Made by a program: the position numbers and the translations under genes
Part shown: in pieces, positions 1 through 64,000 of the stretch
Layout of the letters: each line of letters begins with the position of its first letter
How positions within the stretch are numbered: the first letter of the stretch is position 1
The notes under the pieces: model-generated
Database searches by the model: none
Seen by the model: only the letters and a program-made list of their open reading frames with translations
Told to the model about the DNA's origin: nothing
IMG/VR virus record: IMGVR_UViG_3300028571_000013
Coordinates: 1-64,000 of that record
Direction: 5' to 3' (one strand)
Length of the DNA stretch: 64,000 nt
From: a virus

Positions 1-530
1 TGTTTGTCATACATGTATTTTCCGTAATCTATGATATGACAAACTGGAGGTCTGGCGTTGGGAGCAACTTCAACCAAATCTAAATCAAAACTTCTAGCCA
101 ATTGTAGGGCGGATCTACTTTGCATTACCCCTAAATTTTTCCCATCATGAATCACTAAAACCTGAGGTATTCTAATTTGTTCGTTGCATCTGATTCGATC
201 CTTTTTTGGATTATCATCAAACCTTGAATACCTTCCAAAATTACCATTTATAGCCATTAGGGCCTGCAAATCTTCAATTTTTTTCAACCATTGATCAAAA
301 AAATAATTCGGGGATCTTACACTTTTTTTAGACTCTGACATTCCGCCGCCGGAATCTCCTTGTTGGTCTGATCCCGTTGTTTCTTCTCCACTATGGTTAT
401 CGCCATAATAGGGATGATAATAACTTAAAAAGTTTATTGCAAACTTTTTATTTTTCTTTTTCTTTTTTCTTTTTTTAGATTTTGATTCTTTAAAAAGAAG
501 CCACTCTTCCCAATTAACAAATCGCCCCAT
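1..530 (-). CDS. infC: Translation initiation factor IF-3 (partial, runs off the window); IF-3 proper starts at 257, in frame with a 91-codon upstream ORF starting at 530
   Basis: Manual translation gives RIRCNEQIRIPQVLVIHDGKNLGVMQSRSALQLARSFDLDLVEVAPNARPPVCHIIDYGKYMY, the IF-3 N-domain signature; absent from the ORF track because it is open at the edge. Confidence 0.88.
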   Translation of the reverse strand, partial: MGRFVNWEEWLLFKESKSKKRKKKKKNKKFAINFLSYYHPYYGDNHSGEETTGSDQQGDSGGGMSESKKSVRSPNYFFDQWLKKIEDLQALMAINGNFGRYSRFDDNPKKDRIRCNEQIRIPQVLVIHDGKNLGVMQSRSALQLARSFDLDLVEVAPNARPPVCHIIDYGKYMYDK

Positions 531-750
531 AAGATTTTAATTCCTTTTTAAGCAAAAATAACTTATTGGAATATGTATCGATGTCGGCTGAGATTTGATT
601 AATTTCTGGATAGGGGTCAAAATCTTCATTTAAAGAATCATTTTCAATTCTATTCTTTATTAAACAACATTTAGACTGAGCTTCATTAAGCATTCCCAAG
701 CAAGAAAAACCTTCTTGGATCAAACTTTGAATTTTTAAGAAATCACTCAT
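514..750 (-). CDS. Hypothetical protein
   Basis: 78-aa ORF with GGAG RBS, in a run of co-oriented genes. Confidence 0.55.
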   Translation of the reverse strand: MSDFLKIQSLIQEGFSCLGMLNEAQSKCCLIKNRIENDSLNEDFDPYPEINQISADIDTYSNKLFLLKKELKSYGAIC

Positions 751-862
751 TTTATTTCTCCTTTTTTTAGTTTAGCTAAGTTTAATTTACCCGATTCAAT
801 TAAATTCAGAACTCGTAAACTTTCTTCGGTTATTTCTTTTTTTGATTTTTCATACAAAAAAG

Positions 863-1246
863 TTATGTCCAAATATCTTTTACGAAATCTTTTGAGCAAA
901 GTGTGACTACAGTGAAAGCCTGTGTGATTTGTAAAAAAATAACTGCCTCAAATGTTGTTTCTACTCTAGGATCATATCCTTCCATGAATTCAAGAGCAGA
1001 GTATCCAAAGCCTTGGTTAGCAGCGTGGTCGCTAGGGGCTTCATCAAGTTTTTGTTCTACTGTTGCTTTTTGATAACAAACTTCGTGCCAACATGATGGA
1101 TCTTTTGAACACAACGATCCATCAAAACCTGAGCCTGGGACTCTTCCGTACCCATCATAAAATCCGACGCAACCATTCATTCGAACAAACTCATCTGTCT
1201 TAATTTCGTGACCGCAACCCTTGCAGCACCAAGAAAACATTCCCAT
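863..1246 (-). CDS. Cys-motif hypothetical phage protein (C-terminus possibly frameshifted or fused)
   Basis: MGMFSWCCKGCGH...GFYDGYGRV; GGAG RBS upstream. Confidence 0.55.
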   Translation of the reverse strand: MGMFSWCCKGCGHEIKTDEFVRMNGCVGFYDGYGRVPGSGFDGSLCSKDPSCWHEVCYQKATVEQKLDEAPSDHAANQGFGYSALEFMEGYDPRVETTFEAVIFLQITQAFTVVTLCSKDFVKDIWT

Positions 1247-1267
1247 GTTGTTTCTCCTTTGTTAAAT

Positions 1268-1477
1268 TTAAATATTGTTATCTTGTTTTTTAATGTCAAC
1301 AATCGTCTGTTGTGTTGGCAAACTTAGTTCAACTATGCATAAGTGGTATGGAGTGTTTTCGTAAGAAAAATGATTAGCAACCACTTCGGCATCATTTGTG
1401 GATTCATATGGACCAAAGTATCTAACTTTAGCATTATCGTGTTCACAAATTAAAACAAATTTGGGCTTGGTGTTCAT
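1268..1477 (-). CDS. Small hypothetical protein, homolog of 21953..22141
   Basis: MNTKPKFVLI..YFGPYES vs KFVLIV..YFGPFDD. Confidence 0.5.
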   Translation of the reverse strand: MNTKPKFVLICEHDNAKVRYFGPYESTNDAEVVANHFSYENTPYHLCIVELSLPTQQTIVDIKKQDNNI

Positions 1478-1499
1478 GTGTTTGTTTTCAATCTCTAAT

Positions 1500-1859
1500 T
1501 TAATTGTTTTGCAAAATATCTTGAAGTTGCTCCGGAGGAACAAACCAAAACTTAGGCTTTCCAGATTCAAAATCTAAAACAAAAACAACATCAAACTGAG
1601 AACCCAAGTCATGAGCATTCCACACGGCCAAATTTAAATTATCAGATTCGTGTTGTGATCCTACGAGATAAGGGCTAATTTTTGTTTTAAATCTCCCGTA
1701 AAACCAATCACTCCAAAGTTTGGCATCTTTGTGATTTAGAGCAATTACTAAACCAGTCACTTCGTTGCCGTCTGGTCCTTTTTGTTTCCAAAAAACTGGT
1801 TTGCTATTTTGAATTAAAATGTAAACACCATCAAGAACATACATAAGTTTTTTCCTCAA
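1500..1859 (-). CDS. Hypothetical protein
   Basis: 119-aa ORF in the gene run. Confidence 0.5.
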   Translation of the reverse strand: MRKKLMYVLDGVYILIQNSKPVFWKQKGPDGNEVTGLVIALNHKDAKLWSDWFYGRFKTKISPYLVGSQHESDNLNLAVWNAHDLGSQFDVVFVLDFESGKPKFWFVPPEQLQDILQNN

Positions 1860-2625
1860 GTAACGAAGATTTAGCGAATTGTTCTGCGTATTTTTGAATC
1901 GCTTTATCTTTTGCTTTTAACTCAAAATCACAATCGAAGTCCAATCCATAAGTGTCAAATTTGTTAATCGCATAATCAGCGTGGGCACGAGGGTTATTGC
2001 CCTCTTTGCTTTCGCTGTAATGAAACAATGGCTTGGTGTCCCATGTATCGAAACACGCCTTGATTGCTTCTTCTTCAGTCATATTTTCGGGATGACAAGC
2101 ATGGTGAAGATAATCGAAAGTGATCGGCAAACGAGTTTTTTCATGAAACTCCATCAATTGTCGAACGCTCCAACAATTAAGTTTGTCATCATTTTCGACT
2201 ACTAAACGAGACTTGCAATTGTCATCAAGTTTTTCGAAGTTAGACAAAAACCGATCAATCACTTCATCATTTGAACCGGCTCTGTTGTTGATATGAAGGT
2301 TCATGGGGTTAACATGACTTGCTTCACAACCAATGCGATCAAAGAAACGACTATAAAAATTAAGTTCTTGAATCGTCTTGTCTACGGCAGCAGTGTTGGT
2401 TGAAGCCAATACATTATACTCGCTGGGATGCGCAGATATTCTTACTCCGCTTGTCAACACTGTATTTTTTAGCCGATCAAACGATTGCTCAATCTGTTCG
2501 TAATTTGGCAAATCTGATAGTGACGTTGAAACTTCATCACAAGTAATTAGCGGAAACAAATCGCTGCTAACTCTATAGCAATAGTCGTTCTCGGCACAAT
2601 ATTTAATGGCCTCGTCAGTGACCAC
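1831..2625 (-). CDS. uvsE: UV damage endonuclease UvsE/UVDE, apparently N-terminally truncated
   Basis: Motifs YRVSSDLFP, RISAHPSEYNVLAS, RLVVENDD, ITFDYLHH, PLFHYSES, RAHADY, ELKAKD; the usual N-terminal segment is missing. Confidence 0.85.
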   Translation of the reverse strand: MVTDEAIKYCAENDYCYRVSSDLFPLITCDEVSTSLSDLPNYEQIEQSFDRLKNTVLTSGVRISAHPSEYNVLASTNTAAVDKTIQELNFYSRFFDRIGCEASHVNPMNLHINNRAGSNDEVIDRFLSNFEKLDDNCKSRLVVENDDKLNCWSVRQLMEFHEKTRLPITFDYLHHACHPENMTEEEAIKACFDTWDTKPLFHYSESKEGNNPRAHADYAINKFDTYGLDFDCDFELKAKDKAIQKYAEQFAKSSLLEEKTYVCS

Positions 2626-2643
2626 AATGTACCGGGAGGAAAC

Positions 2644-3174
2644 TTACGAATCTAAGGCTCTATTAATTTTGTATATTGTTGTATCTAATTTTTCTGCTAA
2701 TTCTTGTTTTGATAAATTAAGGTTTTCATAGACCTCAATAATTAATTTATTTTCTTGATTTATTTCTTTGTACTGATTTAAATCTTTTTTTCTCCCAACA
2801 AGTTGATTTTTATTCGCCAGTTGTCTAGCTCTTTCTCTTGTTATGCCTAGTTCTCTAGCCCATTGACTAAGATTTTTACCTTCTATTAGACGACCAACCT
2901 TTGGAATAACACCAGTTTTAATAACCTTTTTAAATTCACCACTCTTAATTAACTTTATTATCTTTGATTTTGAAGTATTGAGCTTCTCAGCCCATTCTTT
3001 TGAAGAATGTCCAAAATATTTTGGATACTGTTTAATCTTAGGCTGCCAAACACCATCTATCACAGCTTCAAGCTGATTTATTTTTTTGAGCTGATATATA
3101 CGAGGAACAGAAAGATTTAATTCTTTTGCCCACTGTTTTGCAGACTTACCACGGACCAGATCTGTTTTTATCAT
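2644..3174 (-). CDS. Protein with multiple HTH repeats
   Basis: Repeats GKSAKQWAKELNLS / GHSSKEWAEKLNTS / GKNLSQWARELGITRERARQL. Confidence 0.65.
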   Translation of the reverse strand: MIKTDLVRGKSAKQWAKELNLSVPRIYQLKKINQLEAVIDGVWQPKIKQYPKYFGHSSKEWAEKLNTSKSKIIKLIKSGEFKKVIKTGVIPKVGRLIEGKNLSQWARELGITRERARQLANKNQLVGRKKDLNQYKEINQENKLIIEVYENLNLSKQELAEKLDTTIYKINRALDS

Positions 3175-3176
3175 GA

Positions 3177-3929
3177 TTAATTTACAAAAGAACTGTTTTC
3201 AAAATCTATTTCGTTTCTTACTTCTTTAAACTTTAATCCAATCACAACATTCTTGGGATCGTAATATCTCATATCATACTCATCGCCATTCACAACATCA
3301 AAATCCCAAAATTTCTCTGGAACTATATCTTTAAAAACAACAGCTACCCTAGTGCTGTCTATATTCAAGGCGTTCAAACAATCTTCTTTATTTTCTCCGC
3401 TGTAGCTGAATGTTATGTCGTAATTAGAATACTTTTTAGCGAGATCTATTCTTCTGTATAGCTTTGTATAGTCATAGAATTGATTTTCATTAAAAATTTC
3501 TAATATATTTTTGTCACCCAAGACAAACTGCTCTGGCGATATATCGCTGGTATTATTCAGTCTAACCGAAAACCTTTGATTCTGTCTAGTGGCTTTTTCT
3601 CTTACCGCTTGGATTTCATCAATCATCCAACGCATAAAGAAATCTCTATTTTCAAAAAATAATTTAGTCTTAGCGATCCTGGATTTATTTATCTTGTTTG
3701 CTTTGACGTCTATTTTATTCAGTCCAGATTCATGCAAACAAGCTCTTGTGCAATCTTTTGTTCTGAGGGGACAAACTTCATAACCAGATATGTCTGCTGG
3801 GGCTAAATAAAGCGAATACGTAAGTTCATTATACTTATAGGCTTTTATGTGTTTTGCAGTAAGATTAACAGAGCCTAAATAAGAAATTCCAGTTTCTTTG
3901 ACTGCCTGGGATCGGTTTTTATAAATCAC
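3177..3929 (-). CDS. Gp88-like phage protein
   Basis: LYLAPA, VCP..T..C...CL..SG, VRLNNTSDI, FYDYTK, TFSYS, GDEYDMRY motifs. Confidence 0.7.
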   Translation of the reverse strand: MIYKNRSQAVKETGISYLGSVNLTAKHIKAYKYNELTYSLYLAPADISGYEVCPLRTKDCTRACLHESGLNKIDVKANKINKSRIAKTKLFFENRDFFMRWMIDEIQAVREKATRQNQRFSVRLNNTSDISPEQFVLGDKNILEIFNENQFYDYTKLYRRIDLAKKYSNYDITFSYSGENKEDCLNALNIDSTRVAVVFKDIVPEKFWDFDVVNGDEYDMRYYDPKNVVIGLKFKEVRNEIDFENSSFVN

Positions 3930-4329
3930 TTTCTCACCTAAAAAATAAAAAGACGCCCAAGTTTTTCAACCAGAGCGTCCAATTTAGACCATTTTATAAA
4001 AAATAGATCAGAGTTCAACAACGTTTGCGTAATCAGCAACGGTTTGAATAACGTCGGTGAATGTATCACCGTCTTTTAGTCTGCTGACCATTTTGTAACC
4101 GCTGTTCTTAACAAGAACCATATCCATTGTTCTTTGGATGCTGTTGCCATTGACAAGAACGTCTAAAGAACCTTCTGTCCCGAGGTTTACAACATCGGGA
4201 GTTAGTTTAACTGCATAGCTAGCCATAATTATTCTCCTTAATTTAAGATCTTTAGAAGAAAACATTTCTTCTATAAGTATATAGAATTCTTTTATTTAAA
4301 AAATTTACAATAAAATGGATAGCTAATGT

Positions 4330-4929
4330 ATGGGTGGGTTATTTTACTTCATTGTGTTTCTGCTTTTTTCCCCAATATTCTTAATTTATTTGATTTGTTG
4401 CTTGTTTTTACCGCTGTTTAAGAGCGGCAAAATCGATAAATCGAACGGCAGAAAAAAGATTTTTATAATAAAAGATGCTATTCATTCTGATTACGTTTTT
4501 GAATCAAAAGATTGGCTAAATGTATTCGAAACTGATAAGAGATACGTTTCAATAGGTTGGGGTGACAGGTCAATATTCTTGGAGACACAAAAGTGGTCAG
4601 ATCTAAAGATTGAAAATTTCGTCAAAGCTTTCTTTGGATTAAATAAAACCGTATTAAGAGTAGACTTTTTGGATGAAATTCCCGAAGAAAAAAGATCGAA
4701 AGAGTTCACTGTAAACAAAAAACAATTCAATATATTAAAGAAGCATGTAACAAATTCGCACAATAAACAAAAAATAAAAAAAGAAGATTGGCATTATCAA
4801 ACTGGCGACTTTTATGAGTCAAATCTAAAGTATAACTGTATCACAAACTGTAATAACTGGATTAATGCCGGATTAAGAAAGTGTGGTTTATCAAACAGAA
4901 TTTGGTGTCCGTTAAGCTTTTGGGTTTAA
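4330..4929 (+). CDS. DUF2459 family membrane-anchored protein
   Basis: N-terminal TM; IHSD, IGWGDRSIFLET, YNCITNCNNW motifs; only clear plus-strand gene in the left block. Confidence 0.7.
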   Translation: MGGLFYFIVFLLFSPIFLIYLICCLFLPLFKSGKIDKSNGRKKIFIIKDAIHSDYVFESKDWLNVFETDKRYVSIGWGDRSIFLETQKWSDLKIENFVKAFFGLNKTVLRVDFLDEIPEEKRSKEFTVNKKQFNILKKHVTNSHNKQKIKKEDWHYQTGDFYESNLKYNCITNCNNWINAGLRKCGLSNRIWCPLSFWV

Positions 4930-5285
4930 TTTTCAAAAGATCCAAGAACAACCAGTTTTTGAGCATTTTCTCTGGTTGTCAAAACAAAAAAACGACCAAT
5001 TGAATCACCATGAGCCGAATGATATTCCGTTCGAAAAATTATTTTATTTTTAATTCTATGCTGTTCTCTGTTGATTAGATTTAATAGTGTGATTTCTAGT
5101 TCGCCTGAATCACATATTGGTATTAGCTCTATGTTATTTTTATCAAGAAAACAAGACCAATTTTGCAAAATTTCACTACTTGTAACTTTTACTGATAAAT
5201 TTGATGAAATTAAATAAGCTTGCTGTATGTATTTTCTTTGCAAAATATCAGATAGGTCACCAATAAGCTTGTCTAAATTGTCCAT
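4926..5285 (-). CDS. Hypothetical protein
   Basis: 119-aa ORF coupled to the upstream gene. Confidence 0.5.
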   Translation of the reverse strand: MDNLDKLIGDLSDILQRKYIQQAYLISSNLSVKVTSSEILQNWSCFLDKNNIELIPICDSGELEITLLNLINREQHRIKNKIIFRTEYHSAHGDSIGRFFVLTTRENAQKLVVLGSFEN

Positions 5286-5914
5286 TAAAATTGATATTTC
5301 TTAGATGGGTGTCGAAACTTAATCTGCCAAGAGCTGTTGTTACTTGCAGAATAACAATCCTTGAGAATTGCATCCTTCTTTTTGAGAACAAAACCTTCGT
5401 CTACCGTTTTGTCTTCAATATTCTTAAACATATCATACATACCACCTTCAAAATTTCGAGCCAACAAAAACCTAGGCTCAATCTCATAATGGGAATACAT
5501 CTGCTGCTTGTGATCTGCCTGAAAGATTTCCTTAAGAAGATTTTGGCGATCCACGAACTTTGAGCCATAAAGTTCTTCAGAATTGTGCACAAGAATATCA
5601 AAAATATAAACTGTGTCCTTGATATTTACTGTCTTTGAATGAAGAACTTCACCCACAAGAACGTGCCACTTATTCGCAGGAAGATACTTGGCAAAACAAC
5701 CGTGGAAATACTCCGAAAATACCCACTGCTTATGCTTATCATTATGCCTTGTCATTGCAATAAAATCAGTAGGATGATTTATTGCAAAAATACTGCAAGT
5801 TCCATTCTTTTTGTATTGACCCACAAAACCATGCTTTTCATAGTATGAAATTCTGTCTGGGGTTAAAGCATTTTCTGGTCGTGGAGGATAGAGATACTTG
5901 AAGGAATTATACAT
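5285..5914 (-). CDS. ATP-dependent ligase-fold nucleotidyltransferase (adenylation domain only)
   Basis: Motif I-like QYKKNG, GEVL, YIFDIL, EGFVLK, WQIKFR. Confidence 0.7.
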   Translation of the reverse strand: MYNSFKYLYPPRPENALTPDRISYYEKHGFVGQYKKNGTCSIFAINHPTDFIAMTRHNDKHKQWVFSEYFHGCFAKYLPANKWHVLVGEVLHSKTVNIKDTVYIFDILVHNSEELYGSKFVDRQNLLKEIFQADHKQQMYSHYEIEPRFLLARNFEGGMYDMFKNIEDKTVDEGFVLKKKDAILKDCYSASNNSSWQIKFRHPSKKYQF

Positions 5915-5975
5915 ATATTTCTCTTGTTGGTGTTTCCTGCCACCAACAGAGCGTACCGGGAGGAAACTCCCGGCA

Positions 5976-6155
5976 TCAATTTTTTAGTTTTCTACAAATA
6001 CATTTATCGCAACAAGGTTCGCCAGGAATACATCTAAGTCCATCGCATTGATTTTTGCATTCAGGACCGCATTTTTCGTCTCCACATTTACAAGAAACTT
6101 CTTTACATCCAATGCAAAATAATGATAAAAGTAAAATTAAAAAAAATGTTCTCAT
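5976..6155 (-). CDS. 59-aa Cys-rich putative lipoprotein
   Basis: Manual translation MRTFFLILLLSLFCIGCKEVSCKCGDEKCGPECKNQCDGLRCIPGEPCCDKCICRKLKN; ACTAAATA box just upstream. Confidence 0.6.
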   Translation of the reverse strand: MRTFFLILLLSLFCIGCKEVSCKCGDEKCGPECKNQCDGLRCIPGEPCCDKCICRKLKN

Positions 6156-6170
6156 GAAATATTTAGTATT

Positions 6171-7382
6171 TCAAGATCCATAATTGCTATAATTTATTTC
6201 ATATTCATTAAAAATATTATTTAACTGTTCTTTTTCGATATCTGACAGTTCTCTTTTTACAACAATATCAACTTTTAAATTATCAAATTTCACCTGGACG
6301 ATATCTTGCTTAAAACCCAGTTTAGAGACTTGTTGTTTTATAGATGTTAATTTTGTTGTTCCTTTTAAACCAAACGGTCTATTTTCAAGCATCTTAAAAG
6401 AACGATACAATCTACCACAATCACATCTTTGATAATCATCAGATATTTTACAAAGATCTCCATTCCAATAACGAATAAAAGGAGCGGGTAAAGAGAAGTA
6501 ATCTGTACTTATCATTTTATTATTTTCACCCTCTTCAACCCAACTTAAATTATCCATCAAATGATAAGTTCCAAATTTACATGTAAAAAATGTTGCTCCG
6601 CCATCCCAGCATCTCATATGATCACAAAAATTATCGATATATTCATTTTCTTTCAAATAATAAGCATCTTGCTTTATCAAAAACTCTCCTGTATGACTCA
6701 GTAATTTGCAGAGTTTGTTTGTATAATTAAATTTTTTTAAATAAAAACAAAGAGTGTTTATTGAAGGTCCGGTTGATATAATCACATCGAATGATTTGTT
6801 TTCTATGAATTCGAATAACTTTTTATGCCAAACATCTGGATTTTCGATATAATCATTAAAATTAACAAAATATCTTTTGCTACTTATAGATTTGTGAGTA
6901 TGCATTGTAAAATCAGAGTCACCATTCTGCTCTACACCAAACTCTTCTATTTTAGGGTTATAAGGCAGTTTCATTAAAACCAATATACTGATATCTTTTC
7001 TGGAGATATCAAACTCATCCAATATCATCCCGTATTGATGATCATCTTCTATATGACTTATATACTTGCTCCAAATGCTATATGAAAAGGGGTCGCCGGT
7101 TGTGCTACCACTTGTTGAAAAATTTTGTGATTGTTCTTTCAACTCTTCAACATACCAATCATCTTTATTCAACAAATCTTTTCTATTGTATGTTTTGACG
7201 CCATCATGATTTTTATAAACTAAGCTTTTATTTACTGCCCAATCTTCTACGTTATTCTTTAATTTCTCCACTACTCTTCTGACAATAATCTCTTCTGAAA
7301 ACATCAATCTATGAGCAAATTTAGAATAAGCTTCTATTGTTTGAATTGGACCTAGTTCGGTGTTTAAAAACTGTTCAATCAA
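6171..7382 (-). CDS. Phenylacetate-CoA ligase/CapK-like adenylate-forming enzyme
   Basis: STSGSTTGDPF P-loop, PFIRYWNGD, CDCGR motifs. Confidence 0.7.
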   Translation of the reverse strand: MIEQFLNTELGPIQTIEAYSKFAHRLMFSEEIIVRRVVEKLKNNVEDWAVNKSLVYKNHDGVKTYNRKDLLNKDDWYVEELKEQSQNFSTSGSTTGDPFSYSIWSKYISHIEDDHQYGMILDEFDISRKDISILVLMKLPYNPKIEEFGVEQNGDSDFTMHTHKSISSKRYFVNFNDYIENPDVWHKKLFEFIENKSFDVIISTGPSINTLCFYLKKFNYTNKLCKLLSHTGEFLIKQDAYYLKENEYIDNFCDHMRCWDGGATFFTCKFGTYHLMDNLSWVEEGENNKMISTDYFSLPAPFIRYWNGDLCKISDDYQRCDCGRLYRSFKMLENRPFGLKGTTKLTSIKQQVSKLGFKQDIVQVKFDNLKVDIVVKRELSDIEKEQLNNIFNEYEINYSNYGS

Positions 7383-8644
7383 GATATGTCCTCCAGAGGA
7401 TAGTTTGTATATTCTGTTTCGTCATTAGGAACTATTTCTATTTTCTCGAGAATAACCGAAAGCCTTCTAACATCTTTGCTTTCACCAAGATCGATAGGAA
7501 CAAAACAATCCGAACTAATCATCAATACATTTGGATTTTCTATTTCTACAACATTCTTGCCTTCTTGAAATATAGAGAAAATCTCTTTATCGTTTAATAT
7601 TATTTTAAAGCTCTTTAATTGTCTGATCTTTCTCAGATGTAATTTTACCTTTGATATATTATTAAATATAAAACTATTATGATCCGAAAGCCACAATATA
7701 TCGTTTTCAACAGGATATCTGGAGCTGTTAATACATATGGAAGCTGTGTCTTTTATCTTAAAATCTTCTTTTCTTTCAACCAAATATTCTTTTAAATCAT
7801 TTTTCAATTTTTCGTTTGATACTATCTGGTATAAATCGTTTTTTTTCTTAAAATTCTTTTTAAATGTTATTTTGTTGATTATTCCGTATCTTGAATCGTA
7901 TTGTCTGTGTTTTATCATTCCGTGAAACAAATGAGTCAGAACAATATCTTTTAAATATGTTGCAGAACCCAAGCCGCTCTTTTTAATAAAATCAACGCAA
8001 TTATTTATGTAATCCAACGCTTCAGATCTAATGTCTGGGCATATTCTATTAAGAAAATCTAATTTGATAAAATTATCAGAAAAGAAAGGGATGATGTTTA
8101 TGGTATCCCCTCCACCCACAACGCATTTATCGAAAAGTCCACCAGCAGCCGTTAGATAGTCTCTCCTATACGCTACAAGAGCCCCAGGATTGCCAAAATC
8201 CACAACCCTACTCTTTTGCATATACGATACAATACCGGCGTAAAAACTGTCGTAGGAGCCTTCTACGGGCCCAAGATACTTTATTTTATCGTATGGTTGG
8301 ACAAACACATATTCGTTTAATAAATCGCTGGTCTTTTCAACCCAACCAGAATCATTAAAAATAAGATCGCAATCAGAAACTATAATTTTTGTATAGCTTT
8401 CTGGGATTTTTTTAAGTAAAAAATTTATAGCACATTCTTTGTGCCATAAATCATCTTCGCTCAACAACAAAAAATGATTTTTTGTTGGAGTCAATCTTGG
8501 CTGATCATTTTTTGTTATTTCACAAACAAAAAGATGATCTTCCATTCCGTTTGATTTAACGGAATCCAAGAATTTATAGAAATTCTGAGTTCGATTCTCA
8601 GAATTAGTGGGATTATAAAAACAAGTTAATATGCAAACATCCAT
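7379..8644 (-). CDS. Glycosyltransferase (GT-A fold)
   Basis: WHKECAIN, DCD motif, VQPY, GGLFDKCVVGGGD, HLFHG. Confidence 0.7.
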   Translation of the reverse strand: MDVCILTCFYNPTNSENRTQNFYKFLDSVKSNGMEDHLFVCEITKNDQPRLTPTKNHFLLLSEDDLWHKECAINFLLKKIPESYTKIIVSDCDLIFNDSGWVEKTSDLLNEYVFVQPYDKIKYLGPVEGSYDSFYAGIVSYMQKSRVVDFGNPGALVAYRRDYLTAAGGLFDKCVVGGGDTINIIPFFSDNFIKLDFLNRICPDIRSEALDYINNCVDFIKKSGLGSATYLKDIVLTHLFHGMIKHRQYDSRYGIINKITFKKNFKKKNDLYQIVSNEKLKNDLKEYLVERKEDFKIKDTASICINSSRYPVENDILWLSDHNSFIFNNISKVKLHLRKIRQLKSFKIILNDKEIFSIFQEGKNVVEIENPNVLMISSDCFVPIDLGESKDVRRLSVILEKIEIVPNDETEYTNYPLEDIS

Positions 8645-8674
8645 AGTGTAAATAATATACACTATGGATGTTTG
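8634..8674. repeat. Perfect 17-bp inverted repeat with 7-nt loop over the glycosyltransferase start codon
   Basis: caaacatccatagtgta-aataata-tacactatggatgtttg. Confidence 0.9.
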
Positions 8675-8689
8675 TTTTTCAACTGTGAA

Positions 8690-10021
8690 TTATTCCTTAA
8701 AAATCAATCCCTTTTCCATCAAGAGAGAGCAAACTTCTTTTTTCTCGGAAGGTGTTGCAGGACGATTGCCTCTTCCATTAAATTGAACAATGTTCTTGCT
8801 TGAAATTTCAACATTATAAATCATTTCGTTGGTATCTGTGGACATTAGTGCAAAAACAATACATCCTTTTTGAGCAACCTTTTTATCATATCCGGCCTTG
8901 CCAATACAATTTTGCATTAGGTTAGTCCATTCCTTCAAGTCATAGTTTGTCTTGGGGAAAAGGAATCTGAGCTTACCAACCTCAACATCATTGAGTTCCC
9001 AAAATTCTGGGAAATTTTTGTCAATATCAAGGTTGATCTCTGGATCACCGAGCTTTCTATGCTCAGACCTAAGATATTCAAAGATTGTCTGGCAATCGTT
9101 GCTGAATTGAATTCTTTGGATATCCAGATTGATCTTTTCTTTAAGATCAACAAAATAACCACCAATTTCAACAAGATGAACTTGTTCTTTTGCACTTGCC
9201 AAAAGATTTAGTATCTTCTTTTGGCTATAGGTTCCATTTTTCTCAACACTATATTCTTTGAGAAACGTATTGAAATTTCTATAGCTTGAAACGTCACCAT
9301 GAGTAATCTTGAAAAGCTTTTTCTCAAGAACTTCATAAAGATTATCTGGATGAAGAACGTCTTTGAAAGCATCTCCAAAAAGCAGAAAAGTATGATCGAC
9401 GAAATTGATTGCTGGCTTGAACATCTCTTGAATTGCAATCTTTTTCAGCTTTTTGGCGGAAAAGCCAAAAATAGAAGTTAAGATATCGTCAAGATTCTTT
9501 CTCTCGTAAAAGAAATTGCTGTATTCCTCAGGGACCGAAGCGACGTTATAGAAGTTGATGGAACCAACTTCTTGATTCCTTTTATTGAGAATACTCTTGG
9601 TTTGGTCTGCATTACCATTTCTGTAGACCAGATAAAAGCCATCTTCAGTAATAGGATATGCCCCATTCTCAACAAGAGCATTGATCATCTGGCTTGCAGT
9701 TTCATTGTCCACCCTGGTCTTAAGGTTGAACCAAAAATTGAGAAGACTCTTGAATACCCAACTGCTTTCCTTGTATTTCAGAAATTGATTGCCAAGAACG
9801 CTAGGGATTGGCTCTCCCTTGAAACATACCAAGCCATCTTCAACAACAAAACCATCCTTATCAAGATTCTTGGTGGGGTCTACGGCGACCTTTACAGAAT
9901 CAAAATCTTGATTTGAAAGAGCTTGCTTGATTCTGGCGTAACGATAATCATCCTTGCTGATGGTGTGAACTGTGCCATCAAAAGAAAGAACTATCGAGTT
10001 GTTGAGATTATAGTATTTCAT
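8690..10021 (-). CDS. rIIB-like protein with C-terminal PcfJ-like domain
   Basis: rIIB-like N-terminus (LLNFWFNL, YPITEDGFYLVYR); C-terminal LKEWTNLMQNCIG..IVQFNGRGN; downstream of an rIIA-like gene. Confidence 0.6.
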   Translation of the reverse strand: MKYYNLNNSIVLSFDGTVHTISKDDYRYARIKQALSNQDFDSVKVAVDPTKNLDKDGFVVEDGLVCFKGEPIPSVLGNQFLKYKESSWVFKSLLNFWFNLKTRVDNETASQMINALVENGAYPITEDGFYLVYRNGNADQTKSILNKRNQEVGSINFYNVASVPEEYSNFFYERKNLDDILTSIFGFSAKKLKKIAIQEMFKPAINFVDHTFLLFGDAFKDVLHPDNLYEVLEKKLFKITHGDVSSYRNFNTFLKEYSVEKNGTYSQKKILNLLASAKEQVHLVEIGGYFVDLKEKINLDIQRIQFSNDCQTIFEYLRSEHRKLGDPEINLDIDKNFPEFWELNDVEVGKLRFLFPKTNYDLKEWTNLMQNCIGKAGYDKKVAQKGCIVFALMSTDTNEMIYNVEISSKNIVQFNGRGNRPATPSEKKEVCSLLMEKGLIFKE

Positions 10022-10076
10022 ATCCACTCGCTTATTGTAGATGATCCGTCTAAGAAGAAAGCGTACCAAGAAGAAA

Positions 10077-10361
10077 CTACGGGGTTTTGTCGCCCATTAT
10101 AATCTTGATTTTATTGCTGTCTACAATACAAAAATAACTTTGTGTAATCTTGTTTTTATCAAAACCATCTTCTTGAACAACGGTCCAAATGTTTATTCGA
10201 TAACGATTTCCATAAACATTTGTAGCTTTGATCTTGATGCAATTTTTTGGCTTTTCAATTTGCTTTAAAAGCAAATCAATCACATCACTCTCGCTGATTT
10301 TCTTTTCAACGTCGATTGCAACATTCTCAGAGACATTTTTTTCTTTTACCATAGTCTTCAT
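10077..10361 (-). CDS. Hypothetical protein, homolog of 25524..25832
   Basis: KPKN..IKATNVYGNRYRINIW vs RPKN..CRAINLWDNRYRINVY. Confidence 0.6.
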   Translation of the reverse strand: MKTMVKEKNVSENVAIDVEKKISESDVIDLLLKQIEKPKNCIKIKATNVYGNRYRINIWTVVQEDGFDKNKITQSYFCIVDSNKIKIIMGDKTP

Positions 10362-10642
10362 TTTTCTTCCTTTGAGTTGATATAAACAATTAATTCTTTA
10401 AGAAAAACAGCATTTTCACTTTCAGACATACTATGTGGAATTGCGTTTAGTAAAAGATACGTGGATTCTGCGTCTGTTTCAAGCTTATTTATCTCATCAA
10501 TTAAAGAATTTAGCTTCTTCTTTGCTTCGAGATATCTTTTAAACAAACCATCTGTAATCTTTTTTTCGTCATTTTCTTTTAAACGCTCTGCCCATTTACC
10601 GAGAGATCCTCGATAACAAATTTCCCACTTTTTATAGTTCAT
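10358..10642 (-). CDS. Hypothetical coiled-coil protein
   Basis: 94-aa ORF coupled to neighbours. Confidence 0.5.
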   Translation of the reverse strand: MNYKKWEICYRGSLGKWAERLKENDEKKITDGLFKRYLEAKKKLNSLIDEINKLETDAESTYLLLNAIPHSMSESENAVFLKELIVYINSKEEK

Positions 10643-12813
10643 TACGATGCCGCCTTGCTATGCTTGGCATTAAGATAAAATACAAACTCATTCAACTCTC
10701 TCTGCTTATCTGAATGATTGCCATAGTATCCACCAACGATATAACTAAGTTGCTTCATTAGAGGATACTTTCGAGTAATCTCCTCTTCAAGCTTTGCAAC
10801 CTTCTTAACATTATCGTTAACTGCTGAGTAATAGGGATACATTGAAAGAATCCTATCGGGAATCGTGGTTGTATTCCTTCTATTATCAGCAGGCGCCTGA
10901 CCCTTGATTCGGAAATATTCTGCAATCTTATCACACTTGATCTTATCAAGAGACTTTCTCAACGGCTCAAAGGTATTGCTTGCCTGCTTGAAAACAAAGT
11001 CTTCAATAATCTTATTATCAATATCAACGTGATCGCTGATGGACTCGGCAACGTCAGAATATTCCATCACATTATCCAGAGTGTTTACAGCATCATAATC
11101 TCGCTTACTGAGCTTAATGATTTTGTAGTTACCATGCTCGATAAGAAACTTGATGTTTTCAATAAAGATGGGATTATCGAAATCATATTCCTCTGAGCCA
11201 GAGAAGGGAACAGAAATATAATTATGAGCACTTGACTCAATCCACTCAAGAGTTACATCTTCCTTGCTATCAGATTCAAGCTTGCCATGCCTATATCCGT
11301 AGCGATGATCAGCCGGCTTAATATACCTAATGCTGACAGTCCCGGACTCTTTCTTGGCTTTATAAGCAGGCTTGTCAAGCTGAATATCAGTGATGTAGAT
11401 AGCCTCAAGATGATCCTTGAGATTATTCTTCTGCTCTTCGGTATAATGATTGATCACATACACATAAGAAAGAATTTCATCATCAGAGAAAAGCTTCTTG
11501 ATCTTTTCCTTGAAAACATATTCAGGAACATGCCTTCCGTTCTTATCTTCATTTACAAGAACAAACTTTACCTTTTCTTCACCAAAGTGAATTTCGGCAT
11601 TTCCAACACGATTTAGAATTCGCCTAGTCTTTTGACGCTTAATATTGTATCGCTCAACAATACATCCGGTAAAGCTAGATGATTCAATCTTACCGTTAGG
11701 AAGAAGCTTATACGAACATCCGTTCTTCTTAAAAGCAACATCCAAAGTCTTAGGAAAATTCCCAAGATTGAATGTAGCCTTAAGCTTAAAGTAGAAGTTG
11801 ATGTAGGATGGAATATCCTTGAAGTCTTTTTCAAACTGATCTTCCACACAAGAATAAAGAGACTTTCTCGCCTCTTCGCAAATCTCATTAACTTTTTGCT
11901 TGCTGCCTTCCTTATCGGAAATGCTTTCCCTAGTGGCAGAAACTTCAAGAACACCATTACCAACTTCAATAAAGCTCATGTGAGCTGCATATGAAGCAGA
12001 CTTAAGCTTTTCAACCTCAGGACATTCCCGAGAAAACTTATTGATGCTGTATGGGATCTTATCAATCAGAACATAAATGTCCTGGTTGTATGAGTCGAAA
12101 AGACGCTTAACAAGATCGTCCTTTTCAAGAAGAAACCAATTATCCTTCTTGTAAAGAATCTTATCACTGCCTGCAAGCCATGATGCAGGAATTTCAATAT
12201 TTGTAATTCCCTTCAACTCAGGCTTAACATCCCAAAAATAAGTGCAACGATAAACAGCAGCCACAAACTGCTCAATATCACACTCTTTAACAGGAACCTG
12301 AATTTCAACGCCATTGGGTTCGGTTGAATCAACCTCACTAATGAGTTCAAGGGTGCCATTGCTATTCTTGCCAGTGTGAGCAATATAAGTTCGGCACTTA
12401 CCCTGGTGATGGCTTACAACAATAAAGCTATCGGTATAAGCCCACGCACTCTTTGCACCGATACCAAACCCACCAGTTTGAACATTGTCCTTACGCTTGG
12501 TGCTGCTTCCGTAAAGAACGAAAACATCCTTAACACGATCCGGAGACAAACCGGTTCCAAAATCTCTGATTTTAAGAACACTATCGAGCTTTGTTGGGAG
12601 AGTAACCCTTAAAGGAGTATTAGCATTACCTGCATCACGATGACTATCTCTGCCGTTACAAAGATATTCCTGAGTCAGAGTTCGAATTGGATTTGAATAA
12701 AGCCTGTTGCGAAGGATATCAATGATGGTGCTAACATCACCGATACCGAATTCGAGGCTATCTGCGTTATTGTTGTTGGTATCAAGAACAGAACCGTTAT
12801 TAGAAATCTTCAT
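10642..12813 (-). CDS. rIIA: rIIA-like protein (GHKL/HSP90-like ATPase N-domain)
   Basis: LYSNPIRTLTQEYLCNGRDSH, IRDFGTGLS, YGSSTK, GGFGIGAKS, EPNGVEI. Confidence 0.8.
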   Translation of the reverse strand: MKISNNGSVLDTNNNNADSLEFGIGDVSTIIDILRNRLYSNPIRTLTQEYLCNGRDSHRDAGNANTPLRVTLPTKLDSVLKIRDFGTGLSPDRVKDVFVLYGSSTKRKDNVQTGGFGIGAKSAWAYTDSFIVVSHHQGKCRTYIAHTGKNSNGTLELISEVDSTEPNGVEIQVPVKECDIEQFVAAVYRCTYFWDVKPELKGITNIEIPASWLAGSDKILYKKDNWFLLEKDDLVKRLFDSYNQDIYVLIDKIPYSINKFSRECPEVEKLKSASYAAHMSFIEVGNGVLEVSATRESISDKEGSKQKVNEICEEARKSLYSCVEDQFEKDFKDIPSYINFYFKLKATFNLGNFPKTLDVAFKKNGCSYKLLPNGKIESSSFTGCIVERYNIKRQKTRRILNRVGNAEIHFGEEKVKFVLVNEDKNGRHVPEYVFKEKIKKLFSDDEILSYVYVINHYTEEQKNNLKDHLEAIYITDIQLDKPAYKAKKESGTVSIRYIKPADHRYGYRHGKLESDSKEDVTLEWIESSAHNYISVPFSGSEEYDFDNPIFIENIKFLIEHGNYKIIKLSKRDYDAVNTLDNVMEYSDVAESISDHVDIDNKIIEDFVFKQASNTFEPLRKSLDKIKCDKIAEYFRIKGQAPADNRRNTTTIPDRILSMYPYYSAVNDNVKKVAKLEEEITRKYPLMKQLSYIVGGYYGNHSDKQRELNEFVFYLNAKHSKAAS

Positions 12814-13855
12814 TAGAAATAACTCCTTCGTTAGTATTAAGAAAATTAATTGCCTGAGTATTATCGCCAGAAATCATATGTTCAAAGAAATCTTCAATAT
12901 CTTTCGGATTCAACAAACTGATCTTCATGAGAAGATCAGGAATTGAAATCTTTCCAACCTCATCCTTATAAACCTTGATAAAAGCCAGAACCTTACGCCA
13001 AATTTCACTTGAGATTTGAATATACCTGGGTTCATCTACACGCTTGTCTGCGAAAGCATATATTGTTTTGAGCTCTTCCTCATCTAAATCCTTCAAACCA
13101 TTAAGATTAATCAGCTCAATAGCACCCTTGACAAGCTCTTGACAAAGAACAACAAACGTTCTAGCTTTTGCCACTACTTTTGGATTATCATTTTCATTCT
13201 CACCATACTCTACTTTTGAACTGCCTTGAACAAGCATATCCAAATTGTCAGAACTTTCAAGCATAGAGGAATAATCAATCTTCCAATATGTGTAAACAGT
13301 TCCAACACTTACCTCATCATAAATCCCAATTATATCTTCTGAAATCTTTTCCAAGTCATTTCTAACAAGGTGGTGCATCGTATAAAAAGCATGGATGCTT
13401 GCACCTTGAGTAATGCAATTCAAAAGAATTCTTTTGTTGATGCTATCTTTCAAAGATTGCGAAAGTGAATCATAATCATAATCTTCTTCTGGGAACGACT
13501 CATCTGTTGAATTAACATCAATGTCTTCTTTATTGAGATGAGCTTCCAAAATATCTTCTGGAATTTCAAAAGCCTCACTCACAGCCTTGATTGCAAGTTC
13601 CTTAAGAACATCCTCATTTCCGCTTTCTTCTTGAAGAGCGGCAATAAACTTGTTTGTCAAAGAATTGAAATCAAAATTGATCCCAAGATTCTTGATTCGA
13701 TCATCAACAAACTCATAGCTCTTCTTGGAAAGATCATCGCCAAAGTAAACAAGATTCCTGTTTTTCTTGAAAACATGAAACTTGCTTTCGTTCTTCTTCA
13801 AATCTTTCCAAAAATTTCTAATCTTTGGATTAACGTGCAAACTATTGCTATACAT
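12800..13855 (-). CDS. Hypothetical phage protein
   Basis: 351-aa ORF; INKRILLNCITQGAS, ELVKGAIEL. Confidence 0.6.
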   Translation of the reverse strand: MYSNSLHVNPKIRNFWKDLKKNESKFHVFKKNRNLVYFGDDLSKKSYEFVDDRIKNLGINFDFNSLTNKFIAALQEESGNEDVLKELAIKAVSEAFEIPEDILEAHLNKEDIDVNSTDESFPEEDYDYDSLSQSLKDSINKRILLNCITQGASIHAFYTMHHLVRNDLEKISEDIIGIYDEVSVGTVYTYWKIDYSSMLESSDNLDMLVQGSSKVEYGENENDNPKVVAKARTFVVLCQELVKGAIELINLNGLKDLDEEELKTIYAFADKRVDEPRYIQISSEIWRKVLAFIKVYKDEVGKISIPDLLMKISLLNPKDIEDFFEHMISGDNTQAINFLNTNEGVISNEDF

Positions 13856-14025
13856 CAGTTCTTAGGCTCCGGCATTACCGCTGGGCGGGGTGCCTTAAAG
13901 GGGCTTGTTGGCGTCTGTGGCGTCTTTGCCGGGGTTTTAACCGGCGGCGGGGCGGTTGCTGGCATCTTATCTCCTATTCTCGTTTCTCTCGCACAACCGA
14001 ACAGCGTACCACAAAGAAACTTCTA

Positions 14026-14346
14026 TTAGTAATTCTTATATTCAGGAATATCGCCGTTCGATTCTATTTTTTCATTTTCATAAGTGCTAGCAAGTCTTCT
14101 ATACAGTTCTTGATTAATATTCTCAAGAACGCCTGTGACTACCGCAATTTTCTTATAAGACGGCGAGCCAATTAAACCAGCACAAATCCTGCTTATACAA
14201 TAATTCAAATCACCAGATATTTCCAATATTTGTTCTGGCGATAAAGCAGGATTTGTTTCTGTAGAGACCTGCTTCTCAATAGCAGATCTTAAATCTAAGA
14301 TAGCACCATCAAGTTTTTCTCGTCTTTTTTTATCAATATATGGCAT
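14026..14346 (-). CDS. Conserved phage protein (DUF6899-like)
   Basis: MPYI..R, GDLNY, ELYRR...YENEKIESNGDI. Confidence 0.6.
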   Translation of the reverse strand: MPYIDKKRREKLDGAILDLRSAIEKQVSTETNPALSPEQILEISGDLNYCISRICAGLIGSPSYKKIAVVTGVLENINQELYRRLASTYENEKIESNGDIPEYKNY

Positions 14347-14620
14347 ATTAGCACTCCTTGCAAAGTATTGTACGTTTTTTCAAAAATTTGTCAAATGTTT
14401 ACTTTTTGCTAAACTTTTGAATATATCCTTCTTCATCATTACTGTATTCATCATATAGCACACAAGACTCATGCTCTTCACAAATATGATTTAGATATTC
14501 GATTTCTTCAATTTGAATTTTGGCTTTTTCAATATCTTCTTGTTTTGTATTTGATTCTTTTTCTTTTTTCATGTGTCCCCTCCGATCACCGAGCGTACCA
14601 CAAAGAAACAAAGGCAATAA

Positions 14621-14657
14621 AAAACCCCTGCTGGACATTTTAGTTCCAGCAGGGGTT
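14621..14657 (-). terminator. Intrinsic terminator
   Basis: aacccctgctgga...tccagcaggggtt hairpin followed by a T-run on the minus strand. Confidence 0.75.
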
Positions 14658-14681
14658 CAAGGACTGATTGTATCAGAAAAA

Positions 14682-14942
14682 TTACCTGCCGCGACGAATT
14701 TGAGCAAGAATTTCCTTGGCTTTTTCAACGACACTTGGACGACCACCACGGGGGAACTTTCTTAGCTCAACACCCTCTTTACGAAGCTTGCTTGCACGAA
14801 GGCTAACTGCTGGTGGTTTAATGCCTAACTTCTCTGCAACTTCTGATATAGACTCATTTCGAGTGTCCTCATATGCCCGAATGAAATCTTCTATCGAAAC
14901 ATATGACCTTTTTTCAGAATCAGCCTTTTTGACGGTTGCCAT
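14682..14942 (-). CDS. Small HTH DNA-binding protein
   Basis: SISEVAEKLGIKPPAVSLRASKLRKEGV. Confidence 0.65.
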   Translation of the reverse strand: MATVKKADSEKRSYVSIEDFIRAYEDTRNESISEVAEKLGIKPPAVSLRASKLRKEGVELRKFPRGGRPSVVEKAKEILAQIRRGR

Positions 14943-15394
14943 CTTGGTTTCTCCTAGTTGGCGGTTTCTTTTCCGCAAGAACAACATTGATCTTGCTTCT
15001 GTTTCAAACATATACGATGAAAAACAAAAGGCAAGAGACTGGTGCACAATATTTTTGCAACATAGAATAATTTTATGTTTCTAAGATAAATCTAGAGTTC
15101 CATAGGTTCTGCGTCATCTATTTCTATTTTGCCAAAATAATCTTCAGAGCGATTTTGAATTAAGCCCTCTTTGATTAGCAGGGACTTAACAAAATCAATT
15201 CTGCAACAAATTTCTTCAAAGGATTTTTTATCGCTACAGTTTTTAATAAACTTGAAATGATTTTCATATTTATTTGTTCTAAAAACTAGCTCTACAACCT
15301 CCATAGCCTCATTTTTTATATTATCTTTGAACACATTTTCAATAATGTGGTTCATTTCTTCTTTCAACATTTTTAATCTATCTTATTTTCTATA

Positions 15395-15964
15395 TCATCC
15401 TTTCAAAACAAGAGGAATGAGCTTTAACTTCAAATCACTTTCCAGATTGGAATCAATTATACACCTAACAAGATCCTGCATCTTATGAGTTGACTTTGTT
15501 TCAACAACTTTGACCGGCTTGACAGTAGAATTGATCTTGGTTGAAGTAGTCTTAACTGTGCTTCTTTCATTGTAGTGATGGTAAAAATCAACCAAGGTTT
15601 TTACCTTCCACTTGAAACCATTTGAATCCCTATATCCCTGCTTGTTGATATAAGAAGCTGCTTCCTTATACCCAGTTTTAAATCCTGGCTTCAACGGATT
15701 ATCTCTAATCATAGATTCAACCAGATTGTAAACTTCTTTTCTATTCTGAGCACCAGTAATTCCTCGTTTGCAAATCTTCAAAGCATTCATATTATCCTCG
15801 TTTGGGGTTTCTTTAATATCTTTGGCTCCTTTTTGGAGCAGATATTGTTTTACAAAAATCAAATCATTTTCGGAAAGCAAATCATTTAAATCTTGTTCGC
15901 TTTCCAAAACAACATCACTACAATCTACGGATAAGGATTTACCCAGTTCCGATAAAGTATTCAC
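15395..15964 (-). CDS. Putative DNA-binding protein
   Basis: YKEAASYINKQGYRDSNGFKW resembles a recombinase-type HTH; C-terminal motif shared with the next gene. Confidence 0.5.
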   Translation of the reverse strand: MNTLSELGKSLSVDCSDVVLESEQDLNDLLSENDLIFVKQYLLQKGAKDIKETPNEDNMNALKICKRGITGAQNRKEVYNLVESMIRDNPLKPGFKTGYKEAASYINKQGYRDSNGFKWKVKTLVDFYHHYNERSTVKTTSTKINSTVKPVKVVETKSTHKMQDLVRCIIDSNLESDLKLKLIPLVLKG

Positions 15965-15984
15965 AGGAAATCCTTTCCTAAAAT

Positions 15985-16326
15985 TTAGAAGAAATTCTTC
16001 AAAAGTTCCAGCTTAGAATTAGCATCCATATCGCACTTAATAATAGCAGAAACAAGATGGTTCACACTGATTGGTCTAGCTTCGCCATTCTTAGCCATTT
16101 GCATTAAAGTCTGCTTATTCTTAAACGCAACCTCATCAATAACAGACAAAGCCTTTTTCTTCATGCTTTTGTAAGGCTTTTTATAATCAGAAAGTATTTG
16201 CCCGATTCTTGGGGCTGATACTCCGAACTTTTCTGCTATCTCATTTTGAGTAGCGCCATTCTTACGCATCTCAAAAATCTGCTTGTTTCGGGCTGTCATA
16301 TCGTTTTTGGAAAGCTTAGTCTTCAC
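15985..16326 (-). CDS. HTH (sigma region 4-like) protein
   Basis: RNKQIFEMRKNGATQNEIAEKFGVSAPRIGQIL. Confidence 0.7.
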   Translation of the reverse strand: MKTKLSKNDMTARNKQIFEMRKNGATQNEIAEKFGVSAPRIGQILSDYKKPYKSMKKKALSVIDEVAFKNKQTLMQMAKNGEARPISVNHLVSAIIKCDMDANSKLELLKNFF

Positions 16327-16633
16327 AATCGTCTCCTCGGGTTAGAACAAAACAAAAGAACACAAACGCACATACTAAGGTAGTAGGCAAGTAGTTGTCA
16401 AGCAAGTTTCTGGAACTTTTCTTGGTAGTCTTTCCACTTGCCTTGTGTTAGGTGGTTGAAAATATCTTTGGCTAAAGAGTCCACATCTTCTGAACGTGAA
16501 TATTCTTCGTCACCAATATATTTCCAGCTATATCCGCCTTCTTTGGAATTTTTGACATCATATTTCAAAGATTTAGCCCACTTTTTGATTTCGCCAATCA
16601 TCATGATAATATATTCTCGAAGATATATTTTTG

Positions 16634-17566
16634 CTATTTTACTGGGTAGAGAATGTAATTTGGAGAAAAATCTTTTAAGCCGTCTGAAGAGTAATTTTTA
16701 ACCGGTATTTGTTGCACAGCCAGCGGACCAAACAAAAACTCACTCAGCATAGATCTATTTGGTAAAACTTTATAATATGGTTGTTGTCCGCTATTGCCAT
16801 GACTATCTGCGAACTTCTTCAAAAATTGAGCTAGCGTTATTTCTTTGTTTTCTTTTACTGCATTGAATGTTGAAGATAGCCTTGAAGCAAAAACTCCTCT
16901 TGTCGAAAGATCTTCAACGCTTGAAGAACTGATGATAAGAATTTCTTCATAAGCACCACTATCTTCACAAAAATCTATCTCATCATTCTTTAAGCTAAAT
17001 ATCCCAGCAAATGGTTTGATTTTAAAAGAAAATCTATTGGGCATTTCTGGTAGATAATCTGTGGGTATGGCTATTTGAATTTCTCTCAATAGCTGTCCGT
17101 CTTCTTTTAAGCTTTCTTGAATACTTCCTGCAGCATGACAAGTATCAACTAAAAACACTAATCTTCTAACAGTTTTAACTTTAGCTATTGCCGCAATTGC
17201 TTTACTAAATCTAAAGTTTCCATCAGAAGAAGACATTATAAATCTATTTCCGCTTCCTCCTCCATGACTATTCAAATAAAGAAGAAGTGTTCCATTGTCA
17301 TCAAGCTTTGAAGCCATATCAGCCATTTTTGAATATATAAAATTGGATGGAACGTTGTGATATCTCTCGGCTTTAAATCCAAGAGAACGATCTTTGAAAA
17401 CGCCTTCCATCAAATCTAAATTTCTTAGTCTGCCATTTTCATCTGTCATTGTAAACAGACCGGCTATATTGTTTGCATTAACATCTATAGCAAAACCTGT
17501 TTTATCTTGTGCGAAAATAGGACTTGAAAAAATCAAGACAACAAAAATAATTAAAAACTTAAGCAT
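16634..17566 (-). CDS. Secreted caspase/hemoglobinase-fold (clan CD) peptidase
   Basis: Signal peptide; LLLYLNSHGGG (catalytic His-Gly) and FLVDTCHAAG (catalytic Cys). Confidence 0.7.
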   Translation of the reverse strand: MLKFLIIFVVLIFSSPIFAQDKTGFAIDVNANNIAGLFTMTDENGRLRNLDLMEGVFKDRSLGFKAERYHNVPSNFIYSKMADMASKLDDNGTLLLYLNSHGGGSGNRFIMSSSDGNFRFSKAIAAIAKVKTVRRLVFLVDTCHAAGSIQESLKEDGQLLREIQIAIPTDYLPEMPNRFSFKIKPFAGIFSLKNDEIDFCEDSGAYEEILIISSSSVEDLSTRGVFASRLSSTFNAVKENKEITLAQFLKKFADSHGNSGQQPYYKVLPNRSMLSEFLFGPLAVQQIPVKNYSSDGLKDFSPNYILYPVK

Positions 17567-17588
17567 GTCTTTATTTAGTAAATAAATA

Positions 17589-18134
17589 TCAATATTTCAA
17601 GACAGCAAAGGATTCCCAAGATTCCTGCTTATTATTAAACGTTTTTAGTAAACTCCACTTTTCTTTGTTTTTAGCTAATTTGGGGAAATCTTCTAGAAAA
17701 AAATAAAAGCCAATTTTTACTGGGTATTCATTGATTCTACCTGGGCATCCACCACCTGTGTGAAAACCTCTAAATCCATATCCATATAAATATGAACTGA
17801 ATAGCATATTTGATGCACAGTCTACATGTATATTCTTGTTGTTTTGTGCAAAAAAAGAAATTTGACCTTGCCAGCCGGGATAATTTCTTGGGGCGCCTTC
17901 TATTCTACCACCCCAATTAGTCACACCATTTATAGGGCATCCATGACTGTTTGAAACATGGTCATAATATTTAACATCTACTTCAAGGTTTGAAATATCT
18001 GTGTCGTAAAATTCTTTTGATTTCTCGATAAACATTTGTGGAAAATCACAAACACTCGACAAATTAAGACGAATATAATCAGAATTAAATTCTTTTGACA
18101 AGTTTACATGCCGATTGCTTTGGCATAACTCCAA
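17589..18134 (-). CDS. Hypothetical phage protein
   Basis: VSNSHGCP.NGVTNW, YPGWQG, FHTGGG. Confidence 0.55.
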   Translation of the reverse strand: MELCQSNRHVNLSKEFNSDYIRLNLSSVCDFPQMFIEKSKEFYDTDISNLEVDVKYYDHVSNSHGCPINGVTNWGGRIEGAPRNYPGWQGQISFFAQNNKNIHVDCASNMLFSSYLYGYGFRGFHTGGGCPGRINEYPVKIGFYFFLEDFPKLAKNKEKWSLLKTFNNKQESWESFAVLKY

Positions 18135-18742
18135 ATAGTTTTTGCATCCATATCTTCGGGCAAATAGTCTTTTAGATTTTTGAGATGTGTTTTAAGTTCT
18201 TCTTTTGGAACTGTTTTCAGTAATTTAAAGGCATCACTCGTGTCTTTATCACGACCGATAACGAATTTCATTATAGTTAATACGGCGTTATTGATGATTG
18301 GAAATGTGACTCCACCGATTTGTGTGGAAACCGCCGTTTTCAAGATATAATGATTAAGAGGTGCATTACCCTCATCTGCATCAAGGAAATCAGCGTCTAA
18401 CTGTGGAACATAAATTCCACCAAATTCTCCATTAGAAGCAAGTGGTTGAAAAGCTATTCCCTTTTTTTGAAGAACTAACTTTATACTACTTATTTCTGAA
18501 GTCAAAAAATCAACGTCGGGCGTTAAAGCTCGATTATCGGAATAGTGACTCACAGCAATTCCACCGATGATAACACCGCTAATATTGTTGTCGTGGATGA
18601 ATTGCATTGCGCTTTGGGTTTTGTTAATCGCATTAGGGGTTAATACCGCCATTTCATTGAATAGCGAAGAAGAATCAAATGAGGAATGATCCCTCAGATT
18701 AACGATTGTTTTAGACACAAAGAATTCCTTGAATGTTTCCAT
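18104..18742 (-). CDS. Pol-beta superfamily nucleotidyltransferase with T4 CTS-like N-terminus
   Basis: IIGGIAV..Y...TPDVDFL and K..IGRDKDTSD; N-terminus METFKEF. Confidence 0.7.
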   Translation of the reverse strand: METFKEFFVSKTIVNLRDHSSFDSSSLFNEMAVLTPNAINKTQSAMQFIHDNNISGVIIGGIAVSHYSDNRALTPDVDFLTSEISSIKLVLQKKGIAFQPLASNGEFGGIYVPQLDADFLDADEGNAPLNHYILKTAVSTQIGGVTFPIINNAVLTIMKFVIGRDKDTSDAFKLLKTVPKEELKTHLKNLKDYLPEDMDAKTIWSYAKAIGM

Positions 18743-18793
18743 GGATATATGTATGAATAAGATTCAGAATTTCTGACTTAGATATCACAGAGA

Positions 18794-19879
18794 TCATTCT
18801 TCTTCTGCTTTAAACTTAAGTTGAGTTTGCTGACATTCTTCTGAATTTATGTCTGTTCTTTTTCCAAGGTAGATAGGCTGATACAAAGCACCAGACTGCT
18901 TCCTTGCATAAAGATACTTTACCTCAACTACATCTCCAACTTCTGGAATATCAAAGTTTACAGAAATAGTGACGTTACCAGCCTTTACAAGCTTCTTGCC
19001 CTTATAAAGACCTAACGCAGCACTACGCTTTTTGTTAATGGCTGTTACAACGCAGCTACATGTGCTGTAGAATTTATGCTTGAGATACTTGCCACCACTT
19101 GCAGGGCGACCAACATAATAATGTGCATCAATATGCTTGAATACAACACCCTCTTGATTGCCTGCCAATAGATTTTCGTAGATTTTACGCTTTTCCTTTT
19201 TATCAGTATAAAAAGGAGTGAATACAATATGTTCAGAAGAGATATGCTTGAACAAAGCATTGAGATGCTTCATTCTTTCAATAAAGCTCTTTTTACGCAG
19301 ACACTCTCCTTGATGTTCAAGAATATCAAATACGTGAAAAGTTTCTCCAATCAATTCCCCATCAATAAAAAAGCTGTGCTGCAGACTGTTTATGGAGTTC
19401 CAAATAACAGTGGGAATATTGGTTCTCTTACCCTTGCGATTAAACGCATTGAGAGATTCTTTTTCTTTTTTACCAAGCATAAACCTAACTCCATCAAGCT
19501 TATGCTGCAAAGCCCAATCATCATTATCAATAAGCTGCTCTGCTTCATCCTGTTCAATGGGATTGAGCAACACACATTGAATTTCTGTGGGAGTATCGGG
19601 CAAATCATCACTCACAACATTGATTGCTTCGTTAGAAGCCTTGTCAATATATTGGTAGCCCTTTCCCGTCTTTTCCTTAATAAGACTGGTGAAAATAGAT
19701 TTTGCTTCATTTAGTGAAGTGGGCGAATTTGTCTTACTTCCGGTCTTTAAAGCACTTCCCCTTCGACCATAAGCAAAATTAACAACATAGTTACCACCAA
19801 TATCTTCAATGGTGGCATGATAAACTTTATCACTGGCGCCTTCTTTGTAATAAAGATTAGCAGATTCAATTACAGACAT
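18794..19879 (-). CDS. WGR domain plus ATP-dependent DNA ligase
   Basis: SDKVY..NFAYGRRG..EKTGKGY (WGR); KLDGVR, IDGEL, VFDIL, EGVVFK, C-terminal OB fold. Confidence 0.85.
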   Translation of the reverse strand: MSVIESANLYYKEGASDKVYHATIEDIGGNYVVNFAYGRRGSALKTGSKTNSPTSLNEAKSIFTSLIKEKTGKGYQYIDKASNEAINVVSDDLPDTPTEIQCVLLNPIEQDEAEQLIDNDDWALQHKLDGVRFMLGKKEKESLNAFNRKGKRTNIPTVIWNSINSLQHSFFIDGELIGETFHVFDILEHQGECLRKKSFIERMKHLNALFKHISSEHIVFTPFYTDKKEKRKIYENLLAGNQEGVVFKHIDAHYYVGRPASGGKYLKHKFYSTCSCVVTAINKKRSAALGLYKGKKLVKAGNVTISVNFDIPEVGDVVEVKYLYARKQSGALYQPIYLGKRTDINSEECQQTQLKFKAEEE

Positions 19880-20201
19880 TATATTATTCCTTTATTATCG
19901 TTGAATACGTTGGTTCAAAACTTGATTAAGCATATATTGGCTTTCAACTTTTTTCAAGTCAGTTAGAAATTGTGGATCTGTATTAGGAGGACAATCAAGA
20001 TAAACACGCAACGCTGTCATTCGTGCAACGAGATTTTTAATCCAATCTCTTTCTTTAGAATAATCCCTTGGATCTTGCAAGTATTCTTCTATATCAGAAA
20101 TAGCCTCGGAAAGAACATCAGAAATCATCGTAAAACCTCAAGAGCCTTGTTACTGCTGCCTGCACAAGGAGAGAGCGTACCGGGAGGAAACTACTTGCTT
20201 T

Positions 20202-20561
20202 CTATGCAATTCCCACAAGATTGTCCCAATTCTTTTCGATGTAATCAGGATGTCCGCCAATTTTAGCTACTACGTTGGCGGCTTCTTCCGTTGGAACCAT
20301 TTCAATTGCATCCCAAGGACAAACCTTTAATTCATAGGGATTAGTTTTTTTGCCAGGAATATGAACGCAAACTTCACATCCAACACATCTGTCTAAATCA
20401 ATCTGGCACCAGCTTTGTAGATTATGAAACTTGTCATGTTGTTGAATTTTGATAATGCAGTCAACAGGACAAACTTCCAAACAAGCCTCGCATCCGGTGC
20501 AATTATCTGCATTAATAATTGCAAGCTCTTTTGGAAGTTTTTTTCTGGGAAGTTGTTTCAT
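20202..20561 (-). CDS. 4Fe-4S dicluster ferredoxin
   Basis: CTGCEACLEVCP and CVGCEVC..(insert)..CPWDAI; TATAAATA upstream at 20567-20574. Confidence 0.88.
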   Translation of the reverse strand: MKQLPRKKLPKELAIINADNCTGCEACLEVCPVDCIIKIQQHDKFHNLQSWCQIDLDRCVGCEVCVHIPGKKTNPYELKVCPWDAIEMVPTEEAANVVAKIGGHPDYIEKNWDNLVGIA

Positions 20562-20599
20562 ATAATTATTTATATCGGTTTAGTCTAAAAATTAAACAG

Positions 20600-21136
20600 C
20601 TATTTTACAAGAGTCCGCTTTTTTCTGAACCAGTCTGGTCTTAATTTACGGATAGTTTTGTTAAAATTTGGGCAGTAAGATGATCTAAGTTTATTTGTAT
20701 ATCTAGATAAAGTTATTCCTTCTTTTGTTTTCTGGCTCGGTTTAGCTTCGTCGTTTCTGGCAATTTGAATCAATTTTTGTTTTTTTTGATTAATCGCCTT
20801 TTTTTGAGATAAAAACCAATCAGGTCTAAGATCTCTGATTAATTTACTAAAAACTGGATCGTGTATCTGTGAAGATTTTTTTGTATAACTTACGAGTGAT
20901 TGTCCAATTTTTGTTTTCTGACTTGGCTTAGCCTCTCCATTATTTGCCATTCGGATTAATTCTTGTTTCTTTTGATTAGCAATTTGTGTTTGAGATAAAA
21001 ACCAATCAGGTCTAAGATCTCTGATTAATTTACTAAAAACTGGATCGTGTATCTGTGAAGATTTACTTATATAAGTACTAAGAGCCTGATATTCTTTTGT
21101 TTTATAATGTGGTTTATTTGCTCCGCTTTTCGCCAT
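20600..21136 (-). CDS. Tandem-repeat protein (three ~62-aa units ending LRPDWF)
   Basis: 76-bp exact DNA direct repeat at 20803-20878 and 20989-21064 (offset 186). Confidence 0.7.
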   Translation of the reverse strand: MAKSGANKPHYKTKEYQALSTYISKSSQIHDPVFSKLIRDLRPDWFLSQTQIANQKKQELIRMANNGEAKPSQKTKIGQSLVSYTKKSSQIHDPVFSKLIRDLRPDWFLSQKKAINQKKQKLIQIARNDEAKPSQKTKEGITLSRYTNKLRSSYCPNFNKTIRKLRPDWFRKKRTLVK

Positions 21137-21141
21137 CTCTA

Positions 21142-23896
21142 TTAATTTCTGCTTTTTATAAGCAACAGAAGATCACTTAGTTTTTGTAATGCTTCTAATC
21201 TTTTTTCTCTGAGAGTATATCCTTGATTCAATCCTGCCACAAATCCACACTCAAAATAATAATAATCGTTTTTGTTACCCTCGTTATCCATACTTATCCA
21301 AAGCTCTTTGGCTAAATGTCGGGCTTCGCTATAGTGTTGTCTCATCTTTTCTAAGAGTTCTTCACTAGGCATGAGTCACCACAATCTTTACCCCATCAAA
21401 TTCATGACGATCACAAGCATCGTGAATCCCACATGGATATGGTTTATTGATAACAACAAAATCAAAGTTAAAATCCCCACTCAACTTATGTTCTTTAGTC
21501 AAATGGTCAAATAAAATATCTTGAATATCTTGGACGCTAAGAGCAATTTCTTTCTTATTTTGAATTTTCATAATAGGTCATGTTCTTTAAGAGTTTGATA
21601 TAGATTTTTTACTTCTTTTTCATCCAGACGTAGTTCACTGGGATCAGTATTATTATATGAAAAAACCCTCACCAAGTAAGGTTTATTTTTCAAAAGCTCA
21701 TTATAATGAATCTCAACAAGATCATATTCAAGAATCAAAGTTCTCAGTAGAGTCATTATCAAAATCCAATAAATCAGGATTAATAAGGTCAATAATATAG
21801 TCTTTCGCCGCATCAAACATAATTTCACCGCCCACATCAACTAGAAGATCACTAAGATCAAATACTATTTTATCTGCCAGCTTACAAACTGCCATAAAAT
21901 CATTATGATCAAGATTTTGTAGTTCTTTTTTAAGGTTGACTTCCATTTTTATTCAAATATTAGGATTGTACAATGTGGTTGAAGTTAGAAAATAGTCAAT
22001 ACTATTAAAGTGTTTTTCGCCCCATTCTATTGCTTCCTCGCCGTCATCAAATGGTCCGAAATATTTTGTTTTTTCATTTGAATCAACAACAATTAGAACA
22101 AATTTCCAATCTTTTTCTAAAGTCTTTTCATCTTTGTTCATAGCATTCTTTCAATCTTTAATGGTTTATTTTCGATAATCTCAATAAGAACATCAGTAGA
22201 TTCATTCATACCATAAATAAATGCTGCTATAATTGGATCATCTGCTTCTCTACATTTAGCAAATACCGTACAAGTTTCCTTCATAGTTTTCAATACAGTA
22301 AGACAAGCTTCTTTATCTTCATTAGTCATTAAAATAACTCCCCATATCCATTCCACAAATCATAAATTCGTATACAAGCCATATATCCTAATATACCAAA
22401 CAATACAAGAGCAGTCATTAGAGATTCTCCCAATTTTTCTCGATAATATTAGCGGGCCGCTTTAATAATAGGATATTTGGAACTATTATTTCACGATTCG
22501 GTCTGGTTTAGTCTCCCGTAGGTAAGGATACGCCTTATCATCATGGAAAGTCCCATGCGACTCATTATAATCAATAATCATCATATTTAAAATAACATTC
22601 TTCACTACAAAACCAACCAAGCAAACTTTGAACACCACCCTTATGAATGGGGCATCTATAATCATTGGGAATTTTATAGGGAATCAACCCATCTTTGCCC
22701 CACTCTTGTTTTTCGCATGTATAGACCGCACCACCACACACCACACATTTCTCAATAGGAGCGGTAGGATCACAACATTCAAGTTTCATTAGTGTTTTTC
22801 CAAATACCCAAGAATAAACTTTACTACATCTTGTAGTTCATATCTATCAACAAACACAACATGATTATTGGTTTCGTCAGTAAATCCAGAAGCAAAATAA
22901 TTAAAAGAATTAGGAGTACCTTTGTACCATCCTTCACCTACCCATACTGGCTGAATATTCTTTTGATACTTTTCATATTCACTGATAATAATTTCTTGTA
23001 TAAAGTCCTTAGTAATGGCGTCCATTAATTATTCTCCTTCTCAAGCCTATTCTTTCTCAGATAATCAATAATACCATTGGCCGCATTATTTACACTGTCA
23101 TTAGTCATGTAATGAAGTCTGATAACATTAGTAACAGTATTCTTTTCATGGTCTGTTATCGAGGCTTTTATCATATTCAAATCACTATCCGAACCCCCAT
23201 ATTCCATCTCTATATAATTGGTTACTTTGATAGCATATCTCTTCCAGCCATTAGTATTTGATTTCTTTTTCATTTGTTAAATAGAATGGGTTCATTTACC
23301 ATAGAAGGCTATTTGATTAGCCCCTTGATGGGCCTTAATCCCACTAATATGACGTAAAATAATGTGAGCATTATTGATTTGGAAGCCCGGTTTATCCTGT
23401 TTTTGGTCAATATAATACTGGATCATAGAGGCTAAAAGCTCTAGTTCCTTATTGGTTAATTGAATCTGCTTATACATCTCAAAACCTCAAATTTCCCCCG
23501 TTTTATTACTATTTCTACCACTACTCATAGTACCAGTATACCAAACAAGTAACGCTGTGTCAAGTATCGGATAATGGGGGTTGACAACTTTATTCAAATC
23601 CTGTAGAATAGTCCTGTTAGCCTTAAATTTCACCACCGGCTAATGCAATAAGCGAATTTTAATCACTTTAGACGCAAAATAAGGTTTAATAGATAAGAAA
23701 AGCCTTAATCGGGGTTGATCTGGGAACTGGTATGTGTTATAATGGGGGTATTTGTCATGGTTGGAAGGTAAGAAAATAGAAAATATCTTACTGAAATCAT
23801 AGAAACTATAGTAACTAGCCCCACAAAAACCAGATTCTTAATGAAAGGGATGTGAAAATCTTCTTTTTTTGAAATTTTACTCATTATAGTCCTCAT
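21142..23896 (-). CDS. Cluster of about 12 small hypothetical ORFs (60-90 aa)
   Basis: Tightly packed co-oriented ORFs in the track; sigma70 promoter at ~23535-23563. Confidence 0.55.
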
Positions 23897-24077
23897 ACAA
23901 AAAATACTCTAAATACCAGATCAACAGTGATCGAATTATTATGCAGGAAAGAATGATATGTGGGCCAGGGCTTAGTGCCTCAAAGCGTGAATGAGTCATC
24001 GCTTGCGTCTAAGAATCAAATAAGGTAAAGTGGCTTTATCTCTTTATGGTAAAGTGGCTTTATCTCACGGGGACGAC

Positions 24078-24185
24078 ATGGCCGACTGGAAATTCTACGG
24101 ACGAAGGGAGCAGCTTGCGGATTTGGAGCGAATGCTCGACCGCAAACGCTGGTTCTTTGCCAAGGTCACGGGTCGTCGCCGATAG
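24078..24185 (+). pseudogene. 5' fragment of a bacterial P-loop ATPase gene (ATPase_2/archaeal-ATPase-like)
   Basis: MADWKFYGRREQLADLERMLDRKRWFFAKVTGRRR* stops just before the Walker A GKT; GC-rich island; preceded by 19-bp direct repeat ggtaaagtggctttatctc x2. Confidence 0.65.
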
Positions 24186-24436
24186 TACCTTGGGCCGGCC
24201 ATTAGCAATAAGTAATAATTCGGCGAATTTAGTGAAAACTATAAGCTATTAGGCTTTAAAACCCCTTATTCAAGCTCATACATATTTGCCCTAAACTTAA
24301 AATGACCATATTTTATTGACCCAGTAGAAGATAAGATACTATTGGGCGGACTATTACCATTAGGGATAGTGTTATTATGGCTACAAATAGTAATTCTGGT
24401 AGAAAAATGATGATTTTCTTACTATTTTAGTATTCT

Positions 24437-24651
24437 TCAAGATTCGTTATTCTCTGGAGGTTTTATGAAAAGATATCGTATATAATCAAAAAATCCTGTG
24501 GTCTTTGGTCGAATAGGTTCTGGTGGCAATGAAACTACCTGAGTCTCAACGGGTTTTTTGTGACTCTTTTAGCCGATTTCTTTTTGTCAGAAGATTTAGT
24601 ATTCTTAACAGGAGGCTTAACTTTTTTCTTACTAATTTTTTTGGGACTCAT
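24437..24651 (-). pseudogene. Lys-rich ORF with a frameshift in an A6 run
   Basis: MSPKKISKKK... continues in another frame after 24554-24559. Confidence 0.45.
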
Positions 24652-25523
24652 AATTACTTTCTTAGTGAACACTTGCCGTTCTTACAACCATTATGAACAA
24701 AAGTTTTAATTGGCTTAATGACTTTATTAGTAACAGTAGCAACAGGTTTATTTGATAGTATCTTACACTTACCATTTACACAATCATTAGCAAAAGTTTG
24801 TGCAGAAAGAAAGGTCAACATAATGATAAGAATATATTTCATAATTAAAATCCTTTTGTTAAAAGTAATCAATAGCCCGATATGTTTTCTCATGGTTTAT
24901 ACTATTAGAGGGGATAGTGATTGTCAATGATTTTCGATATTTAGAATCTGGTCTTGAATAGTTCCATCTGAGAATTGGGTAATATTAATATTTAATAGGG
25001 CGTTAGTTAAGCTTCCATTTTCCTTTGCATAACTATTAACTAAATTCTGTATTAGCTTACAAATATTTTCACAGGCTATATCTTTGTCTAACCTTATACC
25101 AATCATAAGACCTCTATTTTTCGCTGACTAAGTTCAACCGGGGCAAACCTATAGGATAAGCTAAGACAAGTGTTTTCTTATAGTTCATTAGTATAGAAAT
25201 CATATGTTGTAATGTATAGCTCATCATGAATAGATGTTTTTATCTCCGGCTTTTCGTCTTCAATATATTCTATTTCTTCAAAATCCTTTTCAAAGAATGA
25301 TATACATATGGATAATAATCCAAATCCTGATATTGAACCCAATATTAATGTTAAAATAACGCTCTCGTTCATCTTTGTTCCTCGTATCCTTATGATACTG
25401 AAAGGCTCTAAGATGACAAGAAACCAATCCTTATGTAAAACTCAAAGACCTCCACCATTCGCTGACTATGAGCAACTAACGCAACCTTATATGTTAAGGT
25501 AACACAAATAGTGTTAACCTAAT

Positions 25524-25832
25524 CTAGAATTTTGGTTTAATAGTTTCTGTTTGAGAAATAATAGTCAGTTCGTTATCGTCAAGTTTAGCAAAACAACTAT
25601 ATGATATCTTTCTACTATCAATACCATCTACTATATATTTAGTATAAACATTGATACGATATCGGTTATCCCACAGGTTGATCGCTCTGCACGTTATTAA
25701 GTTCTTGGGGCGACCGATAGTCTTCATTAAAAGATCGCACACCAGACCATCAGCCTCGATGCTCAAAGGGTCTTTTTTCATTGTCTCCTCCTGGTGCTTC
25801 TGCGGTTTGGTTTTTGTTTTATAAGAATTCAT
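25524..25832 (-). CDS. Hypothetical protein, homolog of 10077..10361
   Basis: Shared NRYRIN motif. Confidence 0.6.
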   Translation of the reverse strand: MNSYKTKTKPQKHQEETMKKDPLSIEADGLVCDLLMKTIGRPKNLITCRAINLWDNRYRINVYTKYIVDGIDSRKISYSCFAKLDDNELTIISQTETIKPKF

Positions 25833-27008
25833 CCTAATGGCCTTTTTGTTATAGAGTTTGTTGGCTTGACAACTTCAAATAGAGACATATAATTAGTGCA
25901 GGACCGGGGATGATATACTATACAATACACCCTTTTAGTCCCCAAGTAGTACCAGAACAAGAAGCAACACTATCATGGTTTTCCTCAAAAAATTTCTTGT
26001 TGACTAGAATAAGACTCACGATACAATAGATTAGACCCACTCTCTTGCTTCCTCGTAGTTTATTTTTATGAGAGATGGGTTTATTAGAGTAAGATAATAT
26101 AAATCAAAGATAAGACTGTAATCCATTTAAGTTCTCCCTTGCATAACTAACATGACCATGTCTACCATATTGGTATTATATCCGATGGGCGACTACTGGT
26201 CAATGAGTGGATATTACAGGACTAGACTATTAAATCAAACCATCTCAATCGGTAGTAATTATTGACTCTGGAAAATTACAAATAGCAATAGTTTTGATAT
26301 TATCTGTTAGATTCAAATCAGACATCTGATACCAGATATAGTCAATACAATTTTCATAAGGAATTTCATAAGGAACTAAAACCATCTGAGTATCCCAGGT
26401 ATTATCATTTTTAATACGATAATATTCAACATTTCTAAAGTCTCTTAGTGGCATATTTTATTTACTCTCATATAGTGTCATATAACATATTAAAATAATA
26501 CAGAAAAGGGAGACCATCATGAAAACATAAGTCATTTATTCCCCCTTAATTACTTCTTTGAGTTTTTTAGAGATACTATCAAAAGTTTTATGAACAGTTC
26601 CGGTAACAGTATAATCCTTCATATATGCTTTAACAGCATCTATTAGCTTCCATGCTTCTTGCTTTGTAATATCAATTTCCATTAGTTCTCCAGAATTAAG
26701 AATACATCAAAAGAAAAGTAATCCACAAGAATAGTATGGTTATATGCCAGAAGTTTCTTGGACTTTGCAAGAGTATCATAATACATCTCCCGTAAGGACA
26801 TATTATAATACACTAATCTTATTCAGAGTCAGGATAGATGGCTATACTAGAGTTGTCAAAACTTTGAAATAATCCGTCCACATCTTCTTCAGAGTAAGGA
26901 TAGATATCTGGTAGACCAAACATTTTTCTGTTTTTAATACTGTCGCTCAAGAGTTCCAGAGCATCTAGAATCATTTCCATATCATGTTTTTCAATAAAAT
27001 AGTTCATA

Positions 27009-27383
27009 TTAATTTTCCAGCAAAGAAGGATAAGTATCATTAATCTCAGCAATTAGAGCAACATTACTCATTTTGCTTTTTTCATCATAAATATAATCAG
27101 TAAGAAGACTTTTAATCTCACTATCAGTAAGCTCATTAATAATAAGCTCAACATAATCTTCAATCAAAGTTACTCTATTAGACTCATTAACAGTAATCAT
27201 TTAGTTCTCCAGAATATCAGGGTAGTAATCAGCAATCTGGTCTTCCAACATTTTATTAGTCAACCCACTCTTATTATCCCTCAACATATCATAAGCAAAA
27301 TTGTAAAGAGTATCAAAGTCCATGTCATCCAAAAGTCTACTGCAATAGACACTAGTAATATCTGGCCTATTATTATCGGTCAC
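27009..27383 (-). CDS. Two tandem paralogous small proteins (27009-27200, 27201-27383)
   Basis: Both end I.D.YP..LEN with the same helical pattern. Confidence 0.6.
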
Positions 27384-27906
27384 AATAATCTTTCCTTCTG
27401 CATCACAAGGGCTCCCGGTTTGGCCTGACTATGAGATTAGATAACAATATCTAACCTTCTTTATCTATTGAGAATTAGTCTCAACAATCATCATCTTTGT
27501 TACTATCGTTGTTACACTCTCTAGTATACCACACTCTAAGACTGTACGCAAGTGGTTGGCTCATAAGAACTTACAAACAGTGACTCATGTTATTATAGCC
27601 ACCATTCTCGCTGACTATCAGCAACGTCAGCAATCCGGCGGGATTAGGCGATACAAATTCGGGCTTGAAAAATATACAACCCATTATTATAATTCTATTA
27701 CTATTTTAACCTAAACCCTTGCCACCAAACACTTTACGTCCATATACAGTATATCGGTATCCTAACCCATTGACAACACACATCTTATGAGATTCTTTGA
27801 CTAAATTGACGTAAGTCGTTGGTACCAAATAACTTAGAGAAAATTCGGCCGGCCCGCCTTGTCGTAAGTCCTTTGCTGATAAGGGTTTACGTCAAGTGGC
27901 CTAGAA

Positions 27907-27943
27907 ATAAAAAGAACCGCCACCCATTGCTGAGTGGCGGCTC
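27907..27943 (-). terminator. Intrinsic terminator after the DUF932 gene
   Basis: gccgccactca-gcaa-tgggtggcggt followed by a T-run on the minus strand. Confidence 0.75.
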
Positions 27944-27968
27944 CCGTGTCAACCCCCATGACGAGGGA

Positions 27969-28925
27969 TTACAGTGCTTGGGCGAACTGCATAGCTTTTT
28001 CCAAAGCCTTGACATTGTCGTTCGCGTTCAGTCCGAACCACAGGCTGTCGAGCCGATTGTCTTCGGTGCGACCCTTGTGATAATTTAGATACTCATTATA
28101 TCCGTTCATTGCGGCCCACCATGTGCCTCTCACGCCCGTAGCACTCTGCTTCGGGCCTTCGACCAGATTCAAAATCTCGTCCATAATATTACGGGTACGA
28201 GTCTTGATCTGATCGTCCGGCGTACCGTCGATGTCGAGCATCACCTTGACATAGCGACGAACGTCGGCCTGATTGAAGTTCTTTGACGCGAGGAACCTGA
28301 ATTGCTCCGCAGTCGCTTCAAACTCCATGTTGATGTTGTCCATGATATCTCGCACATTTTCCAGATTGGTCTTGCTGGAACGTGTGTGACGAATCCGAAT
28401 CAGCTTGGAACCACTACTCTTGCTATGGGCCATTGCCATTGTGTTTGCACACACAACCCGAATCGGCGTATAGCCAACCCGGATAGCGGTCGTGCCATCG
28501 TGCGAGTTGCTGAGGAGAATAAACTTCCCAACCTCGTCACCCTTCACGATTTCGCTATTGCTCCGATTCAACTGGGCAAGCACCCACACCTTCTGACCAC
28601 TGTGGAGAGAACCCGCAGTATGCAGATTGCACTCACCAGCGTCGAGAAACGGCTGGAACCAATCGAATGCCTCGCTGTTTTGCAGGGGAGTATACCGTGG
28701 GCCGACAACGCCCAAAATGCTATCGTCAGTCTTTCGGTAGGTAGCACGAGCCGGGACGGGCTGGCCGTCAGTCGTGACCAAATCCTTCAAGCCGACTTCC
28801 CAATCCAAACCAGCAGCAGTGATTGCTTCCGAAATCGTGGGAGCTTGGTCGAGTTCATTACCCAGACCGTGCCACGGGGTCGCACCAACAAACATCATCT
28901 GTTCAACTGCATGAGCCATTTTCAT
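27969..28925 (-). CDS. DUF932 family phage/plasmid protein (TIGR03299-like)
   Basis: PWHGLG, AGLDWEV, Y.PLQN.EAF, TAGSL..G..VW.LA, NSHDG, TPIRVVCANT, GTWWAAMN. Confidence 0.88.
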   Translation of the reverse strand: MKMAHAVEQMMFVGATPWHGLGNELDQAPTISEAITAAGLDWEVGLKDLVTTDGQPVPARATYRKTDDSILGVVGPRYTPLQNSEAFDWFQPFLDAGECNLHTAGSLHSGQKVWVLAQLNRSNSEIVKGDEVGKFILLSNSHDGTTAIRVGYTPIRVVCANTMAMAHSKSSGSKLIRIRHTRSSKTNLENVRDIMDNINMEFEATAEQFRFLASKNFNQADVRRYVKVMLDIDGTPDDQIKTRTRNIMDEILNLVEGPKQSATGVRGTWWAAMNGYNEYLNYHKGRTEDNRLDSLWFGLNANDNVKALEKAMQFAQAL

Positions 28926-29072
28926 ATCCTCTTAGTGTTTTTCAATCGTTCCTATGCTAGCATTCTACAGTATGTTATCGTCACTGTCAAGCGAAAACTT
29001 TGGAAAAATTCTTTTCGTCGTAAGTGGTTGGTAGATAAGGACTTACGGCGACCGGGGCCGGGCGGCTTTGCC

Positions 29073-29564
29073 CTAAGTCCTTTGTGGAAAGGAGTTTAGA
29101 GCAGGGAAGCCGAAGTCCCGTTTAAAGAGCTTAGAGCCTTCTTTACCAAAATAATTACATTCATCTGGTAAGTAGAAGTAAGCTCCCACGCATATAGAGC
29201 GTGGACATTCATTGTGTAGAGTATTCTGAATTAGTTTTACAGTGGTTCCTGAACAAGTAAGATCATCAACAATAATATAATGATAAGGTGCTACTCCTTC
29301 TATATCAAAAACTGAATAACGTTTATCATCTGGTTTACGAACTACTACTATATGCTTATCTAGTACCTCAGCTATTTGTGGAACAACCATTAATCCACTA
29401 GTACCACAACAAGCAATGCTATCAAAATTATAGTTACGCAGGTCCTTCACTGCGTCCATAATAATCTTATTTCTATACTGATGATTCAGTATAATAGATG
29501 TGTGAGAGGAACCCTGAATTACTTTACCATCGTTAGTCTTTCTGTGGCTATCAATGGTAAACAT
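29073..29564 (-). CDS. Phosphoribosyltransferase-family protein
   Basis: PRPP-binding loop IIVDDLTCSGTT; VVVRK; stop codon lies inside repeat element 2. Confidence 0.8.
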   Translation of the reverse strand: MFTIDSHRKTNDGKVIQGSSHTSIILNHQYRNKIIMDAVKDLRNYNFDSIACCGTSGLMVVPQIAEVLDKHIVVVRKPDDKRYSVFDIEGVAPYHYIIVDDLTCSGTTVKLIQNTLHNECPRSICVGAYFYLPDECNYFGKEGSKLFKRDFGFPALNSFPQRT

Positions 29565-29568
29565 AAAA

Positions 29569-29649
29569 GTGGATGGTACGATTCGAACGTACAGCTAATT
29601 AAGAAAGAAATAAAGAATATATAGTCTAGACCCACCTAGAAGCATCCAC
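29569..29649 (-). ncRNA. tRNA-like element lacking a normal anticodon arm
   Basis: Acceptor GTGGATG/CATCCAC, T-arm GTACG-TTCGAAT-CGTAC, D-like stem TCTAG/CTAGA, U-rich stretch in place of the anticodon arm. Confidence 0.55.
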
Positions 29650-29653
29650 GATA

Positions 29654-29828
29654 TTAATCGTCATCATCTTCCGAAATTCCTGGATAATAATTCTTTCCAT
29701 AGGACGGAACTTCATCATCCTCTTCTGCATCTTGCATCCAAGGTTCTTCATCTATACCAAGATCCTCAGTATTCTCTTAAGAGATCGTCGTAGTTATAAT
29801 TATATCCATCATAATCTTCATATCGCAT
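29654..29828 (-). pseudogene. Highly acidic small protein, frameshifted
   Basis: MRYEDYDGYNYNYDDL / ENTEDLGIDEEPWMQDAEEDDEVPSYGKNYYPGISEDDDD; own promoter at 29851-29879. Confidence 0.55.
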
Positions 29829-29880
29829 AGCAAATCCTTTTCTTATCCCTATTCTACACTAACTAACAACAATTGTCAAG

Positions 29881-29953
29881 TGGGCCCTCGGGGACTCGAA
29901 CCCCGAACCTAAGAGTTAAAAGCTCCTTGCTCTGCCAATTGAGCTAAAGGCCC
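29881..29953 (-). tRNA. tRNA-Lys(TTT)
   Basis: Cloverleaf, anticodon loop CT-TTT-AA, GGTTCGAGTCC. Confidence 0.92.
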
Positions 29954-30421
29954 GCCGTATTATTCGGTTACGGTAATTTCTTCGTAGGAATAACTTTGAA
30001 TATTCTCAGTTGTAAAATCATATAGCTTATCGAATACATCAGCCCAATCAAAATCCTCTTGCATGGACAGTTGAATGTCGGCCAGAGTCTTACCATCCTC
30101 AGTCAAAATATCATAGATGCGAAGGTTCTTCATCGTCACTTTCCTTTCTTGTTCCAACAGTCTACCATACTCTTATTGGCTTGTCAAGGATTCAGAGTTG
30201 AAAAATTTTATTTTTCTAGTCCTATATAGTTAATAGGCTTAACTCTTTGACTCATAACAGGATAGCTATCACAAGATTCTTGTTCAGATGTCTTGTCTAT
30301 AAAATTAACATAATACCCATCGACATTAGTTCCAGTAATTCTTGCTCTGCTAGCAGAATATTCTGTAGTTTCTACCCATACCATATCGCCAACATCATGC
30401 CTAATATGAAACATTATTAAA

Positions 30422-30493
30422 TGACCCTATTGAGAATCGAACTCAAATCTACAGCGTGAAAGGCTGTCGTCCTAGCCGTTAGACTATAGGGCC
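30422..30493 (-). tRNA. tRNA-Glu(TTC)
   Basis: acagc-CT-TTC-AC-gctgt; AGTTCGATT. Confidence 0.9.
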
Positions 30494-30524
30494 AGCCATC
30501 ATAACCCAAACATCAGCCTCCGAG

Positions 30525-30600
30525 TAGGGCGTGTACGAGTCGAACGTACCTATGATCACCTTATAAGAGTGACGGATGCTACCGGCTTACCTTACGCCCC
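30525..30600 (-). tRNA. tRNA-Ile(TAT)
   Basis: tcact-CT-TAT-AA-ggtga; CGTTCGACTCG; atypical D arm. Confidence 0.8.
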
Positions 30601-30738
30601 GTGTTGTTCAATCATACTCTGTGTATCGACAAGAGTCAAGACCAACCTTTAAAAAATCCTAAGTCGTTATGGGGTAAGCACTTACGTCAAACGCGGCCCG
30701 CCACATTCGTTCTAAGTCCTTTCATACCAACAACTTAG

Positions 30739-30821
30739 TGGTAGATGCTGGGTTCGAACCAGCGAAGGCGATAGCCAGCAGATTTACAGTCTGCCCTCGT
30801 TGTCCACTTGAGTAATCTACC
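30739..30821 (-). tRNA. tRNA-Tyr(GTA)
   Basis: gcaga-CT-GTA-AA-tctgc, long variable arm. Confidence 0.92.
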
Positions 30822-30824
30822 TAA

Positions 30825-30911
30825 CGGAATACGAAAGAATCGAACTTTCACCGGGTTTATCCGGACAGCTTTAGCAAAGCTGCGTAACAAGCCAGTATTT
30901 ACCTGTATTCC
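30825..30911 (-). tRNA. tRNA-Ser(GCT)
   Basis: cagct-TT-GCT-AA-agctg, long variable arm. Confidence 0.85.
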
Positions 30912-30924
30912 ATTTTATTATAAG

Positions 30925-30996
30925 CTGTGAGGGTCAGAGTCGGACTGACATTGACCAAATTAACAGTTTGGGGCATTACCATTATGCTACCTCACA
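30925..30996 (-). tRNA. tRNA-Asn(GTT)
   Basis: ccaaa-CT-GTT-AA-tttgg; variant T loop GTCCGAC. Confidence 0.8.
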
Positions 30997-31001
30997 TCAA
31001 G

Positions 31002-31072
31002 TTCCGGGACTACGACTTGAACGTAGAAAAAAAGAATCAAAATCTTTTGTGATACCATTTCACCATCCCGGA
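31002..31072 (-). tRNA. tRNA-Gln(TTG)
   Basis: aaaga-TT-TTG-AT-tcttt; GTTCAAG. Confidence 0.85.
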
Positions 31073-31073
31073 G

Positions 31074-31146
31074 AGCTCCTGGCCGGGTACGATCCGGCGA
31101 CATTTAGTTCACAAAACTAACACTCTACCAACTGAGTTACAGGAGC
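31074..31146 (-). tRNA. tRNA-Thr(TGT)
   Basis: ttagt-TT-TGT-GA-actaa; variant T loop GATCGTA. Confidence 0.8.
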
Positions 31147-31196
31147 CTACTAACTATTATAATCAATACTCCCCACTATCGCAAGCCCGCCTATTT

Positions 31197-31592
31197 TCAG
31201 CGGATCGGGTTCGTGTTCGCTTGGGGCGATTGTCCATAACGGTGTGACGGTGTTCCTTGTGTCCCGTAGGAACCTGCCACTGCGGACGAACCTTGATTTT
31301 GATATGGTTGCGGCGTGGTCTGGTATCGTCGTTGTTGTGGAGCGTAATCATGCCAAATTCCGGTTTCATGTAAGTAAAAAACTTTGTCAATATTAGGATC
31401 GTAACCCATTAAGCAATATTGTATCGGGTAGACTGGTTTTGTCAAGACTTGTTTTTGTGGAAGTCTGGATAATTTTATATCACCTTTTTGATAATCTTTT
31501 ACACCATTATAAGCCAATCCTAAAACAGCAATCAGAATCCCAACCCACTGGATCATCTGTCCGTTCCTTTTTGGTTCTCTCTTCGTTTCCAT
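31197..31592 (-). CDS. Membrane-anchored hypothetical protein
   Basis: N-terminal TM; Q/P/Y-rich tail. Confidence 0.55.
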   Translation of the reverse strand: METKREPKRNGQMIQWVGILIAVLGLAYNGVKDYQKGDIKLSRLPQKQVLTKPVYPIQYCLMGYDPNIDKVFYLHETGIWHDYAPQQRRYQTTPQPYQNQGSSAVAGSYGTQGTPSHRYGQSPQANTNPIR

Positions 31593-31967
31593 ACCATATT
31601 ATCGACCAATCCAGCAGGGAAACTTTAGAAGATTTTTGAATTTACTCTAAAGTGTTGTGGAATAAGGACTTACGTCAAAGTCGGGCGGCCCCGCTCGCCC
31701 TAAGTGCTTACGCAGTAAGGGTTTGCGGAAAGTCTTATTCGATACTCCATCCTGCATCTTTTAGAATATGAGTAGTATGCAATACACAAGTATGTCCATC
31801 AGCATTTTTATAGTCTCTATATCCACGTTCATCAAGATAGATATGCTCATCTAGTGTATCATTTTCATTTGTTTCCCAGATAGCATCCATCGCAGCATCC
31901 CGTGGACATTTATTACAAGAGTAAATTATTTCTAGAGTTCCACACTTGATATAATACTTTGCCATTA

Positions 31968-32561
31968 TTATCCCCTGTCTCTAAATTGTTGGCAGCGAAC
32001 ACAATTACAAACCCCATAACTATCAACATAGTTGTCATCATCAGCATCGTAATCAAACTCTCCATAAATATCTGCAACCCATGAACTGAAACTTTCAACC
32101 CCAAGGTCGATAGCAACCGGAACCCATGAACCCCTGCGTCGAACATAACCAAAATTACCCTTATGGCTATCGTTATAGTCTAGTCCATGTTCATTCAAGT
32201 CATAAACTAATTCAGAAATAGTAGTACCATTACTACATTCACTCTGAAAACATTCACCATCACAATTTTCATCATCATGACACACCGGCATAGGTTTAGC
32301 AACTTCGGTCAAATAACCATAAGCAGTTAATTCCCCATCGTGTCTACGAATCATACCAACATCCCCATATACCATAGGGGCCAAATCAAATTGAGCCAGA
32401 TGCTTTTGAACCCGATGGGCAAACTCGGCCTCTTGTTTATTCTCAAACTCTTTGAAGCCCACACGCTTCCGGCCAATCTTCTTATCTTTGATAATATAGA
32501 AAGCATTTTTACTTCCTGCATCATCATACAATCCAACGTAGCTCATACCAATTCCTTTCAA
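31968..32561 (-). CDS. Protein kinase-like fold protein
   Basis: VGFKEF (Lys), LAPMVY, catalytic loop DSHKGNFG, IDLG (DFG-like). Confidence 0.65.
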   Translation of the reverse strand: MKGIGMSYVGLYDDAGSKNAFYIIKDKKIGRKRVGFKEFENKQEAEFAHRVQKHLAQFDLAPMVYGDVGMIRRHDGELTAYGYLTEVAKPMPVCHDDENCDGECFQSECSNGTTISELVYDLNEHGLDYNDSHKGNFGYVRRRGSWVPVAIDLGVESFSSWVADIYGEFDYDADDDNYVDSYGVCNCVRCQQFRDRG

Positions 32562-33271
32562 TGATTTAAAAACAAAACATTCGCAAGCCCCTTGACGCAG
32601 AGATTACATTCTATCGAATCTTTCGTCCCGGTGCAAGTGACACCACCAGCTTGTCGGCCCCGTCGCATTTCTGGACAAGTGACATATCGTTCATCGTCGA
32701 TAATAGCAAGTTTGGGGAGAGATTTTCTCCACGCTTCGATCTTAGCTTTTCCTCTTGGCTTTTTGGTACTGTAGACATTAGCAGTGTCACACCATGCGAA
32801 ATATTTGAATCCCGCTCGACTTGCTGCCTCTTTATGATCTCGATTATGAACACTAGCATATACCACCATATACTTTCCAAGCATGGTAATAATCCGTTCA
32901 TCGTAGATATGAGTATAGACCCACATCTCTGGGAGAGTCTTACCATCGGCAAGAATACTCTCACAAGCCCACACGATATTCTGGACATATTCAATATCCA
33001 GTTCATTGTTTTTCATGAAATCTCCGCGTTCGTGATAGCGGATAGCAACATTTTTCTTGATAGCTTCCAGAATCATAGCACGAATCAGATTCTTGTCTGT
33101 AATGATATTTCGCAAACCAACAGCCCGACTATTCTTGAAAAGATTTTCCGTAGCTTCGGCATAACAGCCGTCGCCCAAGAAATCGCAAGATGGAGGACAA
33201 GTATCGCCCACCGCACGACTCACGACCAAACAACCGTCACCCAACTTCTCATTACCCTTACTGAACTGCAT
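32558..33271 (-). CDS. Gp88-like phage protein (second, divergent)
   Basis: GNEKL, TCPPSC..GCYA, RYHERGDF, WVYTH, TCPE..C..C.LC. Confidence 0.65.
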   Translation of the reverse strand: MQFSKGNEKLGDGCLVVSRAVGDTCPPSCDFLGDGCYAEATENLFKNSRAVGLRNIITDKNLIRAMILEAIKKNVAIRYHERGDFMKNNELDIEYVQNIVWACESILADGKTLPEMWVYTHIYDERIITMLGKYMVVYASVHNRDHKEAASRAGFKYFAWCDTANVYSTKKPRGKAKIEAWRKSLPKLAIIDDERYVTCPEMRRGRQAGGVTCTGTKDSIECNLCVKGLANVLFLNH

Positions 33272-33441
33272 AGCGTTTTCTCCTAGTGATACCTGGATTG
33301 TATACCATTAGTATCGGAGTGTCAAGAGATAATCTTGAAGAAATTATGTTTTGATGCAAACCCTTGTGGCATAAGCACTTACGACGCGGCGGGCCGCCCG
33401 GCTTTGCTCTAAGTCTTTACTGGCAAAGAGTTTACAACAAA

Positions 33442-33515
33442 CGAGAGTGACGGGACTCGAACCCGCAACCTTCGGCTTGACAAGCCGACGATCTAACCAA
33501 TTGATCTACACCCCC
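33442..33515 (-). tRNA. tRNA-Asp(GTC)
   Basis: tcggc-TT-GTC-AA-gccga; GGTTCGAGTCC. Confidence 0.92.
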
Positions 33516-33520
33516 AACAA

Positions 33521-33594
33521 TAACCCCGGAGGGACTCGAACCCCCAACCTAGCGGATAGAAGCCGCTCGCTCTATCCAATTGAGCTACGGAGTC
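33521..33594 (-). tRNA. tRNA-Arg(TCT)
   Basis: agcgg-CT-TCT-AT-ccgct; GGTTCGAGTCC. Confidence 0.92.
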
Positions 33595-34216
33595 GTCTCG
33601 TCAATACCGCAAGCCCCCACAGCGTCCTGTGGAGGCTCGCAGTCATTATAACTCCTTAGAGTCTATCACGCAACCGCTTCCGCTGTTGCCTTACCAGACT
33701 TCGTTGCCTTGTGGCCGTCACCGGCCTCCTTGACACCGATCCCGAACTTACGGTTACGGGCAACCTTCCAACCCTGCTCACTATACTCCTTCACGCCATC
33801 GGCCTTGACGAGAGCAAGAGTCTCGCTCGGCAGACCATCAGCAAGAGCCTGACGCAGCGTATCTTCCACCACATCCGTATCAAGAACATCCGAAGCAATC
33901 GTCACGTTGAAACTAAAAGCCTTCATAATATAAAACCTCCAAAGTAATTGTAAAACTAACTCAATCGTACGGTATCAGTATACGCTACTAATACTCACTT
34001 GTCAAGTCCGTCGTGATGGTTTCTTATGTTGTGCATCGTCGTGGGGTCTTGACTTGTGATACTCTCATTCTACAGTATAGTATCGTCATTGTCAAGGGCG
34101 AACTTGAGCGTTGTTGAAAGATTTTTGATTTTGTCCTAAGTTGTTTGGTAGTAAGGACTTACGTCAAATTCGGCCGCCCCGCCTCGCCCTAAGTTCTTTA
34201 GGGACAAGGCTTTAGG

Positions 34217-34600
34217 TCAAGAGAGAAAACCCTCGCAACCCAAGGTGGTCAACTCACGAAGCAAAGCCTCTGCCGCTTCTGGCGTTTTCAGAGTCATACT
34301 CTGCTTGGTGTTCTCTGGGGCAGGATACCACTTGTCGTACTTCCAGCCACCAACCAGATAATCACTCCAATCTTTGGCCTCTTTGAGACCCCATCCGGTG
34401 TGCAGTCGGATAGCCTTGATGCAGTGGATACGGTTATCCAGAGTCATACCGCCCGTGATGGTCACCATACGACGCTGGTTCACACCCAGTGCCACTTCCA
34501 ACGAACAAACAATCTTCTCGAACATATCCAGACTGCAACCATTAGCAATCATGTTCAACGACTCACGCACGCTCATTTCGATTTTGATCATAAATTCCAA
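34217..34600 (-). CDS. Protein with ribosomal bL12 (L7/L12) C-terminal-like domain
   Basis: RIHCIKAIRLHTGWGLKEAKD...AEALLRELTTLG. Confidence 0.7.
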   Translation of the reverse strand: MEFMIKIEMSVRESLNMIANGCSLDMFEKIVCSLEVALGVNQRRMVTITGGMTLDNRIHCIKAIRLHTGWGLKEAKDWSDYLVGGWKYDKWYPAPENTKQSMTLKTPEAAEALLRELTTLGCEGFLS

Positions 34601-35096
34601 AACTTTCTGTATACTTAGGGTCTATGTCGTAAACGCTGTCAAAATTTTCTTCGTGTTCTTCCAGAATATGCACCTGTCGCCCATCCGTCACCAGACTAGC
34701 ATACTCACTATCATCCCACACAAACTGTCCATCGTCACTTTCCCTACGCCAATGTATATCTTTGATTGGGTTATAATACAACTTTTCAAGATTGTCAATA
34801 GGCAAAGTTGGATAAAAATCCTTGCGAATCATCACTTCTTCACACTGCACCCACCCACTCACATTCTTCTTCTGTTTTTTGTTCACATACCTTGCCCGAG
34901 CAACCTTATTGACCAGCTTACAGCCCCTCATCTCCAACTGGTATTCGGTCGGATCGACATAAAATTGGTCAACCCTTTTCTTTCCTTGCATAACATTAAC
35001 TTGCCATTTCCGGTAATTTTTACCGTTAAGCAAATGAAACCGTACTTCAGCGTGTGGTTCAACCTTTTTCATTTTCCTCTCCCGATAACAATGCAA
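34563..35096 (-). CDS. Hypothetical phage protein
   Basis: VRFHL..G.NY.KWQV; KKNVSGWV; YYNP. Confidence 0.6.
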   Translation of the reverse strand: MHCYRERKMKKVEPHAEVRFHLLNGKNYRKWQVNVMQGKKRVDQFYVDPTEYQLEMRGCKLVNKVARARYVNKKQKKNVSGWVQCEEVMIRKDFYPTLPIDNLEKLYYNPIKDIHWRRESDDGQFVWDDSEYASLVTDGRQVHILEEHEENFDSVYDIDPKYTESFGIYDQNRNERA

Positions 35097-37081
35097 TTGA
35101 CAGGCTGATCTCCAACCATATCGCTATAATATGCTGCGTGTCGTCCATTATACCAATAAAACTTCTCTTGTCCATCCCAGTTGTCGTTTTCAACAAGCGT
35201 GGAAGTACAGATATTTGGGTTGTCGTAACCACCCTCGTAGCCAGGAATCACCACCATGCTATCCTGTGGCACCATCTTCAGTTCTTCGATCAGTTCAGCA
35301 ACAGTCATCATATTCCCTTTCGTGTTACCACTATCTTACACTACTATTATCGACAAGTCAAGAGATAATCTTGAAAAAATATGGCTAAACGTAAAGTCTT
35401 TGTAGATAAGGACTTATGACGAATCCGGCCGGTCGCCCTTGAGCTAAGTACTTTAGCAGCAAGGACTTATGTCAACCACTAGGATAATCGGGTGGGTAAG
35501 GCTGTTCTGGTGGAGGCGGTTTGGTCTGTCCCTCATCGGACTGCCACCAAGGGGCATCCATACGATCTACGACACCGGGAGCTTCATGACAGAATATACG
35601 GTGTGGACTAAAAGGATCGTTCTCACAGTAAGAATACTCACCAGCCCACACGCCAATATACTCACCATAATACCAGATACCTTGACCATGTTCTGGTTTA
35701 CGATCAAAGAAACTAATCCATTCCATTATTATATCCTCATTGCCATCTTTTCCCAAACTTCGATCAAATCTCTAACAGTTATACCATGAACTTCTGCTAA
35801 AGTCAATGCTTCTTCTTTATTGGGCTTACACACAACCATCATGGCACTTTTCAAAACCTTCAAAACCTTAATGATTGCCTCATCTTTAGTCATCTCTTCT
35901 CCTTTGTATTAAACGTGGCGAGGACGCGACCCCCATAAATTGGCATTACTATCTAGTGCGTAACCAGCACCATCAGCCCCATCGCTGCCGCGACATGCGG
36001 GGCTTATCGTAATGAGTTACCCAACCTAGTCCAAGGCATAGACCCACGAGTTTTGTATTGTAAAGCAGATAGGGTTGAGCCATACTCGACAGCCATTTAA
36101 CCGTGGCTTCTTTGATATCATTCTGCCAGCGGCCCTCATCTGCTTGTTTTTTAAATATACCCTATAGTTTTCCTTTGTCAAGCCCTCTTCGCCTAATTTC
36201 ATCTGCACAATAGCAGATTTCATCCGTATAGTATCCATAATTGGATTGATCAGGCCATGCTTTTAAAACTTCCTTACAGTCATTAATAGTGAACAAAAGC
36301 TCAGAATGGGTCATTTTCTTGACCTTGCGAGCATAAGCAGCATGATCCATAAACTTAGTAGCAAACATAAATCCTCCAGTGTTTCTGAATTCTACCCTAT
36401 CAAAGACTCTTTGTCAAGCCCCGACTATTGGCTGACTAAACCCATCCAGCCCGACCCCGTAGGGTTAGGCGGGACAAACACGAGAGATGCGTTCAAGCAT
36501 CAAATTCTTCCCGTATAGCTTTTCGGCCATAGCCAGGGCATGATAAGTGCTATATGCTTCCACATAGCCCACAATCTTATTACCCTTCATTACCATATAG
36601 GTATCGGTATTCATACTTCCTCCTCCTCTGATCCTGCAAACATCTCTTCCCAATCTTGAGCATCAAACCCTGTTTTGAGAATCTCACGATCATCAGCACC
36701 AAGATACGGGAAGCAATTCTGAATCAAACCACCATTCAGCCACTCGTTAGCATCACTGAGTTTGGTTGCAATACAGAATGGACGACCACCAACACTGTAG
36801 CCGCTGAACCTAATCATATCGCCTTCCACAGTGCGAGTCACAGTATCTCTCAAAGCATACGGTTTACCGAGCATAAACATCTTCTTTTTCTCCTTTTGAT
36901 TCCCTGTATTCTACACTACTATTATCGGCCTGTCAAGAGGAAAAACTTGAGGAATAAAAGATTGTCGTAAAGTGTTGGGGCATAAAGACTTACGACGACG
37001 CGGGCCGGCCGACCTCGCCCTAAGTCCTTTGGTGCCAAAGGGTTAGGGGTTGGTCAGTTAGTAGGCAGAGACTGCTAGTTT

Positions 37082-37525
37082 TTAGAACAGGTTAGCAAAC
37101 CCGCTCTTGAACAAAGCACCAGCCAGCAACGGCTTTCGGCACTTCGTTACACGCTCTGCATAGAAATTACGCACCTTACCATCCGCAGTCCGACACGTTA
37201 CCAGATTACTGGTACGGATAAACTCAGGATCATTGATACGATACCGACTCTTGCGATTCAGTCTCGCAATCTGGTCAGCAGTCAACGTCTGCTTACCGAT
37301 CACCTTAGCAAGAAAACGCTCATGCGTTCCGTGCAACGGCTGCTCGTAAACAAAGTTATAGACTTGACCCTCTTGAGCATTCGCCAAACTAGCCTTCGAT
37401 CCACCATAGACCGAATAGAAGACGAAACCCACAACAGCAGCGGCAACAGCCGCAAGAATCGAACCAAACAAAATCACATCGTTCATAGAAACCCTTTCAA
37501 ATTGAAAATCGATCACAACATCCAT
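37082..37525 (-). CDS. TM-anchored protein with SH3/WYL-like C-terminus
   Basis: TM segment; LVTCRTADGKVRNFYAERV. Confidence 0.45.
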   Translation of the reverse strand: MDVVIDFQFERVSMNDVILFGSILAAVAAAVVGFVFYSVYGGSKASLANAQEGQVYNFVYEQPLHGTHERFLAKVIGKQTLTADQIARLNRKSRYRINDPEFIRTSNLVTCRTADGKVRNFYAERVTKCRKPLLAGALFKSGFANLF

Positions 37526-38147
37526 ACGCCAAGTCTACACTAATTATCGTCATTTGTCAAGCGGGAACTTTAGAAAAATTTTCTTCCCTTTCTTGTATAC
37601 GTCATTCTACTATAGAGTATCGTCAATTGCAAGGGGTAATCTTGAATCTTACAAGATTGTAAGGATCGACGTAAAGTGTTGATGCATAAGGACTTACGTC
37701 AAATGAGGCCCGCCCCGTCGGCCCTAAGTGCTTACGCACAAAGGGTTTACGACGAGGGATGAGAGATGTTTACTCAAAATCAACAAAGATGATTTGAGCA
37801 TAGCCACGAGGCTTAACGGTATAGCCGTCGCCATAGTCATAGGTTTCAGACTTGACCGCTGTCATACCGGCCAGAGCCTTAGCCTTACGAACAACACTAC
37901 GCTGAGAAGCATTCTTCTTGGGAATGAACTCATAACGATTCACCCAACCAAAGTTAGCTTCACCACCATAGGTATCGGTATGTGTAACGACGCACTTCAT
38001 TTAACAAGTTCCTTTGCTTTCATGGTTTCAAGATACAACTGTTCCAACATCTTCACACGATTCATCGCACGAACAGCTTCACGATTCATAAGTATAACCG
38101 CTTTCTGGTGTGCTGTCAATGGTTTCTTTTTCATCTTACTAACTCTC

Positions 38148-38405
38148 TCAATCTTCATAAGGCCCATCCTCGTTATAGTCTACGAATCCTACAGCCTCAT
38201 CGGCGTGGAAATCTTCTACTCCGTCGTCACCATAGTAGCCATATGATTCGTCCAAACCCCATCCACATGACTCGAACGCAGATTCAGCATCACCATCCAT
38301 ACTATCATCAAACGAATCATCCTCAACCTCATAATCAGAAAGGTCGGTGTCCATGCACTCGCCGTAGAAATCTTCAACATCGTCATACTCGTAGCTCATG
38401 GTCAA
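38148..38405 (-). CDS. Extremely acidic small protein (possible DNA mimic)
   Basis: D/E/Y-rich with no Lys or Arg in 85 aa. Confidence 0.6.
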   Translation of the reverse strand: MTMSYEYDDVEDFYGECMDTDLSDYEVEDDSFDDSMDGDAESAFESCGWGLDESYGYYGDDGVEDFHADEAVGFVDYNEDGPYED

Positions 38406-39849
38406 TCCCTCACAATGGTAGTAACGTAGAACAAACCGACATAACCCACAACAAAAGCAATTGCACTAAGCATTAGTATACTCCTCGGGAACAAATTCGT
38501 CAATGACACCCACAACATCGGCCCAATCCCAAAAATTGACTTCTACGCTCGGGTCACCGATAGGCTCAACAATACCCGCTTCGGCCATGTCATTCAGAAT
38601 AGCATTGATCTCGTCGAAGTTCAGCATGATTCTGTTCCTTGGTGGTTTCCGTTCGTGATGTTGGTATTCTACACTTATTATCGGCTAGTGTCAAGCAGCA
38701 ACTTGGGAAATTCCAGAATATAATTTCATGCCAAAGATGAAAAATCTTTTAGTTGACGTAAAGTGTTGTGGGATAAGCACTTAGGACACGGCGGGCCGGC
38801 CGGTCTCGACGTAAGTCCTTACTGGTGAAGGAGATACGTCAAGCCACACCCTAGAAGAAAACACATCCCTAATAGAATATAATCACTGATTTTCATCATT
38901 TTCCTCCATATACATGATATTTGACATACTAGCATAAAGAATAATGCCGCAAATATAACCAAAGGCAACACTGATAAAATCAAACTGATACATCCCTGTA
39001 TCTCCATTTTGTTTAAGTGGTCAATCCCCGTATCCGACCCAGAAATCATCACCCTTATCATTCTTCATAAGAGTATAACCCCTAGACTTCATATTCTCAT
39101 ACTCATTGATTCGTTGCCAAACTTCACAGAGAGTTTCCATAACTTTAAGGAAAGCCCCCATAACCCACACAAACGGATATTCGATCATTCTCATAATTTG
39201 CTCCTTCTGCACCATTCTATACTATTGTTATCGGTTCGTCAAGGGCTCTGACTTTAGGCTGACTATACCCACCTTACCCAAATCCGGAGGATTAGGAGAG
39301 ACTGTCAATTCCCTTTATTTTTGCTCAGAGCAGCATGAGATACGATCTGATCAAACGTATACCAGCTACCATCATCGTATCGGCCAGAAAGTAGAATTTT
39401 GATATTCTTTCCGACAATTTGCTGGACACTACCATATCCATCGACTACTTGAACCACATCACCAACTTTAATTTTTTGCATCTTTTCCTCTTTCAAGTAT
39501 TCTACCAGACTTTTTTGCTGCCGTCAACCCCCTCATACGGGGGTCGGTTGTGAACGATAATATTTTGCCCACAATTCATCCATCACAAATTGGACAATCC
39601 GATCATGACTACCACGACAAACGTAGTATCCCATGTGAATGTCGAACAGAGCAAACGTTCCATCCTCTTTCGGATGATAGGTAAACCCACACTTGTAGGC
39701 ATAACCATTGATTTTACCCTTGACAGTCTCAATCTTAGGAGGCTTTCTCATTTTCATTCCTTTTCTTTCTTGTTCTATCATTATACCAGTATTATCGTCC
39801 AATGTCAATAGCCTAGACTAGAAAATCTTTCCTTACATTTTCGTAAGGT

Positions 39850-40059
39850 TCAGATTCTCCACTCCAGAAAAACCAGTGTGAAGTTTTGGTTAGGATACTT
39901 TTCGGAAATATACCTTTCGGCAGTTTCTTTCCTATTGTCACTAGCTGACACACCCTGAACAACTTTCCCATCTATCATAACTTGCCAAATTTTACGCTTC
40001 CGAATTTTGGGAAGCGAACCGATGAAACCATTCACACTCATTGTCTTTTCCATTTTCAT
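39850..40059 (-). CDS. Small hypothetical protein, paralog of 41132..41356
   Basis: MEK..S.N.FI.SLP.I...K.W.V...G.VVQ.V.A.DNRK.TA..YI..KY. Confidence 0.7.
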   Translation of the reverse strand: MKMEKTMSVNGFIGSLPKIRKRKIWQVMIDGKVVQGVSASDNRKETAERYISEKYPNQNFTLVFLEWRI

Positions 40060-40169
40060 TCTCTCTTTTCTTTCTTTCTGTCTTACTTCTTATATCGACA
40101 TTATACCAAAGTTTCTTTAGTTTGCAAGAAAAAAAAATATGGAATTTTCCAAGAATATTTTATAGTGAT

Positions 40170-42270
40170 TGGCACAACATTTGCTAGATGCGACGTAAGT
40201 CGTTGTGGCGTAAGCACTTACGTCAAAAATGCGGGCGCCCCCTCGTCGTAAGTCCTTTAGCAGTAAGGGTTTACGTCAAGCTTTACGTTTGCGCCTATAC
40301 ACACGTTCAGTACCCACCCAAACGGGGAGGTAGAGTTTAGGATACAAGTGCACATATGTGCTCTTTACCCATCGCTCAGTCTCTAGTATAACATCGTACA
40401 CTAGTATACAATAGTTCATTCATCTTCTCCCTTGAAGCTGAACGGACTGATTTCTTCACCGCAGGCTGCGATGGCCGCATACTGCCTTGCCAATTCTTCC
40501 ACACGTTCACGGCTACCGGGCTTACCTACCGGAACGATCATGGTATCCTCACCCCCTACATAGCGGGGATCGGCCTTTTCCTTGCGAACCTTTCCGATAT
40601 TCTTCAAGGCAGTACGATTGAACTTGAGAACCTTTTTGGTCACAACGTAACGCTTCTGATCATCCACACCGTAGACGTAATCGGTATCTTCCGTGATTCG
40701 ATCATCGGGAATCTCGACCAGCATAGGGATTGCAATACCCTTGAAAATCATACGGGCTTGACGCTTGGCATTTTCGATGATGGGGAACTTGGTTTTCATT
40801 GTCTTTTTCTCTCTTAGGGTCTATCGTTCTCTTGTTCGTGTATTATACCAAACTGTTTTTCAATTTCAAGAGAAAAGTTTCCTTACAATATCGCAAGGAT
40901 ACCATTTTCTTTTTCGTAGCAGTCTAAATAAATGAACTGATCGACCCTATCTTGGTATTCAGTTTTGATAGTCCAAACATGACCTTCATCGTAATGATAG
41001 GAAACAATTTTTCCAGAAATTTCACGACCATCATCATTCACCACAACATTTTCACCAACTTCAAACATTTTTTCTCTCTTTTCTTTCTTCTAGTATTCTA
41101 CCAAAGTTTTTCTTTTCTTCAACCCCCTCTATTAGAGGGTCATCAATCCCTTGAAGTGCGAGAACGTCAGGGTCAAGGATTGTCCGACATATTTGTCGTC
41201 AATGTAATCTTGTGCAGTGCTTTTCCGATTATCGGTAGCACCAACATACTGAACAACCGTACCATTCTGATCGGTTACTTTCCATACTTTCTTCTGAACA
41301 ATCCTAGGCAGGCTGTTGATGAAATCGTTTGTTGAAATTGCTTTTTCCATTTTCATTCTCTCTTTTCTTTTTCTTTATATCGACATTATACACTCTGTAT
41401 CTTGATTGGCAAGAAAAAAAAATATGGCAAAAAAATATTTTTTATGGCACGATATTTGCTCATGCGACGTAAGTCGTTGGTACATAAGCACTTACGTCAA
41501 AAAAGCGGGCGCGTTTTCGTTGTAAGTCCTTTGGTAGCAAGGGTTTATGTCGAATCGTTGTACAGTAGTGTACGGGTGATCACCCCCTCTTACTAGGGGA
41601 GCTACCCTTACCAATCGTCATCCAGCCATCATTTACGGCTTGAATCGTAAACTTTGCATGATTGATCATTTCAGACTCAGTGAACGTATGACCATTACGA
41701 TACACACGAACAATCTGAATTTCCTTACCGATCATTTGGTAATCAGCATAAACACCACCTACTGCAATCATCATCGTTTTCATATTCATTCTCTTTTTTC
41801 TATTGAACATTCTATCAAGTTTTCGCCGCCTCAACCTAGTCTACCGATACCGGCGACTAGGACGGACACCATACTTGACCAGACTATTATCTTTCAAGGC
41901 ATCATATCCATCATCGGTATTCTTAAAGGCCGGACGGACATTGTAGAACATAACGTCTTGAGCTTTTTCAAAGTAAATGGAACGGAAGCCGTCTACGGTC
42001 TCAATGACCAGCAGATTACCCTTACCCTCAATTTTACGTTGACTCTTGACGATACCCTCAATTTTGAGGGGGGAAGGATCCTTGACACCCTGATAGGTGC
42101 AAACAATCTTGCAACCGACAACATTCTTACCATTTTTGCTTACTGTAATCATTTTCTTTCTCTTTTCTTTCTTTCTTTGTCTTTCGTTTCACCGATTATA
42201 CATTATAGTATCGTCAAAGCAACAAAAAAAAATTAGAAAAAGAAATATTTTATATGGCATGGCATTTGCT
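40170..42270 (+). promoter_or_regulatory. Three sigma54 (-24/-12) consensus sites
   Basis: TGGCAC-AACAT-TTGCT 40170-40185; TGGCAC-GATAT-TTGCT 41445-41460; TGGCAT-GGCAT-TTGCT 42255-42270. Confidence 0.7.
41132..41356 (-). CDS. Small hypothetical protein, paralog of 39850..40059
   Basis: Same motif; upstream DNA also shared. Confidence 0.7.
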   Translation of the reverse strand: MKMEKAISTNDFINSLPRIVQKKVWKVTDQNGTVVQYVGATDNRKSTAQDYIDDKYVGQSLTLTFSHFKGLMTL

Positions 42271-42400
42271 ACCAGCTTCCCCCACAAGTAGGGGGGTTTT
42301 TCTGTTTTTCGATGGTATTGAGAATAAATCTCAAAAAGCGCCGGGTGGTCCAAAAACAATAAGCTCACTATAAATCAAATGTATTACCTAAACTTCCTTC

Positions 42401-43414
42401 TTAGCCCATCAACTTATTAGATACCAGATACTTGTGCCAAGTATACGAGCTTTCTAAACTATGTTCCAATGGTATGATGCACTCAAAATCCATATCTCTT
42501 TTGATTTTACTTCCACTAGCATATATCTTATCAATATCGCCCAACCTTCTTGGCCCAGTTTCCACCACCTTATTCTTAATACTATTAACTTCCAGATATT
42601 TATTCACTAATTGTTTAACAGATATTCCGCTCCCAGTCCCCACATTATACTTATCATAAAACCCACCTTTCTGCATAACAAATTCTAAGCATTTGACATG
42701 ACATCTTGATAAATCCCCCACATCCAAATAGTCCCTGATTGCACTGCCGTCTTCCGTATCATAGTCGTCTCCGTATATTTTAAAATCATCCAACCCAAAG
42801 ACCCACCTATTTAAACGACTCATTAGACTCTCATAGCCCCCTGGTGGATTTTCCCCTATTGGTATGCTATCGTAACCCCCTATGGGATTAAAATATCTTA
42901 AACTCACAATATTTACCCACCCATTTCTTGCATAAAAATCTTCTAATATTCTTTCACATATAATTTTACTTTGACCATATGGACTAGAACTATTTTTAAT
43001 ACTTTCATTTTCCCCCACAGGAACAGAATCAGGCCACCCATAAACTGTGCAACTACTAGAAAAAATCAGATTCGGTATTTTATATCTTTCAACATATTCC
43101 AACACTCTTAATAAACTATTAATATTATTATTATAATACTTTAAAGGATCCCTCACACTTTCCCCCACATTCTTAGATGCCGCAAAATGAATTATTCCAC
43201 TAACATCGCGCGGCTCAAATCTTTCAATATTCTCACAATCCCCGTAATATACAAACATTTTCTGCATAAATTTTCTACTAATATTATCCAGATTTAAAGT
43301 TGAACTATTACTTAAATTATCTAACACTATAACATTATAATTTTTATTTAACAGATCATAAGTAACATGAGATCCTATATAGCCAGCTCCGCCGGTAACA
43401 ATGATTTTGCTCAT
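42401..43414 (-). CDS. galE: UDP-glucose 4-epimerase
   Basis: IIVTGGAGYIGSH, IHFAASKNVGES, FSSSCTVYG, SPYGQSK, LRYFNPIG, DGSAIRDYL. Confidence 0.92.
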   Translation of the reverse strand: MSKIIVTGGAGYIGSHVTYDLLNKNYNVIVLDNLSNSSTLNLDNISRKFMQKMFVYYGDCENIERFEPRDVSGIIHFAASKNVGESVRDPLKYYNNNINSLLRVLEYVERYKIPNLIFSSSCTVYGWPDSVPVGENESIKNSSSPYGQSKIICERILEDFYARNGWVNIVSLRYFNPIGGYDSIPIGENPPGGYESLMSRLNRWVFGLDDFKIYGDDYDTEDGSAIRDYLDVGDLSRCHVKCLEFVMQKGGFYDKYNVGTGSGISVKQLVNKYLEVNSIKNKVVETGPRRLGDIDKIYASGSKIKRDMDFECIIPLEHSLESSYTWHKYLVSNKLMG

Positions 43415-43509
43415 AATAATTCTTTCTTTACTTGACATTGGGCCACAATATATTATATTAATAATAACCGGTTAGTCATCTTTTTGATCCTAGAAAAAAA
43501 GGGAAAATT

Positions 43510-44112
43510 ATGAAACTTAATACTACAATAAATGTTTTGCCGCCGCCATTTTCTGATAATAGCGGCAATGTTACACGACCAGAAGCTATAGTTGCTGATA
43601 CTCTTAATGTGGCTTTTAATATTGATGTTAAGGGCAAATATATTAGTGGTCAGATAGAGCAATTTCCTAATCCACTATATTTATATACTGGTCAGGCATT
43701 TGAAGACCTTAATGGATTTTGGAATCAGGAACTTTTAGAAAGACGAGTTCTTCAATTATTAGGAGATAATCCTAGCGCCACATTACGATCATTATTTCCT
43801 AAAACTATGGAAGAAGAACCATATGGGCCAGGAACAGTATTATCAACCATGATCAAGAGTCTTGGTATTCAAATGAGCGATAGTTGTTCGTGCAGACGAC
43901 ATGCCCTGACCATGAATGAAAAGGGTAATGACTGGTGTGAACAAAATCTTGATACCGTGGTGGGTTGGCTAAGAGAAGAGGCTACTCGCAGAGGATTACC
44001 ATTTGTTGATATGATTGGGAGAGTTATGGTTAATAGGGCAGTTAAAAAGTCACGAAAGTTATTGGCCAATCAGCCAGTACCAGAAAATGACGAAGAGTTA
44101 GATAAAGAATAA
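43510..44112 (+). CDS. Hypothetical protein
   Basis: GPGT.L..MI..LGI....CSC motif; terminator follows. Confidence 0.6.
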   Translation: MKLNTTINVLPPPFSDNSGNVTRPEAIVADTLNVAFNIDVKGKYISGQIEQFPNPLYLYTGQAFEDLNGFWNQELLERRVLQLLGDNPSATLRSLFPKTMEEEPYGPGTVLSTMIKSLGIQMSDSCSCRRHALTMNEKGNDWCEQNLDTVVGWLREEATRRGLPFVDMIGRVMVNRAVKKSRKLLANQPVPENDEELDKE

Positions 44113-44147
44113 TATTCTTTTAATCTATAATTCTTAGAAACTAAGAT

Positions 44148-44185
44148 TAAACCGCATCAATAATACTGGTGCGGTTTATTTTTTT
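44148..44185 (+). terminator. Intrinsic terminator
   Basis: aaaccgcatca...tggtgcggttt then a T-run. Confidence 0.7.
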
Positions 44186-44237
44186 GGTGTATGTAATGGA
44201 TAATATTGTATTATCATTATAAATTTTAAGGTGTACT

Positions 44238-45329
44238 ATGGCCGATAATCTTTTACGTGGTGACAAAACTGTCGAAATTGCTAGAGCTAAAAAAGTTGTT
44301 GATTGTTCAAAAGGCTCTCCAGAGTGTGAAGGGCCTAACATTATATGCAAAGTTATAAGAGATGGAAATGCTCCGGGAGTAGCTACTGTTGTATATAATC
44401 CTGAAGATATAGCTAATGGGCTTCCAATTAGAAGAAACAGCGGGCCACGGCTCATAGGAATTACAGATGTTGGTCCCATTCCTTGTCAGATGTGCGCCGA
44501 TAATACATTATCCAATGGTAGAACTGTGGCTATGGATAATCTATTACATCCAGCCATAAGAGATCAGGATGACCAAACATTTAGAAACAATCATGATGGT
44601 CAGTCCAAAGCAGAATATTTACAACAGGATATGCTTAGGGCTTGTATGGAATGGATGGGAGGAAGCGAGAGTGCAATAAAAGCATTTTATGATTTGGTTA
44701 ATCCTAATTTTAATAGTCAATGTGGAACACCCTATATTTTTGAAACAGCAGCTTTAAGAATTGTAATTACAGTATCTATGAATGTTTACTGGTTTACTAA
44801 TAATTGTGTAAGACAAGAAAAGACCATTACTGCTAATAGAACCGTTAGCATAGGGCGTAGGACTTTTGCATTAGATACATTAAAAGGGGCTAGGGTAAGT
44901 TATGCTGGTAATAGAGGTAAGGGTGTCAGATATGGTATCGAGTATGACTGTTCACAACATAAAGCGACTTTAATGTGTGGTACATGTTATTATACTAAAG
45001 ATGCAGGAGGTTTCCTACAACCAAATTGTTTTGAGCCAGATGGAGTTAGGTTTTTAGAAACTGTAGCTAGACGAGCGGATGCCGACCTTTTTGATAAAAA
45101 CGGAGCACCTACTAGGCCTTTTGACGACGCTAAAAGGACTAGGGATAGTATTGCATCAGAAATTGAAGCAGAATTACCAGCCAAAGTAAGAAGTGCTGCT
45201 CTGCAACTGGTCGAAACGGCTTCGACAATGGCGGCTGGTGGATACATAGACTGTACTCCTGTGTGTGGTCTTGGATATGAATTAGCTGATGATATAGAAG
45301 TTGAGTATAGACTAATTGGCAATAGTTAA
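44238..45329 (+). CDS. Hypothetical Cys-containing protein
   Basis: 363-aa ORF after GGTGTA motifs. Confidence 0.6.
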   Translation: MADNLLRGDKTVEIARAKKVVDCSKGSPECEGPNIICKVIRDGNAPGVATVVYNPEDIANGLPIRRNSGPRLIGITDVGPIPCQMCADNTLSNGRTVAMDNLLHPAIRDQDDQTFRNNHDGQSKAEYLQQDMLRACMEWMGGSESAIKAFYDLVNPNFNSQCGTPYIFETAALRIVITVSMNVYWFTNNCVRQEKTITANRTVSIGRRTFALDTLKGARVSYAGNRGKGVRYGIEYDCSQHKATLMCGTCYYTKDAGGFLQPNCFEPDGVRFLETVARRADADLFDKNGAPTRPFDDAKRTRDSIASEIEAELPAKVRSAALQLVETASTMAAGGYIDCTPVCGLGYELADDIEVEYRLIGNS

Positions 45330-45354
45330 ACTTAAAAATAATAAATAATAAATA

Positions 45355-46575
45355 ATGAATCATATATATAATCCTATCAATTTAAATAGTATTCCACCAA
45401 AACTATCCATGTATGGTCTATCTGACGATGTATTCACAGTATATGATAATGGTAATAATTTTACTCTTGATACGAGATTAGTTTTTCCTGATTTTAAGCC
45501 AGGACTACCATCAGAAACTGTGCTTCTGTTAAGAATTAATAATGATACCTCAAAAATTTTATTCTTTACCGACACAGTATGGTTACAAAATATTACTAAA
45601 TTTTATCATATCATATATGATGCAAATGCTATTGTTAGTCAATATACATCTGATAGAGTAGCCTGTGTAGAATATACATATAATAATAGTACCAAGGTAT
45701 TAAATTCTAATATTATTTCTAGTGGTAAGCTGACAGCTAATAAATATTTATTTGATCAAGAACTATGGAATATATACCAAGGCTCTCCTATAAGTTCTTC
45801 GGATCTGGATAATGAAATAAAAGAACATAATAGTTCTCATGCTTATTTTAATAATACTATAGGATATAGTGTACAAAATGTTAATGTTTTTGGATCAGGT
45901 GCTGGATATAAATTAAATAGCACCTTTTTCTTACGCAGATCAGAGTTGATGAGCGAAGTATTACCAGATAACTGTGTTCTCTCAGCACCCTTACAGCTGT
46001 GCTCAGGCACTGTCGTAATTACTGGGGGCGTTAATTATAAAGTAGGAGATACTTTTACTATCAATAACGTAAATGCTGCAGGTTGTTTTGGTTTGGTACA
46101 AGTTATAGAAACCAATCGGACAGGAAGTATTTTACGTACACAATTAATTAATCCTGGTTGTAATTTTACGTCTTTACCAACGGCAACAGACAATAGTTCC
46201 ACTGGTTCTGGAGCCCTAATATCTATTAATAATTCATTTGGCATAGATGTTTGTCGAATTATAGACGGTGGCAATGGATATATCCCAGGAGAACATACTA
46301 TAGGATGTAAACTGAGCGGTACAGAATATGAGCCTAGTGTCTATGCCAAGGCAATTACACAAATAAATCAATTAGATATAGTACCACTATTAAAAAATAA
46401 TTTTTCAATAGACTCAGTATCTGTTATAGCTGCTGGTAATAATGTTTCAGAAGTTCAATTTGATTTGATAAATAATAATCATATTATAGATAATAACTAT
46501 ATTTCAATAGATAATAATAATTTAATTAAAACTCAAAATACAGGCGTTTCTAATAGACCAAGATTTTTTATCTGA
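45355..46575 (+). CDS. Putative virion structural protein
   Basis: Repeated V/I..(G/P)G.(G/N)Y beta motifs typical of baseplate/wedge-like proteins. Confidence 0.5.
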   Translation: MNHIYNPINLNSIPPKLSMYGLSDDVFTVYDNGNNFTLDTRLVFPDFKPGLPSETVLLLRINNDTSKILFFTDTVWLQNITKFYHIIYDANAIVSQYTSDRVACVEYTYNNSTKVLNSNIISSGKLTANKYLFDQELWNIYQGSPISSSDLDNEIKEHNSSHAYFNNTIGYSVQNVNVFGSGAGYKLNSTFFLRRSELMSEVLPDNCVLSAPLQLCSGTVVITGGVNYKVGDTFTINNVNAAGCFGLVQVIETNRTGSILRTQLINPGCNFTSLPTATDNSSTGSGALISINNSFGIDVCRIIDGGNGYIPGEHTIGCKLSGTEYEPSVYAKAITQINQLDIVPLLKNNFSIDSVSVIAAGNNVSEVQFDLINNNHIIDNNYISIDNNNLIKTQNTGVSNRPRFFI

Positions 46576-46594
46576 TATAAGAGAAACATAAACT

Positions 46595-47584
46595 ATGGGT
46601 ACATGTTGTAGTCAAGATTGTTGTCCAACAAAAGACATGAAGAGTGGCTGGGGGGGAGGGCGCGTTCCTCCTAACTATGCTTCTGGATATGTATACAATG
46701 ATATTGATCCTAGTGAAAATTGTTGCAAGTGTGTTTTTACTAATGCTTTTTGTAGGGGTATAGACTCCAAATATCCTCATGCCGGGAGTGATTGTGGTCC
46801 GTGTAATTGTGACTATAAAAAAGTTATGACACAGAGAGCTGGTTTCGACAACTGCTTAAAGCCCGTTCCTCCAGCTACCTGGAGATGTCCGCCAGATAAA
46901 CCGGTATGGAAAGATCCAAATGATGATATGTGTGAATGCGTTTGCGATAAATCACCAGGTGATTGTCAACCATATGAAACATTTAGGGCTGATTTTTGTA
47001 GATGCATATGTGAAAAAGATCTTATAGTATGTGATGGTGGAGATCCTTGTAGCAGCGCACCATTTTTAGAGAATCCTACTCCAAATTACCATCCAGAAGA
47101 TTGTAGCTGTAAGTGTGATCTTGATGTTGCTAATGGTGGACCTGGATGTACTGGCAACCCAAGAAAACCACAATTTAATTCTGCTAAGTGTGAGTGTGAA
47201 TGTATATACGATGTTGGTCCTGATAAATGCTCAGAGCGTTATCCTTATATTATGAAAGATGCTTGTGATTGTGAATGTCCAGATAGTGTAGCAGAGTCTT
47301 GTACATCTGATCAAGAATTTGATACGGATACTTGCTCATGCAAACCATGTCCTGAACCCTGTAAATTTGCACAAACAAGAAAACCTGGTAGTTGTGATTG
47401 CGAATGCCTTAAGAAAAGATCCGATTGTCCTAAAGATCAACCAATTTTCGATGATGTTAGTTGCGAATGTTATTGTCCATTATCAATTCAGATGTGGTGT
47501 ACTGGACGCCATAAGCGCTATGATTCTTCAAAATGCGAATGTGTATATGATGCTAGTGTAATGTCAATTTTATTGGAGCCATAA
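46595..47584 (+). CDS. Cys-rich CXCXC-repeat protein
   Basis: About ten C.C.C units (CECVC, CRCIC, CSCKC, CECEC, CDCEC, CECYC). Confidence 0.75.
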   Translation: MGTCCSQDCCPTKDMKSGWGGGRVPPNYASGYVYNDIDPSENCCKCVFTNAFCRGIDSKYPHAGSDCGPCNCDYKKVMTQRAGFDNCLKPVPPATWRCPPDKPVWKDPNDDMCECVCDKSPGDCQPYETFRADFCRCICEKDLIVCDGGDPCSSAPFLENPTPNYHPEDCSCKCDLDVANGGPGCTGNPRKPQFNSAKCECECIYDVGPDKCSERYPYIMKDACDCECPDSVAESCTSDQEFDTDTCSCKPCPEPCKFAQTRKPGSCDCECLKKRSDCPKDQPIFDDVSCECYCPLSIQMWCTGRHKRYDSSKCECVYDASVMSILLEP

Positions 47585-47758
47585 TTTTATGAATATATTA
47601 TATGCGAGTATTTTAAAAAGTAGATTAAAAACAAAAAATATTGAAAGAAATAATACTAATACAACAAAAGCATTAGACGGAGTCACATATCCATCTAAAG
47701 TAGATAGTAGAATTTTTGTACCAATTTTAAATAAAGCAGTATTAGCTTTAGCAAATGA

Positions 47759-47956
47759 TTAGATGCTAGTTTTAGGTCTTCCACGCTTTCTTCCAAGCTG
47801 TAGCTTGCGTCTTTGTCGTCGTATCATACTAATACTAATACTTTGTCCAGAAATCTTAGCCATCGTTTCTGACATCTCTTTATCGGTCATTTTATCATAA
47901 TTATTCTTGATAAAGTCCAAATCAGAATCGTCCCATTTCTTATATGTTTTGTTCAT
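47759..47956 (-). CDS. Small HTH protein with AT-hook-like tail
   Basis: W...DLDFIKNNY..MTDKEM; RKRGRPK. Confidence 0.6.
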   Translation of the reverse strand: MNKTYKKWDDSDLDFIKNNYDKMTDKEMSETMAKISGQSISISMIRRQRRKLQLGRKRGRPKTSI

Positions 47957-48172
47957 TATTAGTTACTTCCTTTACATTGGTGTAATTATACCTATAATAG
48001 ATATATTATAGACCATTTTTTCTAACAGGCAACACGCCCAAGGCTTTTATGAAAGATATTAAATTTAATGTTGTTGGATCAACAATGAAGGTTGTAGCAT
48101 CCTCTAAGGTTAATATTGAAAAAGATTTAGAGCAGGATAATGATCAGGAACATAAAACTATAGCAGAATTAC

Positions 48173-48802
48173 TTGATGAGCAAAAAACAAAACAAGAAAC
48201 CACAGATAAATAAAGAAGTTTCTGAAGAGGATTTTCTAAAGACACTAGAGATTATTACTAAAAAATTAGTATATAAATTTAAGTTTGGATATCACGACGT
48301 TGATGATATGAGACAGCAAGCAGCAATATTTGCTTTGGAGGGTTTAGACCATTATGACTATTCTAGACCTTTAGAAAACTTCTTATGGACACATGTAAGA
48401 AATCGTTTATTTAATTACAAAAGAGATAATTACCAGAGACCAGACAAGCCGTGTCTTACCTGTCCATTATATAGACCAAATAGTGAAGGTTCTGATTGTG
48501 CACAGTTTAAGGATAAATTAAATTGTAATGCTTACAAGGTTTGGTTTAAGCGTAATAATAGTAAAAAAAATATAATGAAACCAGGATACATCGAGGATTA
48601 CGATCCTGAACAATCTAATAATAATTTTATAGAATCTATTTCTAATCAAGAAATTATAGATTATTTAGAAGATAATTTACCAACCAAATATAGAGAGATT
48701 TATTTAAAGCTAAAACATGGAACTAAAATCTCTAAGAACGATAAAACCAAATTACAGAACTATATAAAAAATAATATTTTACCTAAATTTAAAAAAGACT
48801 AA
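48173..48802 (+). CDS. Phage sigma70-family factor-like protein (probable late sigma)
   Basis: Region-2-like DDMRQQAAIFALEGLDHYDYSRPLENFLWTHVRNRLFNYKRD; CxxC insert; LP.KYREI region-4-like. Confidence 0.7.
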   Translation: MMSKKQNKKPQINKEVSEEDFLKTLEIITKKLVYKFKFGYHDVDDMRQQAAIFALEGLDHYDYSRPLENFLWTHVRNRLFNYKRDNYQRPDKPCLTCPLYRPNSEGSDCAQFKDKLNCNAYKVWFKRNNSKKNIMKPGYIEDYDPEQSNNNFIESISNQEIIDYLEDNLPTKYREIYLKLKHGTKISKNDKTKLQNYIKNNILPKFKKD

Positions 48803-48803
48803 C

Positions 48804-49619
48804 ATGACTAAAAAACGTGGACAACTAAGTTTAGAAGAAGAAAAATATATCAGAGAGAATATAGAGCAGCAAACTGTGGAAGATATAGCTTCTTCTTTGA
48901 ATCGTAATCCTGATCCTATTAAAAAATATATAGAGTCAGAAAATTCATTTCCCCCAAAAGGAGAGCAACACGAAAACGAAATTCTAAAACTTAAATTACG
49001 ATCCAAGTCATTCTGGCAAGAAGTATGTAAGCAGTTTGATAAAGAAACTGGAGAATTACAGTATTTTGAAAATACATGGGTTAATTTAGTTAAACAGTTC
49101 CGTGAGGACGTTTTACCAGCAGAAGAATTACAAATCAAACAATTTATTACTATCGATATTCTAATTAACCGAAGTATGAAAGAAAGAAAAAGACATATCG
49201 CAGAAACGGAGAAGCTCCAAAAACAAGTCGATAAAGAATATGATAAACCAGAAGACCAAAGAGATATTGCTAGATTAGCTAATATGGAAACTCAATTAAG
49301 TTTTGCTAGGAATAGTATAGCAAGTTATACAAATGAGTATACTAAATTATTATCAGAACAACAAAAAATTAGTAAGGATCTTAAGGCTACCAGAGAGCAG
49401 CGTATTAAAAGAATTGAGGACGGTAAAAGCTCTTGGACTGGACTTATTCGTATGCTAGAAGAAGAAGAGATAAGAGAAAAAGAAGGTAGACAGCTTGAGA
49501 TTCTTAAAATGGCAACTGATAAATCCAGAGCTACTTTATATGACTTACATTCGTACCAGGATGGTCAGTTAGATAGACCCATACTTAATCATGAATCGGT
49601 ATTAGAAGATGACTCGTAG
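48804..49619 (+). CDS. HTH/coiled-coil protein, possible terminase small subunit
   Basis: N-terminal HTH, coiled coil, position upstream of TerL. Confidence 0.4.
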   Translation: MTKKRGQLSLEEEKYIRENIEQQTVEDIASSLNRNPDPIKKYIESENSFPPKGEQHENEILKLKLRSKSFWQEVCKQFDKETGELQYFENTWVNLVKQFREDVLPAEELQIKQFITIDILINRSMKERKRHIAETEKLQKQVDKEYDKPEDQRDIARLANMETQLSFARNSIASYTNEYTKLLSEQQKISKDLKATREQRIKRIEDGKSSWTGLIRMLEEEEIREKEGRQLEILKMATDKSRATLYDLHSYQDGQLDRPILNHESVLEDDS

Positions 49620-49887
49620 ATATTATGATAGACAATATAAACAATGGATTAAAAGTATTTTTGAAAGAGACAATCATGGTTGTCAGTGGCCTCATTGTGT
49701 ACAGCCGCATAAAAAACTTAATGCTCACCATATAAAAAAGTGGGCAGACTATCCAGGCTTACGTTTTCATTTATCCAATGGTATTACTCTGTGTAAATAT
49801 CATCATGATCTAATTAAAAACAATGAAGAAAACTACGAGCTTTTTTTCTTAAAACTTTTATTAAACAAAAATGATGACAACAAGTAA
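49609..49887 (+). CDS. HNH endonuclease
   Basis: RDNHGCQ..C..LNAHHI..NGITLCKYHH. Confidence 0.85.
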   Translation: MTRRYYDRQYKQWIKSIFERDNHGCQWPHCVQPHKKLNAHHIKKWADYPGLRFHLSNGITLCKYHHDLIKNNEENYELFFLKLLLNKNDDNK

Positions 49888-50560
49888 TAATGCCTATTTA
49901 TATAATTTAATATTATCATCATCATTAATAAACTATGATGATCAATATACAGCCATATCTGGCATGGATGCTTCGCTAGCATTATATTTATTGAGCTATT
50001 CTAGAGAACTATTTTTCTCCTATATTACTAAGTTTAATGAGTGTTCTATAGTTGCCGATACTGATTTATTTTTTAATGTTTGTCTTGGTATTATACATAC
50101 TATACCGTCGGTTTCTCATATAGTTTATAATAACGAGCGTATTAGGTTTCAGTATTTAAATAGATTCAATTTTAATATTTATAGTCCTAGTAATTTATCT
50201 CCATTTAATATACTATATAATTCTAATGAACCTATCGAATATCTTTATAATGGTATTTTATTTAGAGTTCCTAGTATAGAGTCTGTAATCACTTATTGTA
50301 TTTATCAATATGGAGAGCTAAACAAAAATTTAGAATATTTAACCAATGTTGCTGTGTTATCTACCATTTATAAGTCATCTATTATAACTAATAATATACT
50401 GATTAATATACTTAAACTTAATATTAATATACAAAAAACCATTAAGAGTATGATTAAAGATATATCATCTGATAAAATAATGCCTGTTCCTTTTTTAAAC
50501 TTTTCTAACAATGTTGTAAAAAAAAGAACAGTAGAAATATTAGAGTTTTGTTATGGATAG
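49871..50560 (+). CDS. AT-rich hypothetical protein
   Basis: 229-aa ORF overlapping both neighbours. Confidence 0.45.
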   Translation: MMTTSNNAYLYNLILSSSLINYDDQYTAISGMDASLALYLLSYSRELFFSYITKFNECSIVADTDLFFNVCLGIIHTIPSVSHIVYNNERIRFQYLNRFNFNIYSPSNLSPFNILYNSNEPIEYLYNGILFRVPSIESVITYCIYQYGELNKNLEYLTNVAVLSTIYKSSIITNNILINILKLNINIQKTIKSMIKDISSDKIMPVPFLNFSNNVVKKRTVEILEFCYG

Positions 50561-51026
50561 TAAATATAGTTTTAATATTGTTGTTGATACTAGAGAACAA
50601 AAACCATGGGCTTTTGCTGAGTGTAATACTATTCATAAAAAGCTTGATACTGGAGACTATTCAATTGAAGGTCTCGAAAATTTCTTATGTATTGAGCGTA
50701 AGAATTCAGTAAGTGAAATAGCTAATAATATTTCAGAACAAAGATTCAGGGATGAGATCGAAAGGATGTCAAACTATTTATATAAGTTTATTTTGTTAGA
50801 ATTTAGTTTACAGGATGTTTTAGACTATCCTAAAGGTTCTAATGTTCCTCCTAAGATGTGGTCCAAAATTAAAATTAGACCACTGTATATTTTAAAATTT
50901 TTAACAGAATTACAGATCAAAGATAATATACATGTCATCTTTTGTGATCGTCCAGCAGCAGCTGAACAGATGGCATTTTCTATAATTAAACGAGTAAATG
51001 AGATGCATACTAATGGTAAACTATAA
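50553..51026 (+). CDS. ERCC4 (XPF/Mus81) domain nuclease
   Basis: VVDTREQ, LDTGDYSI, IERKNS. Confidence 0.85.
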   Translation: MDSKYSFNIVVDTREQKPWAFAECNTIHKKLDTGDYSIEGLENFLCIERKNSVSEIANNISEQRFRDEIERMSNYLYKFILLEFSLQDVLDYPKGSNVPPKMWSKIKIRPLYILKFLTELQIKDNIHVIFCDRPAAAEQMAFSIIKRVNEMHTNGKL

Positions 51027-53037
51027 TCAACTTGATAATGCTTGGTTGGGGCTGGGAGATACAAATATCCTATCTCTACCTAAGAATTTAATGATTAATA
51101 GGTCGCAAAAAGACATAGAAAATCCTGATAGATTTTTAATCAAGCTTATGCGAGACCCAGCTAACTTTAGTACAACAGTAAAGCTACTGATGGATATAGA
51201 ATTACATCCTATACAGATAGCTATCATACAAGAATTTTGGGATAGGCCATTTCCAATGTTTATTGCTAGTCGTGGTTTTGGTAAATCTTTTTTATTAGCA
51301 TTATATTGTACCTTAAAATGTATTTTTGTACCAGGAACTAAGATAGTAGTTGTTGGCGCTGCTTTTAGACAGAGTAAAGTGGTTTTTGAATATATGGAAA
51401 ATATATGGCGAAAATCATCTATTATGAGAACGATTTTCAATGGTAATGATGATGGTCCTAGAAGAGATGTTGATAGATGTACTATGAGATATGGAGATAG
51501 TTGGACTATTGCTATTCCTCTTGGTGACGGTAGCAAAATTAGAGGTTTAAGAGCGCACATTATTATTGCTGACGAATTTGCTTCCATATCTCCAGAAGTT
51601 TATGAAACAGTAGTCTCAGGTTTCGCTGCTGTATCTGCTGATCCTATTGGTAATGTTAAAGCAGAGGCTAAAAAAGATCTTATGAAAGAACTAGGGATAT
51701 GGTCTGAAGAATTAGAGGATTTACAATATCGTCGTAGCAATCAAGCTATTGTTGCTGGTACAGCAGACTACTCTTTCAAGCACTTTGCCTCTTACTGGGA
51801 AAGATATAAAGCAATTATCCATAGTCGTGGTGATGATAGAGTACTAGCTGATCTTTTCAAAGGAGAAGTTCCATTAAATTTTAATTGGAAAGACTACAGT
51901 ATAGTTAGAATGCCCTATGAGCTTATTCCTAAGGGATTTATGGATGATAGACAGGTGGCTAGAGCTAAAGCTACCATTCATAGTGGTATATATAATATGG
52001 AATATGCCGCATGTTTTACTAAAGATAGTAGTGGTTTTTTTCGCAGGAGTTTAATAGAAAGCTGTGTCTCTGATGTTAAAAATCCTATATTAATTAATAA
52101 TCAACCTATTATTTTTGATGCTAAGGTGGTTGGAGATCCTAATAGAAAATATATTTATGGAATTGACCCTGCTAGTGAACAAGATAATTTTAGTATTATT
52201 ATTTTAGAAATTCATCCTAATCATACTAGGATAGTATATTGCTGGACCACCAATCGAGCTAATTTTAAACAGAGGCAGCAAACTGGCTTAGTCAATGAGA
52301 ATGATTTTTATGGATTTTGCGCTAGAAAAATTCGCAATCTAATGAAAGTATTTCCTTGTGAGCGAATAGGCCTTGACGCTCAGGGTGGAGGAGTAGCTAT
52401 TGAAGAAGCTTTACATGATACTACAAAAATTAATGCAGATGAGATTCCAATTTGGCCTATCATTAACGAAGCTAAAGATAAAGACACAGACAGTAAACCA
52501 GGACTACATATACTAGAACTTGTTCAGTTTGCTAGGGCCGAGTGGACAAGCCATGCTAATCATGGTCTCAGAAAAGACTTTGAGGATAAAGTATTATTAT
52601 TCCCAACGTTCGATAATTTAACTCTTGGACTAGCTCTAGCTAATGAATCACAAGATATTTTATCTACTAATTTAGACCCTATTTATGATACTGTAAGTGA
52701 GTGCATATTGGAAATCGAAGAGCTTAAAAATGAATTAACTACTATAGTCATGACACAAACTAGCAATAGTTCTGGAGCTAGAGAAAGATGGGATACTCCA
52801 GAAATTAAAGGATCTAACGGCAGAAGAGGAAGATTACGAAAAGACCGATATAGCGCACTAGTTATAGCTAATACTTTAGCAAGATCTCTTATCAGAGCTG
52901 ATACCCCAATTACTTATGACGTAATCGGTTCAACCAAGAATTCCTCTTTAAGCAAAGAGAAAATCTTATACAGAGGACCATCTTGGTTTACAGAAGCTGC
53001 TAATGAAGATTTATACCTTGGTATTTATAAAAAATAG
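51013..53037 (+). CDS. terL: Terminase large subunit
   Basis: Walker A ASRGFGKS, IRGLRA, Walker B IIIADEF, nuclease YGIDPA, KDRYSA. Confidence 0.9.
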   Translation: MVNYNQLDNAWLGLGDTNILSLPKNLMINRSQKDIENPDRFLIKLMRDPANFSTTVKLLMDIELHPIQIAIIQEFWDRPFPMFIASRGFGKSFLLALYCTLKCIFVPGTKIVVVGAAFRQSKVVFEYMENIWRKSSIMRTIFNGNDDGPRRDVDRCTMRYGDSWTIAIPLGDGSKIRGLRAHIIIADEFASISPEVYETVVSGFAAVSADPIGNVKAEAKKDLMKELGIWSEELEDLQYRRSNQAIVAGTADYSFKHFASYWERYKAIIHSRGDDRVLADLFKGEVPLNFNWKDYSIVRMPYELIPKGFMDDRQVARAKATIHSGIYNMEYAACFTKDSSGFFRRSLIESCVSDVKNPILINNQPIIFDAKVVGDPNRKYIYGIDPASEQDNFSIIILEIHPNHTRIVYCWTTNRANFKQRQQTGLVNENDFYGFCARKIRNLMKVFPCERIGLDAQGGGVAIEEALHDTTKINADEIPIWPIINEAKDKDTDSKPGLHILELVQFARAEWTSHANHGLRKDFEDKVLLFPTFDNLTLGLALANESQDILSTNLDPIYDTVSECILEIEELKNELTTIVMTQTSNSSGARERWDTPEIKGSNGRRGRLRKDRYSALVIANTLARSLIRADTPITYDVIGSTKNSSLSKEKILYRGPSWFTEAANEDLYLGIYKK

Positions 53038-53091
53038 TGTATTATAAGTATAAATTGAATAATACCATTACAATGGGAATACAATACTATT

Positions 53092-55317
53092 ATGGCTAGA
53101 AAACGAACAAAAAATAACGCGATTCCTGATGCCCAGCCCAATAATGAAAAATTAGAAGCTTATGTAACATGGGGGGACGATCTAGAATCTAAGAAAAACG
53201 CACTAAATGAATCATCAGCTTCTTTAGATGAGTATAGCGGTATCCAGAAAACTACGGGTTATGCTAGGTATAGTAGGGATTTTTCTAATCTATCAGGAGA
53301 CACATCTGGTAGGCCAGGATTAACAAGATCGGATTATGACTATTTTAGACCAAGTGAATCTGTACCCCAACAAATCAAGAATGTTATCAGAACTGCTGAT
53401 GTTGTATATCAGAGGGTGGGTTTGGTAAAAAACGTTATTGATCTCATGGGAGATTTTGCTAGTCAAGGTATTAGACTAGTACATAGAAATAAAAGAATTG
53501 AAAGATTTTATCGTAATTGGTTTAATAAAGTGCGTGGACAAGAAAGATCAGAAAGATTTTTAAATAATATTTATCGTGTTGGTAATGTTGTGATAAATAG
53601 ACAAACAGCAAAAATTACTAAAAAGGTTGCAGATAATCTATACAAGGCATCTGGTAAAGCGGATATTATTTTATCTGAAGACGAGTTGATCGTAGAAAAA
53701 AAAGAAATTCCATGGAGATATACTTTTATCGATCCTTTCTATGTTGATGTTGTTGGAGATAGTTTATCTTCTTTTGTTGGTAAAAGAATTTATGAGATAG
53801 CTCTTCCCGGACAATTACGTAAAACTATCAACAGTCCTAAAAATGATTTGGAAAGAAATATAATTTCTCAATTACCAGATGATATTCTTCAAGCAGCTAA
53901 AAATAAAACCTCATATCTATTAAATGCTGATAAGACTTTAGTCTTTCACTATAAAAAAGATGACTGGCAGATATGGGCTTATCCCATGATTTATGCCATT
54001 ATGGATGATATTAATATTATTGAAAAGCTTAAGTTAGCAGACTTAGCAGCTCTTGATGGAGCCATTTCTAATCTTCGTATTTTTAAACTAGGAAGTTTAG
54101 AGCACAAGATAGCTCCTACAAAAGCGGCAGCTTCTAAATTATCTAGTATACTACAAAATAATGTTGGTGGCGGAACAATGGATTTAATTTGGGGTCCAGA
54201 TATTGAGTTAATAGAAAGTAAAACACAAGTACATCAGTTTCTTGGAGAAGGTAAATACACCCCTCACTTAAATAGTATTTATGCTGGGTTAGGTATTCCC
54301 CCAACACTAACTGGTACATATGGAGCAGCCGGAACAACCAATAATTTTATCAGTCTAAAGACATTAACACAAAGACTTCAGTATGGTCGCAGTATACTTT
54401 TGGATTTTTGGACAAAAGAAATTGAAATTGTTCAGAAGGCTATGGGATTCACATATCCAGCCAAATTAGAATTTGATACAATGGATTTGAGTAATGAAGA
54501 TACTGAAAAAGCATTATTAATACAGTTGGTTGATCGTAATTTAATTAGTGATGAATTTATTCAAACTAGATTTGGTTGTGATCCAGATATTGAGAAAACC
54601 AGAATTAATCGTGAAGACAGAGAGAGATCGTCACAGAGAAGAACTCAAAAAGCAGGTCCATGGTACGATCCTCAGTTTGATAATAGTCTTAAGAAAATAG
54701 TACTACAAACTGGCGTAGCTACACCTAGCCAAGTTGGTCTAGAACTTGACTCAAAGAAAAAGGGAGAAAAAACTTTATATGACCTTAAACTTGAGACGGC
54801 CCCTAAGCCAATTGGAGCACCACCTTCCGGTGGCCCCACAACGAAGTTGGTAAAAGATTTGCAAGAATCTTTACCTGGTGTTCCAGGTCAGGGTAGACCC
54901 AAAAACTCAAAAGACTCAGAGAAACGAAAAGAAAAAACATTTAAACCCCGTACAGGCGCTACCCTAAATGTTTGGGCGCAACAAGCTCAAGATAAAATTA
55001 GTGATATCATAAATCCACTTATTTTAGAATTCTTTGAAAAGAAAAATCTAAGATCTTTGTCTAATGAAGAAAGTAAATACTTAGAAAATTTAAAAACTCA
55101 AGTGCTATTTTCTATTAAGCCATACTCTAATATCGATGATAATCAAATTAGTCTTAATATTAAAGCTTCCATAAATCAAGACAAAAGTACCATATCGGGG
55201 TATGAGTATTGGTTAAGGTCTATATCGAATGATTTGAATAGACCATTGACCACGGACGAACAAAAAACTGTTAAGTCAATGTATTATTCAACAATTCATA
55301 CAACACTAGAGATTTAA
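53092..55317 (+). CDS. Portal protein
   Basis: Directly after TerL; size; IYAGLGIP..L.G and GRP motifs. Confidence 0.75.
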   Translation: MARKRTKNNAIPDAQPNNEKLEAYVTWGDDLESKKNALNESSASLDEYSGIQKTTGYARYSRDFSNLSGDTSGRPGLTRSDYDYFRPSESVPQQIKNVIRTADVVYQRVGLVKNVIDLMGDFASQGIRLVHRNKRIERFYRNWFNKVRGQERSERFLNNIYRVGNVVINRQTAKITKKVADNLYKASGKADIILSEDELIVEKKEIPWRYTFIDPFYVDVVGDSLSSFVGKRIYEIALPGQLRKTINSPKNDLERNIISQLPDDILQAAKNKTSYLLNADKTLVFHYKKDDWQIWAYPMIYAIMDDINIIEKLKLADLAALDGAISNLRIFKLGSLEHKIAPTKAAASKLSSILQNNVGGGTMDLIWGPDIELIESKTQVHQFLGEGKYTPHLNSIYAGLGIPPTLTGTYGAAGTTNNFISLKTLTQRLQYGRSILLDFWTKEIEIVQKAMGFTYPAKLEFDTMDLSNEDTEKALLIQLVDRNLISDEFIQTRFGCDPDIEKTRINREDRERSSQRRTQKAGPWYDPQFDNSLKKIVLQTGVATPSQVGLELDSKKKGEKTLYDLKLETAPKPIGAPPSGGPTTKLVKDLQESLPGVPGQGRPKNSKDSEKRKEKTFKPRTGATLNVWAQQAQDKISDIINPLILEFFEKKNLRSLSNEESKYLENLKTQVLFSIKPYSNIDDNQISLNIKASINQDKSTISGYEYWLRSISNDLNRPLTTDEQKTVKSMYYSTIHTTLEI

Positions 55318-55319
55318 CT

Positions 55320-56930
55320 ATGCATATATATCAAGATGAGTATAAAGCTAACATAGCTGATAAAATCTTAGCCAATACAACACTGGCTTATTCCACAGAA
55401 GCTTTACTCTGCACAAAAAAAGATATAAGCTTTGCCAAGGCTAATTTAACAGATAATAAAACAATAAGTAGTTTTGATGATGAGGATCTCTACTATGTTC
55501 AATCAATTTTAGTTTCATCTTCTTGGAATAAGAATGATGATATTTTTGATAAAAAAGAAGTTTGGGCAGCAAGATATACTCCAGAAGATAAGCCCACAAA
55601 CTTAGAACATGATGAAGATCAGATTGTAGGACATATTATTTCTAATTGGCCAATTGATATGGATGGTATCACATTGGCAGAGAATATGGATATTAATGAG
55701 CTACCAGATAAATTTCATATCGTAACCGGATCTGTAATATATCGCAATTTTACATCACCAGAACTTAGAGATAGATCAGAAAATTTAATTAAAGAAATTG
55801 AGGCAGGACAAAAGTATGTTAGTATGGAATGTTTTTTTGATAATTTTGATTATGGTTTAGTTGATAAGAGTACTGGAGAATATAAAATATTAACAAGAGA
55901 TGATAAGACTTCATACTTAAGTAAACATCTAAGAGCTTATGGTGGGCTTGGAGAATATGATAACTATAAAGTTGGTAGAGTATTAAGAAATATTAATTTT
56001 TCTGGCAAGGGTTTTGTTAATAAACCAGCAAATCCGGAGAGTATAATTTTTGATATAGATGTGACTAAAAAAATATTAACCAAAAAAAATGTCCATTTTG
56101 ATAATAATAGTGTATCTAGTATAACAGAATCCCTTAACCAGGAGACAGATAAAATGAGTTTAGAAAAAGATATTCAATCACTGAAAGAAAAGGTCGAAGC
56201 CATGAGCGATTGTGGAACTATTGTAAAAGAAGCCTATAGTCGTATTAATGAGCTAGAGACCAAGATGCTTGAAACAGAATCGGCTATGAAAAAATATCAA
56301 GAAGATATGAACATGAAAGATAAAGAAATGGCCGAAAAAGATAAATTCTTAGAAGAATATAAGAATAAGATGCAATATGACGTAGCTTCTGCTGAAGCGG
56401 GTAAAGCTAATGAACTACAATCATTACAGACCGTTCATGAAGAAGTGGTTAAGGCTAAAGATTTAGAAATCGAAACACTTAAGAACGAACTTTCTGCCAC
56501 GAGTGAGGTCATTGATGCATATAAGACTAAAGAAGTCGAAATGATCAAACAGGCTAAAATTATGAGTAGAGTTTCTGAACTTGTTCAAGCTGGTGTAGAT
56601 TCTACTGTAGCAGAAGCTACGGTGAGCAAATTCGAAACACTAGATGACGAGGCATTTGCTACAATTAAATCTTTGGTACTCTCTCATATGCCAGAGTGGA
56701 TTAAACCAGTTGCTACTAGCGAAGTAACAACTGAATCAACCACTGAGGCTTCTGAAGAGAAAACTGGCTCCGCTGTTATAGAAGATGTTTTAGAAAACGC
56801 TGAAGTTGAACCAGGTGTTGATCTCAGTGTTGGTAGTGAAGATGACTCGGAAGTACAAAATACTAGAGCATCACTAATAGATTTTGTATATTCTAGACTA
56901 GGCAAACCACAACTTAATAAGGGAGAATGA
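55320..56930 (+). CDS. Prohead protease-scaffold fusion
   Basis: NKNDD.F, NLEH, VSMEC, F.GKGFV.KPA.P protease-like N-half; acidic coiled-coil C-half. Confidence 0.75.
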   Translation: MHIYQDEYKANIADKILANTTLAYSTEALLCTKKDISFAKANLTDNKTISSFDDEDLYYVQSILVSSSWNKNDDIFDKKEVWAARYTPEDKPTNLEHDEDQIVGHIISNWPIDMDGITLAENMDINELPDKFHIVTGSVIYRNFTSPELRDRSENLIKEIEAGQKYVSMECFFDNFDYGLVDKSTGEYKILTRDDKTSYLSKHLRAYGGLGEYDNYKVGRVLRNINFSGKGFVNKPANPESIIFDIDVTKKILTKKNVHFDNNSVSSITESLNQETDKMSLEKDIQSLKEKVEAMSDCGTIVKEAYSRINELETKMLETESAMKKYQEDMNMKDKEMAEKDKFLEEYKNKMQYDVASAEAGKANELQSLQTVHEEVVKAKDLEIETLKNELSATSEVIDAYKTKEVEMIKQAKIMSRVSELVQAGVDSTVAEATVSKFETLDDEAFATIKSLVLSHMPEWIKPVATSEVTTESTTEASEEKTGSAVIEDVLENAEVEPGVDLSVGSEDDSEVQNTRASLIDFVYSRLGKPQLNKGE

Positions 56931-56932
56931 AC

Positions 56933-57391
56933 ATGGCTTTAAAAGCAGATCGCGTTGAAAGTTTCACAGATATTTCCTACTTCATGAATACGACCGGCGA
57001 CAGAGGTGGCATTGTTGTGTTTAGTACTGGCGGCGTTGGATCGGCTATGGACGATGCTGATGCTGTTGTACGTTATCCAACAAGTGGTCCATCTGGTACT
57101 GTACCAGCTGGTGTTTTACTAAACGACGTTGTGAATCTTGATCTAACAAGACAGCACATCAATTGGCACAAAGACGAGACTCAAGTTGGCGGCAAGGTGT
57201 CAATTCTCCGTAGAGGTCAGGTCAGTACAGACATGATTGTTACTGGTCAAACCCCAGCTGCTGGCAATGCTGCTTACTATGGTACTGACGGAAAATTTAC
57301 TACCGTTTCAACCAATAGTGTTAAAGTTGGCACCTTCTTGAGTAGTAAAGATACCGAAGGTTACGTTAAAGTAGACATCAATATTACCTGA
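56933..57391 (+). CDS. Capsid decoration/cement protein
   Basis: Position between scaffold and MCP; Gly-rich beta motifs. Confidence 0.6.
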   Translation: MALKADRVESFTDISYFMNTTGDRGGIVVFSTGGVGSAMDDADAVVRYPTSGPSGTVPAGVLLNDVVNLDLTRQHINWHKDETQVGGKVSILRRGQVSTDMIVTGQTPAAGNAAYYGTDGKFTTVSTNSVKVGTFLSSKDTEGYVKVDINIT

Positions 57392-57409
57392 AACTAGGAG
57401 ATAAAAATA

Positions 57410-58414
57410 ATGGCAAATACTAGATTTGAACCGACATCAGAACTTACAGAACTTTTAGTGCGCAGCGGCTCTGCTGAAAAAGATCAGTCTTTATCAGCAA
57501 ATAGAGAGTTTGCTAAAGCACTAGAGCTTCCTCTACGTCAGGCTCTCCTTAATGGAGATATTCTGAATGGTATTTTTGAGCCAATCAAGTTAGCTCAAAG
57601 TGCTACTCCAGAATTTCCATTAGACTTTTTAGCTCCTGGTACTGAGAAAGACTTTGTTGCTTATACAATTCCAAACCACGGTTATATTCCAGAGCGTCAT
57701 GTCGAGGGTGATTACGTGATGGTGCCAACATATGATATTGGCGCTAGCATTGATTATCTTCTCAAATATGCTCGTGATGCCCGCTGGGACGTTGTTGGCA
57801 GAGCAATGGAAGTCCTAGAGGCCCAGTTTGTTAAGAAGATGAACGACGACGGCTGGCACACACTATTGGCTGCTGGCGTTGATCGTAATATTGTTGTTTA
57901 TGATAGCGATGCTGCTGCTGGTCAGTTTACAAAGAGATTAGTTTCTCTTATGAAAACTGTAATGCGTAGAAATGGTGGAGGTAACTCTGCTAGTAATAAC
58001 AGAGGCATCCTCACTGATCTCTATGTTTCTCCAGAAGCAATGGAAGATATCAGAAACTGGGGTATTGATCAGGTTGACGAGATTACTCGTCGTGAGATTT
58101 ATACCGCTGCTGATGGTACTCTCAACAGAGTTTTCGGTATTAACCTACATGATCTTGATGAACTTGGCGAAGGTCAAGAATATCAAGAGTTCTATGACAA
58201 TGTTCTTAGCGGCACATTGCCCGGTGGCGATACTGAAGTCGTTGTTGGTCTTGATCTTCGTAAGAGAGACAGTTTCATTATGCCAGTTCGTCAAGAAGTT
58301 CAGATTTTTGAAGATGATACCCTTCATCGTCAGAAGCGAGCTGGCTTTTACGGCTGGAGTGAGCAAGGCTTTGCTGTTCTAGATAACAGAAGAGTAGTAC
58401 TCGGCTCTCTTTGA
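57410..58414 (+). CDS. Major capsid protein (HK97 fold)
   Basis: 334 aa, head-gene order, strong RBS, terminator after. Confidence 0.8.
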   Translation: MANTRFEPTSELTELLVRSGSAEKDQSLSANREFAKALELPLRQALLNGDILNGIFEPIKLAQSATPEFPLDFLAPGTEKDFVAYTIPNHGYIPERHVEGDYVMVPTYDIGASIDYLLKYARDARWDVVGRAMEVLEAQFVKKMNDDGWHTLLAAGVDRNIVVYDSDAAAGQFTKRLVSLMKTVMRRNGGGNSASNNRGILTDLYVSPEAMEDIRNWGIDQVDEITRREIYTAADGTLNRVFGINLHDLDELGEGQEYQEFYDNVLSGTLPGGDTEVVVGLDLRKRDSFIMPVRQEVQIFEDDTLHRQKRAGFYGWSEQGFAVLDNRRVVLGSL

Positions 58415-58443
58415 TTTAAAGCTGTGTTGTTGTTCCAAAAGAA

Positions 58444-58472
58444 AAGGCTGGCCTTCTGGCCGGCCTTTTTTT
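58444..58472 (+). terminator. Intrinsic terminator after MCP
   Basis: aaaggctggcc-ttct-ggccggccttt then a T-run. Confidence 0.85.
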
Positions 58473-58519
58473 ATGGTGTATATAATATTATTATTCATAA
58501 TTAACTACTGGATATAACT

Positions 58520-58921
58520 ATGGCAGCAAGTAAATACGATTTTTCTATAGAACAAGGCACGTCTTTTAGAATTGCTCTCACATATAAAGATGATAAAAAA
58601 AATCCAATAGATATCACGGGCTATTGCTCAAGACTAATATGGACCACCAACACCGGTCAAATTCAGGTATTTTCTACAGAAAACACTGATCCCAGTTTAT
58701 ATAGATTTACTATTGGTGGAGTAGATGGTAAGATTACTTTAATGTTACCGGCAACTATAACTAATACATTTAATTTTACTTTAGCAAAATATGATTTGGA
58801 ATTAAGGTCTGATACTGATTTATATATTGGAGGAGGCAAAGAAATTTCTAGAATACTTTATGGCACTATTACTATAGTAAAAAGAAACAGTAAGATAATA
58901 TCTGAAATTAACTGTCAATGA
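58520..58921 (+). CDS. Putative virion protein
   Basis: YDFSIEQGTSF..NPIDITGY..YDLEL. Confidence 0.55.
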   Translation: MAASKYDFSIEQGTSFRIALTYKDDKKNPIDITGYCSRLIWTTNTGQIQVFSTENTDPSLYRFTIGGVDGKITLMLPATITNTFNFTLAKYDLELRSDTDLYIGGGKEISRILYGTITIVKRNSKIISEINCQ

Positions 58922-59275
58922 GGTGTATGATACTATATAAATTTATAATTTTGTCCATAATACTTTTAAGAAAATTTTAAATGGCTTTATCCCAACAATC
59001 TATAACAACAGTAGAAAGCTCAGATAAAAAAAACTATATCTTAGTTATTGATACTTTTTCAGAATCTGATTTGGGAAGTGTTGTTATAGAGCAATATGAT
59101 ACATATAATTTGGAAATTATTAATACTAATGGTATTATTCAATATGTTCTACCATACAATTTAACTTTAGAGAGTTTAGCTGGCAACTTACCTGTTTCCA
59201 GAATAAGTGGACTTGATGAATATTTAGATTCTTATATATTCGACTGCGGTACGCCATAAATAAAGGAGAAAAATT

Positions 59276-61642
59276 ATGCCAGCATTAACTACTATTCAAC
59301 TTAGAAGAGGCACCTCTGCTGAGTGGTCAGCTTCTATTAGTCCATTAGCTATGGGTGAAGTTGGATATGATACAATATTAAAGAAATTTAAGATAGGCGA
59401 TGGAACCAGTTTATGGGGCAGTTTAGCTTTTGCTAATATATTACCATCAGAACTTGATGAGTTGGTAGACGATAGGGTTGCTTCTTTAATTGTTGCTGGT
59501 TCAGGTATTACCACATCATATAATGATGCTAGTAATACGTTAACAATTAATTCTTCTCTAGATACTGAAAGCGTTCAGGATATTATTGGCGCTATGGTAA
59601 CTGCTGGTAGTGGAATTAGTGTCAACTACAACGATCCTTCTGGTACTTTGACTGTATCTCTTAGTGATCCAACAATACAATCTACAGATATTACAGATTT
59701 TAATACCGCAGTAAGTGGACTATTAGGTGTTAAGAGTCTGGTTCAAGGTACTGGTATAGATATTTCGAATGTTGCAGGAAATCATACAATTAGTGTTACT
59801 GGTATAACAACATCTTTAATTACTAACTTTGCTAGTGGCGTTAATACTCTTATTGATAATGCTGTTAGTACAAGTATTGTTGGTGGTAGTGGTGTTGACA
59901 TTATATATAGCAGTGGAACTAATACTCTTACTATTAGTAGTGCCTTAACAGCAGGAAGTGGTATCTCTCTTACTCAAAATAGTGGTAACTATACTATTAC
60001 CTTAACTGATCCTACTATCCAACTAGCAGATATTACTGATTTACCATCAGACGCTAGAACTTTTTTAACTACCTCAAGTAGTAGTAATTTAAGAGCCTTA
60101 GTAACAGATGAAACAGGATCCGGGAATCTAGTATTTTCTGATAGTCCAACATTAGTTAGTCCAACCTTAGGCGCAGCCAGTGCTACTACTGTAAATAAGC
60201 TTACTATTACTGCTCCAGCAACTGGATCGACATTAACTGTTGCTGATGGAAAAACTCTTACTGCTAATAATACTTTAACATTTACTGGTACAGATTCTAG
60301 TTCTGTTGCTTTCGGAGCAGGCGGAACGGTAGTTTATACTAGTAATAAACTAAGTTCACTATCGTCTACAACTTCGTCTGAACTAGCCGGGGTTATTAGC
60401 GATGAAACGGGAACAGGAGCATTAGTATTTGCAAATAATCCAACAATGAGTGGGGTTATTGTTAATGGTGATCTTACTGTTAGTGGAAGTGGTCTAGTTG
60501 CTAGTAACATTAATGACTTTAATACCTCCGTAAGAACTAATCGTTTAGATCAAATGGCTGTTCCTACAAGTGACGTATCCTTTAATAGCTTTAAGATTAC
60601 TAGCTTGGCAGACCCAGTTAGTGCTCAAGATGCTGCTACAAAGGCCTATGTTGATGCTGCGCGAATGGGTCTTGATGTTAAACAAAGTGTTCGGGCTGCC
60701 ACCACAGCTAGCATAACTCTATCTGGGACACAAACTATCGACGGGGTTGCTGTTGCAGCTGGTGACAGGGTATTAGTGAAAAACCAAAGCACAGCTAGCC
60801 AAAACGGTATCTATACAGTAGCTGTTGGATCTTGGAGCAGAGCATCTGATGCTGATTCTGATTCTGAAGTTACTGCTGGGCTATTTACTTTCGTGTCTGA
60901 AGGTGCTGCTAATGCTGATAGTGGATGGGTATTGACTACGAATGATACTATCACTCTTGGAACAACGGGTCTAGCCTTTGCTCAATTCTCTGGTGCCGGT
61001 CAAATAACTGCTGGTGCTGGTCTAACAAAGAATGGTAATACTATAGATGCTGTTGGTACAGCTGGTCGTATAGTTGTTAATGCTGATAGTATCGATCTTG
61101 ATACTGTGAGTCAAACAGACGGTAGTGGTTCAGCTGGTACCAGTTTTATACAGAGTGTTACAAGAGACTCTTATGGGCGAGTAACAGGAGTAACATCAGC
61201 TTCGGTACAAGATGCCACGACTTCAGCTAAAGGTATAGCTAGTTTTGATAGTGGAGATTTTAGTGTTTCTTCTGGCGCCGTTAGTATCAAAGCTAGTGGC
61301 GTTGATAATTCTCAATTAGTTAATAGTTCTTTTACAATTGGTTCAACATTAGTTAGTCTTGGCGGAATCGCCACTTCTGTATCAGGATTAACTAGTGTCT
61401 CTAGCACATCATTTGTTGGTGATTTAAGTGGTACAGCTACCAATGCCTTGAATATTGAGGTGGATGTAGCAACTAGTGGAACTAATAATCTGGTTTTTGT
61501 AAATGGTACTGACGGGAATTTAAAGCCAGTCGTTAATGATAAATTAAGAATTAATTTGAATGCTAATGAACTATTAGGCTCTTCAAATACTACCCCAACA
61601 ATGACTCTCAAATACTTTATTATAGATGGTGGAATGCCATAA
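59276..61642 (+). CDS. Fibre-like virion protein
   Basis: Mtd-N-like IQLRRGT..W...L..GE.GYDT..KFKIGDG; AGSGI repeats; DAATKAYVD; GDRVLVKNQ..QNGIY. Confidence 0.8.
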   Translation: MPALTTIQLRRGTSAEWSASISPLAMGEVGYDTILKKFKIGDGTSLWGSLAFANILPSELDELVDDRVASLIVAGSGITTSYNDASNTLTINSSLDTESVQDIIGAMVTAGSGISVNYNDPSGTLTVSLSDPTIQSTDITDFNTAVSGLLGVKSLVQGTGIDISNVAGNHTISVTGITTSLITNFASGVNTLIDNAVSTSIVGGSGVDIIYSSGTNTLTISSALTAGSGISLTQNSGNYTITLTDPTIQLADITDLPSDARTFLTTSSSSNLRALVTDETGSGNLVFSDSPTLVSPTLGAASATTVNKLTITAPATGSTLTVADGKTLTANNTLTFTGTDSSSVAFGAGGTVVYTSNKLSSLSSTTSSELAGVISDETGTGALVFANNPTMSGVIVNGDLTVSGSGLVASNINDFNTSVRTNRLDQMAVPTSDVSFNSFKITSLADPVSAQDAATKAYVDAARMGLDVKQSVRAATTASITLSGTQTIDGVAVAAGDRVLVKNQSTASQNGIYTVAVGSWSRASDADSDSEVTAGLFTFVSEGAANADSGWVLTTNDTITLGTTGLAFAQFSGAGQITAGAGLTKNGNTIDAVGTAGRIVVNADSIDLDTVSQTDGSGSAGTSFIQSVTRDSYGRVTGVTSASVQDATTSAKGIASFDSGDFSVSSGAVSIKASGVDNSQLVNSSFTIGSTLVSLGGIATSVSGLTSVSSTSFVGDLSGTATNALNIEVDVATSGTNNLVFVNGTDGNLKPVVNDKLRINLNANELLGSSNTTPTMTLKYFIIDGGMP

Positions 61643-61722
61643 TTTATCTTCAAAGTTTTATACTTTAAACTATTGTTTTTACATAATCATAACTAAATTC
61701 CTTTTTTTGAAATAGATATAAC

Positions 61723-62115
61723 ATGAAAAATGGTAAAGTATTTATTAAAAATGGTCAAGCTTTAATACCACCAGTTCGTTTAGAGAATGGTGTTTGGGTA
61801 GCTTATGTTGATGGAGTTACGGCTACCACAACAACCACGGCCGCTCCGACCACCACCACAACAACAGCTGCGCCCACAACAACCACCACCACAACGGCCG
61901 CTCCTACGACGACTACGACAACAACCACAACAGCTGCTCCTACAACAACCACTACAACAATACCGCCTAACACATATAATGTAACCAATAATGGTTTTGG
62001 AAACTATTTAATAAATGGTAGTTCAAACCCAACACTAACCTTAACAGCGGGTCAAACATATACATTTAATATAAACGCTGCCGGCGGGTGTATTAACAGT
62101 TATCATACCGTATAG
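61723..62115 (+). CDS. Thr-rich linker protein, probably C-terminally truncated
   Basis: (TTTTTAAP)n then NPTLTLTAGQTYTFNIN, ending abruptly at a GGTGTA motif. Confidence 0.55.
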   Translation: MKNGKVFIKNGQALIPPVRLENGVWVAYVDGVTATTTTTAAPTTTTTTAAPTTTTTTTAAPTTTTTTTTTAAPTTTTTTIPPNTYNVTNNGFGNYLINGSSNPTLTLTAGQTYTFNINAAGGCINSYHTV

Positions 62116-62144
62116 TATTCATAAAAATAGGACTACTTTCCAAG

Positions 62145-64000
62145 ATGGCCGTAAATGATCTTATTACATTTCGCAAAGGACCAGCATCTCAATGGATATC
62201 GGTCAATCCCGTATTAGCTAGTGGTGAGCCAGGATATGATTTAACAAATAGTATTCTTAAGATAGGGGATGGAGTTTCAAATTGGGTAGCTCTTAGTGGA
62301 ATTGGGTCAACAAGCGTTGGCGGGTCATCATCTTCCTCTGTTGGAGTTAGAGGAACAATAAGCACAACGGGCACATTGAGCAGCTTCTCTGTATCAGGAG
62401 GTTACTCCCCTGGGTATTTAGATTTGTTTCAGAATGGCGTGAAACTATTAAATAACAGCGATTTTATAGCAACTAACGGTACTTCAGTCACACTAACTAA
62501 TAGTGTACCATCTGGAACAGTATTAGAGTATATTAGTTTGGGAACCTCAGTATCCTCCTCTGATTATACTAAATTAGATAGTATTAGTTCATCTTTTAAT
62601 GGATCGTCTACGTCATTCGGATTAGCAGTTAGTGGAACACCATATTATCCTGTTAGTGCTAATACTTTGGGGATTTATGTGGGCGGCGTTGCTCAAGAAC
62701 CCATTTCTTCATATAGTGTTAGCGGATCTAATATAATTTTTACTGAAGCTCCAGCTAGTGGTTTAACTTTCTGGGGAGTTGGCTATGGAACAACAGCTGT
62801 GGCCACTTTGAATGGTATAGCTCCAGGCTCAGTATCGTCTCCAGCCATTAGTTCATCAAATGATCTGAGTACAGGGTTTTATTTTCCATCTAGTGGATCA
62901 TTAGCAATAGCTAGTTCTGGAGTTGATAGATTTAAGATTGATAATAAAGGAGATATTTTTGTTGGTGGAGAAAATATTAATAGTTTAAGATATTTAGACA
63001 TTAATAATATTAACTCTGGTTCAAATGCTGGAAGTATTTTAAGACTTATTACTGCTAATGTTTCTGGTGTGAGTAATGTCTCAGCAGATATTATTAAACG
63101 TAAAAATGGTCAATTTTCTATCAACAACAGCGAAACAGACTCTGCTGCTTTTACAAGTTTTGATGTTGGTAATTCAGAACACTTACGAATAACGTCTTCA
63201 GGAAATGTTGGAATTGGCACCACGACACCAACAACTAAGCTTCATGTTGTGGGTGGTATTAGTGCTACTAGTGGTAATTTTACTAATACTTTACAAGTTA
63301 ATAATGTTAATGTTAGCGTTAGTGGTCATACCCATACATCTTCTGATATAACTAATTTTAATACTAGTGTTAGTGGTTTATTACCAATTACTAATATAAT
63401 TGCTGGAAGTGGAATTAATGTTGCTATTAGTGGAACAACAGCTATTATAACTGGTGATGATATTAGGTGGAATTTTTTATTACCGTCCGCGCCTACGGCC
63501 TTGACCGCAACTGTCGGAAACGCGCAAGTATCGCTGACGTGGACGGCACCGACCGGCGTGATTGCTCAGGCGCCGATCACGGACTACGTTGTTCAGTTCA
63601 GCAGTAACTCTGGATCGTCATGGACTACGTTCAGCGACGGAACATCCACGGCGACGAGTGCCACCGTGACGGGGCTGACAAACGGCACGGCGCATGTGTT
63701 CCGAGTCGCGGGCATCAACGGGATCGGCACTGGGGCGTATAGCACGGCGAGTGCTGCGGTGACGCCATTTGTTCCGGCACCCGTAACACTAAGCACTCCG
63801 TTTGGTGCTGTCACTGGCAACGGCACAGTAGGCTCCAAGTGGGCGTGGCAGTCTGGTTCTAGTGGCGCTACCGACGGAGGCTTCAAACTGCTGACAGTTA
63901 ATGATTCAATTACGTTGCAGGCAACGCTCAGTCAGACAGGAGGCGGAAACTGCGACAACGGCGAGGCCTTGAGCCTTGTGATTTACTCCGCATCAAATGT
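62145..64000 (+). CDS. Fibre-like virion protein with fibronectin type III domain (partial, runs off the window)
   Basis: Manual translation MAVNDLITFRKGPASQW..NPVLASGEPGYD..LKIGDG; GNVGIGTT; FN3 PSAPTALTATVGNAQVSLTWTAP..DYVVQ..VTGLTNG..FRVAGIN in frame from 63480. Confidence 0.8.
   Translation, partial: MAVNDLITFRKGPASQWISVNPVLASGEPGYDLTNSILKIGDGVSNWVALSGIGSTSVGGSSSSSVGVRGTISTTGTLSSFSVSGGYSPGYLDLFQNGVKLLNNSDFIATNGTSVTLTNSVPSGTVLEYISLGTSVSSSDYTKLDSISSSFNGSSTSFGLAVSGTPYYPVSANTLGIYVGGVAQEPISSYSVSGSNIIFTEAPASGLTFWGVGYGTTAVATLNGIAPGSVSSPAISSSNDLSTGFYFPSSGSLAIASSGVDRFKIDNKGDIFVGGENINSLRYLDINNINSGSNAGSILRLITANVSGVSNVSADIIKRKNGQFSINNSETDSAAFTSFDVGNSEHLRITSSGNVGIGTTTPTTKLHVVGGISATSGNFTNTLQVNNVNVSVSGHTHTSSDITNFNTSVSGLLPITNIIAGSGINVAISGTTAIITGDDIRWNFLLPSAPTALTATVGNAQVSLTWTAPTGVIAQAPITDYVVQFSSNSGSSWTTFSDGTSTATSATVTGLTNGTAHVFRVAGINGIGTGAYSTASAAVTPFVPAPVTLSTPFGAVTGNGTVGSKWAWQSGSSGATDGGFKLLTVNDSITLQATLSQTGGGNCDNGEALSLVIYSASN

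What the first reader, a model, noticed from the sequence alone, without database searches (positions are those of the whole stretch)
27810..41549. Gene-cassette-like array bounded by 12 double-palindrome elements with an invariant 53-bp phase
Seen: twelve 82-bp elements (starts 27810, 29019, 30658, 31646, 33355, 34135, 35390, 36966, 37670, 38757, 40194, 41468), all in the same orientation and 0.7-1.7 kb apart. Each has two sites CGTAAGTnnTT-N7-AAnnACTTACG whose starts are exactly 53 bp apart in all 12 copies, joined by a GC-rich linker. The 7-bp cores and linkers vary while the arms and geometry are kept. A solo site lies at 27710-27738. Elements mark unit boundaries: gene or tRNA 3' ends abut or fall inside the right end (29073, 30739, 31735, 33442, 34217, 35472, 38819), and in most cases a strong sigma70 promoter for the next unit lies 20-70 bp to the left. 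Established: 11-bp arms around a 6-8-bp core is the layout of tyrosine-recombinase sites (dif, loxP class), and 53 bp is about 5 helical turns; T4-type PeSL elements are a precedent for repeat-mediated module shuffling. Inference: either an integron-like shuffling array of promoter-bearing early cassettes, or phased binding sites for a tetrameric or looping protein that organises, silences or protects this DNA. The variable cores favour binding or homology-independent exchange over Cre/lambda-type recombination. No recombinase gene is visible in the window.
Basis: partly seen in the sequence, partly recalled or inferred. Interest (0 to 1): 0.92.

Follow-up and report, generated by a model that had tools for sequence, protein, structure and literature searches.

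The report
Paired protein-docking palindromes before phage promoters
Twelve rigid 82-bp DNA modules, each two palindromes 53 bp apart, sit in helical step upstream of this lake phage's early promoters and most likely dock a DNA-bending protein.

Summary
Twelve 82-bp elements (29-bp site A, 24-bp GC-rich linker, 29-bp site B; A to B exactly 53 bp) and two solo sites lie at 27547-41549 and nowhere else in the 125-kb phage record. The same module occurs in at least 56 IMG/VR loci, about 230 copies.

It is not a conserved hairpin. Pairing is no higher than in column shuffles, and RNAalifold finds no structure on either strand. In orthologous copies the arms are kept (84-90%) while the cores drift (56-63%).

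70% of 220 copies have a strong sigma70 promoter on the A side. The distance to it has a 10.5-bp period, p about 7e-7 on 67 clusters. Each half-site reads YAA-N4-TTR with TT/AA steps 9 bp apart, like a mirrored IHF site.

No recombinase or HU/IHF gene was found in 27-28 element-bearing phage records. Rearrangement junctions are not enriched for elements.

Best reading: phased docking sites for a DNA-bending dimer, probably the host's, upstream of early promoters. The integron-like reading is not supported.

This scan has already found the family on other genomes.

The parts
   Evidence: 25.6 bits
27710..27738 (-). solo palindromic site, scores best inverted
   Evidence: 31.8 bits on the minus strand, 17.8 on the plus strand
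27810..27891 (+). element E1 (A 27810-27838, linker, B 27863-27891); minus-strand promoter 27776-27748. A canonical terminator at 27945-27912 lies between gene 27969-28925 and the element.
29019..29100 (+). element E2; the stop of ORF 29073-29564 lies inside site B; promoter 28990-28962 (11 of 12) drives the DUF932 gene 27969-28925
30658..30739 (+). element E3; the tRNA-Tyr 3' end (30738) abuts site B; promoter 30639-30611
31646..31727 (+). element E4; ORF 31735-31965 ends 8 bp away; no promoter of at least 9 of 12 within 110 bp (best 7 of 12)
33355..33436 (+). element E5; the tRNA-Asp 3' end (33441) is 5 bp away; promoter 33325-33297
34135..34216 (+). element E6; ORF 34217-34600 ends at its edge; promoter 34095-34067
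35390..35471 (+). element E7; ORF 35472-35756 ends at its edge; promoter 35361-35333 (9 of 12)
36966..37047 (+). element E8; promoter 36936-36908
37670..37751 (+). element E9; promoter 37632-37604 (9 of 12)
38757..38838 (+). element E10; ORF 38819-39061 overlaps site B by 20 bp; promoter 38694-38666
40194..40275 (+). element E11; promoter 40127-40100; a sigma54-like box at 40170 on the plus strand faces into it
41468..41549 (+). element E12 (84% identical to E11); promoter 41412-41385; a sigma54-like box at 41445 on the plus strand

Best explanation
Each 82-bp element is a double-stranded DNA docking module. It is not an RNA or single-strand hairpin and not a site-specific recombination site. 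Each 29-bp palindrome binds one dimer of a DNA-bending protein. The two dimers sit about five helical turns apart on the same face, held by a stiff GC-rich spacer. The whole module sits at a fixed rotational setting one to five turns upstream of the -35 box of a strong host-type early promoter, with the site A centre near -68, -78, -89 or -100. The module therefore shapes the DNA upstream of each early promoter. It may help or tune RNA polymerase, or insulate one transcription unit from the next; which of these is not shown. The protein is most likely supplied by the host and of the IHF/HU (DNABII) kind. The half-site reads YAA-N4-TTR outward from the dyad, TT and AA steps lie 9 bp apart, and none of the phages examined encodes such a protein. 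Because about 80-140 bp of similar sequence recurs at most unit boundaries, the modules can also act as seams for homologous exchange between phages. That would be a by-product. Shown: anatomy, distribution, absence of pairing selection, promoter linkage and phasing. Inferred: protein binding, the identity of the protein, and the effect on transcription.
For: The geometry is rigid across phages. Site-to-site spacing is 53 bp in 200 site pairs, with lineage variants at 50 (23), 52 (19) and 42 (11). There are 230 double elements in 56 of 118 loci, mostly on one strand per locus.

Pairing is not selected. On 148 copies, 72.2% of cells pair against 72.9% in shuffles, and 495 of 500 shuffles score as high. 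The covariation score is 0.136 against 0.146. RNAalifold predicts 0 pairs on either strand. The top mutual-information pairs are all neighbouring columns.

Selection acts on the arms: orthologous identity is 0.84-0.90 for arms against 0.56-0.63 for cores.

The promoter link is strong. 70% of 220 copies have a promoter scoring at least 9.5 of 12 within 110 bp on the A side, against 7% on the other flank. The distances peak at 17-18, 27-29, 38-40, 50-51 and 59 bp. Rayleigh R is 0.46, p about 7e-7, at 10.5 bp with one value for each of 67 similarity clusters, and is weaker at 8, 9 and 13 bp.

The sites resemble IHF sites. AA at 19-20 and TTA at 25-27 are near-invariant, and position 18 is C or T in 1147 of 1378 half-sites. 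95 of 1378 half-sites match all 9 fixed positions of WATCAANNNNTTR, only in this register. WATC occurs in 7.9% against 1.9% conditional background. The consensus and the 9-bp kink spacing are taken from passages of bioRxiv 10.1101/382655.

No phage-encoded binder of that family was found. PF00216 is over its cut-off in 0 of 28 records and absent from the own record.

The same palindrome occurs in bacterial genomes at 7-28 copies in five genomes against 0 for the reversed-pattern control. About 39 of the 80 record titles shown are Planctomycetota. This fits a host-side factor.

Sites are confined to one 7-20 kb region in five near-complete phage records.
Against: No protein has been shown to bind; the identity rests on sequence likeness only.

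In this phage's own 24 sites, the half-sites match only 4-8 of the 9 IHF consensus positions and never all 9.

The N4 block (GGAC) and the outer CG are far more conserved than in E. coli IHF sites, which would fit base-specific reading by another kind of dimer.

The promoters are near-consensus and should not need activation. 30% of copies have no good promoter nearby, including E4 here.

Site B shows many more G:T than A:C oppositions: 103 against 12, and 77 against 10. That is what a plus-strand hairpin would give, although the whole-structure tests see no pairing selection.

The bacterial copies are patchy. In a mixed sample of 81 genomes, 31 have a hit, and a few genomes hold most of them. 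Some bacterial copies sit at the ends of multi-copy elements, which is more like a mobile-element site than a general nucleoid-protein site.
Confidence: 0.55

Rival explanations
1. The elements are PeSL-like seams. Their main evolutionary role is to provide repeated homology, together with the conserved promoters, at which general homologous recombination swaps, deletes or duplicates early gene units, as shown for T4-type phages.
For: The region is plastic. L067 and L090 carry the 38819-39021 unit before the 37770 and 38466 units, L067 swaps 40416 and 41132, and relatives differ in how many elements split a unit. Several DNA homology blocks begin or end within 0-8 bp of an element edge, for example E9 start +2, E10 start -4, E5 end +0 and E12 end -3. 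E11 and E12 are 84% identical. Short contigs of relatives join different elements of this window. PeSLs are defined as a sigma70 promoter plus an AT-rich tract plus a GC-rich stem-loop in hyperplastic regions (passages of PMC2839356; abstract of PMC4122927).
Against: Junctions are not enriched for elements: 32 of 54 rearranged, 20 of 37 skipped and 61 of 107 conserved adjacencies carry one. This is a crude count and events are not independent. Some rearrangements have no element at the junction (35069/35472; 40416/39850). Copies within one genome are only 60-84% alike, which is poor substrate for homologous recombination. Homology alone does not explain the invariant 53-bp geometry, the arms-only conservation or the helical register with promoters. 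No joints were seen in the two own-strain runs, but those are contigs, which drop rare forms.
Confidence: 0.2
2. The elements are site-specific recombination sites, either integron-like or res-like, used by an unrecognised or host-encoded recombinase or transposase that mobilises the units between them.
For: The layout of 11-bp arms around a 7-bp core resembles recombinase core sites. A 53-bp centre distance is what I recall for sites I and II of Tn3/gamma-delta res; this is recalled and comes from no call. In one bacterial genome (G005) a double site with a 78-bp spacing forms the outer end of a repeat. All 9 copies found lie at contig ends, as at the tip of a multi-copy mobile element. Single sites lie 4-9 bp from tRNA or tmRNA ends in several bacterial genomes.
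Against: No PF00589, PF00239 or PF01797 is in the own record. There are 0 of 27 records with PF00589 and 0 of 27 with PF00239. Cores differ between copies and even between orthologues, so crossover homology is lacking. No site lies near 12 sampled Y1-transposase genes of the bacterial genomes. Elements stay at orthologous places over 40-95% protein divergence. The helical register with promoters is not expected for recombination sites.
Confidence: 0.07
3. The elements act as RNA or single-stranded DNA hairpins: terminators, 3' stabilisers, RNase processing sites or replication-linked structures.
For: They lie directly after gene and tRNA 3' ends. Whole elements fold somewhat better than shuffles, with z about -1.4 on the plus strand and -2.0 on the minus strand. 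Site B has a G:T excess on the plus strand. In bacteria the site often lies beside tRNA or tmRNA ends and intrinsic terminators. In bacterial copies pair 8:22 is complementary in 57 of 112, against about 32 expected from the column make-up (the expected figure is my own arithmetic).
Against: Pairing is no better than in column shuffles. There is no consensus fold on either strand. Best folds differ from copy to copy. The linker is no more stable than shuffles, z about -0.13. A conserved 2x2 mismatch sits in site A; pair 9:21 is G:G in 105 of 208. There is no U-tract. E1 lies after a separate canonical terminator. Terminator-like hits in the region (15) are near the shuffle level of 11.3 +/- 3.6. 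No Rfam family other than tRNA matches.
Confidence: 0.07
4. The elements are selfish miniature mobile repeats (REP/BIME- or MITE-like) that spread within this region and have no function for the phage.
For: Dispersed copies occur in bacterial genomes, including a 28-copy repeat in G004. REP families are known in many phyla, including Planctomycetes (abstract and passages of PMC3733652).
Against: Positions are orthologous across distant relatives. Purifying selection acts on the arms only. Copies are strictly confined to one region and one orientation. The helical phasing to promoters and the head-to-tail pairing are not expected; that paper reports head-to-tail dimers as rare for REPs.
Confidence: 0.08

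Closest known systems
PeSL (promoter-early stem-loop) cassettes of T4-type phages (Arbiol et al. 2010, PMC2839356, passages read; Comeau et al. 2014, PMC4122927, abstract and outline read)
   Same: Both are about 100 bp of conserved intergenic sequence repeated through a hyperplastic early region. Both join a GC-rich core and an AT-rich tract to a strong sigma70-type promoter. Both flank small orphan genes and lie at some rearrangement junctions.
   Different: PeSLs have one stem-loop, often between or over the -35 and -10 boxes, that works as a terminator. Here two 29-bp palindromes at a fixed 53 bp flank the GC core. They lie upstream of the promoter in helical register and show no pairing selection. 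PeSL mini-circles were shown by experiment; nothing comparable is shown here.
IHF (DNABII) binding sites, such as lambda attP H' and H1 (consensus and 9-bp kinks from passages of bioRxiv 10.1101/382655); IHF upstream of lambda pL and at sigma54 promoters (recalled, from no call)
   Same: The half-site YAA-N4-TTR falls in the right register, flexible TT/AA steps lie 9 bp apart, and the site length is about 29-35 bp. The sites lie upstream of promoters, and sigma54-like boxes occur in the same regions.
   Different: The sites here are symmetric, as for a homodimer. The N4 and outer bases are strongly conserved. The sites always come as a phased pair around a GC core and are repeated 12-29 times in one region. 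Binding is untested.
Phage phi29 p4 binding sites between the early and late promoters (recalled; also named by an earlier scan note, e1-5877035; the papers were not read here)
   Same: Several interrupted inverted repeats of about 27-29 bp bind a small bending dimer and, as pairs, reshape promoter DNA.
   Different: In phi29 there is one control region with four sites and a phage-encoded protein. Here there are a dozen or more modules, and no conserved phage candidate was found; the one HTH protein tested is in 0 of 27 related records.
REP/BIME repeats, including IHF-binding BIMEs of enterobacteria (REP survey PMC3733652, abstract and passages; the IHF-BIME link is recalled)
   Same: Both are short extragenic palindromes close to gene 3' ends, often paired with a conserved spacer. 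Related copies are dispersed in bacterial chromosomes.
   Different: REP dimers are mostly head-to-head or tail-to-tail and are thought to fold. Here the pairs are head-to-tail with no pairing selection. No RAYT link was found: 0 of 12 loci.

Membership tests
PeSL cassette | strong sigma70-type early promoter with an AT-rich upstream tract as part of the repeat | tested here: met
   11 of 12 own elements and 70% of 220 copies have a promoter scoring at least 9 to 9.5 of 12 on the A side, against 7% on the control flank
PeSL cassette | a stable stem-loop that acts as a terminator or attenuator | tested here: not met
   no pairing selection; no consensus fold on either strand; linker z about -0.13; no U-tract. 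Function in vivo was not tested.
PeSL cassette | recombination between copies generates indels, replacements and mini-circles | tested here: inconclusive
   some junctions lie at element edges, but there is no enrichment (32 of 54 against 61 of 107) and no joints in own-strain contigs
IHF/DNABII binding site | match to WATCAANNNNTTR in one register | tested here: inconclusive
   YAA-N4-TTR is near-universal; 9 of 9 in 95 and 8 of 9 in 225 of 1378 half-sites, only at the dyad register; the own 24 sites score 4-8 of 9
IHF/DNABII binding site | two kinkable steps 9 bp apart around the dyad | tested here: met
   invariant TT at 10-11 and AA at 19-20, with midpoints 9 bp apart; the 9-bp kink spacing comes. 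Kinking itself is inferred.
IHF/DNABII binding site | bound and bent by a DNABII protein | not testable with these tools
   no DNABII gene is in the phage records; this needs a gel shift or footprint with host protein
Integron attC / tyrosine-recombinase core site | a cognate tyrosine recombinase encoded with the array | tested here: not met
   PF00589 is absent from the own record and from 27 of 27 related records
Integron attC / tyrosine-recombinase core site | a shared crossover (core) sequence between partner sites, or a conserved folded strand with extrahelical bases | tested here: not met
   cores differ between the 12 copies and are 56-63% identical even between orthologues; no fold is conserved
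Serine-resolvase res site | a resolvase gene next to the sites | tested here: not met
   PF00239 is absent from the own record and from 27 of 27 related records
REP/BIME (RAYT-linked) | association with a Y1 (RAYT) transposase and a foldable palindrome | tested here: not met
   no PF01797 in the phage; 0 of 12 Y1 loci in five motif-bearing bacterial genomes have a site; no pairing selection in the phage copies
Intrinsic terminator | GC-rich hairpin followed by a U-tract | tested here: not met
   none of the 12 elements is called on the minus (gene) strand; the only hit inside an element is a plus-strand call in site B of E12, at 41528-41543. The region has 15 hits against 11.3 +/- 3.6 in shuffles. 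E1 lies after a separate terminator.

The most novel reading that the evidence does not exclude
The module may be a shared 'handle' of a mobilisation system that works in both phages and their hosts. The same double palindrome forms the outer tip of a multi-copy mobile element in a planctomycete-like genome and flanks tRNA and tmRNA genes. A host-encoded enzyme not recognised by current family models, helped by a DNA-bending protein, could then cut or copy at these modules and move promoter-bearing gene units between phages and chromosomes. That would be a cassette system without an integrase of any known family.
Probability: 0.1. Interest if true: 0.88.

Novelty: new variant of a known kind. 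Interest (0 to 1): 0.66.

Why it matters
If the reading holds, a large group of uncultured freshwater and marine phages, with genomes of 125 to 230 kb, builds every early transcription unit from the same standard part: a rigid, phased pair of docking sites for a bending protein joined to a strong promoter.

That would be a clear case of phages wiring their first minutes of gene expression to a host architectural protein. It would give a sequence tag for finding early regions, promoters and possibly hosts in metagenomic phage contigs that have no cultured relative.

The bacterial copies point to Planctomycetota, a group with few known phages.

I found no description of the module in the three paper searches I ran. 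These searches were narrow and do not show that it is unpublished.

Tried and rejected
Cultured relatives. Megablast of the array against cultured phages gave one trivial 59-bp hit. tblastn of the terminase gave at most 25% identity, to Bacillus phages. No cultured relative was available for comparison.

RNA families. Rfam matched only tRNAs in the window. In 16 bacterial loci it matched only one tmRNA and one tRNA.

Candidate phage binders. The HTH protein at 2644-3174 (Pfam HTH_17 and Sigma70_r4) has no PDB relative. It is found in 0 of 27 related records and was dropped.

GP88. The GP88-family protein at 3177-3929 is the only array-linked gene shared with the 42- and 50-bp-spacing lineages. 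It has 3235 homologues. The AlphaFold model has mean pLDDT 81, no PDB sequence match and no Foldseek match at E <= 0.001; the best hits are weak barrel enzymes. Nothing suggests DNA binding. PHROGs and Pfam gave no function for most cassette genes.

Shared neighbour genes. None was found at the bacterial sites apart from one conserved Flavobacterium locus. The orientations of flanking ORFs were mixed: 19 ++, 18 -+, 16 --, 11 +-.

Sequencing runs. No RNA holder was listed. Only contigs could be laid. They showed no joints in runs X1 and X5. Joints in X7 and X8 have sides of 21-57 letters, or 164-165 for two small replacements of 114-122 bp at 88% likeness, and may be cross-matches between similar elements.

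Phylum sampling. I meant to sample two different phyla, but both returned the same 80 genomes (G034-G113) beside the genome named as centre, 81 searched in each. That sample is therefore not phylum-specific and I do not call it Planctomycetota. In one search's 81 genomes, 31 had a hit, with about 138 forward matches against about 37 for the control by my own sum.

Resemblances dropped. By eye I considered DnaA boxes, ECF-sigma promoters, FNR/CRP boxes and dif; the spacing or bases did not fit, and I ran no formal test. Supplementary files of the PeSL papers were not seen; they hold PeSL alignments that could sharpen the comparison.

Full report
What is there. The window is the first 64 kb of a single 125,189-bp virus record. 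It carries rIIA/rIIB, a large terminase, a ligase, PhoH, a ribonucleotide reductase and a phage sigma factor. All genes and 10 tRNAs between 26 and 43 kb lie on the minus strand. Each is a 29-bp interrupted palindrome (A), a 24-bp linker and a second palindrome (B), with A to B exactly 53 bp in 12 of 12. The pattern finds 12 sites against 0 in 100 shuffles. A matrix scan of the whole record finds sites only at 27547-41549, plus one weak hit at 51914. There are two solo sites, not one (27547 and 27710). The region is richer in G+C (0.41-0.45) than its flanks (0.30-0.36).

How widespread it is. In these loci neighbouring sites are 53 bp apart 200 times. The next commonest spacings are 50 (23), 52 (19) and 42 (11). 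A full-element matrix finds 230 double elements in 56 loci, nearly always on one strand per locus. By dominant spacing, 54 loci are of the 53-bp kind, 9 of the 50-bp kind, 7 of 52, 3 of 49 and 2 of 42. All have GC-rich linkers. In five near-complete records of 131-233 kb the sites fill one stretch of 7-20 kb and nothing else. Many cassette genes of this window recur in these loci at 40-95% identity. Gene order is largely conserved and elements sit at orthologous places.

Hairpin or duplex site. On 208 unique copies, TAA (3-5), TT (10-11), AA (19-20) and TTA (25-27) are invariant or nearly so in both sites. The variable stem positions do not co-vary. Pair 2:28 is G:C 103, C:C 48 and G:G 22, and pair 9:21 is G:G in 105. 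The strongest mutual information is always between neighbouring columns. On a gap-free alignment of 148 copies (136 drawn at random from the 208 unique copies, plus the 12 own), the share of paired cells is 72.2% against 72.9% in column shuffles, with 495 of 500 shuffles as high. The covariation score is 0.136 against 0.146. RNAalifold predicts no pair on either strand. The linker folds no better than shuffles, and best folds differ from copy to copy. Against this, site B has a clear excess of G:T over A:C oppositions, which I cannot explain by a symmetric dimer. Between orthologous copies (39 pairs chosen by flank similarity) the arms are 84-90% identical, the cores 56-63%, the linker 70% and the flanks 55-67%. 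Selection therefore acts on each arm's sequence and on the geometry, as expected for a protein site on duplex DNA.

Link to promoters. The region holds 76 sigma70-like sites against 40.2 +/- 6.1 in shuffles. Eleven of the 12 elements have one 18-66 bp beyond site A, reading away from the element. Across 220 copies, 70% have such a promoter against 7% on the other flank. The distance from the edge of A to the -35 box clusters at 17-18 (20 copies), 27-29 (57), 38-40 (23), 50-51 (6) and 59 (4). After collapsing to one value for each of 67 similarity clusters, the Rayleigh statistic peaks at 10.5-11 bp (R 0.46-0.47, p about 4e-7 to 7e-7) and is weak at 8, 9 and 13 bp. This puts the centre of A near -68, -78, -89 or -100; that placement is my arithmetic. 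A fixed face of the helix relative to the promoter is what a bound protein, or the bend it makes, would require.

What might bind. Read outward from the dyad, the half-site is Y-A-A, four bases (mostly GGAC), T-T-A, then C/G-G. That is the CAA-N4-TTR part of the IHF consensus. The invariant TT and AA steps are 9 bp apart, the spacing of the two IHF kinks (passages of bioRxiv 10.1101/382655). In the 42-, 50- and 52-bp lineages many half-sites match the whole consensus: 95 of 1378 half-sites at 9 of 9 and 225 at 8 of 9, all in this one register. WATC occurs in 7.9% against 1.9% conditional background. This phage's own sites reach only 4-8 of 9. No HU/IHF-family gene is in this record or over the family cut-off in 28 other records. 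The one phage HTH protein I tested is absent from 27 of 27 relatives. By my count about 39 of the 80 titles shown are Planctomycetota. Five such genomes hold 7-28 sites each against 0 for the reversed pattern. The bacterial sites lie in four settings: 4-9 bp from tRNA or tmRNA ends; beside intrinsic terminators; in a 28-copy dispersed repeat; and, as a double site, at the tip of a repeat whose 9 copies all end contigs. These settings are ones where, from memory, IHF sites are found in enterobacteria, but they would equally suit a mobile-element protein. Sigma54-type boxes are also enriched: 3 in this record and 67 in 1.03 Mb of related loci, where I expect about 2 by chance by my arithmetic. 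Several lie next to elements.

Recombination. No tyrosine recombinase, serine recombinase or Y1 transposase domain is in this record. No tyrosine or serine recombinase is in 27 related records, 13 of them at least 90% complete. The region is plastic, and several homology blocks stop within a few bases of an element edge. But an element lies at 32 of 54 rearranged, 20 of 37 skipped and 61 of 107 conserved gene adjacencies, which is no enrichment. The count is crude, events are shared by descent, and only genes with hits were counted. Contigs of two runs that hold this very phage show no joints. Joints seen in relatives' short contigs are weak.

Verdict. The best-supported mechanism is a phased pair of duplex docking sites for a bending dimer upstream of early promoters, probably a host IHF/HU-type protein. 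Homologous exchange at the repeats is a possible by-product. The integron-like reading and the hairpin reading are not supported. Earlier notes of this scan on eight other genomes reached much the same reading. I read them only. They are not independent evidence.

Noticed in passing
window 40170, 41445, 42255 (plus strand); related loci L001-L118: Sigma54-type boxes (TGGCAY-N5-TTGCW) occur 3 times in this record and 67 times in 1.03 Mb of related loci. Several lie 30-70 bp from an element, on either strand. The two at 40170 and 41445 face into elements E11 and E12, antisense to the genes.
   Followed up: partly
window 28000-42000: The element-bearing early/tRNA region is richer in G+C (0.41-0.45) than the rest of the window (0.29-0.40, mostly about 0.34).
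   Followed up: no
window 3177-3929 and 32558-33271 (minus strand): Two GP88-family paralogues, one inside the array. The family has 3235 homologues, three invariant cysteines (C53, C60, C64), a confident model (pLDDT 81) and no solved relative. It is the only array-linked gene shared with the 42- and 50-bp-spacing phage lineages.
   Followed up: partly
G000 120744-124016 (L122:5744-9016, minus strand): A ribonucleotide reductase interrupted by an intein with a LAGLIDADG endonuclease domain.
   Followed up: no
window 48173-48802 (plus strand): A phage sigma factor (Sigma70_r2) just right of the divergent switch at about 43.5 kb. It is conserved in 24 related loci.
   Followed up: no
window 34563-35756 compared with L049, L090, L051, L006, L007: Gene 35069 lies on the other side of element E7 and gene 35472 than in most relatives. 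This small transposition has junctions that are not both at elements.
   Followed up: partly
G005 contig ends (L158, L251, L258-L262) and G004 (L243, L248, L253): In one bacterial genome a double site with a 78-bp spacing forms the tip of a repeat found only at contig ends (9 copies). In another genome a longer unit containing one site and a poly-G tract is dispersed in about 28 copies.
   Followed up: partly
L254, L266, L156, L150, L127/L252: In bacterial genomes single sites lie 4-9 bp from the 5' or 3' ends of tRNA genes and from the 3' end of a tmRNA gene. This echoes the tRNA-abutting elements E3 and E5 of the phage.
   Followed up: partly
window 28954-29000, 34059-34105, 37602-37635 and others: The promoters themselves form repeat families of 30-47 bp (families D4, D6, D8, D9 and D14). 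The repeated unit at many boundaries is therefore element plus promoter, about 140 bp.
   Followed up: no
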